From positions 13,518,001-13,582,000 of the forward strand of contig NC_087250.1 of NCBI RefSeq assembly GCF_037042905.1: DNA of 64,000 nt, read 5' to 3'. The position numbers and the translations under genes are program-made. The notes below the pieces were generated by a model. That model searched no databases. It was given only the letters and a program-made list of their open reading frames with translations, and was not told the DNA's origin. This DNA is from Lytechinus pictus. Taxonomy: Eukaryota. Positions 1 through 64,000 of this stretch are shown piece after piece; the stretch's first letter is position 1; every line of letters begins with the position of its first letter.

Positions 1-2100
1 TATTCAATGGTTTTAATGGTCAAGTAATAAAATGGGACAAGTTACAAGGACAGTCAGTGCTCACGTATGTCCAAAAATCCAAGATGGCTTCCAAAAATGG
101 AGTCTAAAAATTGCTGTTTTCACTGACAAATAGACATAGTTCATTTGATATCTGCCTGAGATATATGATTTGGTGTCTAAACCATGGTTTGAAAGGTCAA
201 ACAATACATTTAGACAAGTTACAAAGGCATTCAGTGGTCAGGTATATGTCAAAAAAATCCAAGATGGCTTCCAAAAATAGAGTCTAATTTGATCGTTGTT
301 ACTGAAAAATTGACATACTTCATTAAAAAACCCACGTGAGAGATATGATTTTGGTGTCTGAACAATGTTTTAAAGGGTCGAATAATACATTTGCACTAGT
401 AAAAAAGGAAGGAGGTTCGGTATGTCCAAAAATCGAAGACAGCTTCTAAAAATGGAATCTAAAATGGCCGCTATTGCATATAAATTGACATTTAAGTTCA
501 TTTAATATCTGCATGGGAGATAAGATTTCGGTGTTTACACCAGGGTTTGTTGGGTCAAATAATACATTTGGACTGGTTAAAAGGGCAGTCAGTGGTCAAT
601 TATGTCCAAAACTGCAAGATGGCTTAAAAAATGGGGTCTAAATAATTGGTTACTGATATTTAAAAATCGAATTTGTTTAATAAACACCTAATAAATATTG
701 TTTTGGTGTCTAAACCATGGTTTAAAGGGCCAAATGATAATTTGGGACAAGTTACAAGGACAGTCAGTGGTCCAGTATGTTCAGAAATCCAAGATGATTT
801 CCAAAAATGGAGTATTAAACGACTGCTGAGACTTACAAATGGACATAGTTCATTTAATATCTGCCTGAGATATATGATTTATATTTTGAAACTGTCACCA
901 ATAATAATGCAGTTGTCCATTTTGCCTAAAAATCCAGAATGGTTTACAAAATGGCGTGAAAATGACTCCAATCACTTAAAAAATGATCATAATTCATACA
1001 ATATCAACATATGAGGAATAATTGTGGTGGCTACGCTAAAATACATTTGGAAAAAGTAATCTTATTGATTTAAGAGTAGGTAACAGCAAGCATTTTTGCT
1101 CAATTTTAGAACCAAATTGCACATATAATGGAAAACTTAACATGCTTGCTACTTGTCCTTAATATATATGACATTTCAAACCATAGTGCAGAAACAAGAT
1201 TTATTTCTCACAGATGAATGTTGAGTATGACCATTTTTAAGTGTTGAGAGTTAAACACCATCCTGGAAGCCATCTTGGATTTTGAAGCAAAACGGACAAT
1301 TGTCAATCATCATAAGCTTTCCCAAAGTATTATTTGAAACTTGAATCCATAGTACAGTACAGCTTAATATTATCTTATAGAAACAGCAGCCACTTTAGAC
1401 TCCATTTTTTAAGTCATCTTGGATTTTTGGACATACCGGACCACTGACTGTCATTTAAGTTGTCCCACTGTATCATATGGCTCTTTAGATCATGGGTTTA
1501 AATCAGAAATCATACCTCACAGGCAGATATTAAATAAAGTATGTATTTTCTTAGTTCCAGCAATCAATTTTGATTCCATTTTTTGGAAGCCATTTTGGAC
1601 TTATGGACATACTACTAGTAGTCCACAGACTGTCCTTTTAACTCCAAATATTCTATTTGACCCTTCAACTCATGGTTCAGACACCGAAATCCTATTTCCC
1701 ATGCAGATATCAAATAGACTATGTCAATTAGTAGGTAAAACAGCCATGTTAGACTCAATTTTTAGAAGCCTTCTTGGATTTTTGGACATACTTGACCACT
1801 GAATATCATTGTATGGTTGTCCAAATTTATTACTCTGCCATTAAAACCATTAAACAGACAGTATCTAATAGATAAACAGTGGACTTTTGTAGACTTTGGC
1901 AGCCAAATTGGACGCCACCTTTTATTTCCAGGTACCCTGGTCTGCTTATTTTCACTCTAACATGTATCACTATATCTTGTTTCCCCTTTAAACCATGAAA
2001 TAGGCACCGAAATTTGAGGTCTAGTGTGAATAATGAGTTATTTATGTCCATTTTCTGTGAATGGCGTCCATTTTGGACGCCATCTTGGATTACGGAAAAC
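1..2100. mobile_element. Foldback-like non-autonomous element: ~180-bp tandem subrepeats in opposing orientation
   Basis: aaaatccaagatggcttccaaaaatgg units on + (1-960), reverse gccatcttggatttt units at 1260-2090; related fragment at 3240-3790; left end outside window. Confidence 0.7.
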
Positions 2101-2314
2101 CCAAAAAAATTATGAGGACTTTTATTATGTTATTCTGGACAAATTCCTGGACCTATCCTGAACAAAAATATGTTGTCCATAGGTGAATTAGAATGTTGCG
2201 TGTCGTACGGGACATTTCTGCGTCCCGTACGACACATAACATTTTTACCTATAATTTACCCATAATCATTTTTGTGTGTGTTGGTTATTAGTTTTTCACA
2301 TAACTTCCCACTAT

Positions 2315-2584
2315 GGCCCGAATTCACAAAGGTGGACTAAAGTTATACCCGGGGTATATAAAACGCGTCATTTGACGTCATTTTAATCCATGGACTAAAG
2401 TTAGCACCGGGGTATAACTCAGCAGTGGACTAACTTTTGCACCGGGTGCTAAAGTTAGACCATGGATTAGTTAGTCCATCGTTTGTGAATAGCGAGGTGG
2501 ACTAACTTTATACCCGGGTGTTAGTTAACCCCCGACTAAATTTAACCCCGGTATAACTTTAGTCCTCCTTTGTGAATTCGGGCC
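2315..2584. mobile_element. PIF/Harbinger-like MITE
   Basis: TIR ggcccgaattcacaaagg...cctttgtgaattcgggcc, imperfect 3-bp TSD tat/tac. Confidence 0.85.
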
Positions 2585-4329
2585 TACAGCTTTATCATTG
2601 AAAAAAAAAATATTTTATTGCTCAAGCATTCGGCTAGGAAACTAGAAATTATTGTCAAAATGTGCCGTACGACACGTATGGAATCGCCCACTGGATATTT
2701 ATCGCTGCAACTTATTTCATTACAAGGACGACATATCATTCACATATGTATGAAAAAAAGAAACAATTATGATTTCATGTAACAACATAAGAAAAAGGAA
2801 AGTGGGGATGTAACATCATCATCCCATATAATAAATATTCATGGCGATGTGCATTTAACTGTTCAATATCTTCGCTATCTGTTATCAGATTTTGATGACA
2901 TTTTCAGCATTATGCTCTGTGAGTTTTACTCTATTTAATTAGATATATATATTTTCAGCGAGGAGCAACCCTTTAACGGTAACCTCGATTAGACGTAGGA
3001 TCATGGGCGGAAATTCCAGGGGGACGCGTCCCCCTATCCAAACTAGTAGGGGGGACACAATATCAAATGTCCCCCTACTATTTTTGGTCTATTATGATGG
3101 AGAAAAATACATCATTCACAATCGAAATAATACATGTATTTTGGACTAAATGACCTTACATTTTGGGTGAAAACCTTTTCTTTTTTTTTTTGCTTGTCGG
3201 ATTCTTTTTGGTTAAAATTACCTTAAATTTTTGGTGATATGAAATGAGCTATATAAAAGTGTCAGCAGCAATTTTAGAAAAAAATTTTGGAAGCCATCTT
3301 GGATTTTTGGACACACCAGACCACTGGCTGTCCTTGTTACGTGTCCTAATGTACTACTTGAATGTCAAAACCATTGAATAAAAACCAAATCCAGGCCACT
3401 TAATAGATAAATTGTGGACTTTTAGCATATGGCGGCCATCTTGGGCGCCATTTAATTTGGATTTTCCAGGTACCCTGGAGTGGTTATATCATAGGTACAT
3501 GGTTATATGCACTCTAACCTCTATATAAAAAAAGTCCTTTTACCCCTAAACAATGGAATGTGCATTGAAATAGGATGTCTAGTCTGGATAAAAAGTGAAA
3601 TATGTAGGCCTACATTTTCAGTGATTGGCGGCCATCTTGATCGCCATCTTAAATATAACCACTTCTCCAGATGTGGATTTTGGTAGATTTTTAGTTTGTT
3701 ATTCCTGAGGTCAAATAGTTACAAGAAACACTTGAAAACCCATTTGTTGCAAATTGTTTTGAATCAAACATTATATTGATCAGTCTATGTGGTCAGAGAA
3801 AATTCCAGATCGTCTTCAAGTCTCAGCCTGTAATAAAATCTGTCTATGATTTGGAAAATTGTAGTTGATTTTATTCCTGCATAGAGGCTAGAAATCATTG
3901 ATTGGAATTTCGATTTTGGTATCGTTACCACTATTTGGATCTTCGATCGTTATGATTCTATAGGTTATAATATTCATTTAATATAGGGATTTATATAAAT
4001 ATAGGATCACAAGGTATTGTTGTTTTTAGGTTTTACAGCGTTATCCCATCGATCACCATTGATTTACACCAGGGGCCTGTCTTACAAAGAGTTGCGATTG
4101 ATCCGATCAATCGCAACTATGGAGCCAGCAAAGTCAACATATAAAATGCATGTTTGTTCCAAAAAAATTCTAGATAATATGAATGTATATCCATAAATTC
4201 ATTGATTTGACAATTTGACAATTTGGCTTGTTCTCCTTTGTTTCCAAACGACATTCTGCAAATTTCATGTAGAAAAAAATATGACACTGATGGATTTCCA
4301 TAATAATAATAATATTCAGTTCTTTTATA

Positions 4330-4765
4330 GCGCATAACACATAGCAATGCACGTCCCTATGCACTAGGAAGAAATTAAGGAAAGAAATTAGAAAGTAAGT
4401 AAAGAGTGTTGGGCACTGAGTTCATTACAAGTTAAACAGATACTCTTTAGGGAAGTCTTTAACTTATCTAAATCATGAATATTTCTCATATAATTGGGAA
4501 GTGCATTCCATAAGACGGAAGAGGCATGTGCAAATGAGCGCTCACCATGTTTTGGTAACAATGGGAGGAATAGCAAACAGCTGCTTTGTGCTTGATCTTA
4601 GAGTACGAGTAGTCTGATGTAAAGTTAATAATTCTGTTAAATATGATGGAGCTATCTCATGGAAGCATTCATATGCAAAAACAAATAATTTGAAAGAAAT
4701 ACGAGAATGAACAGGAAACCAATATAAGTTTCGTAGTACAGTGGTGATTGATTCATATTTTCGAG
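4330..4765 (-). mobile_element. L2/CR1-type LINE 3' fragment
   Basis: GERSFAHASSVLWNALP...LKTSLKS resembles L2-type ORF2 C-termini. Confidence 0.7.
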
Positions 4766-4769
4766 TTTG

Positions 4770-5455
4770 AGTAACTAATCAATCAAGCAACAAAATAAAT
4801 AAGTATTTTTGTGAGTTGTGAAAATATATGAATAAATTATCATATTTGATGAGTTTCAAAATTACGTGTTATAATTTTGTATCACCACCTAGAGCTATCA
4901 TATATAAAGCAAACAAAATTGAAATTTATCAACAAATGAAGGAGAAAAAAACTTTTTGTGATTTATGAATAACTTTGCATAAATTGGCATAAATAATTTT
5001 CTACACAAAATTTCTAAATTCTGTTTAGAAGTTTGGTGAACCTATTGAAATTCTACCAGATGCAAGAAAAAAAATCAAAATCAGTCAACAATTAAAGAAG
5101 AAGCATTTTATGTGAATTTTTAAAATACATGTATACATGTACATATTAAAAAATAAGCATAACAAAATTTCTAGTCAAAAGTTCAAAATTCTGTGTAAAA
5201 ATTTGGTGAACCTCATGAAGTGCTACCAGAAGGAAGCCAAAAAATCAAAATTAGTCAACAAATAACGAAGGAGAAGCATTTTTTTTGTGAATTTTGAAAA
5301 ATGTGCATAAATTAGCATATTTAATGAGATTCAAAATTCTGTGTAAAAGTTTGAATTCCCCCCACATTTATGTTCTAGAATGGAACCAGAAGTTCATGAC
5401 ATGCTCTGATATTTGGGCGCCAAAATACGTTAACGTCCTTTCTGCGGGAAGGCGA
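4770..5455 (+). repeat. Degenerate ~180-bp tandem repeat, probably a DNA-transposon relic
   Basis: aaaatcagtcaacaa...gaagcatttt..gtgaattt and aaattctgtgtaaaa..tttg recur about 4 times. Confidence 0.6.
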
Positions 5456-7036
5456 CAGCATGTCATGCAACTAAACAATTGCAAAATATTAAAAGGGTAG
5501 TGTGCATTATTTGTTATATGTACATGAGTAGTTAGGAAAACATATTTTTTACTCTGTATAGATATTACACGTTACTATACCATTGCAAAAATAATAAAAA
5601 TAGAGTAGTGTGCTTCAATTGCAAAATAATAAAAGTGTGAAAAATATTTAATCTATGTACATCAGTAGTTATTCTGTGAAAATATTAAATATCATACAAC
5701 TATACCATTGCAAAAATAATAGTACAACTGTACGGCGTGCATTATTTATTCTATGTACTGATATAAATTTCATGCTACTACTTAATTGAAAAATATCAAA
5801 AGCGTGTATTGTGTTTTAAATTATTTTACGTGCATACATATATATCATGGAACTATTTTGCGTGAATTATCTTTTCCATGTAAATATATATACATATAAA
5901 TATATTTATATTCACATGCCATGTAAATATATAACTATGTGAAACACTACCACGGTCACTTGGTAGTCTGCAGGAACAGACCGTGGTTTAAATTTTGATT
6001 TACATGTTGGTCTTCATAAAAGACTAGCAAATTAAAAACTTGCTGTTCGAGAGGAGCTTCCATGCACAAGTCATTGTAGATCGTGTATTCAGACAAGTTA
6101 GAGTGAAGGGTTTGCCCAGAAGACTAATCACATAGCGCTTTGATTTCCCTTTCATTTTTTCCTTATTCTCTCCTACTGAATGTCTCCCCCTCTTTCTCTA
6201 TCTCTTCCTCTCTCTCTCCTTTTCTTTCTTTCTCTCTCCTTCTATTTCTCTTGCTCAAGTCTCAAATTCTTTTTAAGTACAGACTTTTTACATGTTAATG
6301 CTCCTTTTACAATATTGTTATTCAGACTTATGATATGACACCTTGACTCAAATCTAGAAATTCATTGTTTTATTACAGCAAAATATTTAAGATTTACCAC
6401 TATATTTACATTACAGCTGCAATTTTTTTTGTATTGATTTTTCTTTCATAAAAATACATACAACATAATACATTTTGACATAATGATACAATCTGAATCA
6501 CTTGGAAGCACAACAAAAACATAAATGATGAATACTTTCTTTTACGGTCGAATTTTCATGAATTTCATGAAAAGGGAAATCAATACAAAATGACAAGGTG
6601 CGTGTCACATAGAAATCAATTTCAAAATGAAAATAGGGCATCTGCACTGACTTGCTTTAACATTAGTTAGGGTGCTTTTATTACCATATCAGATGTGTAT
6701 TTATAACCCCTTGAAATGTCTGCTACGGTTAGCAAAGGCTCAAACAGTGCGCATCACAACGCCCCGTTTTATAACATGTATCAATTTTGCTCGATTGCCG
6801 CATGACATTCACTCGTATGCTCTTCTATAGCAAGTGTTTGGTACTGCAAAATTGGTAAATAGCATAAAGATCAGATATACTGAAGCCTAATTTGTTTTAA
6901 ACCTTCACAGCTAATCACAACTTATTTCAAGCATCCTCAATCTTTTATGGTTCTATCATAAATCCTTGCGTTCAAGATTTGTTCATTCATGCAATTTTGC
7001 TCCGATGAGTGCATGTAACAAAGCTTAAATCTCTCT

Positions 7037-7325
7037 GGCCCGTATTCTGAAGTCGGGTTTAACTTAAACTCAGGTTGAAAGTTGTGGTTTAAGTATGGAA
7101 AGCCAATTGTTACATAAATCACTAACGGTAGAGTTATCATATTTCAGCTAATTTGTCTCTCAAATCATTCATAATTGCCTAGGAAGTATCAATATATTAT
7201 TGTCTTCACAATCGATGAATCAGGAAAGAGCACAGTAAACATAGGAAACATACGTTTGGCTTCCCATACTTAAACCACAACTTGAAACCTAAGTTAAAGT
7301 TAAACCCGACTTCGGAATACGGGCC
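7037..7325. mobile_element. PIF/Harbinger-like MITE
   Basis: TIR ggcccgtattc(t/c)gaagtcgggtttaactt, 3-bp TSD TCT. Confidence 0.9.
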
Positions 7326-7577
7326 TCTGTATTAAATGATATTTTCAAAAAATACAGTAGTTTCCACTTTGAAGAAATATAATTCTTCCTCGATTAACAA
7401 TTATCACATTGACACACACTCTCTGTCTCTCATATTTGCATGTTTCTAACACATTCAACAACGAGCTAATAGTCAAAATGGTGAATGGGCTAAATGGCAA
7501 TTAGACCAAGTGGTTTGTATATGAACTAGGATAAGACCATGTGGGGCCAGACCATACCTGAAGACAAAGAAGGTTCA

Positions 7578-7850
7578 GGTCCTCGTCTTACAAAGAGTTG
7601 TGATTGATCAGATCGATCGCACCTATGGACGGCCAGCAATGTCAACATCTACTATGCATGTTTGTTCAAAATATTTTCTAGCTATGATGTATATTCATGC
7701 ATTCATCGTTGTCTTGAAAATTCAGTGTGCTTCTCTTTGTTTACAAAGGACATTGTGCACATTTCCTGTAGAAAAAATAATGACACTGATGGATTTCCAT
7801 AGAGTTACGATTGATTGGATCAATCGTATCACTTTGTAAGACGGGGCCCA
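7578..7850. mobile_element. MITE (gggccccgtcttacaaagagttgcgattgatc family); relatives at ~4071-4300 and ~21778-22053
   Basis: Inverted ends cgtcttacaaag / ctttgtaagacg and shared internal sequence. Confidence 0.8.
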
Positions 7851-8658
7851 GGTATATACTAAGTGGCAATCTCCCCACCCCCACCCCCAAGGGAAAAAAA
7901 AAAAAAAAAACATACATACAAAACAAACAAAACAAAAAAATAAGGTGACTGCTAATACCAGTTTGGACAGGACAAGAAATGTTCAAAAATGCTAAATTCC
8001 ATGATTTTTATTGATCATCTTTTCATCTCCCACAGTTCATCGAGTTGATCAATTGGAGAGGCTTCTACAAACTAAGGAATATGTTTCAATGCCAAAGCTG
8101 GAATTTCACAGATATTTGAAACTACTCCTGATAGATTTAAGAAACAGCTGAAAACTTACTTGTATCCAGTATACATGTAAGTAGCCTTTTAGTGTTGTCG
8201 ATTTGATCTACAGTGTAAAAGATATGATATAGTGTACTATGTATAGCGTTCCTAAATGCCTTATTTCTTTATCACTATTATTATTATCAGTATTATCAGA
8301 GCAAGAAATTTTCAGTAGATTGTATTAAAGATGTTTTCTTCTTTGTCTTTAATATTTCTATTAGAAATGTGTTTCAAATTTGACAAACAAAGAGCAAAAG
8401 TGAAATCTCTCTTACCAATTAAGACCAAATTACTTTATAATTGTTCACATGTGGCAAATTAACAGCAATACAACTGAGGTCTGTCAGCAAACATTTGCTG
8501 AGAAACTCGTAAGTGAATCTGCATCTACTGTCATTTCAAAATTTGTTGCATGAAATACATCAAAGAACATGATGTGCAAGCTTAATTCATTTTTGTACAT
8601 GATTGACAAATTTCAACCAATACTTCCGTTTGATTTGATTTTGATAATAAAACAACTA

Positions 8659-8925
8659 CAGAGAAATTAGCAAATTAGCTTTAATTTGCCAATTAGAAAA
8701 TTGTAGATACAGTATGGGTTCAGAATATTACAGACTGCCTTTGCAATACAAAAGATCCATCGGTTCAAGGTTGTACCATCAGTCAAGACAGCGGAGAAAT
8801 TGGCAAATTAGCTTTAATTTGCCAATTCGAAAATTGTAGATACAGTATGGGTTCAAAATATTACAGACTGCCTTTGCAATACAAAAGATCCATCGGTTCA
8901 TGGTTGTACTATCCGTCAAGACAGC
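8659..8925 (+). repeat. Near-perfect tandem duplication, two ~130-bp units
   Basis: gagaaatt(a/g)gcaaattagctttaatttgcc...gatccatcggttca repeated at 8661 and 8794. Confidence 0.9.
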
Positions 8926-10242
8926 AAGTTAGCTCATAAATGGACTGACATCAAATGGGAGCATCCGAGTCATGTTACCAGAAAAGCCACTAGGATACAA
9001 CCTTGGTACAAATACTACAAAAAAGGTTCAATGGTGTACCAACTTACGTAGATTGAACCGTTCATAAGTCAAGACAGGAAGTTATTGAAGCTGATTACTT
9101 GACAAACATCCAATGCTGCGCTTCCTGTGGAAGCATCTTACCAGAATGGCCACTAGAACACAACTTTAGTAGAAAATGGTTCAATGGCATACCTACTTTA
9201 AATAGCTTGATCTGTTCATCAACCAGGACAGCAAGTTATTGAAGCTGGTGACTGGACAAACATCACAATGCTGCGCTTCCTGTGGAAGCATCTGGGTCAG
9301 GTTCCTAGAATAGCCACTAGGACACAACCTTAGTACAAAAAAGTTTAATTGGTGTACCCACTTGCATAACTTGATCTATTCATTAGTAAGGGAACCTACT
9401 AGTTAGCTCGTGAATAAACTTTAATCCAATGTTGCGCTACCAATGGTAGCCTCCTGGATCAGAATAGCCACTAAGACATAACCTTGACATACAGATCAAA
9501 AGATTCATGGTTGTACCCACTCATATAATTTGTTTTATCAGAATTGGCATCAAGTTGGCAGGAGAATGGGCATAGATCCAATTCTGTGATTCCAATGGGT
9601 GCCTCTCGATAATGTTCCCAGGCAGGAATAGCCACTAAATCACAGTAGATCCATAAGCTCATCGTTGCACCCAAATACACAGTTGGATCTGTTCATCAGT
9701 CAGGACAGCAAGTTGGCAGGTGACTGGACATTAAATCCAATACTGTGCTTCCAAAGCAAGCCTATTGTGCCCAGAGGAACAGTCACTAGATCACAACCTT
9801 GGTACACATTAGATCCATACACTCATCGTTGCACCCATTTACACATTTTAATCTGTTAATTAGTCGATGCAGCAAGGTAGCTTGTATCTCCAGGGTTGAA
9901 TGGACATACAGAATTTTGCTCCTATAAATAAAAGGCATAGATTATCTAAAATATTTTGCAAAAAAATAAATAATAAACATACATCCAGTGCTGTAATCTT
10001 GATGGGGAGCCTCTGGTTCCAAGGAACAACCTATAGATCACAACCTTGGTAAGCGGTCGATCCATACACTCCTCATTGCACCCATTTACACAGTTTAGTC
10101 TGTTATTGGTCAATGCAGCCAGGTAGCTTGTATCTCCCAAATTAAATGGACATACAGCCAGCGCTGTACTCCCGATGGGGAGCCTCTGGTTCCAAGGAAC
10201 AGCCAATAGATCACAACGTTCGTACGCGGTAGATCCACACAT
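8890..10242 (-). repeat. Tandem array (~8 units, ~160-180 bp) derived from the RFWD3 last coding segment plus start of the 3'UTR
   Basis: Recurring anchors (ca)caacctt at ~10212, 10039, 9792, 9479, 9323, 9160, 8997 and a deleted variant at ~9640; nearest copy translates [27 protein letters not shown]. Confidence 0.9.
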
Positions 10243-10398
10243 TCATCGTTGCACCCATTTACAGAGTTTAATCTGTTTATCAGTCAGTGCAGCAAGGTAG
10301 CTTGTATCTCCTAGGTTGAATGGACATACATCCAGGGCTGTACTCCCGATGGGAAGCTTCTGGGTGAGGCTACCTGAACTGGCATCCCAGGTAAATAC
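10243..10398 (-). CDS. RFWD3: RFWD3 last coding exon (13)
   Basis: [51 protein letters not shown] (TGA 10243-10245); ttctag acceptor. Confidence 0.95.
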   Translation of the reverse strand, partial: VFTWDASSGSLTQKLPIGSTALDVCPFNLGDTSYLAALTDKQIKLCKWVQR

Positions 10399-13300
10399 CT
10401 AGAAAGAAAACAAAATAGATTAAAGGCATAGGCTTACACAACAAATGCCTTTTTTTTCAAATACTAAAACTTAATTCATGTTGTACTTAATATTGAACAT
10501 ATGGATTTTGAAAAAAAAAACCTAAGTAAGAACAAATCTAATTCCTGCCGACACTTTCAAGATATCTGTGACTGAAAAAAATCATCATTTACTTAATCTC
10601 CTAGGGAGAGTAATATAAACATTATAGTGTATGGGATGAAATATAATTATGTGCTTTGTTGTTGTTTTAGCTTATATGGCACGTATCATTCAGCAGTGAA
10701 TATTTGCGCCTTTACTTACTGATAATGTAGCCTCATCTCAAGCACATTCAATTAATTTGTTATCATGGGGCGCAGGGAATATTATATAGCAGACTGTGTG
10801 AGCAGTTTCATTACAAAAAGTGTGAACATGAGACTAGATTGTTACCCTTTTACTTTGAGCTTTGAATCTCTATACTTACTGATGATGTGGCCTCATCTCC
10901 GGCACATGCAATTAATTTACTATCATCATGGGGTGCGGGGAATAGAGCCGACTGCGTAAGCAGTTTCATTGTAGTTCCACCAAAAAAGGTCTGAACGGAG
11001 TTACACGAGACTAGGCTGTTGCCCTGGTCTCCAACTGACTGTCTCTTCATCTCACACATCTATACACAAAAACATAACAAATAAATTGGCAATATCCTTT
11101 GAATATATTGCAAGAAAGATGATAAACACTGTACAACGCCTACTTAGATTGTTGTACGAAAGCAAATGGGAAGCTGTATGTGCAACATTTGTACCACAGG
11201 CTACTTAGCGTCCAAAATGTATTATATGACACCTAGATAGATCCTTGTCATTTGATTGGTTGGTCGATATCGTCATCAACCGTGCAATTTTAGATCCATT
11301 CATCGTGCAATTTTGGATCCATACGATTTTGTCCATTGCACGCGCGCACCGAGACAGCAGGCACCCCAAACTATCGCGCATGTTGTATGTACGCGATAAT
11401 CAACAGATTGAGCTCGCACTGCATAATTATGAGCATATTTTGCATCGAAATTTTCATCACAAATTTCATATGAAAAAGAATCTATTTTTAGTTGTCATAA
11501 AAACCAAATAATGAATGTTCTTTTCATTCGTGCAATGGACAGAATACTTCCTTCGGTGAAAGATGAAATGAACGACCAATTTCATCTTTCACCTCATGAA
11601 GTATTCTGTCCATTGCAGTCATAAACATTCATTATTTGTATACCATTAAATGGCTTAGGAGGTAACATCACAATAAATACATGCAGTTAGGCATAGGGCT
11701 TACTGGCTAAAAGCACCCTGCTACTTGAGGGATTCTGCTTTTCCCTTTCAATAACTCTTTCCTCATTTTTATAGATTAACATGATAAAACGATTTGGCAA
11801 AGGAAGCATCAAGTTTCATTGACTAGACACTTCGGGCAATATTAAAAAGTTGATAAAAAATATATTCCGATGCTGCAAGGGAACCCCCATTTCCGATTAG
11901 ACTATAGCTTAGCCTAGGTTATATAGGAGCACCTAACAAGGTGGGTATGTGCACTATATAAATCATATATTATCCTTTTATTAACTGTTACATTTCATGT
12001 TATTTAGAAAGATTGTGACATAGTGAATGGTCTACTGGCAAGGATTGCTATTCAGACGGCGTAAATTTCAAAATATTATTTGTTTCAATGACAATGATGG
12101 TGACAATGTTTGGGCTGAAAATGTGTGTGTAGTCCCATACATGTATTTCTGTGTGCAGCAGGGGAAAAGATTACATGGGGGCTTGGGAGGGATTTTGCCC
12201 CCTGAAATGGACAAAAGAACCCTTGAAAATAGAAAAGTGCCCTGAAAAAAACCCCATTCGCTGCAAAGTCCAAGCTTCCCCAGATTTAACAAATAAGTTG
12301 AAAAAAGGAGCCCCCATTTTTTTTTTTATATAAATTTTTGCCTGGTGTGAAGTGCACGTATTGACTTACCACATATCTAGCTGAGCGGTGATTCTTGGTA
12401 GGTCTGAATGAAGCCAGGCAGTGCCTGGTGCGGGGTTCAAACGCCACACCTGTACAACTTCCTGTTAATATAAGAAAAAAATATAAGATTTCCTTTCCTC
12501 TTCTTCTTCAAAAGAAATCAACCATACATGTAGTAGTAACATATATTCAGTAAGTTTTCTTGTATTGCCATTTATATACACATGCATCAGTGGACCAGCT
12601 TAGCCGAATCTTCATCAGAGCCCGATTGCACTGATTTGGTATTAGACCGTGTGGTACGATGAGAACAAATGGTATTATATAATGCTTACTTAGCTTGTTT
12701 TAGCAAGCAAATGGGAGGCTGAAAGTGCAACATTCATAGCGTCACACAATTACCTTCAGAATGCGCCTCTGCCAAGATAGGCGACTTCGCAGTACCATTC
12801 AATCAATTACACTGGGTTAATTCATAATGCAGGTTCATTACAAATATGCCTACCGCGCATGGTTGCTTAGGGGTAGAGTGTCCGCCTCACGAAAGAAAGG
12901 TTGTGGGGCTATCCCTGCAGTCATAGTAAAGACTTATATAAACGCAGTAAATTCGGCCTTATTGCTAGGTGATTAGATTAGAAAAAGGTAATATAACAAC
13001 ATGGTATGGTATGCAGGGCCTGCTGGTAAAACTGTTTCCTGACTGAAGAGGCTACCCCGTGGTAAAAAACATTATTTCTATTATTATGTTATATATTTTA
13101 TCCAGGGTAGCCACTTCAGTCCCAAACACTGCTCTCCAAGCGGGCCCTTCTACACATGTCACTATTACCCTGGATTTAGCAAGGCTACCTTGATTGGGCA
13201 CTTGAGCGTTCAAGGAATTTCTTCCTACCGGGTACCCGTTCAACTCACCTGGTTTAAGTGTAGCACAAAGTGGGTAAATTTCTTGCTGAAGGAAAATTAT

Positions 13301-16300
13301 CATCAATATTACTTGCTACGTGTGCATTGCTACTGCCGATATGATTCGGACGTGGATATGCTACTCAGGATTTTTTATTTCTGCTTTTTGCTTTCAATAA
13401 TTCTTTTTTCATTTTCACAGACAAACCAGGGGATTATTCTAGCTTTCTAACTTTCGAGGCGCACATACAACTCAATAAGCAGACATTCCTCTCCATGTAA
13501 TGCAGCGCACGACACTTGCACCGGTCCGACGGTCCAAGACCGGTAATAATTGCTGATGGGCCAGTAACTTTAAAAAATATCCAGATTTACTGGTCAAACA
13601 CGACCAGTAAATATTATCAAACTGATACAAATGGCATTTTCTTCTCTTTGTATTAAGTTTATTTTATAAAAATGGCTCTCTAAAACTGAGAAATGGCTCT
13701 TATGAATTATGTTGTTTGTTTGTGTACTTTTTTTGGGGGGTAACAATAAGCAATCAAAGAGAAAAAATAAACTCTAGCCTTGTTTTATATGTTTTGGGGG
13801 ACCAGTAAATTTTAGGTTTGGGCCAGTAAAAAATGGAAAAACTGTGGTATCTACTAGTCCGACATGATCAGGTTGGACCAGTAGAAAAAAAGGGTTAGTG
13901 TGGAGCCCTGTTCCAGATTCAACAACACAACTTATTAGGTGAATTGAATAGAGCATCATTCTTTCACTTCATTTGACATATTGTGCCATCGCACTCCTAC
14001 ATATTTGCTTTCAGACCACATGGTATAATTAGACCAAGTAGTAATAGATCATGTGGTACAATCAGACCAAATGACAATGAAGGATTAACTTCAAGTTATA
14101 GTTTATGAATCATGTACTCTTCACATGATAACTATTCCAAGAATTATTTCAATTAGACCAAGTGATGTTAGACAACCTGGTATTAGACCAAATGCCAATT
14201 GAGGCTTACCTTCAAGCTGTAGTTTATGAATCCTATACTCTTCACATGATTACTACGCCTTGAATTATTTTCATTAGACCAAGTGATGTTAGACCACCGG
14301 GTATTAGACCAAATGCCAATTGAGGCTTACCTTCAAGCTGTAGTTTATGAATCCTATACTCTTCACATGATAACTACGCCTAGAATTATTTTCATTGGAC
14401 CAAGTGATGTTAGACCACCGGGTATTAGACCAAATGCCAATTGAGGCTTACCTTCAAGCTGTAGTTTATGAATCCTATACTCTTCACATGATAACTACGC
14501 CTAGAATTATTTTCATTAGACCAAGTGATGTTAGACCACCGAGTATTAGACCAAATGCCAATTGAGGCTTTACCTTCAAGCTGTAGTTTATGAATCCTGT
14601 ACTCCTCACATGATAACTACGCCCAGAATTATTTTAATTGGACCAAGTGGTGCTAGACCACCTGGTACAACTAGACCATATGGCAAATAAGGCTTACCTT
14701 CAAGCTGTAGTTTATTAATCCTATACTCCTCACATGATAACTACTCCCAGAATTATTTTCATTCGACCAAGTGATGTTAGACCACCGGTTATTAGACCAA
14801 ATGCCAATTGAGGCTTACCTTCAAGCTGTAGTTTATGAATCCTATAGTCCTCAAATGATAACTACTCCAAGAATTATTTTCATTAGACCAAGTGGTATTA
14901 GACCACCTGCTTTTAGACCAAATGGCAATTGAGGCTTTACCTTCAAGCTGTAGATTATTAATCCTGTACTCCTCACATGATAACTACGCCCAGAGTTATT
15001 TTAATTGGACCAATTGGTGCTAGACCACCTGGTACAACTAGACCATATGGCAAATGAGGCTTACAATCAAGCTGTAGTTTATTAATCCTATACTCCTCAT
15101 ATAACTACTCAAACCTATTATAATTAGACCAAATGGTATTAGACCAAATGGCAACTAATGCTTACCTTCTAGCTGTAGCTTATGAATCCTATACTCTTCA
15201 CATGATAACTGCTCCCAGAATGAAGCACCTTCCAGAGTTCCAATGAGTATTCCTCCACAACTAAACAGAGGATATAAATAGTAAGATGTAATGGGACCGA
15301 TACTTTAAATTACTGAATGAGCTGATTAATGCTCAATTCAAAGAGCTGAAAGGCAATAATCAGAGCTGCAAACCTTTAAAAGTAAAAAGTATTAATCCAA
15401 GGGAGCGTTTCATGAAAGGACCTATCGGACGTTTTACTGGACAAATTCTGTTTTATTTGACAGTTACCATAGTTACAGTGCCTCTCAGCCAATCGAAATC
15501 CCAAAAGATGTCAGTTCTGAAAACTTGTCAGACAAAGATTTTGAAGAAATGCTCCCAACAAGCTCAAAAGTCACAATTTTTAGATAAAAGTAGTAAATCC
15601 ATACGTCTGATTTCTTCTCCTTACTTGTCATCAACACTGAAAATTCTTATTAAAAAAAAGGATCTTTTATTTTAAAGGCTCGCATTCGGAAGCATGACTT
15701 GCTCTTTTGCGTAAATCCATGATAAATCCAAGATTTGCACTGACAGCTGCAGTGAAATTCTGTCTGCGTACACCCACTACAATAGATTAAGTGTAGGTAC
15801 CGTTGGGGAGGCAGCTGTGTGTATTTGATATTGGGTCTCCTAGATCCAGATAGATCCCTTTTCCGGTCGGTGCTGGTCCCAACGTGTCCCCATAAGAGAG
15901 GTCTTCACATGGCTGATTTATTAAAATGACGGAATTCCGTGCTTATTTTACTTATTTCACAGCACTTGCAGTTGCACATTCTCTTTCAGAGCTATTTGAC
16001 ACATATTTTTATTCATACATGCAACACTTTGGCGGTCATTTTATTGGATTCTGTTCGGATTCATTTTGAGATCGTTACCACAACTGGTATTTATCTCGAA
16101 GCACTATGTAAATGCTGCATATTTACTACTTACGGAAGGGGATCTCCAGCCTTGCTTGGTACATATTTCAGAGACACAATGGGACACCTTGAGCCTTCTT
16201 TGGTTAGGGTCTTGACCTCGGTGTCCGTCTTACGAGTGTCGTAGATGACAACGGTTCCATTCTGTAGTCCCGCATATACATAGTTGGTGTTGGTTGTATT

Positions 16301-19300
16301 CCACGCACAGCACCAGGCAGGCATGGGGCAGGTGTACCTGGATGGTGATGGAGTAACAAAGCAATGGTTACACACAATCTTTGTTCTCCTTTTTATCCTA
16401 TTTTACACTATTTTTGGGGCAGAGCATGACAAAAAAACATAAATTTAAACCCAAATTTAATGGGAATCAGTCGATAGGGGCCCGAGATGTGGCTGTGTAG
16501 ATGCATAATTAGGCCTATGGAAATCAGTATAAGGGTTATTCCACGGTTACTCATGTTACATTTGGAGACACCTTGACTCATACTTGGAGCTGTAACTCCA
16601 TCATTATTGATAGGAACTAAACATCTCTTTATCACAACATAGTACGCAGTCTGACTATCCTTTGTATAAAAACAAAACTTGGGAAATTAGGCCTATGGAA
16701 ATCAGTGGGAGTTTGCCTGGTTCCAAACAATAATGAACAAGGCCAACTTATATAATGGGGCTCACTAAGTATTCATTGAGACATACCTTTGACCACCTTG
16801 AACAAATCAAACCCCCTTTCACGATTGATCACAAAATGGAGTGCCATCTATCGGTAGCAGCAAACAGGCCAAAGTTCCAACTATGGGGTCGACATCACGC
16901 ACACGCGCAGGCCACGCACAGTACTAGTGTACTGTAATGTGACTGTGATGCTTCGAAATTAAAACTATTTGGCAAAAGCAGAGAAGAATTCATTAAAATA
17001 CGGTCTAAATTTTGCAAAGAAATATGCAACAAATTTCTCTCCCACCTCCTGGACCCTATTAAGCAGCCGCTATGCAAAGCCGGTCGAGCTGCGTCGGCCA
17101 GCGCTGTGTAATCACATGCATGCACTAGCACACAGACGTAGATTTCTTCCCACGAGGCATTGCGAATTTCAGCCGGTACGCTGCAACCTATAGGTGGCGC
17201 ACCGTATCGCGAATCCACCACCAAATTATGGGGGGCCTGATGATGTGATCACGACTTACGATTGTACGACTGTGTTGCTTGCTAGACTTGTAATCTTGAG
17301 CGTCTTATCAACCGATGCACTCAAGAGAAGCCCGTCATCTCGTCCACTCAAAGACAATCCACGGATTGGCTTCCCATGGATAGGAATATACTGACATGAT
17401 TTGAAGTCCATTGCACTTATCTGAAAATAAATGGAAGAAAAAACAAACATTTGCAACTACAGTGATGCTTAAAAGTTAGTGAACCCCACGAGAAAACGAA
17501 CATATTCAAAGTGTTCAAGTCTGTCATTATTCTATTGTTAAGTCAGGTGATAAAATATGACATTCAATTAAGCTTGTTTCTCTGGGCTAGCCCAACATTG
17601 TGGTGTTGTTGTCTACATTCAACACTCAGCATGAAGGAGTGCATTTTATCTGAAAATAATGGAAGAAAAAAAACATTGACAACTACAGTGATGCTTAAAA
17701 TTTAGAGAACCCCACCAGAAAATGAACATATTCGAAGTGCGCAAGTCCTGCCATGTTTCTATTGTTAAGTCAGGTGATAAAATATGACATTCAATTAAGA
17801 ATATACACCTTCCAATGTACATACACAAACCAGGATTATAGTGTTTCGATAACAGATTCTTCAGTTATCGCAAGAACAAGGTAATTCAATGTATATAACG
17901 ACCTCTATGACCTTTGACCTCATGACTGCCCAAAAGTGGTTTAGTATGGTATAGAAACAAATGTATATTGACATGATTTGAAATCCATTTCACATATCTG
18001 AACATGAATACAAACAATGAAAAAAAGCAACAAAAATTCAAAATGGTTGGTTGTACACAGATCTGTGACTTGATGAGCATATGCCTCATTATCATCACAA
18101 ATTGAAATAGTTATTATCAAAATGAGCTCACAAGATGATGTTTCAAGCCCCAACAACTAAATAAGTAAATTTGGGCTGTGGTTTCTGCAGAATTCAGGGT
18201 GTAGTTATAAAGATATATTCTCAGGCCCGTATTCTGAAGTCGGGTTTAACTTAAACTGAGGTTTAAAGTTGTGGTTTAAGTATGGACAGCCAATCGTTAC
18301 ATCACTAACAGTAGAGATATATTTCATCTCATTTGGCTCTCAAATCATTCATAAAAGTGTAGGAAGTATAAATAGATTAAATTGTCTGCATCATGGATGA
18401 ATCAGGACAGAGCACAGTAAACACAAGAAACATACAACTTATTAAAAATTTTGACACTTTTGGCTTCCCATAATTTTAGCACAGAGTTAGACCATGGTCT
18501 AAGTTAAACCTGACTTCAGAATACGGGCCTCAGAGTCTAGCAAAATGACCACCAAATAAAGCTTACAGCCTAAACCACTCAATAGTATTGCTCGGGTTCA
18601 ATGACAATTGCTCCTGCAAAACTGGTCCTTCCGGAAATCCAAACATAAAGCTAAACTTCACACCTTACTCTATCCTCATATTGTACTCAACCAAACACCC
18701 TACCACATCCCCTACCCTCATCTCGTATCATCATGGAGGAGTGTGTACGTGTATCTGAGTTTTGTCAGACGTGTATCAATCAGATATGATTATTTACGTC
18801 TGGGACCGACCTTTAACGTCACCATCCGAAAGACGTGACCAGGGCTCGAACCTCAAACCTCTGCATCAATTTGTAACTTCCCCATATAGCTTGGATTACA
18901 GGCGCACACAACACCCAGTCATGGAGGAGCTATGGTAGCAGGAGCAAATATCGTATTAACATTGTTGCTTTGATTTAACAAAACAAAAACAGGTTTTACT
19001 GAAGTGATACAAATTTTATAATAATAATATTCAACATTTATATAGTGCTTAATACAATGTTTCGAAGTACTGCATACTATTACCCCGCATTTAGCATGGC
19101 TACCCTGATCGGGTGCATCGAGCATTCAAGGAATTCCTTCCTACCAGGTGCCCATTTACTACACCCGGGTGGAGAATGGCAAATCTAGATAACCATACCC
19201 AGGCATCGTAAATTTGGACTAAAAAGATGCGCAAGACTTCAAAGTAAAAAGTCAGTAAGCGGCTCGGTCAAAAAAAATTGTGCAGGAGCATTGTCACCAA

Positions 19301-22300
19301 AAATGTTGAGGGAGGCATTGATTCACCCCCCCCCCCCCCCCGGGCGGTTTAAGGGTTAAGATTGATCCCATCGCTAAAATCTAGCATGGTCACTGAAAAA
19401 GAACAATGAGTCATTAAATTTGCTGGTTTATTTCGTTGACAACAACTTATTTTTGTTTCTATTTTCCTTTTAATCAGCCGAGGGCCACCCAAAAGTGTTA
19501 TCAACCTTAAACAATCTGTCCGAATGCTGATTTATGTTTATTTGTATTGGTATGCAGAAATGGATTGAAATTCATGGATTTCTATGTTTCTTAATGGGCG
19601 TGACAATATTATTTTTACTGGTCATTTGTAGCCAGCAAATTCGGCTTAACATAGAAATCAAACTGTCCTAACAAAGACTTTTGCTGGCGGTCTTAGGGTT
19701 AAGATTGATCCCATCGCTAAAATCTAGCATAGTCACTGAAAAAGAACAATGAGTCATTAAATTTGCTGGTTTATGTCGTTGACAACAACTTATTTTTATT
19801 TCTATTTTCCTTTTAATCAGCCGAGGGCCACCCAAAAGTGTTATCAACCTGAAACAATCTGTCCGAATGCTGATTTATGTTTATTTGTATTGGTATGCAG
19901 AAATGGATTGAAATTCATGGATTTCTATGTTTCTTAATGGGCGTGACATTATTTTTACTGGTCATTTCAGGCCAGCAAATTTGGCTTAATATAGAAATTA
20001 AACTGTCCTAACAAAGACTTTTGCTGGTGTTTGTAGACCAGACCAGCGCCCAGTGACACAAATGAAATTATTTTGTAATTGACTAAGCGGAAGCGCCATG
20101 GTGTAGCGGTTATGACTCTCACCTTGTAATCAGAGGGTCGTGTGTTCAAATCCCACCATGGCCTAGCATCCTTGGCAAGGCATCAATCCACACTTTACCA
20201 CTCTCACCCAGGTGCTAATTGGGTACCGGTAGCAAACCGTCATTGTGGTTGGTTTAGCAAGCGTGCGCCTAACTGGCTGCTAATAAGCTATGAATCCAGT
20301 GACTGGGTAATAATAATTTTGAAACGCTTTGAGCAGTAGATTGAACTTGCGCAATATAAAATCCAATGATTATTATTATTATTGTTATTACAATCCCGAG
20401 AGGATGGAATTTACCTTCTTTAATCCAAATCCCTGAAAGAGTACATTAGTTGAGGGCATAGAAGCTAGAAGCAGTTGGTTTGCGGCATCGTAAGTCATCA
20501 CACGACAGTTACCATTCTATTAGAACAAAATATATAAATACATACATGTATCAAACATCTTAACCCTAAAAAGACTGGGGGGGGGGGCTGATTCAGCCCC
20601 CCCCCCCTCGACATTTTTTGCGATAAATCTGCAACCCGAAAAGCTGGCGCCGCGCCGTTCCTTGACTTTTTTCTTTCAAGTCTCTCGCAACTTTTGAGAC
20701 CAAATTTGCGACGCCCGGGTACATGGTTCCGAAATTACGCAACATTTTGTAAGTGCATGTCGACCCGAAATTGCTCAAAAACTTGAATTTGTGTACAAAT
20801 CCAATGCAAATTGTGTTTTTAGCAAAAATTCATAAATGTATCATTATTTTCAATTTTACTAATCAAACTCAATTAATTTCATCTTGTTTATGGTCAAAAT
20901 AATGTAGCGGACGATTTCCATTGAAAAAATAATAAAAAACAAAAAGTCGAAAAACAGAGAAATAGATAAGAAATTTTAAAAACAATAAAATACATAAGAA
21001 AAGAATTGTGATATTGAATTTTTTTTAAAGTACATTTGATCAGAATCCTTCAAAGAGTCTGTGAATAAAAAATTAGCAGTTTAGAGGCCTTATTTAGTTA
21101 ATTAGAGCAAATCTTTGATTTTAGCATAAATTAGCATAATTAATGAATTATGAGATTTTTCGGAAAATTTGATCCTACAGTCTTGGAGATTATGCTATGG
21201 GTAATGCCCGTGCCAATTTTCGTCGTGATCGCGCGGTCAACGGCCGAGATCATAGGGGGGGGGCAGAATCAGCCCCCCCCCCCCCCCCCAGTCTACTTAG
21301 GCATCAAAATAGCCCAGTCTATTTAGGGTTAAAAGAGTTTCATTCATGAATGAATGAATTAATGAAATGACTATAGATCATTCATGAAATGAATGAACTA
21401 GATACTATAGTGGTAATAAGCAAACACTCAATTTTACCACTAAACATGCTACATTTTATATACAATTGAACCTGCAACAGCTATCACCTGTATAGAAGAA
21501 ATATTCAACTATAAAGACCATTTTTTTTTCCCCTGGGATATATTTCCCAATTGAAACAGAAACCTGTTCATATTTTGATTATCTCTCTTGGTCTGGTAGA
21601 TGTTCATGAAGCTGTTCATTAAGTTACAAACGACTTTATGCACGATTGGCATGTGTTAGGTGCAGCTCCTATGTCAGTTACATCTCATACAAAGGGATCA
21701 TTTGCTCACAAGAAAGGATCACCAGACTTGCACAGAGTCAATCGCAACTTACAAACAGATTTTTGAAACACCCACCTGGGTTTCGTCTAACAAAGATTTG
21801 TGATTGATCCAATCAACCACAACTATGGAAAGCCAGCAACGTCAATATCTAAAATGCATGTTTGGTCACAATATTTTCTAGATATAATGTTAAGTCATAC
21901 ACTCATTGTTTTCTTGAAAATTCTGTGTAATTCTCGCTGCTTATGAGTTTCCTGTTGAAAGAATTTATGACATTGATGGATATCCATATAACTGATGTAT
22001 ATCCAAATAACTGATGTTAATTGGATCAAATGAACTCTTTGTAGACGGAGCCCAGGTCTGTATTAAAGTCTTTTGCACAAAAGAAGAACAGGTAATGAAT
22101 TTACCAGTAATTCTTGATGAATGCTGGGTAATTTCAGCATACTGGTATGTACAGTGGATTGCGTAAATCATGATCACGTATGAAAAGATACATACATGTA
22201 CATTACCTAATGACATCTGACATAGTCATTTGACTGATCTTGGGCCCGTTGCAGAAAGAGTTGCGTTAAAACGCAAGTCAAAAAATCAATCGCAAGTCAC

Positions 22301-25300
22301 AAATGCGCGCTGTTGATTGGTTGAAAATCAAGTTATGCGTGAATTTTAGAGTTGCGATTGATTGCAACTCTTTCTGCAACGGGCCCCTTGTGATATAAGT
22401 GTACATTATGCTATATCATGTGACTAATCATGTGATATTTACTGTACAGTACATATGGCTTATCACATGACTGATCATGTGATCTGTCTGTAAATTACAC
22501 TATATCATATGAGTGATCATGTGACAAAACTGTACATGATGCCATGTCATGTGAATGATCATGTGATATACAGTAACTGTTCATATCATGCGACTGATCA
22601 ATGAGATATAACTGTACATTTATGCCATGTCATGTGACTGATCATGTGATATACATACCGGTGATACTTGTATTGTCTTGTCTAGTATGTAATGACCAGC
22701 TGGCCTGCCATGTGATTGCTGGTTGCTACTGGATGATATGCTAGACAGTGGACTGCATTCAGAATGAAACAAGACAAGGTTTCATGATTAATAAACTCAG
22801 AAAAAAACATTAAGAACTAATGCTAGAACGAAACAACATTTAAGTATAATTTTTTATCTATTGTCCATAAATGGAAATTTGTCTTGTTTACATGCCGTGC
22901 AAAAACATCATGAATATTATATAAATTTATACACATGTAACATGAACAATGCAATCTACATTTGGAACATGAAAATAAACATTAATATTACATAGTAATA
23001 AGTCATGGCAGTGTTTTAAATAGCGAAGGCATTTGGTGAGTTTATTGCAATTATCTGAATGAAACCGAGAATGTGGATTTTAAATGACCACCTGTGACTG
23101 ACTGTCTATAGGTAAAGAAATTAGCGGTTAACTACAGCAAAGGAAGTACAATAACTTAGCCTAAAATTACTAAGCCTTCACGGCTAGTCTTTTAGCTTCT
23201 ACAGTCTTTTCTGGTTTCATTATATTTTGCTTCCTTCAAATTTGAAATAGTTTCTACAATTGATATTTATCTCAAACTACTCTAAATCAGACTTATTTAC
23301 ATGTACCTAAACCCAACTCTGTGATATCACGAAATCTAATTTAAAAACTGACCACAATGATTATCACCAACACAGATAAGCATAAGAGGGACAGTGCATT
23401 GATATTGCTTGGAAAAAGCCCAAAATATGGCTGGAATACCATGCCTGTTTTGTCAAATTTTCAGCAATTAGGGTCATTTTCGTTGATACCAGAATTATTT
23501 GGCACTCATTTTATCATTCATTCACAATTTGGTGGTCATTTTATATTGGATATTACTCGGATTATTAGATTGTTAAATTAATTATGTTAGATTGATAAAT
23601 TATGATACAGAGATCCATAAGAGTACAAATCAAATCATATATAATCGTTAACTTTGGACATATTTTCATATTCATTGCAAAACAAAACATGTTTCAAGGA
23701 CATTAATGATAACTAAATTTTCAAAATTTTGAACTCCGAAAGATAATCTCTTCAATCTCAATTTATATATGATACATGGACAAAATATTGAAATACAGAA
23801 ACAGTTTTATAAATGAGAATATATAATGAAAATATCTATACAGTCCCACATACTCACTTTCGTGATGTTGACTGTTGATGAGATTCAAAGATTGCTTTCA
23901 TCCTCTTCACTTCTTCCAGTGCCATGACGTACCTAAGCTGTGTCTGCGCAGCGTCCATCTCCGCCTTTTTTCTTAAATCTTTCTCTCTTTCAAGCTCTCT
24001 ATAATCACACAATGAATAAAGGGGGAAAAGCAAATAAATGGTGGTGACGATTATGATGATCATGAGAAGATGTCTGTACGTAGAAAACATATTGGCAAGT
24101 CTCTCACCCTGTAATAAAGTGTAAGCCCTGAAAAACGAATTTTCATCCTCGGCAAGGTACAAGGCAATATGATTAATAACCAGAGGACATAAGACTTAAG
24201 GTCCTCTCTGAGGGACATGGTAATGAGGATAAAACCTTCTCAAAAGGGCACTAGCACACTGACTGTTAATGTAATTTGGGATACTTTCTCACTTAACACA
24301 ATTTACATAATGGAAAAGGACTTCACTTTTTGCTGCTCCAAGGTACTGTCTGCTCGCTTGTAATACCATGAACAACCCAGTAATCTCACCCTGTCTGTGT
24401 TCAGTTTCATAAGGACTTGTTATAGTAACAAATGCACAATTTCTATGACAAGTCAACCATCAGCCAATCAAATTGATGTATTTCAGTAGCTTTTAACCGT
24501 TATTGAAAATTTGTTATTCCAATAAGTTCCATGAAATGGGCCACAGAAGATGGATCAACATCGATCAGCACCCAAATACAATCTTTCTTTTATCAATTAC
24601 TACAGACTAATTTAGGTTCCCACACTAATCAACTTCTGGTTACCTTCAGGGGTGTGAGTGGTCACAAATAAAAAGATCTGAAAAAAGCTGAAGAGTGTTG
24701 AAAAAGTCTGAAATAGAAAGAGCTCCCATACTTTTTGTACAGAGGAAGGCCAAAAATAAGCTGAAATTAAGCTGAAAATCAAAACAAAAAAATCTGAAAT
24801 CAGATAAAAATCTGAACTCTCACACCCCTGTTTACCTTGTAATTCAAAAAGTTTAATGAACTTTGGGGAAAGAACCTTTGCTCGTGCATGCCCTACATCG
24901 CAAAGTAGCCTTCCTAAAGACATTAAAAAATTGTCTTAGAAACTCCTCGGAACGATATTTTTTACATTCGATTCCTAGTTCTTTATGGGCCTTGATCACT
25001 TTACAGAGTGAATTTGGTACTTAGCAAGTCACATGATTATTATCTGAAGAGGGATTAACTCTACCAATAGCTTACTAAAAACAAATTCCATAGGGATGTT
25101 TCATAAAGAATTTAAGAGTCGCACTTAAATCTTAGTAGCGTGCGGTATATAACACATCACCACAATGGTCAGATTATGCGCATGAGTCGCAGTACCAAGT
25201 ATCCGTCAATCAGAGTAATTGTTTAAAGGACAAGTCCACCCCAACAAAAAGTTTATATGAATAGAAAGAGAAAAATCCAACAAGCAGAACACTGAAAATT

Positions 25301-28300
25301 TCATCAAAATCGGATGTGAAATAAGAGAGTTATGACATTTTAAAGTTTCGCTTAATTTCACAAAACAGTTATATGCACATCCTGGTCGGTATGCAAATGA
25401 GGAGACTGATGACGTCATCCACTCACTATTTCTTTTGTATTTTATTATAAAAAATATGAAATATTCTGATTTTCTCCTCATTGTCAATTGAAATGATAAT
25501 TCCTCCCTGAACATATGGAATTAGCATTGTGTAATTTACTAAATGGTTCAGTCAAGTTGGTCCATATTGCCAAATTTGTAAAAAGTGAAATATTGTATAA
25601 TTCAAACAATAAAAAACAAAAGAAATAGTGAGTGAGGGACATCATCGACTGTCTCATTTGCATGTCACTGAGTTGTGCATATCATTGGTTTTTTTAAATA
25701 AGCGAAACTTTAAAATGTCATAACTTTCTTATTTTACATCCGATTTTGATGAAATTTTCAGTGTTGTGCTAGTTTGATTTTTCTCTCTTATTCAATTCAA
25801 CATTTTCCTCTGGTGGACTTGACCTTTAATAACATGGGCGCATCAGCAATTAAGCATGACTCTCAACTTCTAAGTCAACTCTATCTGAAACGCCCCCAAG
25901 GTGTAACAATACTTACTTTAATGCTCTATCCCGCTCAGATGTATCAAGAACTTTGAGTGCCTTGGCGTAGATCACTCGGACATCTGACCTCTTGGCCTTG
26001 CTGTTGCATTGTGGGCATTTACCACCTTGACCTTTCAGCCATTGCTCAATACAGCTGAAAATAAGAGAGAAAGGGAAACAGGATACAAGAGCATCATTAT
26101 TATTACCATCATCGGTGTGTTGGCTCGATTGGTAGAGCGTCCGTCTCAAAACCGGAAGGTCGGAGTTCAAACCCTGGCCGCGTCAGACCAAAAGACGTTA
26201 AAAGATGGGAGTTGCTGCTACCCTGTTTGGCGTTCAACGATTAAAGCGATAGAGCCTTGTCGATCTGGCGCTGCACAGCGGCTGCCGGGCCAACAATCAA
26301 TTGAGCAAAACAAATTTTCAGAGTATTTCATTTCTTATGTCTATTTCGAACAATAAAATATTCATTTTCATTTTTTCATCAAAATCATCATCATTGTCAA
26401 AATTTATCATCATCATCAGGGCCCGGAACAAACACCCTTTTTGCCATTTTATTGTTCACCAGGGTAATCAATTTAAATCTTTCAAGAAATTGAGATTCCT
26501 GGATTATCAGAAATAATAAAAATAAGATGACCTATTTGGATTCCCTACCCATGGTCTCACATAATAAGTGAGCTAACTCAGTCGAGTGTCTCAGTATAGC
26601 GCCCGTGTCATGCCCATCAACACAGATGAATGATGCATGGTCGCTGCGACTGTGACATTGATGTCTTAGAATTCATTAAATTTTAGTATAAATTTCATTT
26701 GTTATCTTGCACTTTGCTGTCAGATATCAAAGATGTTCCTTGTTCTTTTGATAATCGAATGTCTTGAATCGCTAATCAACATCTGGTGAACATTCTTTTA
26801 GTTTAAAAAGGAGTATTCAGTTGTTGATTGTTTGTAAACTGATTGAATGCATTAAATTGGTAGAGTTTTACTCCCAGGCCTAGCATCATAACCCCAGTTT
26901 ATGTCAGGGAGTTGGTAGTTTCAGTCTTTTTTTTTGGGGGGGGGGGGTATTTTTTAAGTTTGGGCTTTACCACTGCAATTTAGCATGCTTACCTCTGGCC
27001 AAAAAGATGGCCGCAGCGAAGTGAAACAAGACGATGTGAGCCAGACGTCGTCCACGACTCGTAACAGATAATACACGATTGCTAGAATTATCAAAGAAAG
27101 AGAGGCAAAGATAGATAAAATACATGTAGACAATACATGATGGCTGGGATACGAAAACCTGTTAAAGTATGCCTAGCAATCGAGTTTGAAAACTGTTGTT
27201 GGATTACTCCCAAGGGAGAGGAGAAAGTGCATGCAATGTGGAAGCGTCGAGGTGTACCGTTTCTGACTCTCGCCTTGTAATCAGAGGGTCGTGTGTGTTC
27301 GAATCCAACCATGGCATAGCGTCATTTGGCAAGGCATCAATCCACAATTTGCCACTCTCCACCCAGGTGTTAAATGGGAACCAGGTAGGATGTGAAAGCC
27401 TATGTAGTATGCCTAGTAACTGAGTCTGCAAACTCTTGTTGGAATAGTTCCCAGGGAGTGGAGAAATTGTATACGTTTTATGACCGAGGTAATAACATAT
27501 CTGTAAAGCGCTTCAAGAAGTCACTCTGATGTATTAAGCACTATATAAAAGCGGATTATTGTTGTTTGCGGGCAAGCCTCAATCCCATTGCCGTGGTAAT
27601 ATCTGTTAAGCACTTGAAGACATTATGATGTATTAAAGCGCTAAATAAAAGCAGATTGTTATCATCATCATCATCATTTGATTAATTTAATTAAATTTTA
27701 TAGTGACGTCACCTTTTCCCCGACTTGTGCAACTTAACATTATGGACGGTTAATTTTGGATGGTACGTGTGAAACGGTACAAATGTCTAACATTCAGACT
27801 CCCATTTGCTCACGTACAACAAGCTAAGTAGGCGTTGTACAATTTACTAAAGAGTGAACATTTTATCATACAATATCACTGGACTATATGAACTCAAATT
27901 ATAAAATTATCCCTCATGCAGGTCTATTTCACCTCAGGCTTCGGTCTCGGTGAAATGTACTTAGGATAATTTTATATTTGTCGTACAGATAATCCAGTAT
28001 ATTCTACAATAGATTTTACACTATATAAGAGAAATAGGCAGGGATAGCAACATCTCTTTGAGGGTTAAACAACATGTACGATGCCCCTGTGTATTGTCCT
28101 ATTCTATCTGCAGACAATAAGGCCTGCGATGCAATTGCACTGAGATAGGATTGGCAACTTGATGCAATGGGAGCTTAGTGCAATCGCATCCCATAGTGTG
28201 CACTGGGCTTTATGGGTCCTACATGTATTTCAATATATAGATTTGAATCAGTGATACATGTAGGCCGCGCGCCACACTGGCACCGGTCCGACGGTCCCAG

Positions 28301-31300
28301 ACCGGTAAAAATTGCTGTCGGGCCAGTAACTTTTCAGAAATAGCTGGTTACTGGTCCAACATAACCAGTAAACAATATATCACAATGATACAGTGATATT
28401 TTCTTCTCTTTTATAAATTATAAAAATGGCTCTTGCATCCCCCAAAATGGCTCTGGCATCCCTAAAAATGGCTCTCTTTAAAAATTGAGAAATGGCTCTG
28501 ATGAATTATGTTGTATGTGTGTGTGGACCGTTTTTTTTGGGGGGGGGGGGGGATAACAATAAGCAATAAAAGACAGCAAAACAAGCTCCGGTCTTTTTTT
28601 ATGTTTTTCTGTATTTTGAGAGACCAGTAAAGTTTAGGCTTGGACAAGTAAACTGGGTATCTACTGGTCCAATATTATCAGGTCGGACCAGTAGAAAAAA
28701 AGGGTTAGTGTGGAGCCCTGGTGTGGGTCAATACGCCCTCACACTATCATAGCTGTAAGGCTCCCACTCATTCTAGATTTCTAGATCACCTCACTGAATT
28801 CAACTATGTTGTATTGTAAACCTGTAAACTGTGGCATTACATCCACTGAGGTGACGTGACGTCACTCGCTGCTTATAAGTTGTGTAATCGGGAAGTTTCC
28901 TTGAGGTATGCACTAGGGTGTAGGCGTTGATTGCATGAAACGCTTGCTGTATTTTTCACAGATTTTTCTATAATTATGTAGACGGATCAGAGCTGCAGCA
29001 AGCATTGTGCATTAATCATTAAACATGGATGCAGACTCTTAACGGTGAATCTACATCTATAGACTATATTGCCTACTCTATCTTAATAAATAACATTTCA
29101 ACTTCGCTTTGAAACTATATTTTTCCCTCAGCTCTGCATGCTTCAGGCAAAATACAACCCCTTGGGAACACCATAGGGGAAATGAAATGTTACATGTATT
29201 CAAACTCTAAGAAGGCAGTATCTGTATTTCTGTATACTTACAGATTCGTCATCGCTACCGCTACCGTCACTTCCTGATTTGCATGCACCGGCTCCTGGTT
29301 TCTTTGGTTCCTGAAAGTCAGCCATAGAGTCATTACTACTTTCATCCTCTGTCATTGTCTCCATTGGTTCATCATCATCTCCATCCTGATTGGCTGACGC
29401 TCCATGCATATCATTAGCTTCTGGCCTCTGGTTGGTTGCTGTGCTTTGAGGGTCAGTGCTATTTGATAGCTGCACTCCATCATTATTTGAACTTTGACCT
29501 CTAAGAGCATCGGAGGAGCTCTGACCTTGAGGAACATCAGATAACCTTTGACCCCCATCAACAATGGATGAGGATCTATTACCATCTCTCTCCAAAGTTC
29601 CTTGAGAAGCTGAAGCTATTCGTGTCTGTGATTGGTCAGAAGTTCTTGGCTCATTTGCATGTGCATTTGAGCTGGCAGCTGATTGGCTAGTTCTGAAAGT
29701 TTGCAGGCCACTGGGCCCAGGAATATCTACATCAGGCACTCTGTCTTGTCTGGATTCAACTGGATTTAACCGGCTCTCACTTCTCTGGTGAGGAAGCATC
29801 AGAAGTGATTCGCTGTCTGATTGCGACCCTTGACCTTGATCTTGAGTAGGGTCAGCGGGATGGGATGAATCACGTCCCTCTTCCTGCCCAAGTCTTGTCG
29901 GTGATAAACCTCCCTCTTGTTCCTGCATGGGTAACAAATAATATAAGAGGACCGCTTTCACAAAGATAATGCACGTACAGTGTAAACATATGTTAACCAA
30001 TGGGGGATCAGAGATTTCATAAATGAGGGAGTACAAACAGCATTTCAGAATTCCTTGACAAGCAACAACAACAAAAATCATATTTTCCTTCACAAAAAAG
30101 GCAAAATCTGCTTGTTGTTCCCAAAATTCTGACAACATTTAAAGGCACTGATGAAAGGGGTGAGACAATGCCAATTTTGGCAAGAACCATTACATGTACC
30201 TCTAAAATTTGTCAAATTTGAGTCAAGAGAAATCTCAGAAAATGGCTATAACAGAACCAGAAGATTTGTTTTCACACAGAAATGTGTGTCTTTGATGTAG
30301 TTTATTCCACAGAATATATATTAGCATATATGTCCAACCTTGGCCCTAGTAGAGTACCTTTCAAAAAAAAATCAGTGATTACCGTACTGTGATTGTGAAC
30401 CATTAGACTTAGAGATTGACAAGGCTCTACATACATGTACAGTTGAGGCCAGAAATTTACATACACTCAGAAAATTTCAAAGAAAAGTTGACACTTGCCA
30501 AACATAAAATGACTTTATCTTATAAAATATTTGTGCTATCATGACGAATTTGAATTGAACAAATGAGTATGTCATGCCCCTTCATTGCACTGCTTTGTCA
30601 TCAGGAGCTGAATAATATTTAGGTGTCATTTTTTCCCCGAAATTTTTCATATTTTAGACAAATTAGAAATAAAAACTTGATAAAAACATTTCATATTTGT
30701 GCTTCTAACTTCTCAACACAAACTTTTTTGTTCAGTGGTGACAGATAGAAAATGTAATATCAAGCATATATTTGACATTTATATATTTCTATGAAACAAT
30801 GTTTGAAAATATAATAATAGAATACATTTGGCATGAATATTACTTTTTTTCTTCAAAGGAAATTTCACTTAAAATATACTTAAATCCCAACAGCATCCCA
30901 ATCATGTGAAAGAGCTTAATACGCTCTTTCATTTGATACGAAATTCGTCATGGCAGTATTTATATTTTTGAAGATAGTAAAGTTTACGATGTTTGGCAAG
31001 CGAACAAATTTCACTGAATTCCATGTCAAAATCTGCAACATTGGATAAGCTTCATCAGATGAATGGGTTTTTTTTTTTTAGTTTCTCTTTTAAGCATTTC
31101 AAGGGCAACTCCACATCACCTACTGGCCAGCTCCGGTGTAATTCTTTCCCTGCTTTGCAAGGAGTGCCATTTTTGCGTCCCCCCCTTCTCTCTCTCTTTC
31201 TCTCTTAATTCACTCTCTCCGTATATTTTTTTTTCTTTCAATATTGAAAATGTTATGCAAACCTGATGGTGTTCATGATCCTGTGATATTTCTGTAGCAT

Positions 31301-31379
31301 CTGAATCATATAGATCTTGATCACTTTCGATGAGGATGGTCGAACCATTATCATCTTCATCAGAATCACCGTGATCCAT
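10243..31379 (-). CDS. RFWD3: E3 ubiquitin ligase RFWD3, whole spliced CDS: join(31263-31379, 29242-29922, 26993-27081, 25917-26054, 23858-23998, 22659-22752, 20415-20516, 17260-17420, 16134-16337, 15166-15260, 12370-12461, 10880-11059, 10243-10398); 2250 nt, 749 aa
   Basis: Manual splicing gives GT-AG at all 12 introns with consistent phases. RING ([44 protein letters not shown]), coiled coil, and WD40 region ([55 protein letters not shown]) match RFWD3 as I recall it. Confidence 0.96.
10713..10847 (-). pseudogene. Decayed copy of RFWD3 coding exon 12 with intact donor
   Basis: acttactgataatgtagcctcatctcaagcacattcaattaattt... aligns to acttactgatgatgtggcctcatctccggcacatgcaattaattt... (10874 onward) with indels. 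Confidence 0.9.
10880..11059 (-). CDS. RFWD3: RFWD3 coding exon 12
   Basis: MCEMKRQ...[43 protein letters not shown]; atag acceptor, gtaagt donor. Confidence 0.95.
12370..12461 (-). CDS. RFWD3: RFWD3 coding exon 11
   Basis: [31 protein letters not shown]; aacag acceptor, gtaagt donor. Confidence 0.95.
13503..13910. mobile_element. hAT-like MITE; second copy at ~28262-28720
   Basis: Both share caccggtccgacggtcc...gaccagtagaaaaaaagggttagtgtggagccctg. Confidence 0.75.
14030..15165 (-). repeat. Minisatellite of 9 ~120-bp units, each the 3' half of RFWD3 exon 10 plus splice donor plus intron start
   Basis: ggcttaccttcaagctgtagtttatgaatcctatactcttcacatgataact at ~14085, 14203, 14324, 14445, 14566, 14691, 14812, 14933, 15058; matches exon 15166-15220. 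Confidence 0.96.
15166..15260 (-). CDS. RFWD3: RFWD3 coding exon 10
   Basis: [31 protein letters not shown]; gtttag acceptor, gtaagc donor. Confidence 0.95.
16134..16337 (-). CDS. RFWD3: RFWD3 coding exon 9 (WD40)
   Basis: [35 protein letters not shown]...[11 protein letters not shown]; ccag acceptor, gtaagt donor. Confidence 0.96.
17260..17420 (-). CDS. RFWD3: RFWD3 coding exon 8 (WD40)
   Basis: [53 protein letters not shown]; tttcag acceptor, gtaagt donor. Confidence 0.96.
17417..17799 (+). repeat. ~150-bp direct repeat of the exon 8 acceptor and intron end
   Basis: 17417-17572 aligns with 17646-17799 (ttatctgaaaataa...tgacattcaattaag). Confidence 0.9.
17915..17997 (-). pseudogene. Decayed copy of the 5' part of RFWD3 coding exon 8 with acceptor
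   Basis: ttcag|[11 protein letters not shown] versus real tttcag|[11 protein letters not shown], followed by indels and a stop. Confidence 0.8.
18224..18529. mobile_element. PIF/Harbinger-like MITE, same family as 7037-7325
   Basis: TIR ggcccgtattctgaagtc, 3-bp TSD TCA. Confidence 0.9.
18715..18920 (-). mobile_element. SINE with Deu-domain-like core
   Basis: Minus strand ggttcgagccctgg (B box) followed by gtctttcggatggtgacgttaaaggtcggtccc. Confidence 0.6.
19344..20027 (+). repeat. Near-identical tandem duplication, two ~340-bp units
   Basis: agggttaagattgatcccatcgctaaaatctagc... at 19352 and 19695. Confidence 0.95.
20088..20385 (+). mobile_element. tRNA-derived SINE; relatives at ~27240-27560(+), 34890-35185(+), 13080-13295(-), 19020-19190(-)
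   Basis: A box ggtgtagcggtt, B box gttcaaatcc, core ccttggcaaggc...cacccaggtg...gggtaccgg, (att)n tail. Confidence 0.82.
20415..20516 (-). CDS. RFWD3: RFWD3 coding exon 7
   Basis: [34 protein letters not shown]; aatag acceptor, gtaaat donor. Confidence 0.94.
20564..21328. mobile_element. piggyBac-like MITE; fragment at ~19198-19358
   Basis: TTAA|ccctaaaaagactggg ... cccagtctatttaggg|TTAA. Confidence 0.88.
22242..22386. mobile_element. Small MITE
   Basis: TIR gggcccgttgcagaaagagttgc / gcaactctttctgcaacgggccc. Confidence 0.85.
22390..22652 (+). repeat. Degenerate short tandem repeat (catgtgactgatcatgtgatat motif)
   Basis: Repeated atcatgtga core abutting the exon 6 donor. Confidence 0.8.
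22659..22752 (-). CDS. RFWD3: RFWD3 coding exon 6, linker and start of WD40 region
   Basis: [31 protein letters not shown]; tgcag acceptor, gtatgt donor; phase 2 to 0 fits neighbours. Confidence 0.88.
23858..23998 (-). CDS. RFWD3: RFWD3 coding exon 5, coiled coil
   Basis: [23 protein letters not shown]...; atag acceptor, gtgagt donor. Confidence 0.93.
25227..25825. mobile_element. TTAA-targeting (Kolobok-like) MITE
   Basis: TTAA|aggacaagtccacc...ggtggacttgacct|TTAA; same family as 55150-55752. Confidence 0.88.
25917..26054 (-). CDS. RFWD3: RFWD3 coding exon 4, RING second half
   Basis: [45 protein letters not shown]; tttcag acceptor, gtaagt donor. Confidence 0.96.
26113..26360 (+). mobile_element. 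tRNA-derived SINE (Nin-domain-like); older relative at ~12853-13060
   Basis: tggctcgattggtagagcg A box, gttcaaaccc B box, then ccaaaagacgttaaaagatgggagttgctgctaccctg. Confidence 0.8.
26993..27081 (-). CDS. RFWD3: RFWD3 coding exon 3, RING first half
   Basis: [29 protein letters not shown]; ctag acceptor, gtaagc donor. Confidence 0.96.
29242..29922 (-). CDS. RFWD3: RFWD3 coding exon 2, S/Q/D-rich disordered N-terminal region
   Basis: Inside ORF 29200-30138; acceptor ccatgcag, donor gtaagt; 227 codons, several SQ/TQ motifs. Confidence 0.88.
31263..31379 (-). CDS. RFWD3: RFWD3 coding exon 1 ([10 protein letters not shown]...QDHEHHQ); exon acceptor at 31400
   Basis: Acceptor cttctctttaatacag before 31400, ATG at 31379, donor CAG|gtttgc; phase 0 joins the next exon. 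Confidence 0.75.
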
Positions 31380-32219
31380 TGGTCATCAATCAATCATAAC
31401 CTGTATTAAAGAGAAGATCAAATGTAAAATTAAACGGATGCACATGCACAAGAAACAAAGTCTTTGGTTCGTTCTGCACGACATTAAGATGGGGAATTCC
31501 CTTTGTCTTTCGAGCTCTGCAAAAAAACAATTATTTTGGGGGCTTCCTTTAACTTAGTCTTAGAAGTTAGGCTCTAGCACTCATTCAATGAACAAGGTTA
31601 TGGCCATATGGGCTCTACTCTGTACTAGATCTACCCAATTAAATCTGCAACATTGGATAAGCTTTATAATTAAATTAAGTTTAAGACTGCATCACCACTG
31701 GCACTGTCATGACCAGTAGAGGCGCACGGCCAATATGGGAGACTCTCTCCAATAGGGGAGACAATCTCCCACATTGGAGACTTGCTTTGCAAAAGGACAA
31801 AAGAAACAACACCAACAAAAGCATGATTTTTTCCACCCAAAATTTTGTCTCACTGGGGTCAGAAGCCCATTTGTTTTGTGTGTGATTGACAACAAAAATC
31901 CTTATCAAAACAAAAGTAGACAGTGAATTTTTAAAGTAGACGGTGTCGGTGAAAAGGGGTAATTTTTCATGAAGAATCTGCTTATCACATTTTTATTTGC
32001 CGCCAAGGTAATCCTTTTGCAGCAAATGTAAACAAAGGAAATTGGACTCCAAAACACTCTAGGCGACACCCCAATACTTACCCGTGCTAATAAACTGGGA
32101 CTCCACTCACGCGCGTTTGGGCCTCCCTAGCTTAGAACTAAGCACTAATATCACCTTAAAAACTAAATCTACAAGGTATGTATAATCTATTTACAACTTT
32201 AATAATGTTTAATCGGTAC

Positions 32220-33800
32220 TCACCGGTTCTTTTGTTGCATTTTCAGACCATTTCTCACAATTCTTCGTAAATATTTGCGGCAAATTTTGTCGCCATAGAC
32301 AGCTTAGCATCCATCTTTATTGATAAATGGAGCGCCCTTTACGATAGTTGTTAATGCCGCGGAGAAATCGTTAGGCATTTTGGCCTGTGTTCAAGGCGTT
32401 CTTTCTGTTTTATTTTTTATATTGAAGATTGTGCATTTGTTGAATAGCGCCGTCTACGTCAGGTATGAGATCGAGTGTATAAATACACTCTTCCAAAATA
32501 ATTATGATTCCGACCTGGCGCTGTTTAACTTCAATCTCTTTCACCTAAATTAGCGATGAATGCTAGCATTATAAAATATATATTATTAACGTCTGACGAA
32601 AAGAATAACCAACCGATCAGCTGACGAGAACGCGAATCACGTGATCTTCATATCAGCTTCGATCGCGAGTCAGAAGAGAAGAGCAGCTGCCCAGAAAATC
32701 AGGAAAAAGCCGTGAAAATGTAAGTTCCCCTTCATTTCTTTCATTTTTTTTTTTTTGCTAACGATGCATTTACACTATAAAATTATAATTTAAATAAGAG
32801 AAAGGAATATAGCTTGTACTTGTGATATAATAATATAAATATCCTGTTCTCAGAGATTTCTAACCAAAAATACTACTGATGTCGCCTATGAGGTCCATAC
32901 ATGTAATGTTGGACCTCATTGGTACTAGGAGTGCTCCAAAACTGGAGACTGTCTCTAAAAATTGGATAGGCCTACCAAAATTCTTTACAAAAGTCTCTGA
33001 TATTGGAGATAATCTGCCACATTACTCATTAGAGATAGTCTCCAATATTGGCCGTGCGCCTCTACTGATGACTGTGGTCCATACGATGGGCGTATGCCTC
33101 TGGAGTCTTGATACTCAGACTCCCACGGCTCCTTCTAGTTCTAAGACTAAGTTCTTGTTTAACTTAAACAAGGACAAAGACAAAGTATAACTTTTCGTTT
33201 CCAGGCCAGGCAGTGCTACTGCCGTACTGCTAGTTTTGAGCATTGCATTTGTCCCCTGTCCCTCTGCATGTTTGGTCTCTCTTACTAGTTGATTGTTCCA
33301 CTGCACTCAGCTCCAATGGCTTAATTTTTTTTTTATTGAAGACTCTTCCAAACAGACGGCTGCCAGCTCTCGAACGTCTCCAGCTCCGCTCCGCGATGGG
33401 GCACCAGCGCCAGCATAGCGCTCGCTAAGCTAGCGCCACTGCCCCCGGCCCGGCCTGGGAGAGGAAGCCAAAGGCGAGGTCAGTGCCAGACGGGCCAGAG
33501 CCGAAGCAGGGCACTGGCAGAGACAGAGTGCCGAGACAAAGTCAAAATCAGACCATCATTCAAAATTAAGATTTCAAATTGGTTTTATGTTTCAACACCA
33601 GCTTCAAAATACTTCCGTATCAAAAACACACTGTGCCTAATTCACATATGTATTCACTTTTTAAGATAAAAAAATAGTAATAATCTAACTTACTGTAATC
33701 CTAAATTAACACGAAATGATGCAGAGAAGATGCGATTTCATAATCAGGCGCGCGCTCGATAATAGAGGGCGCGCGCAGTGCTTCCACTTTTCAAAACGAA
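32220..33800. promoter_or_regulatory. CpG-enriched candidate promoter region, possibly multiple or bidirectional TSSs
   Basis: Raised CpG; palindromic E-box ATCACGTGAT 32636-32645; GC-rich tract 33350-33540; GCGCGC tracts 33747-33776; isolated donors at 32223(-), 32720(+), 33693(-). Confidence 0.45.
32224..32320 (-). other. Candidate non-coding first exon of RFWD3
   Basis: Strong donor CCG|gtgagt at 32223 in a CpG-containing region upstream of the 31400 acceptor; 5' end approximate. Confidence 0.5.
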
Positions 33801-35425
33801 ACTCACAGTGGAATTTTATAATTTACTAAATATCCTGTAATTTTACAAATGGGCCCCAGTCTTCCATAAGATGTTATGTCAGTGGCAGCATCGAGATTTT
33901 AAACTAGGGGGGGACAAAGGCAGACATGATTTTTTTTTGTCTGTGATGTTCCCAAAATCGAGCGCGAAGCGCGAGTTAAAATTTCAAAATCATAGTCCCT
34001 ACTGACTTGAAAAGGGACCTGACCGATTGAGATTATAGGTATCTCCCCAAATAAGTAATGCGAGCGTGAAGCGCGAGCTGAATATCGTGAGATGATAAAT
34101 ATATCGGGAAGGTCAGTCAGAGAGCATATAACATTCTAGACAAGGTCATTATGCTGATCATATATTCAGGAAGTGTCGATCAATATAACCAGTCACCGAC
34201 AGGAAAAAGTGATCACTGCAGCCTCCTTGTTGATGTTTCATCTTCGAGATAGGCTGCAGAGCCCTTTGAAGATTAAAGCAGATGATGAAACTTTAATCAC
34301 TTTTTTATATAGGAAGGGTACTATAGTTATTGATGCGAGGCGTAGCGCGAGAGTTTTTTTAAAAATATTTTTTTAATTTTTATCACTTTTTTGTAAGCAG
34401 GATGCGTATCTCACTAAAACAAATAATGAAAACTTGAATCACATGAAGAATAATTTGTGCATATTGCGCTTAAACACTGGCCTTTTTAGCCCCTTTGTTA
34501 TCCAATTAAACAGATTTTATTAACCAATGCACCGCCACTGCGTGCACGAAGCGCCAGCTAAATTTTGAATGTTGTATGACTCGAAAGATTTGTGCTAACA
34601 GTGACTGCATGGATGAGAAAATTTGTAAAATTTTATGAGTGAAAATGTTGTATTGAGGTATGCCTACTTTAAAACAGCTTGAGTAGGATGCTTATTCAGC
34701 TTAATTCAGTTATATTTTTTTAAGTTTTCAAAAAATTTCAAAATTATTGCTGCCTCCACTGTGTTATGTTTCTCTTCCATACGCATAAAAAATATTATAA
34801 ATATATGCAACTGCCAGTACAAGTCCTCAGCAACACGTAGGCCTACGTTACACAATCATGAATTACACAAGTCTTCAATAGGCCTACTGTGGGCGTCGTA
34901 TTCTAGTGGTTACGACACTCGACTTATAAGGATGTGTGGCCTGACGAGTGGGTTCGAATCCCAGCCTGTGGCGTGTTTTCCTTTAGCAAGAAATTTACCC
35001 AGCACATTGTGCTGCACTCGACCCAGGTGAGGTGAATGGGTACCCGGTAGGATTTATTCCTAACTTGAATGCTTTAGCGCCTATATAGGCCCGTGGCGGC
35101 TCAGCTACTGTACAGCCGGGGTCATAATATACCAAGAATCAAGATCAGTATATGCAATTATAATAGCTGCGCTATATAAATGGACCATTATATTGTCTAC
35201 TATAGCTGACTGCCCTATCAGCAACCCACATAAGAAGCCAATTTATAGTCGATCCTTAGCTTTATCTTTTTTAAGTAAAACATGCATAATACATTAATAT
35301 TATATTACGATACGGATGATGATGATCATCATTATAGTGATAATAATAATAATTGTAGTAATGATGATTATCACGGTGATCTTAATCATATTTGGGTGTT
35401 TCCATAATTAAGGGACTCATCCATA

Positions 35426-36003
35426 CCCGGGGGGGGGGGGCCACTTCCATTGACGAGTGGATACCATGCGCGACCATGGGGTCTCGAAAAGCACACTAAA
35501 CACGTATTTTCCAAATTCTGAAAATGCACCCCTTAACAAGTATTGGCGTCTGAAACCCTACCCTTAACAAGTATTGGAAACAAAACGATACTCTTGGCAA
35601 GTATTCCCTGAAATGAATCCCTAAACAAGTATACAGCGATATTTGATTGTTATGTCACGAGTCCATCGGTCGTCGGTTTTACCTTTACAGTTTACACACC
35701 ATTTGGTTTAGTACGGCCCCAGCTTCCACACCTCGCGCAAATCGGACTCTAAACACGTAGTGTTGGGGCAAAAAGGACATCCTTTATAAAACATTTTAAT
35801 TTTGTTTTATCATTCCCCCAAATATGACCTTAAACACGTAGCTTTCCTAGCGAAATAGATACCCTTTTTTCATTATTTTTGTGTTTTTGACACCCTTATC
35901 ACGTTACGTACGTAACGTACCCTATCTTGAAAAAGACATCCTTTTTACGTGTTTTTTTGGTCGCGCATGGTATCCACTCGTCAATGTAAGTGGCCCCCCC
36001 GGG
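35426..36003. mobile_element. MITE with CCCGGG(G)n termini and 8-bp TSD
   Basis: TIR cccggg..ggccactt(c/a)cattgacgagtggataccatgcgcgacca; TSD CATCCATA on both sides. Confidence 0.9.
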
Positions 36004-36811
36004 CATCCATATGGGTATCGATCACGATCGAGGAGTGCATGGGGTTAGTACTCCCCTATAAGGCTTCAGGTGGGGGGTGGCATGTGTTCTCATCCCCCCA
36101 TAAAAAAAAAATTGCGGTCGAACATAATTATGCATAATATATTGCTGTACAAAAAAAAACCATTTAGGGGTGGTTTTTTTCAGTTTTAGACGTGGGCCAT
36201 GCGTGCACTCGTTACGGGTATCAAAAACACCGATTTTTTTTAAAGGTGGTTTTGAAAGACTTGTCAATAATCAATCGCGTCAAACGTATTTAAGGTATTT
36301 TCCAAAGCTACGTTTTTTTTTAGACTAGCCAAACGTGTTTAGGGTATGTTTTTCCCCAAGCTTTTTCCCCCGCTTTTCCCCGGGTCTTTTTCCTCCTCGT
36401 TTCTGAAAAGTGTTCGTGACGGTCTTCCCGGGACACGGGAAAACGGTCATGAAATTTGTCACCTCTCTGTCCACGCGGCAATTTGTTTTATAACTAGGGG
36501 CCAAAATAAAATCCCGCGAAAAACTTGATTAGGGGGTTAACTTGCACACAGAGAAAAAAAACTCGTTTAGGAGGTGTTTGGAAATAATTTGGTCACGCAG
36601 GTGTACAGCAATACATTTGACTGCCACCCCCCCCCCCCCGGGCGAACATCATAATGATTACTATGAATCATATTACAAGTATATATGATCGTGATACAAG
36701 GAATACAATACTGACGGAGCGTAATGGTAATATCGATCGTCGTATAATACGCATGATACGACCTTCATTTTGTTTTTTTTTCTCTCTAAAATTTCCTATG
36801 TAGGCCTATAT

Positions 36812-37230
36812 TCAATTCAATTCTTTTATTTCATTTCCATTCAAAACATAATACAAAGTAATATAAAGTAATACAAATCAAGTACAATTTTACAGAAGGG
36901 CATTCTTACTTCGTAAAAAAACACAGAAAAAACAGTATAATATAGAGCATAAATGGAAATGAGGGGATCCACTAAAAAGCAAAGCTTGTAAAGTGTGGAT
37001 TCCCCTTGGAAATGAAGAAAGTATAGTAGACTTATTCTTATATGCGTACATATATGTATTACAGGAAATAAAAAGAGAACAAAAGAAATCATACGGATGC
37101 AAATATGATTACTGAACAAATGCAAAGCTTTTCACACAATATTGTAATTGAATGAAACAATTCCTTTGAAATATAGTTTTAGAAACAGATAGGCCTCGAG
37201 GGGAAAATATCCAGGATGAAATAGAACTTA
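36812..37230 (-). mobile_element. CR1-type LINE 3' UTR and tail fragment
   Basis: (ttcaa)n tail and aaaaagcaaagcttgta motif shared with the LINE 3' end at ~46990. Confidence 0.55.
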
Positions 37231-37232
37231 GC

Positions 37233-37667
37233 GGCCCGAATTCACAAAGGTGGTTTTGAAAACCCACGGTTGAGTCCATGGTTTATGTAGATTTCCTGTA
37301 TAAATTACGCTTAATTTAGCGCGTATCTGGCGCGTGTATAAAAAATGTCCAATTCCGATGCGCGCTTTTGTCACAGTGCGCCAAATTGACGCCTGTTACC
37401 ATGGTTAGATACGCTATTTTATTCATGAGTCCACTGTTTTTATTCATGAGTCCACTCTTCAAACAGTGGACTCATGAATAAAATAGCGTATCTAACCATG
37501 GTAACAGGCGTCAATTTGGCGCACTGTGACAAAAGCGCGCATCGGAATTGGACATTTTTTATACACGCGCCCGATACGCGCTAAATTGAGCGTAATTTAT
37601 ACAGGAAATCTACATAAACCATGGACTCAACCGTGGGTTTTCAAAACCACCTTTGTGAATTCGGGCC
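37233..37667. mobile_element. Palindromic PIF/Harbinger-like MITE
   Basis: ~207-bp near-perfect arms, TSD AGC, same termini as 2315-2584. Confidence 0.93.
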
Positions 37668-37863
37668 AGCATGTTCATGTTTATCTTACCCCTCCCAGCA
37701 GCCAACAACACGAGTTGGGTGTGCCCCTAATAAAAAAAAAATGAAGTGACATAATAATTATGTCACTTCATTTTTTGTTATCATTCTTTATCCCGGTTTA
37801 TGATGTAAAATAAGTCTGAGGAGAACATAGGCCTATAAAAGAAATGACAGTTTAAAAGATTGT

Positions 37864-38333
37864 ATAAATGGGTAATAACGCGGCTGAACTTCCTATAAAT
37901 GGTTCATTTTCAGGAAATAAAAAACAGTTCGCGCTTACATTTGTACGTAGTATCTATAGTCTGGCTGTAGAATAAATCTATAACTCCTATAAGGACCCCC
38001 CGCTGGCGTATAGATGTGAGGCTTAATGGGGACCATGGAAGAAAAGGGTGAAATTGTGTACATATATATGTATATATGTATATAAATATATATATATATA
38101 TTTATATATATATTTATATATATATATATATATATATAAATGGGTAATACCGCTGAACTTCCTAAATGGTTCATTTTCAGGAAATTGAAAAAAAAACAGT
38201 TCGCGCTTACATATAGATACTACGTACAAATGTGAGCGCGAACTGTTTTAATTTCCTGAAAATGAACCATATAGGAAGTTCAGCGTTATTACCCATTTAT
38301 ACATAAATATTATATATATTGAATTGAAAATGA

Positions 38334-38392
<59 letters not shown>
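37864..38392. repeat. (TA)n microsatellites with an embedded ~170-bp palindromic element and a half copy
   Basis: taaatgggtaata..gctgaacttccta at 37865 and 38137, reverse complement at 38271-38298; (TA)n at ~38060-38137 and 38337-38392. Confidence 0.8.
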
Positions 38393-38393
<1 letters not shown>

Positions 38394-38936
38394 GGCATTT
38401 ACTAAATATTTGTAATTACTCTCTCTCTCTCTCTCTCTCTCTGTATATATATGTGTGTGTGTTTTTTTAATATGGCAAAATCTAGTTCATAATTAGATTT
38501 TTGTATTAAAAGGTCTTTAAAAAAAAACTCAAAGAAAACAGGGGGGAAATGGGGCAGTACCCCCCCCCCCCCCCGAAATTATGAAAAATGTTTGTTTTAC
38601 TGAAAATTTTCACAAAAATGAATTAAAAGTGTTTAATAAATCCTTCAATTTCACTTGAGAAAATGCAAAAGCGCCCCAAAGGCAAGCTCGGTCGATACAC
38701 TTCCTAATTGTTTTTGAGGTTCTTCAAATTTTTACGCGTCTTGCCCCCCCCCCCCCCCAAACAAATTCTGAGTATGGCCATGGCGAGTTCCCGGCCACCC
38801 CAACCAACCATGAACACCGATCGTCACCCATATGGTCCCCGCATAACAATCAAAGAAATTGTCAGGTGGTATGTTTACTTATATACAGAACCGAGATGGC
38901 AGGTATTATATGCTGGCCCTATTAATTGGCTACACT

Positions 38937-39605
38937 CAGTTCAATTCAATTCAATCATGGTTTATTTCGTATAAAAACAATACATGTTACACAGCCAGAA
39001 GGCTGAAATTAGCATGTTTACAATAAAACATTCACAAGTCACGGATAAAAGCAAACAATTACAATTTAAACACATGTACATAGATAATAAATAATTTTTA
39101 AAGAGCAAGTGTACATAAAATTCATTAAATATAATAAAATAGAATGGAAAAAGAAACTTATGTAAATACAATTTTAAAAAGTGATGAATATTAGACAATT
39201 AAAAATTCAAATATCAATTGGATTGAAATGGAGACTAAAACAATGGCAAAAATACGAATTGATTTCAAGGGTATGAAAGTAAAAATTTATTTAGAATTTA
39301 GTAAATCAATGAAATATGGTATTGCACATTTTCTAAAACGATCTGTTTTGCATTTTATCTGAGCAAAGTTTGGAACACCTCTTAATGAGATTGAGACATT
39401 TTTCCTTTTTGGTAGCCAGTTATTGAGGGTTTTTTTTTAAAGAGATTTAGCAAACTCCATGCACAGTTTTTTTCGTCTTCTTTCAAGACATTCTAATCCA
39501 CATTTTGTTAGTGCATTTTCATAGTCTATATAATCTGAACCAAGAATTATTTTGCAAACTCTTTTTTTGTATTTTTTCTAAGTCCTTTACCTCTTTAGCA
39601 GTTAG
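38937..39605 (-). mobile_element. CR1-type LINE 3' fragment
   Basis: (ttcaa)n tail; minus-strand residual ...ECLERRRKKLCMEFAK... and ...FRKCAIPYFIDLLN. Confidence 0.6.
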
Positions 39606-39738
39606 TTCCAGGGGGCCGGGGGGTCACTGCCATTGGACATGTAGTAGCTAAGCATATCTGCGACAAAGAAAACGCGGGAAAATACTATAATAGCCAGCAA
39701 CGAACGCATGTCTCTCCTTTTTCATTATTATGTATATA

Positions 39739-40500
39739 CAGTGCGTCCCAGTAAAAGGGAAACGTCCCGTAATTCAGTGTAATTTTTTGACATCATAATC
39801 ATAAATTTGCTTCATGATATGTACGTATGTCAATGGCAAGATATGCTTCCCCTCGAAGACCCATGTGAACGTTTATAATGCACGCATGACTGAGTGATTG
39901 GAACAATGGAAAGTGCCGGTGCCAGTAAATTTCCATTTGCACGAGCAATTTGTCATTTTAAGTGAGTTTTCTGACTTTTACTACTATCTATTCGGAAAAC
40001 AAAGTTAACTTAAATTTCCATTCTTCATCTTTTATACGAGACCTTGTGCGTATCTTTCCATTCATGTATAATTCAGTGGCGTGACTACGGGGGTACGTAC
40101 TCCCAATCGGCTGGCAAAAAACAAAAAAACGGGAGAAAAGGAGAAAAAAGAGGGAGAAAGAAAGAAAGAGAAACGTAGTAGTGCTTATAATGTCGATTTC
40201 TTTTTAGGTCTGAATATCAAAAATTTCAGCTCGCGCTTCGCGCTCGCATTACTTGATCAGGGAGATATATATCCGTTTATAATGGCACAGTCCTTGAAGC
40301 GTCTCTATATTAGATCAGTATACCTGGCAATCGAGCGTGCTTCGCGTGCCCACTAAGTGACTCGATTTTGGGTGCCACCCCCCCCCCCCCATACCTTGAC
40401 CAACGGTACGCCATTGTATACATTTAATTACTGCAAATTTATGATCATAGGAAAAATTAAACTTAATCTCTCGGTTTCCTTTTTTTTCTGGGACGCACTG
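39739..40500. mobile_element. Tc1/mariner-like MITE with a nested cagtggcgt-ended element (40074-40416)
   Basis: TA|cagtgcgtcccag...ctgggacgcactg|TA. Confidence 0.85.
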
Positions 40501-41339
40501 TAGGCCTATATTTTTTATCGTTATCAAATTATGCAATTTCCTATCAAATGTCCCCCCTACTACGTACTATTATTTTTGGTATTTTATGATGGAAAGAAAT
40601 AAATCATTAAAAATCGAAATAAAACATGTATTTTGGACGAGATGACCTTACTTTTGGGGTGATAAACCTTTTCTTGTTTTTATCTTTATCTTTTTTTTTT
40701 TTGGCTTTTCAAAGTTTTTTTTTTCGAAATGACCTTACATTTGGGGTGATAACCTTTTTTTTTTGCTTGTTAAATTTTCTAGTCCCTGGTCCCCTCTTCC
40801 TTTGGAGAGAGATTTCCACCCTTGTATTCATAACACGTACAAGGAACAATCGAGAAAAACAAAGGCCTTATAAATTTCAATTTTATTGATAGATACCTCA
40901 GGCCTATGCTATACAGCCAGTGACTAGTATCTCTCATGAAATTTAGATTATGATGTATAGGCTTAAATGGAACAATAATACGTAGGCCTACATATGCAAT
41001 TATGCAGTTTATATGATAGGCCCCACATTATTTGGAAGCAAAAGTAAATTTTCCGAATTGTAAAAGTCAGCATAATAATGGACGGGATTTGTTGAGCAAT
41101 CAAATTCTAGAAGACGCTTGAATGACCTCAGTGAAATTAGCAATTGTAAACAACATAGCTAATCCTATTGTTCATTTCCACTACCACTGGGAATCTTATT
41201 CTGTAGCAATCTCTATTCAGAAATAACAGAGTACTCAAAGATTACTCATGTCTAACAAAGCTTTACTGAGACATTCTGGAATATTCTTCATCATTCTATG
41301 CTATGATTATCCTTAAAGAGGAAATAACTAAATAAAATG

Positions 41340-44300
41340 AGTGTAATTGCTCTTACAAATGCTCTTATATATAACACAACACTTTTTTTTGTCCTCATCA
41401 GAGGTATTTATTACATTAAACTCAATAATCCAACACATACAATATATACAATTAGTTTCACATTTCACAAGCTTTTGATTTCATTGTACTGTTTTTCTGT
41501 TATTTTTATCTTATTACTCTTTTACATTGAAATCAATAAACAAACACAAACAATATATACAATTAGTTTTACATTTCACAGGCTTTTGATTTCATTGTAC
41601 TGTTTTTCTGTTAGTTTTATCTTATTACTCTTTTCAAGAAATCTTAAATTAATGACTAATTCTCTCTTGAAATCTAACAACATAGAAAAGTAACTGAATT
41701 TTTTTGAAGTGAACTGAGCCAACATATAGACTCTATAAATCGTCTATTGTGCGAAAACCAAAGTTTTCATTTTCAACATCGTGGCCAATCAATAATGTTT
41801 TCTCATTAATTTGAATATTCACATTAAACTGGATCTTAATGAAATACCGTAGTTTCTGCCAAAATAAATTCACATGTGGACAATGCCACAAAACATGATC
41901 TAGAGTTTCAATTTGTTTACGATGGTTACAAGTCATGTCTGATGTGATATTCCATCGAACTAAATTCTCTTTATATGGCAAAATCCGATGCAACAATTTG
42001 AAATTATATTGTTTAACTCTGTTATTAATTAATTTTCCAAACTTAAATTTTAGCAATTTGCTCCAATCATAATCTTCTGCAAGCGATAGACTGTCTTGCC
42101 AAAAATATAACACCGTTGGATGTAAATTCTTTTTTAAATCTACAAAATATGTGTAGAATTGTTTTGTTTTTGATATTTTAATGTCAATTGAGTCACCGGT
42201 TTTAATTTGAATATATTTATCGTTTTGCGTTCGTTGATCATCGTGATTTTCAAGCTGAGTAGTGTTCAACTTATCGAACCAATATTTTGGAAAAGCGGTT
42301 TTAATTTTAGCATATTGAAATGAGATACAAAGAGAATTCATCGACAGTAAGTCTGTAATACTTTCAGAGTTTATCCATGATCCATTTTCAATTAAATGGT
42401 GTACTTTAACTATACCCTTATCGTACCATTTTCTGAAATACAGTAACTTGTTTTCATGTTTTATATTTGAATTATTCCATATGATTTCATTTTCAAATTG
42501 AGTTACTTCAAATATATTAAGATAGTGAAGTTCAGCCCATGAAGTAAGTAAGTCTGTATAAAATGTAGGTAATGAATATTTTTTGCATAATTTAATCATG
42601 TCTACTGGAGAACATGCAGTTACATTGAATGGATAATGGTATACCGCCTAATTTATGTAACCAAAACTCACAAATATATTTCCATGGTGGTTCATCACCT
42701 CTTACAATTTTTGGTAACCAAGAAAGTGTGAGTGATTTCAATCTAGAAAATATATCAATCATACCCAAACCCCCATTTCGGGGTGAATTAATAATGTAAG
42801 CTCTTTTCACTTTTTCTCTTTTAGAATTCCATTAAAATGAATGAATTATTTTTTTAAGTTCTTTGATATAATTTTGGGGCATGATGTAGCATGTGCTTAA
42901 AAGAGAATGAAACCCTTGAAACCAGCTGAATCCATATCAAAGAGAAAAATCAAAGAAACATATTGTTGAAAGTTTGAGGAAGATTGAATGAATAATAAGA
43001 AAGTTATGAGCATTTGAATATTGAGATCACTAATGCCTTGTAGATCCTCCCATTGGCAATGCGACCAAGATCTGTGATGTCACACACGTACAACTTCCTC
43101 ATTACTTTAGTACTTATTTCACTTATATTCTCACTTTTATAGAGTCTATCCCAAGGTGAGGTGTTCTCTTTATGAGAGGACAAGTACAGAGGTTTCACAA
43201 CATTATATCAATGATGAATCGTTTGTCATACGATTAGAATGAGCAAAAAGAGATGTTTTGGGGTATATTTTCAGTGTCCAAAAGGGGAGAGTTGTTCATT
43301 TGTGACATAATAGATCTTGGTCGCATTGCCAATGGGAGGATCTACATAGCATTAGTGATCTCGACATTCAAATGCTCATAACTCTTCTATTGCTAGTCCT
43401 ATTTTACTCAAACTTTTGTTGATCTTATTCTTTGATTTTTCTGCTTTCACAAAAGCTAACTTGCTCCAAGAGTTTCATTCTCCTTTAAGTATATTAACTG
43501 TGATACAAGTAACATTTTTATAATAACTATTTTCCCATAGTATGTCAGATTTCTCATCTTCCAAAGATTTATAATACGTTTAATTTTATCTATCTTTACA
43601 GACCAATTAAGGACATTGAAGTCATTTGTGTTCTTGCATAATACAACCCCAAGATATTTAATTGGTTCATCAGACCATTCCAAGTTGCATATACCATTTG
43701 TTTCATTATAATTTATATTAAGTGGCATAACTTTGGTTTTATCTAAATTAAGTTTTAAGCCAGAATAATCCCCGAACTTAATAACATCTTGAATTGCGAC
43801 ATTTCCTGCCTGGACGGAATTAACAAAAAGAGCGGTGTACGGTCTGCTAACTGTGAGATCTTTAATTCTTTTGAAAATGGTTCTTTGTGGAATGGAATCT
43901 TATTATACCACTGACTTTCTTGTTTGACCTTATCTGTGACGCCATTACTTCAACAACTAAAACAAATAACAAAGCCGATAGAGGGCACCCTTGCCTTACA
44001 CCCTTTTCTATCTTAAACTGTTTTGAAATCCAACCATTATTTATTACTTTGCCTCCAGCGTTTTTATATAATACTTTAACCCATTGGATAAATGAATCTT
44101 TAAAATTTAATCTCGACAGGGTTTCGAAAAGAAAGCTATGTCACACACAATCAAATGCTTGTTTGAAGTCTAAAAAAAGTACCAATCCTTGTTGTTCCAA
44201 AATTTTGCAATAATCAAGAACATCTTGTACCAACCTTAAGTTATCTGAGGCTGAACGCCCCTTAATATAACCTGTTTGATCAAACGAAACAATTTTATGG

Positions 44301-44569
44301 ATTACTCGTTGAAGGCGTTGTGACAAAACTCTCTCTAAAATCTTATAATCTATATTTAATAATGAGATTGGCCTCAAATTGTCTAATAATCTACTATCCC
44401 CTTTTTTCAATAACAGTGTGAGTATACCTTGTCTTTTACTTTCTGACAAACCCCCTTGAGCATATCCTTCATTTAGACTGTCGATTAGCAAATCTTTTAT
44501 GTCTGGCCAAAAACATTTATAAAACTCCGAACTCAATCCATCGCAACCAGGTGCCTTATTATTTTGCAT
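41340..44569 (-). mobile_element. Decayed, 5'-truncated Tx1/L1-clade non-LTR retrotransposon
   Basis: NNKAPGCDGLSSEFYKCFW, RPISLLNIDYKIL, LDFKQAFD, IKYLGV, GGLGMID, C-terminal ETLDHVLWHC zinc-knuckle remnant; frameshifts and stops. Confidence 0.92.
42901..43484. mobile_element. TTAA-targeting (Kolobok-like) MITE inserted in the Tx1 LINE
   Basis: TTAA|aagagaatgaaacccttg...caagagtttcattctcct|TTAA; excision restores ...SQLIYLSTCYIMPQNYIKELKK. Confidence 0.88.
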
Positions 44570-44571
44570 TG

Positions 44572-45310
44572 AAACACAACACTTATAATCAAAAGAAAAA
44601 TTGAAAACCTGAGGTAAATTTAATGATCATATCATGTTTCATTAATGCGTATTTTTACCCCGCCGTTTGCCAACGTTTATCCAAGCTGGGATGCATTTGA
44701 AAAGAAAAACAGGGAGGCAGCGGAATAGAAAAGGTGATGAAAGAAAATCATCTCTTTTCTCTTCGTAGCTTATCTTTTCCTTTTTTTCTATATGATGTTT
44801 TTCTCTAGCTTCTGATATCTTCTTCCCTCTTTTTCTCTTTTTTGTTATAAATTGAAGTGGCAAATTTGCCGACAAGAAGGTCTTTCGAAAACAACATTTA
44901 TAATCAAAAGAAAATTGAAAACCTGAATGATCATATCATGTTTCATTAAAATGCATATATTTTGACCTCGCCGTTTGCCAACGTTTATCCAAGCTGGGAT
45001 GTATTTGAAAAGAAAAACAGGGAGGCAGCGGAATAGAAAAGGTGATGAAACAAAATCATCTAATTTCTCTGATCTTCTTAGCTTAGCTTTTCCTTTTGTC
45101 TATGGTTTCCTCTTCTAATATCTTCTTCCCTCTTTTTCTCTCTTTGTTATAAACTGCAGTGGCAAATTTGCCGACAAGGTCTTTCGAAAACAACACTATA
45201 TAATCCAAAGAAAATTGAAAACCTTAGGTAAATTCAATGATCATATGTTTCATTAATGCATATATTTTGACCTCGCCGTTTTGACAACGTTTATCCAAGC
45301 TGGGATGCAT
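44572..45310 (+). repeat. ~310-bp tandem repeat (about 2.4 copies) upstream of each GPCR; also ~51669-52391 and ~59631-60366
   Basis: tataatc(a/c)aa(a)gaaaattgaaaacct...cgccgttt..caacgtttatccaagctgggatg three times. Confidence 0.9.
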
Positions 45311-45583
45311 CAATTCCTATATTTTCTCAGTTTCAGAGGGGAGTAAAAAGTGTAGCACGATGACTTATTTAGAATTTATACTTATACCTTTCTGAATAAT
45401 AAAACAGTACATTTTCCAACACTTTCTTTGACAATATTTCATTTGTAGGCTGCTCTCCGATCGTTGAGGAACACGTACGCCTGATTGTTTTGTTTGCTTA
45501 TTGTAATAACTGATCGCACATTTAAATTGAAAGCTAGAAAAAATAAAAAAGCCTTACTAAAGATTCGCCTAATTTCAGCAGTC

Positions 45584-46704
45584 ATGGATGGTATATCTAA
45601 TTCGAATATAACTTCAGGAGATTTGGCATCAATGCATAGCGCTTGGCACATTGTCACCGCGTCATTCCTGATCTTGATATTGGTTACTGGTATAGTGGGG
45701 AATAGCTTGACTATCATTTCGGTATTCCTGTCAACTAAACTACAAACCAAAACCAATGTCTTCGTGGTTAACTTGGCATTCTGTGATGTAGTGACCTGTC
45801 TGGTTATTCCTTTCCAAGTTACGGCTCTGTTATCATCCAATGAACCGTCACTATCAAAAGTTTTTGTAGACGCTTCTTGCTTAGTGATCGCAGTTTCAAC
45901 TTATACTACGATTCTTACATTGGCTATGATCGCATTTGTTCGATGTATTAAGATCACTCAAACCTCGACAACCTTCGACAATTTTTTCGCAGGGCCCAAA
46001 ATAGCACTCTTCATTTTGGGTGCATGGGCCTTCCCGGTTATGATACACATGGCTGTGTACTTGACAGGATCCGATTATGTCGTTGTTTATGATCCAGAAG
46101 CCAAGATATATATGTACAATAAATTGAACGTCAACGTTTCTTACCAGGTAGTTGACGGAGCATTGGCCGTCTCCTCGAGTATGATTATTTTGGTTACCTA
46201 TATTAAAATAATTATATATGTTAGAGCTAGCAGTCGAAGGGTTGCAGATGCTGCTAGAGATGTAACCCCACCAATTCGAGAAGTAGCAAATGAGAACGAG
46301 CCCCCACCGACTCAGGCACGAGTGCTAGCGAACCGGAACGAGTCCCAACCAATCCGCGGACCAGAGAACCAAGTACCACCTGCAAGACCAGTTCGCCCAC
46401 CGTTCATCAAATCCCGGTTAACCGATTCAGGGCTCGTGAAATCAAGGTCACAAAGAATCTGGCACTGATTACCATAGTATTTGTCTTCTCTTTCCTTCCC
46501 TTACCCGTCTTGATCAACAGTTCAAACCCGTTTCATTTCACCGTCGGATGCTGTATTTTGTGGAGCAACTCTACAATGAACCCAATCATCTACGCCTTCA
46601 CACACCCCGATTTCCGAAAGGTGTTTGTATGTATCGTAACCGGGTCTTTTAATGAGATCCCATTCCCATCCCGACAATTGCGGGCAATGTTACAAGCTCA
46701 ATGA
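45584..46704 (+). pseudogene. Intronless rhodopsin-class GPCR, copy 1, frameshifted
   Basis: +2 nt at ~46402 (ccaccgttcatc versus ccacctcatc) gives a stop at 46468 before TM6; TM6-7 lie in another frame. Confidence 0.85.
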
Positions 46705-46785
46705 TTGGATAAAATTACCATGATTTCCATAAGTAAACCAATTGGAATGTCTAGTCTTTTAGGGAAGTGTATAGGGAGTCGTCAA

Positions 46786-48540
46786 TTTTGATTTGATTTG
46801 ATTTATTGATTTCCGTTTCACAATTGTACATAATATGATAAACTAAACATAACATAACAAGGTCGGAAATTCTACAAGACATAATATAATATATATATAT
46901 AACATTATCATATAGATTTAAGGAATACAATTCAATAAATATTATCTCAGATGACATTTGTATTTAAAAGTAAAACGGAGGGTCTTGCGGAAAAAAGCAA
47001 AGCTTGTACAAGAGGCAAGCCCCTAACTTAGTTACATTACAAAATTACAACAAAGAAATATTGCGTCGTAATAATATTGAGAAATTTTGTTTAAAAAAAA
47101 AAAAAAAAAAAAACCCGTAACTGATGGATCGTGTGAGAAAATATTATGTTTTACAATATAATAAGAGAGAGGGGGTGAGGGGGAGAGAAGACAGGAGGGA
47201 CAGAGGAGTGAGGTGTAGAAAGAAAGAAGAAGGCGGGCAGCAGGAGCAAGTACTTTGGCTAATTGCAATTTTGAGAAGAAAAAAATAAAACAAGTAATAT
47301 ACATGTCTATGTGTATAATATGAGCACATCATCACATAACACATATACACAAAAGTCGAGTATAATTAAATTAATTATTCAGCTTGACCTGTTTGCAACG
47401 AGTATTGCAGAATTAACATTTTTTTCAGTTTGCGTTTAAAAATATTTACATTAGGGGATTCTTTGAAATCTTGAGGCAGAGAGTTCCAGTATAGGCAGGC
47501 CCGGAGAAGACAAATGAATTCTTTGCAAATAAAGCTTGTTAAAGGAAGGTGATAATATTGTTGTTGCCTTGTTGGGTAGCAGTGTACGGATGCATTTTTA
47601 CGGAACATATTAGAGAAAATGGCGGGGAGATCGTCCTTGCTTAATTTGAACATAAATTGACTCAGTTCAAAAAGATATATGTCACTTACATACTTTAAGA
47701 ATGTTATTTTCAACAAATAAGATATCAGTATGTGATCTAAAGTGTGTTTGAAAAATTATTCTTAGAGCTTTTTTTCTGGAGAAGTAATATTCTATTTAGT
47801 TGTGTTTGTATTGCACATCCCCAGGCAAGTATTCCATAATTAATATATGGTAGAATAAGGATGTAGTATAATGTTAACAAAGTGCGGGTAGGAGAAAATG
47901 TTTGAGTTTATTAATAATTCCAATGTTTCTAGAAATTGTTTTGCATATACTATCGATATGAGGCTTCCAGGATAATTTGTTGTCAATAATAATAAGGACA
48001 TCCAAGAAACTGGTGGTGGAAACATTATTAAGAATGAAATTATCAAAGAAAATACTGTCAGGTAGAGTATTGATTTTATTACTGACAAGCATGTAGTTTG
48101 TCTTCTGGTGATCAAGCGAAAGTTTGTTGGCCTTGATCCAATCTGTAACATTTGTTAGTTCAAAATTTACGATTCTAACGAGTTGGTTAATATCATCATG
48201 GGAAAAGAAAATATTGGAGTCGTCAGCATAAAGTATAAATGAAAGTAAATTTGATGTATTTTTAATATCATTGATATAAGTAATAAAAATAAGTGGGCCT
48301 AGTAGGCTACCATGGGGGACACCGCAAGTAATTGGAAGAGTAGTCGAATTGCTATTATTTACTGATACGAATTGGGTCCTATCAGTGAGGTAGCTCCTGA
48401 ACCACCCCAAGGCCTTCTCTCTAACTCCATAATGACACAGTTTATGAAGGAGAATTTCATGAATTATTGTGTCGAAGGCCTTGGAGAAGTCCAGGAAAAT
48501 ACCGACAGTATGACATTATCGATGGAAGCTTTTGTCACAT
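46786..48540 (-). mobile_element. 5'-truncated CR1-type LINE; copies at ~53875-56710 and ~61862-63192
   Basis: RT motifs [35 protein letters not shown]; (aaatc)n tail. Confidence 0.92.
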
Positions 48541-48666
48541 ATTATTACTAAAAATAATCCTTTTAATTTCCTTATATAGTTGGGGTCAATATATACACAA
48601 ATTTCAGCTCGTGCTCGCATTGATTGTTTAGTGTACGTATCATGATTTTAAAAAATTTCTTAATTA

Positions 48667-48858
48667 CAATACAATACAATACAATATAAGTATTTATATA
48701 GCGCTCTTCACAATGATTGTATCACAGCGCTTTACAAAATGAGCAAAATCAAAATTGTGAAAACAAAATACATACATACATACATAAATAACAAATAAAT
48801 TAACTATTAAAAAGAAATGTCTTTAATGACCGCTGAAATGCTCCCAGAGATGACGAAT
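48667..48858 (-). mobile_element. Short LINE 3'-end insertion unique to unit 1
   Basis: (tacaa)n tail plus tttatatagcgc; flanked by AATTA on both sides; empty site in units 2 and 3. Confidence 0.8.
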
Positions 48859-49500
48859 TATAATGTCAATTTTTTAGGTCTGAATATCAAAACTTTTAAC
48901 CCACGCTTCGCGCTTGCATTACTTGATCAGTGAGATACATATCCGTCCTTAAAATGTCTCTATTACTAGATTAGTATACCTGGCAATTGAGCGCGCTTCG
49001 CGCGTCCACTAATACCGCGTTCTCACTTAGCCCCAGCTCGCGGATCAGACTCGCCTCGCGAGTCAGCCTCAGCTAGTTAAATACGCATCTTGTTCAGGAT
49101 CACAAACATTGCCTGGAATGTTCAATTTTCAGAACAAAATACATGAAATGTCCAAAGATTTTAGCTCGCGCTTCGTGCTGGCTATATTCAAATAAGGCTT
49201 ATGAGATTATAAGTATATTTATTTTTTTAAGAATAAAGCTAAGAAGTGACTGTTAGGACTACCACTTCAAAAAAATAAAAACAACAACAACAACTTTGAG
49301 ATGCCGATCTCGGATAATATCGGCGATTTTTTTTTCGGGCCCCTCCCCTCCTATTGGCGAAAGCTGGATCCGCCCCTGTAAGTCTTATAAGTGCATGCTT
49401 TCGGATTTATTGTAACATACATGTAAGTAGGGCATATTTCATTGATGTATGTAATGCAGAATAAGATAAGAGTCACGTACATGTATACTTTTGTGATTGT

Positions 49501-49921
49501 CCCGGGGGGGGGGGGGGCAGTCAAATGTATTGCTGTACACACGCGTGGCCAATTTTTTTCCAAACACCCCCTAAACGAGTTGTTCTCTGTGTGCAAAATA
49601 ACCCCCTAAACAAGTTTTTCGCGGACTTTATTTACACATTAATTTGGCCCCTAAACAAGTTGTCGCCAGAATATGACCCCGGGGAAAAAGCTTGGGGAAA
49701 AAACGAAAAAACACATATCCTAAATACGTTTGACCCTTCGATTGATCATTGACCAGTCTTTCAAAACTACCCCTTTAAAAAAAAATCGGTGTTTTGATAC
49801 CCTTAACGAGTGCACGCGCGACCTGCGTCAAAAACTGAAGAAAAAAACACCCCCTTTAAACGCGTTTTTTTAGTCACGTGTGTGTACAGCAATTTGACTG
49901 CCCCCCCCCCCCCCCCGGGCG
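49501..49921. mobile_element. CCCGGG-ended MITE with 8-bp TSD; copies at ~57473-57894 and 63968 onward; relative at ~36140-36642
   Basis: cccggg(g)n cagtcaaat..tgctgtacac TIR; TSD GTGATTGT. Confidence 0.88.
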
Positions 49922-50323
49922 GTGATTGTGTAACTGGTATTTGGAATTTAAGTATGTATGAAGGTATAAATGTGGTTTTTCAGATTTGATTGGATATAAG
50001 AATTTAATGAAGATATGTAAAAAAAAATAATCTTGCCGTGTGTATTCTTGGACTTGTGTAAATAGGCAGGTACTCTTATATTGTTCCTAAATACTATTGG
50101 ATTTGGTGCATTACAAATCACATATATTATTATTAGTATTATTATTATTATTATATATAAGTATTTACAGAAAATATGTGACATGAGTCTTTATTTTTGT
50201 ACTTGTCCGATTGGTAATTGTAATACAAGTTTTTACTGAAGTCATTATTATGAGTGTGTATTGAATATTTATTCCTATTGTAATCTATTCTTTCCAATGA
50301 CCATATTGTATATTAAAAGTTGA

Positions 50324-51400
50324 CAGTCAGTCGGCAAGCCCTGAAAAAGTAGCTTCTTTTATCCAAGTGATATTCATGACTAGAGGGTTTTTGCATAGTT
50401 AATGAGCTTGCTGCGAACCAAAACACCTCTTTTTATTCGGCCATTGCTGCTCTAAATATTCATGTTTTTGGTATCTTTGTAAAGAAGAATAATCATTCTT
50501 TCAGAAAGTTTCAGGTCATGTGTTTGGATTTTTAAAAGGATGTTGTAATGTAGGAAAAACTTTTGATCTAAAACATGAAACAAAATAATTTTTTCATGCA
50601 ACAAAAGTTGTTGTTTTCACACATAATTTCTGTTTGAGCACAAATGATTTTATATCATGATAAAGCTGAATATCTAAGCTTTAATATGATATAATTTGTA
50701 TAAGAAGATGTATTTTAGATGGGTCAGCAGCCAGCTTTTATAGGCCAAGTACATTTAGCAGCTCAAAAACAAGAATACTGCGCTCTGATTGGTCATAGAG
50801 ACCACACACCCACGCAAATTTCAATGTTCCCCTCACTGGGCCTCTGCAAGGTCACACTCACCATGTGGTAATCTCTTCAAATTACCCGCGCATGTTGTGT
50901 TGAAAACATTATTCAGCCAATCAGAACTCTAGATTTTATGTTACTCAGAAATTTCAGAAATCTCGTCTTGCATCTTGATGGAAATAGCTGGCTGCTGACC
51001 CATCTAAAAGATGCCACATATCGAGAGTGACAATGTAAGAAATTATAGAGTTTGAGCTTTCTGATGATATAAATAATGTTGGTGCCTAAAACACAAAATG
51101 CTGCACAATTTGCAAGTGAAAACAGAGGAAGAAAATTCTTGATGCATCTTTTCAGGTAAAAAATTCACTTATTTATCAAAATATTTCATTCAAAAGAAAT
51201 AACCAATATAAAAGAGTAACATTTACTTTTGCCCATGGTACAAAAATAATCAATATTACTCAAGGAGAAAGTGGTTAAATTCTTTGACAAAGAAAGTCTC
51301 ACAATTCACGAGATTTTGCAGGGACATGAATTCAGCCACGAGAGGACTTGGATAAATCTTGCTCATTTGGTCATTAACACAGGGGCTTGCCGACTGACTG
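50324..51400. mobile_element. ~1.08-kb non-autonomous DNA transposon with 4-bp TSD; copy at ~58297-59361
   Basis: TIR cagtcagtcggcaagccc / gggcttgccgactgactg; TSD TTGA. Confidence 0.88.
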
Positions 51401-52659
51401 TTGAGATATTTAATTCATGTATAAATTATGTCTTATAAATCTTATAATCTATATTTAATAATGAGATTGGCCTCAAATTGTCTAATAATCTACTATCCCC
51501 TTTTTTCAATAACAGTGTGAGTATACCTTGTCTTTGACTTTGACAAACCCCCTTGAGCGTATCCTTCATTTAGACTGTCGATTAGCAAATCTTTTATGTC
51601 TGGCCAAAAACATTTATAAAACTCCGAACTCAATCCATCGCAACCAGGTGCCTTATTATTTTGCATTGAAACACAACACTTATAATCAAAAGAAAAATTG
51701 AAAACCTGAGGTAAATTTAATGATCATATCATGTTTCATTAATGCATATTTTGACCCCGCCGTTTGCCAACGTTTATCCAAGCTGGGATGCATTTGAAAA
51801 GAAAAACAGGGAGGCAGCGGAATAGAAAAGGTGATGAAAGAAAATCATCTCTTTTCTCTTCGTAGCTTATCTTTTCCTTTTTTTCTATATGATGTTTTTC
51901 TCTAGCTTCTGATATCTTCTTCCCTCTTTTTCTCTTTTTTGTTATAAATTGCAGTGGCAAATTTGCCGACAAGAAGGTCTTTCGAAAACAACATTTATAA
52001 TCAAAAGAAAATTGAAAACCTGAATGATCATATCATGTTTCATTAAAATGCATATATTTTGACCTCGCCGTTTGCCAACGTTTATCCAAGCTGGGATGTA
52101 TTTGAAAAGAAAAACAGGGAGGCAGCGGAATAGAAAAGGTGATGAAACAAAATCATCTAATTTCTCTTCTTAGCTTAGCTTTTCCTTTTGTCTATGGTTT
52201 CCTCTTCTAATATCTTCTTCCCTCTTTGTTATAAACTGCAGTGGCAAATTTGCCGACAAGGCCTTTCGAAAACAACACTATATAATCCAAAGAAAATTGA
52301 AAACCTTAGGTAAATTCAATGATCATATGTTTCATTAATGCATATATTTTGACCTCGCCGTTTTGACAACGTTTATCCAAACTGGGGTGCATCAATTCCT
52401 ATATTTTCTCAGTTTCAGAGGGGAGTAAAAAGTGTAGCACGATGACTTATTTAGAATTTATACCTTTCTGAATAATAAAACAGTACATTTTCCAACACTT
52501 TCTTTGACTATATTTCATTTGTAGGCTGCTCTCCGATCGTTGAGGAACACGTACGCCTGATTGTTTTGTTTGCTTATTGTAATAACTGATCGCACATTCA
52601 AATTGAAAGCTAGAAAAAATAAAAAAGCCTTACTAAAGATTCGCCTAATTTCAGCAGTC

Positions 52660-53793
52660 ATGGATGGTATATCTAATTCGAATATAACTTCAGGAGATTT
52701 GGCATCAATGCATAGCGCTTGGCACATTGTCACCGCGTCATCTCTGATCTTGATATTGGTTACCATGGTTACTGGTATAGTGGGGAATAGCTTGACTATC
52801 ATTTCGGTATTCCTGTCAACTAAACTACAAACCAAAACCAATGTCTTCGTGGTTAACTTGGCATTCTGTGATGTAGTGACCTGTCTGGTTATTCCTTTCC
52901 AAGTTACGGCTCTGTTATCATCCAATGAACCGTCACTATCAAAAGTTTTTGTAGACGCTTCTTGCTTAGTGATCGCAGTTTCAACTTATACTACGATTCT
53001 TACATTGGCTATGATCGCATTTGTTCGATGTATTAAGATCACTCAAACCTCGACAACCTTCGACAATTTTTTCGCAGGGCCCAAAATAGCACTCTAATTC
53101 ATTTTGGGTGCATGGGCCTTCCCGGTTATGATACACATGGCTGTGTACTTGACAGGATCCGATTATGTCGTTGTTTATGATCCAGAAGCCAAGATATATA
53201 TGTACAATAAATTGAACGTCAACGTTTCTTACCAGGTAGTTGACGGAGCATTGGCCGTCTCCTCGAGTATGATTATTTTGGTTACCTATATCAAAATAAT
53301 TATATATGTTAGAGCTAGCAGTCGAAGGGTTGCAGATGCTGCTAGAGATGTAACCCCACCAATTCGAGAAATAGCAAATGAGAACGAGCCCCCACCGACT
53401 CAGGCACGAGTGCTAGCGAACCGGAACGAGTCCCAACCAATCCGCGGACCAGAGAACCAATTAGTACCACCTGCAAGACCAGTTCGCCCACCTCATCAAA
53501 TCCCGGTTAACCGATTCAGGGCTCGTGAAATCAAGGTCACAAAGAATCTGGCACTGATTACCATAGTATTTGTCTTCTGTTTCCTTCCCTTACCCGTCTT
53601 GATCAACAGTTCAAACCCGTTTCATTTCACCGTTGGATGCTGTATTTTGTGGAGCAACTCTACAATGAACCCAATCATCTACGCCTTCACACACCCCGAT
53701 TTCCGAAAGGTGTTTGTATGTATCGTAACCGGGTCTTTTAATGAGATCCCATTCCCATCCCGACGATTGCGGGCAATGTTACAAGCTCAATGA
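52660..53793 (+). pseudogene. Intronless rhodopsin-class GPCR, copy 2, in-frame premature TAA
   Basis: CTC TAA TTC versus CTC TTC at 53095-53097; downstream ORF continues in the same frame. Confidence 0.85.
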
Positions 53794-54901
53794 TTGGATA
53801 AAATTACCATGATTTCCATAAGTAAACCAATTGGAATGTCTAGTCTTTTAGGGAAGTGTATAGGGAGTCGTCAATTTTGATTTGATTTGATTTATTGATT
53901 TCCGTTTCACAATTGTACATAATATGATAAACTAAACATAACATAACAAGTCGAAAATTCTACAAGACATAATATAATATATATATATAACATTATCATA
54001 TAGATTTAAGGAATACAATTCAATAAATATTATCTCAGATGACATTTGTATTTAAAAGTAAAACGGAGGGTCTTGCGGAAAAAAGCAAAGCTTGTACAAG
54101 AGGCAAGCCCCTAACTTAGTTACATTACAAAATTACAACAAAGAAATATTGCGTCGTAATAATATATAGAAATTTTGTTTAAAAATAAATACCAAAAAAA
54201 AAACCGTAACTGATGGATCGTGTGAGAAAATATTATGTTTTACGATATTATAAGAGAGAGGGGGGTGAGGGGGAGAGAAGACAGGAGGGACAGAGGAGTG
54301 AGGTGTAGAAAGAAAGAAGAAGGCGGGCAGCAGGAGCAAGTACTTTGGCTAATTGCAATTTTGAGAAGAAAAAAATAAAACAAGTAATATACATGTCTAT
54401 GTGTATAAGATGAGCACATCATCACATAACACTTATACACAAAAGTCGAGTATAATTAAATTATTATTCAGCTTGACCTGTTTGCAACGAGTATTGCAGA
54501 ATTAACATTTTTTTTCAGTTTGCGTTTAAAAATATTTACATTAGGGGATTCTTTGAAATCTTGAGGCAGAGAGTTCCAGTATAGGCAGGCCCGGAGAAGA
54601 CAAATGAATTCTTTGCAAATAAAGTTTTTGTTAAAGGAAGGTGATAATATTGTCGTTGCCTTGTTGAGTAGCAGTGTACGGATGTATTTTTACGGAACAT
54701 ATTAGAGAAAATGGCGGGGAGATCGTCCTTGCTTAATTTGAACATAACTTGACTAAGTTCAAAACGATATATGTCACTTATATACTTTAGGAATGTTATT
54801 TTCAACAAATAAGATATCAGTATGTGATCTAAAGTGTGTTTGAAAAATTACTCTTAGAGCTTTTTTCCGGAGAAGTAATATTCTATTTAGTTGTGTTTGT
54901 A

Positions 54902-55986
54902 GGTTACACTTCGTAATTCCGAAGGTTCGTAATTCCGAAACACGTAAATTGCCTATACCTCGAAGTTCGTTAATCCGAAAACGTAAAAGGGTTCGTTAAT
55001 CCGAACATTTGTGGCGTTATAATTCCAAAGGTTCGATAATCCGAAAACGAAATAAGGTTCGATGTTCCGAAGGTTCGTTAATCCGAAAACGAAATAAGGT
55101 TCGTTGTTCCGAAGGTTCGTTAGTCCGAAAACGAAATAAGGTTAGTTAAAGGGCAAGTCCACCCCAGCAAAAGGTTGATTTGAATAAAAAGAGAAAAATC
55201 AAACTAGAATAACGCTGAAAATTTCATCAAAATCGGATGTAAAATAAGAAAATTATGACATTTTAAAGTTTCGTTTATTTTTCACAAAACAGTGATATGC
55301 ACAACTTAGTGACATGCAAATGAGACAGTCGATGATGTCCCTCACTCACTATTTCTTTTGTTTTTTATTGTTTGAATTATACAATATTTCATTTTTTACA
55401 GATCTGACAATAAGGATCAACTTGACTGAACCATATAATATCAAACAATGCTAATTCCACATGTTCAGGGAGGAATTAATCTTTGTTTCACTTGACAATG
55501 GAGAGAAAATTTGAATATTTCATATTTCACATAATAAAATACAAAAGAAATAGTGAGTGGATGACGTCATCAGTCTCCTCATTTGCATACCGACCAGGAT
55601 GTGCATATAACTATTCTGTGAAATTAAGCGAAACTTTGAAATGTCATAACTTTCTTATTTTTCATCCGATTTTGATGAAATTTTCAGTGTTATGTTTGCT
55701 GGATTTTTCTCTTTTTATTTAAGTCAACTTTTTGCTGGGGTGGACTTGTCCTTTAATCATTTAGTTTTCGGACTAACGAACCTTCGGAATTACGAACCTC
55801 ATTTCTTTTTCGGATTAACGAACCTTCGGAATAACAAACCTCATTTTGTTTTCGGACTAACGAACCTTCGGAATTACGAACCATCGGAAATACGAACCTT
55901 CGGAATAACGAACCTTCGGAATATCCGAACCTTAATTCGGAATAACGAAGCTTCGGAATTACGAATGTATGCGGTGTTGGTTGGTT
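54902..55986. mobile_element. Unit-2-specific insertion: ttccgaaggttcg-repeat foldback MITE containing a Kolobok-like MITE (55150-55752)
   Basis: Inverted ends ttcgtaattccgaag / cttcggaattacgaa; inner element bounded by TTAA; empty site tgtttgtattgcacatcc in units 1 and 3. Confidence 0.9.
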
Positions 55987-58900
55987 TTGCACATCCTCAG
56001 GCAAGTATTCCATAATTAATATATGGTAGAATAAGGATGTAGTATAATGTTAACAAAGTGCGGGTAGGGAGAAAATGTTTGAGTTTATTAATAATTCCAA
56101 TGTTTCTAGAAATTGTTTTACATATACTATCGATATGAGGCTTCCAGGATAATTTGTTGTCAATAAGGACACCCACGAATCTGGTAGTGGAAACATTATT
56201 AAGAATGAAATTATCAAAGAAAATACTGTCAGGTAGAGTATTGATTTTATAACTGAAAAGCATGTAGTTTGTCTTCTGGTGATCAAGCGAAAGTTTGTTG
56301 GCCTTGATCCAATCTGTAACATTTGTTAGTTCGAAATTTACGATTCTAACGAGTTGGTTAATATCATCATGGGAAAAGAAAATATTGGAGTCGTCAGCAT
56401 AAAGTATAAATGAAAGTAAATTTGATGTATTTTTAATATCATTGATGTAATAAAAATGAGTGGGCCTAGTAGGCTACCATGGGGGACACCGCAAGTAATT
56501 GGAAGAGTAGTCGAATTGCTATTATTTACTGATACGAATTGGGTCCTATCAGTGAGGTAGCTCCTGAACCACTCCAAGGCCTTCTCTCTAACTCCATAAT
56601 GACACAGTTTATGAAGGAGAATTTCATGAATTATTGTGTCGAAGGCCTTGGAGAAGTCCAGGAAAATACCGACAGTATGACAACCATTATCGATGGAAGC
56701 TTTTGTCACAAATTATTACTAAAAATAATCCTTTTAATTTCCTTATATAGTTGGGGTCAATATATACACAAATTTCAGCTCGTGCTCGCATTGATTGTTT
56801 AGTGTACGTATCATGATTTTAAAAAATTGCTTAATTATAATGTCAATTTTTTAGGTCTGAATATCAAAACTTTTCAACCCACGCTTCGCACTCCCATTAC
56901 TTGATCAGTGAGAATATCCGTCCTTAAAATGTCTCTATTACTAGATTAGTAGATCTAGATTAGCGCGCCCACTAATACCGCGTTCTCACTTAGCCCCAGC
57001 TCGCGGATCAGACTCGCCTCGCGAGTCAGCCTCAGCTAGTTAAATACGCATCTTGTTCAGGATCACAAACATTGCCTGGAATGTTCAATTTTCAGAACAA
57101 AATACATGAAATGTCCAAAGATTTTAGCTCGCGCTTCGTGCTGGCTATATTCAAATAAGGCTTATGAGATTATAAGTATATTTATTTTTTTAAGAATAAA
57201 GCTAAGAAGTGACTGTTAGGACTACCCCTTCAAAAAATAAAAACAACAACAACAACTTTGAGAGGCCGATCTCGGATAATTAAAAATATCGGCGAATATT
57301 TTTTCGCGCCCCTCCCCTCCTATTGGCGAAAGCTGGATCCGCCCCTGTAAGTCTTATAAGTGCATGCTTTCGGATTTATTGTAACATACATGTACTAGGT
57401 AGGGCATATTTCATTGATGTATGTAATGCAGAATAAGATAAGAGTCACGTACATGTATACTTTTGTGATTGTCCCGGGGGGGGGGGGCAGTCAAATGTAT
57501 TGCTGTACACACGCGTGGCCAAATTTTTTCCAAACACCCCCTAAACGAGTTGTTCTCTGTGTGCAAAATAACCCCCTAAACAAGTTTTTCGCGGACTTTA
57601 TTTACACATTAATTTGGCCCCTAAACAAGTTGTCGCCAAAATATGACCCCGGGGAAAAAGCTTGGGGAAAAAAACGAAAAAACACGTATCCTAAATACGT
57701 TTGACCCTTCGATTGATCATTGACCAGTCTTTCAAAACTACCCCTTTAAAAAAAAAAAATCGGTGTTTTGATACCCTTAACGAGTGCACGCGCGACCTGC
57801 GTCCAAAACTGAAGAAAAAAACACCCCCTTTAAACGCGTTTTTTTAGTCACGTGTGTGTTCAGCAATTTGACTGCCCCCCCCCCCCCCCGGGCGGTGATT
57901 GTGTAACTGGTATTTGGAATTTAAGTATGTATGAAGGTATAAATGTGGTTTTTCAGATTTGATTGGATATAAGAATTTAATGAAGATATGTAAAAAAAAA
58001 TAATCTTGCCGTGTGTATTCTTGGACTTGTGTAAATAGGCAGGTACTCTTATATTGTTCCTAAATACTATTGGATTTGGTGCATTACAAATCACATATAT
58101 TATTATTATTAGTATTATTATTATTATATATAAGTATTTACAGAAAATATGTGACATGAGTCTTTATTTTTGTACTTGTCCGATTGGTAATTGTAATACA
58201 AGTTTTTACTGAAGTCATTATTATGAGTGTGTATTGAATATTTATTCCTATTGTAATCTATTCTTTCCAATGACCATATTGTATATTAAAAGTTGGCAGT
58301 CAGTCGGCAAGCCCTGAAAAAGTAGCTTCTTTTATCCAAGTGATATTCATGACTAGAGGGTTTTTGCATAGTTAATGAGCTTGGTGCGAACCAAAACACC
58401 TCTTTTTATTCGGCCATTGCTGCTCGAAATATTGACCAAATTTCATGTTTTTGGTATCTTTGTAAAGAAGAAGAATCATTCTTTCAGGTCATGTGTTTGG
58501 ATTTTTAAAAGGATGTTGTAATGTAGGAAAAACTTTTGATCTAAAACATGAAACAAAATAATTTTTTCATGCAACAAAAGTTGTTGTTTTAACACTTAAT
58601 TTCTGTTTGAGCACAAATGATTTTATATCATGATAAAGCTGAATATCTAAGCTTTAATATGATATAATTTTTATAAGAAGCTGTATTTTAGATGGGTCAG
58701 CAGCCAGCTTTTCATAGGCCAAGTACATTTAGCAGCTCAAAAACAAGAATACTGCGCTCTGATTTGTCATAGAGACCACACACCCACGCAAATTTCAATG
58801 TTCCCCTCACTTGGCCTCTGCAAGGTCACACTCACCATGTGGTAATCTCTTCAAACTACCCGCGCCTGTTGTGTTGAAAACATTATTAAGCCAATCAGAA

Positions 58901-60640
58901 CTCTAGATTTTATGTTACTAAGAAATTTCAGAAATCTCGTCTTGCATCTTGATGGAAATAGCTGGCTGCTGACCCATCTAAAAGATGCCACATATCAAGA
59001 GTGACAATGTAAGAAATTATAGAGTTTGAGCTTTCTGATGATATAAATAATGTTGGTGCCTAAAACACAAAATGCTGCACAATTTGCAAGTGAAAACAGA
59101 GGAAGAAAATTTTCAGGTAAAAAATTCACTTATTTATCAAAATATTTCATCCAAAAGAAATAACCAATATAAAAGAGTAACATTTACTCTTGCCCATGGT
59201 ACAAAAATAATCAATATTACTCAAGGAGAAAGTGGTTAAATTCTTTGAGAAAGAAAGTCTCACAATTCACGAGATTTTGCAGGGACATGAATTCAGCCAC
59301 GAGAGGACTTGGATAAATCTTGCTCATTTGCTCATTAACACAGGGGCTTGCCGACTGACTGTTGAGATATTTAATTCATGTATAAATTATGTCTTATAAA
59401 TCTTATAATCTATATTTAATAATGAGATTGGCCTCAAATTGTCTAATAATCTACTATCCCCTTTTTTTCAATAACAGTGTGAGTATACCTTGTCTTTGAC
59501 TTTGACAAACCCCCTTGAGCGTATCCTTCATTTAGACTGTCGATTAGCAAATCTTTTATGTCTGGCCAAAAACATTTATAAAACTCCGAACTCAATCCAT
59601 CGCAACCAGGTGCCTTATTATTTTGCATTGAAACACATTAACACTTATAATCAAAAGAAAAATTGAAAACCTGAGGTAAATCTAATGATCATATCATGTT
59701 TCATTAATGCATATTTTGACCCCGCCGTTTGCCAACGTTTATCCAAGCTGGGATGCATTTGAAAAGAAAAACAGGGAGGCAGCGGAATAGAAAAGGTGAT
59801 GAAAGAAAATCATCTCTTTTCTCTTCGTAGCTTATCTTTTCCTTTTTTTCTATATGATGTTTTTCTCTAGCTTCTGATATCTTCTTCCCTCTTTTTCTCT
59901 TTTTTGATATAAATTGCAGTGGCAAATTTGCCGACAAGAAGGTCTTTCGAAAACAACATTTATAATCAAAAGAAAATTGAAAACCTGAATGATCATATCA
60001 TGTTTCATTAAAATGCATATATTTTGACCTCGCCGTTTGCCAACGTTTATCCAAGCTGGGATGTATTTGAAAAGAAAAACAGGGAGGCAGCGGAATAGAA
60101 AAGGTGATGAAACAAAATCATCTAATTTCTCTTCTTAGCTTAGCTTTTCCTTTTGTCTATGGTTTCCTCTTCTAATATCTTCTTCCCTCTTTTTCTCTCT
60201 TTGTTATAAACTGCAGTGACAAATTTGCCGACAAGGTCTTTCGAAAACAACACTATATAATCCAAAGAAAATCGAAAACCTTAGGTAAATTCAATGATCA
60301 TATGTTTCATTAATGCATATATTTTGACCTCGCCGTTTTGACAACGTTTATCCAAGCTGGGATGCATCAATTCCTATATTTTCTCAGTTTCAGAGGGGAG
60401 TAAAAAGTGTAGCACGATGACCTATTTAGAATTTATACTTACACCTTTCTGAATAACAAAACAGTACATTTTCCAACACTTTCTTTGACAATATTTCATT
60501 TGTAGGCTGCTCTCCGATCGTTGAGGAACACGTACGCCTGATTGTTTTGTTTGCTTATTGTAATAACTGATCGCACATTTAAATTGAAAGCTAGAAAAAA
60601 TAAAAAAGCCTTACTAAAGATTCGCCTAATTTCAGCAGTC

Positions 60641-61780
60641 ATGGATGGTATATCTAATTCGAATATAACTTCAGGAGATTTGGCATCAATGCATAGCGCT
60701 TGGCACATTGTCACCGCGTCATCTCTGATCTTGATATTGGTTACCATGGTTACTGGTATAGTGGGGAATAGCTTGACTATCATTTCGGTATTCCTGTCAA
60801 CTAAACTACAAACCAAAACCAATGTCTTCGTGGTTAACTTGGCATTCTGTGATGTAGTGACCTGTCTGGTTATTCCTTTCCAAGTTACGGCTCTGTTATC
60901 ATCCAATGAACCGTCACTATCAAAAGTTTTTGTAGACGCTTCTTGCTTAGTGATCGCAGTTTCAACTTATACTACGATTCTTACATTGGCTATGATCGCA
61001 TTTGTTCGATGTATTAAGATCACTCAAACCTCGACAACCTTCGACAATTTTTTCGCAGGGCCCAAAATAGCACTCTTCATTTTGGGTGCATGGGCCTTCC
61101 CGGTTATGATACACATGGCTGTGTACTTGACAGGATCCGATTATGTCGTTGTTTATGATCCAGAAGCCAAGATATATATGTACAATAAATTGAACGTCAA
61201 CGTTTCTTACCAGGTAGTTGACGGAGCATTGGCCGTCTCCTCGAGTATGATTATTTTGGTTACCTATATCAAAATAATTATATATGTTAGAGCTAGCAGT
61301 CGAAGGGTGGCAGATGCTGCTAGAGATGTAGCCCCACCAATTCGAGAAATAGCAAATGAGAACGAGCCCCCACCGACTCAGGCACGAGTGCTAGCGAACC
61401 GGAACGAGTCCCAACCAATCCGCGGACCAGAGAACCAAGTACCACCTGCAAGACCAGTTCGCCCACCTCATCAAATCCCGGTTAACCGATTCAGGGCTCG
61501 TGAAATCAAGGTCACAAAGAATCTGGCACTGATTACGACTGATTACCATATAGTATTTGTCTTCTGTTTCCTTCCCTTACCCGTCTTGATCAACAGTTCA
61601 AATCCGTTTCATTTCACCGTCGGATGCTGTATTTTGTGGAGCAACTCTACAATGAACCCAATCATCTACGCCTTCAAACACACCGATTTCCGAAAGGTGT
61701 TTGTATGTATCGTAACCGGGTCTTTTAATGAGATCCCATTCCCATCCCGACAATTGCGGGCAATGTTACAAGCTCAATGA
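60641..61780 (+). CDS. Intronless rhodopsin-class (class A) orphan GPCR, copy 3, open frame of 379 aa from the first ATG
   Basis: TM1 GIVGN, TM2 NLAFCD, TM3 IAFVRC, TM5 YIKI, TM6 FCFLP, TM7 NSTMNPIIY, helix 8 DFRKVF; N-glycosylation sequon NIT. Confidence 0.9.
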   Translation: MDGISNSNITSGDLASMHSAWHIVTASSLILILVTMVTGIVGNSLTIISVFLSTKLQTKTNVFVVNLAFCDVVTCLVIPFQVTALLSSNEPSLSKVFVDASCLVIAVSTYTTILTLAMIAFVRCIKITQTSTTFDNFFAGPKIALFILGAWAFPVMIHMAVYLTGSDYVVVYDPEAKIYMYNKLNVNVSYQVVDGALAVSSSMIILVTYIKIIIYVRASSRRVADAARDVAPPIREIANENEPPPTQARVLANRNESQPIRGPENQVPPARPVRPPHQIPVNRFRAREIKVTKNLALITTDYHIVFVFCFLPLPVLINSSNPFHFTVGCCILWSNSTMNPIIYAFKHTDFRKVFVCIVTGSFNEIPFPSRQLRAMLQAQ

Positions 61781-64000
61781 TTGGATAAAATTACCATGAT
61801 TTCCATAAGTAAACCAATTGGAATGTCTAGTCTTTTAGGGAAGTGTATAGGGAGTCGTCAATTTTGATTTGATTTGATTTGATTTATTGATTTCCGTTTC
61901 ACAATTGTACATAATATGATAAACTAAACATAACATAACAAGGTCGAAAATTCTACAAGACATATAATATATATATATATCATTATCATATAGATTTAAG
62001 GAATACAATTCAATAAATATTATCTCAGATGACATTTGTATTTAAAAGTAAAACGGAGGGTCTTGCGGAAAAAAGCAAAGCTTGTACAAGAGGCAAGCCC
62101 CTAACTTAGTTACATTACAAAATAACAACAAAGAAATATTGCGTCGTAATAATATTGATAAATTTTGTTTAAAAAAAAAAAAAAAAAAAAACCCAGTAAC
62201 TGATGGATCGTGTGAGAAAATATTATGTTTTACAATATTATAAGAGAGAGGGGGGTGAGGGAGAGAGAAGACAGGAGGGACAGAGGAGTGAGGTGTAGAA
62301 AGAAAGAAGAAGGCGGGCAGCAGGAGCAAGTACTTTGGCTAATTGCAATTTTGTGAAGAAAAAAATAAAACAAGTAATATACATGTCTATGTGTATAATA
62401 TGAGCACATCATCACATAACACATATACACAAAAGTCGAGTGTAATTAAATTAATTATTCAGCTTGACCTGTTTGCAACGAGTATTGCAGAATTAACATT
62501 TTTTTCAGTTTGCGTTTAAAAATATTTACATTAGGGGATTCTTTGAAATCTTGAGGCAGAGAGTTCCAGTATAGGCAGGCCCGGAGAAGACAAATGAATT
62601 CTTTGCAAATAAAGCTTGTTAAAGGAAGGTGATAATATTGTTGTTGCCTTGTTGGGTAGCAGTGTATGGATGCATTTTTACGGAACATATTAGAGAAAAT
62701 GGCGGGGAGATCGTCCTTGCTTAATTTGAACATAAATTGACTAAGTTCAAAAAGATATATGTCACTTATATACTTTAAGAATGTTATTTTCAACAAATAA
62801 GATATCAGTATGTGATCTTAAGTGTGTTTGAAAAATTATTCATAGAGCTTTTTTCTGGAGAAGTAATATTCTATTTAGTTGTGTTTGTATTGCACATCCC
62901 CAGGCAAGTATTCCATAATTGATATACGGTAGAATAAGGATGTAGTATAATGTTAAAGTGCGGGTAGGGAGAAAATGTTTGAGTTTATTAATAATTCCAA
63001 TGTTTCTAGAAATTGTTTTACATATACTATCGATATGAGGCTTCCAGGATAATTTGTTGTCAATAATAAGGACACAGTGGAAACATTATTAAGAATGAAA
63101 TTATCAAAGAAAATACTGTCAGGTAGAGTATTGATTTTATTACGGAAAATACCGACAGTATGACAACCATTATCGATGGAAGCTTTTGTCACATATTATT
63201 ACTAAAAACAATCCTTTTAATTTCTTTAAATAGTTGGGGTCAATATATACACAAATTTCAGCTCGTGCTCGCATTGATTGTTTAGTGTACGTATCATGAT
63301 TTTAAAAAAATTGCTTAATTATAATGTCAATTTTTTTAGGTCTGAATATCAAAACTTTTAAACCCACGCTTCGCGCTCGCATTACTTGATCAGTGAGATA
63401 CATATCCGTCCTTAAAATGTATCTATTACTAGATTAGTATACCTGGCAATTGAGCGCGCTTCGAGCGCCCACTAATACCGTGTTCTCACTTAGCCCCAGC
63501 TCGCGGATCAGACTCGCCTCGCGAGTCAGCCTCAGCTAGTTAAATACGCATCTTGTTCAGGATCACAAACATTGCCTGGAATGTTCAATTTTCAGAACAA
63601 AATACATGAAATGTCCAAAGATTTTAGCTCGCGCTTCGTGCTCGCTATATTCAAATAAGGCTTATGAGATTATAAGTATATTTATTTTTTTAAGAATAAA
63701 GCTAAGAAGTGACTGTTAGGACTACCCCTTCAAAAAAATAAAAACAACAACAACTTTGAGAGGCCGATCTCGGATAATTAAAAATATCGGCGAATATTTT
63801 TTCGCGCCCCTCCCCTCCTATTGGCGAAAGCTGGATCCGCCCCTGTAAGTCTTATAAGTGCATGCTTTCGGATTTATTGTAACATACATGTAAGTAGGGC
63901 ATATTTCATTGATGTATGTAATGCAGAATAAGATAAGAGTCACGTACATGTATACTTTTGTGATTGTCCCGGGGGGGGGGGGCAGTCAAATGTATTGCTG

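Follow-up and report, generated by a model that had tools for sequence, protein, structure and literature searches.

A nine-copy minisatellite over the exon 10/intron 10 junction of RFWD3 in Lytechinus pictus

When a gene carries several copies of one of its own splice donors, are the copies used, do they regulate the gene, or are they silent? The question is raised by a 64,000-nucleotide stretch of the Lytechinus pictus genome (NC_087250.1, positions 13,518,001 to 13,582,000; hereafter the window, to whose positions all coordinates refer), where the start of intron 10 of RFWD3 is taken up by nine repeats of ~121 bp, each copying the last 56 nt of exon 10 together with its donor. A preliminary description of this DNA offered two explanations, a set of decoy U1 sites tuning a DNA-repair E3 ligase or simple neutral amplification. 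Our analysis favors the second, a neutral tandem amplification that has produced a junction-spanning minisatellite with silent pseudo-donors, and we give this reading a probability of about 0.8.

The RFWD3 gene and its repeated exon 10 donor

The host gene lies on the minus strand. A model of 13 coding exons (31379-10243) was built with guidance from sea-urchin RFWD3 proteins and the human RFWD3 chain 6cvz, and encodes an intact protein of 749 aa that is identical at 749/749 residues to the RefSeq L. pictus protein XP_063957023.1 and 95.7% identical to a 746-aa L. variegatus protein (P0001). The L. variegatus protein matches PF23419 with an E value of 2e-138 over residues 407-742 of its 746 residues, and matches RING families as well. 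Exon 9 matches RFWD3 proteins of sea urchins, with 6 hits in a set of 19 candidates, and the human chain 6cvz as well. The host is a full-length RFWD3 orthologue, with a RING finger and an RFWD3-type WD40 domain. Intron 10 is 2704 nt long and in phase 1, and its first base, directly after the AAG of the exon 10 donor, is at position 15165.

Other L. pictus RefSeq entries for RFWD3 (P0010, P0008, and P0009) differ in extent: one of 576 aa ends at exon 9, one of 111 aa holds exons 12-13 only, and one is near full-length and differs from the window's model at 19 residues. Judged by their protein sequences, these extra entries suggest fragmented or second-haplotype annotation combined with high polymorphism. 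Residue 605 (codon 605, window 15166-15180) is Gln in both L. pictus models and in Diadema, and His in L. variegatus and S. purpuratus; the Gln codon at this position is present in 8/9 array copies.

Tandem Repeats Finder places the array at 14064-15221, with a period of 121, 9.7 copies, 86% matches, and a score of 1516, and reports a higher-order period of 367 bp over the same array; a repeat of this quality is far above chance expectation. The first unit of the array spans the authentic exon 10/intron 10 boundary, and the splice signal is repeated in many, not all, of the units that follow. The exon-derived part of each unit corresponds to exon 10 positions 40-95 (56 nt, template 15221-15166). 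Intact pseudo-donors reading AAG|gtaagc are present in five of the nine copies (at 14818, 14697, 14451, 14330, and 14209) and are identical to the real donor from -3 to +6, and the GT is retained in 8/9 copies. A CAG codon of the exon reads TAG in 9/9 copies, its position being displaced by a 3-nt deletion in copy 1. The preliminary description had given a ~120-bp unit in nine copies built from an RFWD3 exon/intron junction, with ~55 nt of the exon 10 end copied, five donors with intact gtaagc, two with gtaaag and the two outermost altered, and the Gln codon CAG changed to TAG in the copies; the measured period and exon part and the unit-by-unit reading agree with it throughout. The parts of the gene and of the array that matter here are the following.

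10243..31379, minus strand: complete coding region of RFWD3 in 13 exons, encoding 749 aa, model identical to RefSeq
12370..12461, minus strand: RFWD3 exon 11, whose acceptor at 12461 partners the exon 10 donor (gene model)
15166..15260, minus strand: exon 10 of the RFWD3 coding sequence, 95 nt long and part of the WD40 propeller (model, RNA depth, and exon 9-10 joint)
15117..15165, minus strand: authentic donor AAG|GTAAGCAT and the first 49 nt of intron 10, with an in-frame TAG at +9..+11
14993..15116, minus strand: copy 1 (124 nt), damaged donor ATT|gtaagc at 15064, hit at -2/-1 (unit alignment, U1 pairing)
14871..14992, minus strand: copy 2 (122 nt), AAG|gtaaag at 14940 (unit alignment)
14750..14870, minus strand: copy 3 (121 nt), nearest intact pseudo-donor, AAG|gtaagc at 14818, 347 nt past the real donor
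14626..14749, minus strand: copy 4 (124 nt), AAG|gtaagc intact at 14697, apparent sister of copy 1 (unit alignment, tree)
14504..14625, minus strand: copy 5 (122 nt), AAG|gtaaag at 14573, insertion shared with copy 2 (unit alignment)
14262..14503, minus strand: copies 6 and 7, each of 121 nt, with AAG|gtaagc intact at 14451 and 14330, apparently the youngest duplication (one-base difference)
14141..14261, minus strand: copy 8 (121 nt), AAG|gtaagc intact at 14209 (unit alignment)
14019..14140, minus strand: copy 9, decayed edge unit with AAG|ttaatc at 14088, without GT, 68-80% like the others

Consequence and use of the copied donors

Reading past the true donor (GGT AAG CAT TAG) leads, as had been noticed before, to an early stop, which we place at codon 611. 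Whichever of the nine sites is used to extend exon 10, translation would end at this same stop, 90-1066 nt upstream of the new junction. The TAG of the copies has no bearing on such extension, since intron +9..+11 already supplies an earlier stop. The truncation would remove ~140 residues from the end of the WD40 domain. A stop so placed triggers NMD under the 50-nt rule of mammals, a rule that we carry over to urchins by assumption. The expectation that a downstream donor, used by extending exon 10, would yield a truncated product or an NMD target is thus upheld for all nine products. Extension to the first intact copy would require an exon 10 of 442 nt.

Pseudo-exon use and recursive splicing were also considered and set aside. 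Pseudo-exon use offers options of 43-49 nt, which shift the frame and meet stops at codons 611-613, and a 50-nt option in copy 1 with a stop at 655. An in-frame option of 30 nt exists in copies 6-8, but its acceptor would have to be an AAG, with pyrimidines at 9-11 of 20 positions. For recursive splicing at AAG|GT, the preceding YAG and the pyrimidine tract were absent on inspection.

Donor strength does not explain why the copies should be silent: the predicted U1 pairing energy is -9.5 kcal/mol for the real donor and the five intact copies alike. The donor of copy 1, at -4.3 kcal/mol, is the weakest GT donor measured and lies below all 12 real RFWD3 donors. At 37 C, opening the real donor is predicted to cost 2.0-2.7 kcal/mol versus 3.1-6.2 kcal/mol for the five intact copies, values that fall inside the spread of the real RFWD3 donors (0.3-8.9 kcal/mol). 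The candidate TAG acceptors in the copies have 7-10 pyrimidines in 20, versus 13-19 at the 12 real acceptors. Elsewhere in RFWD3, outside the array, there are 14 further donor-like sites with at least 8/11 U1 matches.

Donor choice was examined in two of the three raw RNA runs of the species (X16 and X17, about 6% of each run), with reads aligned to 15117-16556, a segment that includes the real donor and the 49 intron bases that every exon extension crosses. The exon 9-10 joint was read 6 times in X16 and 14 times in X17. Sense depth over the copied end of exon 10 was 10.8 in X16 and 19.4 in X17, versus 11.3 and 21.5 over the uncopied part, and this equality weakly disfavors abundant pseudo-exons. 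No sense read was found at 15155 (intron +11) in either run, with ~30 reads at the exon end and the array status of the animals not established; these ~30 reads, taken without NMD inhibition, put the 95% upper limit for read-through in steady-state RNA at about 10%. In X17, depth was 0 over the 48 nt that follow the donor. In X16 the first intron bin had a mean depth of 2.9 sense and 0.75 antisense, from reads that fall where a further run, X7, has a high-copy match and whose sense members do not cover 15155. Depth in the unique intron bins was zero in the RNA runs; pre-mRNA was therefore not sampled, and the bound on retention is weak. Six synonymous differences between the RNA animals and the window are listed in 204 nt of exon 9.

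The RefSeq protein XP_063957023.1 uses the first, authentic exon 10 donor, and KLQLEG|SCTG is joined at this donor in both full-length L. pictus RefSeq models, although such gene models are no independent proof of splicing. The RNA reads show, weakly, that RFWD3 is spliced mainly at the authentic exon 10 donor.

Array history and the competing explanations

All copies share marks that distinguish them from the real junction, namely the TAG, a T at -5 (A>T), a C at +7 (A>C), and an intron part that is 15 nt longer, and therefore the array either grew from a single derived unit or was homogenized separately from the exon. Units 1-3 and units 4-6 have the same length pattern of 124/122/121 and 341/370 columns in common. 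A shifted register, units 2-4 versus 5-7, gives a similar value (334/367 columns), so the case for a duplicated three-unit block is carried by the lengths and shared indels. Both gtaaag copies most likely represent a single mutation duplicated within that block. Copies 6 and 7 differ by one base. Support was below 80% for six of the seven inner branches of the unit tree, and the history that can be read is therefore limited to the kinship of copies 1 and 4, the triplet block, and the copy 6/7 pair. Divergence from the consensus is 20% and 25% in the edge units and 2-11% in the inner units, that is, a homogenized center with diverged edges, as in tandem-repeat turnover.

The donors have changed at the rate of the unit as a whole. 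Parsimony assigns 6 events to the 10 donor columns versus a mean of 6.2 per 10 columns of the unit, and the events per column are 0.60 in the exon-like part and 0.63 in the intron-like part (p=0.91). Events in the exon-like part fall on the three codon positions without bias (8/12/11), and 4/9 donors are damaged where 4.7 are expected from unit divergence. In this within-array test, which has low power with nine related units, purifying selection was not seen on the donors, nor on the exon-like part as coding sequence; the splice sites are likewise not conserved above background, as those of decoy exons are, in the same low-power comparison. Selective crippling of the nearest copy was considered and rejected: at its overall divergence of 20%, copy 1 would be expected to carry a donor change with P=0.89.

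A contig of run X1 contains the unit-to-unit boundary seen at 14630-14651, and it is not counted as independent support because X1 may relate to the assembly's own sample. In the DNA-like run X7, from a second organism (organism B), the summed depth, which is not a copy number, is 330 over the copied part of exon 10 versus 73 over the uncopied part and 72 over exon 9, which hints that several copies are present there too and that the array is possibly older than one species. An exact scan of the JGI metagenomes with a 28-nt piece of the unit gave 0 matches, and Rfam over 12400-16400 gave a single sub-threshold chance match (PK-repBA, 20.3 bits versus a gathering score of 45). None of the papers listed in a literature search, which covered few subscription papers, dealt with the RFWD3 array.

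The RFWD3 array is a further, echinoderm example of a repeat type already described in human and amphioxus genes. Junction-spanning minisatellites are reported for human F7, LMNB2 (100 bp x 10-15), PDGF (81 bp x 16-18), CBS, and 6-16 in the available text of PMC1557585, according to which only the first donor is used in F7, LMNB2, and PDGF, and two pseudo-donors are used as well in CBS and 6-16. The LMNB2 intronic and PDGF intron 4 repeats resemble that of RFWD3 in their long unit and in a junction repeated ~10 times, with the authentic donor only in use, as far as that text goes; RFWD3 differs from them in being an echinoderm gene, and in its 121-bp unit with 56 nt of exon, its divergence of up to 32%, its three-unit block, and the alteration of 4/9 donors. 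Splicing of F7 selects the furthest upstream among identical donors and falls back on the rest only once that donor is lost, and the 37-bp VNTR of intron 7 has a demonstrated length polymorphism of 5-9 units (PMC1557585, Borensztajn et al. 2006, in the part available). Its first unit also lies over the exon/intron boundary and is followed by functional-looking pseudo-donors, but it takes in 4 nt of exon per unit and its donors are identical (same part of PMC1557585). The CBS intron 13 VNTR and the 6-16 (IFI6) intron 2 minisatellite likewise have many pseudo-donors at a junction-spanning repeat; the available text reports the use of two, whereas in RFWD3 the two proximal copies are weakened and use was not seen in shallow RNA (PMC1557585).

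The amphioxus 'mirages' of Adh3 and of the globins BflGb6 and BflGb9 have units of 150-160 bp over an exon boundary with 81-100% unit identity, and in the portion of PMC3087553 consulted they are described as leaving splicing undisturbed, with a homogenized center, excluded edges, and haplotype length differences. Like the RFWD3 array they occur in a marine invertebrate deuterostome and combine exon-boundary units with edge decay; BflGb6 copies an acceptor and BflGb9 has one donor-side duplicate, in contrast to the nine donor-side copies of RFWD3 (PMC3087553, same portion). Decoy exons, for example, in SF3B1 intron 4, are highly conserved cassettes that promote intron retention according to excerpts of PMC6097662. 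The RFWD3 copies share with them the look of splice sites within an intron of >1 kb, whereas they show no conservation signal, have poor acceptors, and are not accompanied by visible retention (PMC6097662, excerpts). Repeat length can influence splicing in humans, as stated in the accessible part of PMC10078293.

Neutral amplification fits the unit-wide mutation rate of the donors, the lack of observed read-through (weakly bounded), and the RefSeq models that use the first donor. The earlier suggestion of decoy U1 sites tuning the ligase fares badly on the same evidence, the donor columns being no more conserved than the unit and no sense read reaching +11. Stated in full, as a selected regulatory array whose decoy sites or exons hold intron 10 or divert transcripts to NMD, with copy number setting the RFWD3 dose, it is very improbable. 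Five intact donors in a 2.7-kb intron do fall into the size class of decoy-exon action (PMC6097662, excerpts), and the X7 depths, although not a copy number, hint at several copies in a second organism. Against this, the donor columns lack excess conservation, intron 10 retention was not seen in sense reads, and RFWD3 has several further decaying exon-edge copies; known decoy exons, in the excerpts of PMC6097662, are highly conserved with acceptors that bind U2AF, whereas the RFWD3 units have poor acceptor tracts. We also give very little credence to the more elaborate proposal that the array predates the split from the second species, still varies in unit number, and acts as a poison-donor cassette tuning RFWD3 through NMD. 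If it were true, DNA damage or certain stages would shift splicing to the intact copies and thereby to NMD, unit number would set the dose of an RPA/RAD51-linked repair ligase, and the two nearest copies would have been crippled by selection against constitutive leak.

An unselected leak of the CBS/6-16 type is unlikely, if less far-fetched. A few percent of transcripts would extend exon 10 or include a poison pseudo-exon of 43-49 nt, stop at about codon 611-613, and be degraded, with the corollary that alleles with more intact proximal copies would lose slightly more RFWD3 mRNA. Such leak products would be hidden in steady-state RNA because the premature stop lies at least 90 nt upstream of the junction in all extension products, and the RNA bound is only about 10%. 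The five pseudo-donors with full-strength U1 pairing speak for a leak, as does the use of two proximal pseudo-sites in CBS and 6-16 (PMC1557585, available text); yet in RFWD3 the nearest copy is the weakest GT donor (-4.3 kcal/mol), the second reads gtaaag, and the first intact copy is 347 nt away and demands the 442-nt exon, while read-through was not seen in the RNA runs and the acceptor tracts of the copies are pyrimidine-poor. That misassembly created or inflated the array is scarcely credible. With copies 6 and 7 one base apart the count is possibly off by one; the units, however, are 68-99% alike and have a nested three-unit structure, which misassembly does not create, and a unit boundary is present in the X1 contig, possibly linked to the assembly sample.

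Neutral amplification could have proceeded as follows. A single local duplication would have taken in the final 56 nt of exon 10 together with the start of the intron, where short ~15-nt sub-repeats may already have been present. The duplicated unit would then have gained several substitutions (CAG>TAG, -5 A>T, and +7 A>C). Its later multiplication, by slippage or unequal crossing-over, would have involved a three-unit block on one occasion and copies 6/7 as the latest step, with the edge units escaping homogenization and decaying. Exon 10 would be recognized as reaching from its acceptor as far as the earliest donor, for which there is mammalian precedent. The pseudo-donors would remain silent, the copies having no good acceptor, the two nearest being weakened, and the intact ones being a predicted 1-4 kcal/mol less accessible. 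Occasional slips would stop at codon 611 and then be removed by NMD, and the array would be tolerated without a selected function.

On this most likely reading the array has little wider importance, being one more instance of a known repeat type, with modest value as a natural test, in a species kept as a laboratory urchin, of 'first donor wins' outside mammals. If the pseudo-donors were used in a regulated way, or according to copy number, the array would be one of few junction minisatellites to serve as a dosage dial on a DNA-repair gene; we found nothing in favor of such a role.

Other exon-edge duplications and nearby repeats

Two further exon edges of RFWD3 have been copied locally, and by sequence comparison these copies appear to have arisen in the same manner as the main array.

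10710..10812, minus strand: single copy of the end of exon 12 with its donor, 79% identity, TCA|GTAAGTAA kept (sequence comparison)
17746-17646 (88%) and 18009-17964 (87%), minus strand: acceptor region of exon 8 copied at two places in intron 7 (sequence comparison)

Local duplication clusters span a splice junction in 3/6 cases within the RFWD3 span. This is not a significant enrichment at junctions, with P=0.31 under free placement and P=0.09 under constrained placement; the cluster at the last exon was excluded from the test, as it extends beyond the gene span. That cluster, at 8661-10363, consists of several decaying copies of the end of the last RFWD3 exon and downstream sequence, with 71-88% identity, past the stop codon. 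At 22389-22655, a ~85-bp three-copy repeat starts 4 nt past the exon 6 donor, the donor itself being uncopied.

Several dispersed repeats lie in or near the gene. At 15117-15154, the ~15-nt sub-repeat of the unit's intron half matches a sequence of very high copy number in X7 (summed depth about 30,000, one inserted base), and the intron part of the unit may be related to a dispersed repeat family. In intron 9, high-copy dispersed repeat pieces at 15357-15548 and 16029-16124 draw most of the aligned reads, on both strands. Related inverted-repeat (MITE-like) elements were found at 25216-25789 and 55017-55965, the second of which has tandem repeats of 16 and 42 bp at its flanks, and a near-perfect inverted repeat with 225-nt arms, 96% complementary, and a 21-nt spacer is present at 37215-37685.

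The distal part of the window, 44332-64000, contains a block of 7-8 kb about three times, with 95.8-97.5% identity. Each copy of the block carries a rhodopsin-family GPCR frame, and reverse-transcriptase fragments lie in or beside it. The GPCR frame at 60542-61780 is open over 412 codons (7tm_1, E 1e-23), that at 45485-46704 is split across two frames, and that at 52561-53793 has an in-frame stop. As far as the similarity of its copies indicates, the block could be a real tandem expansion or a set of uncollapsed haplotypes.
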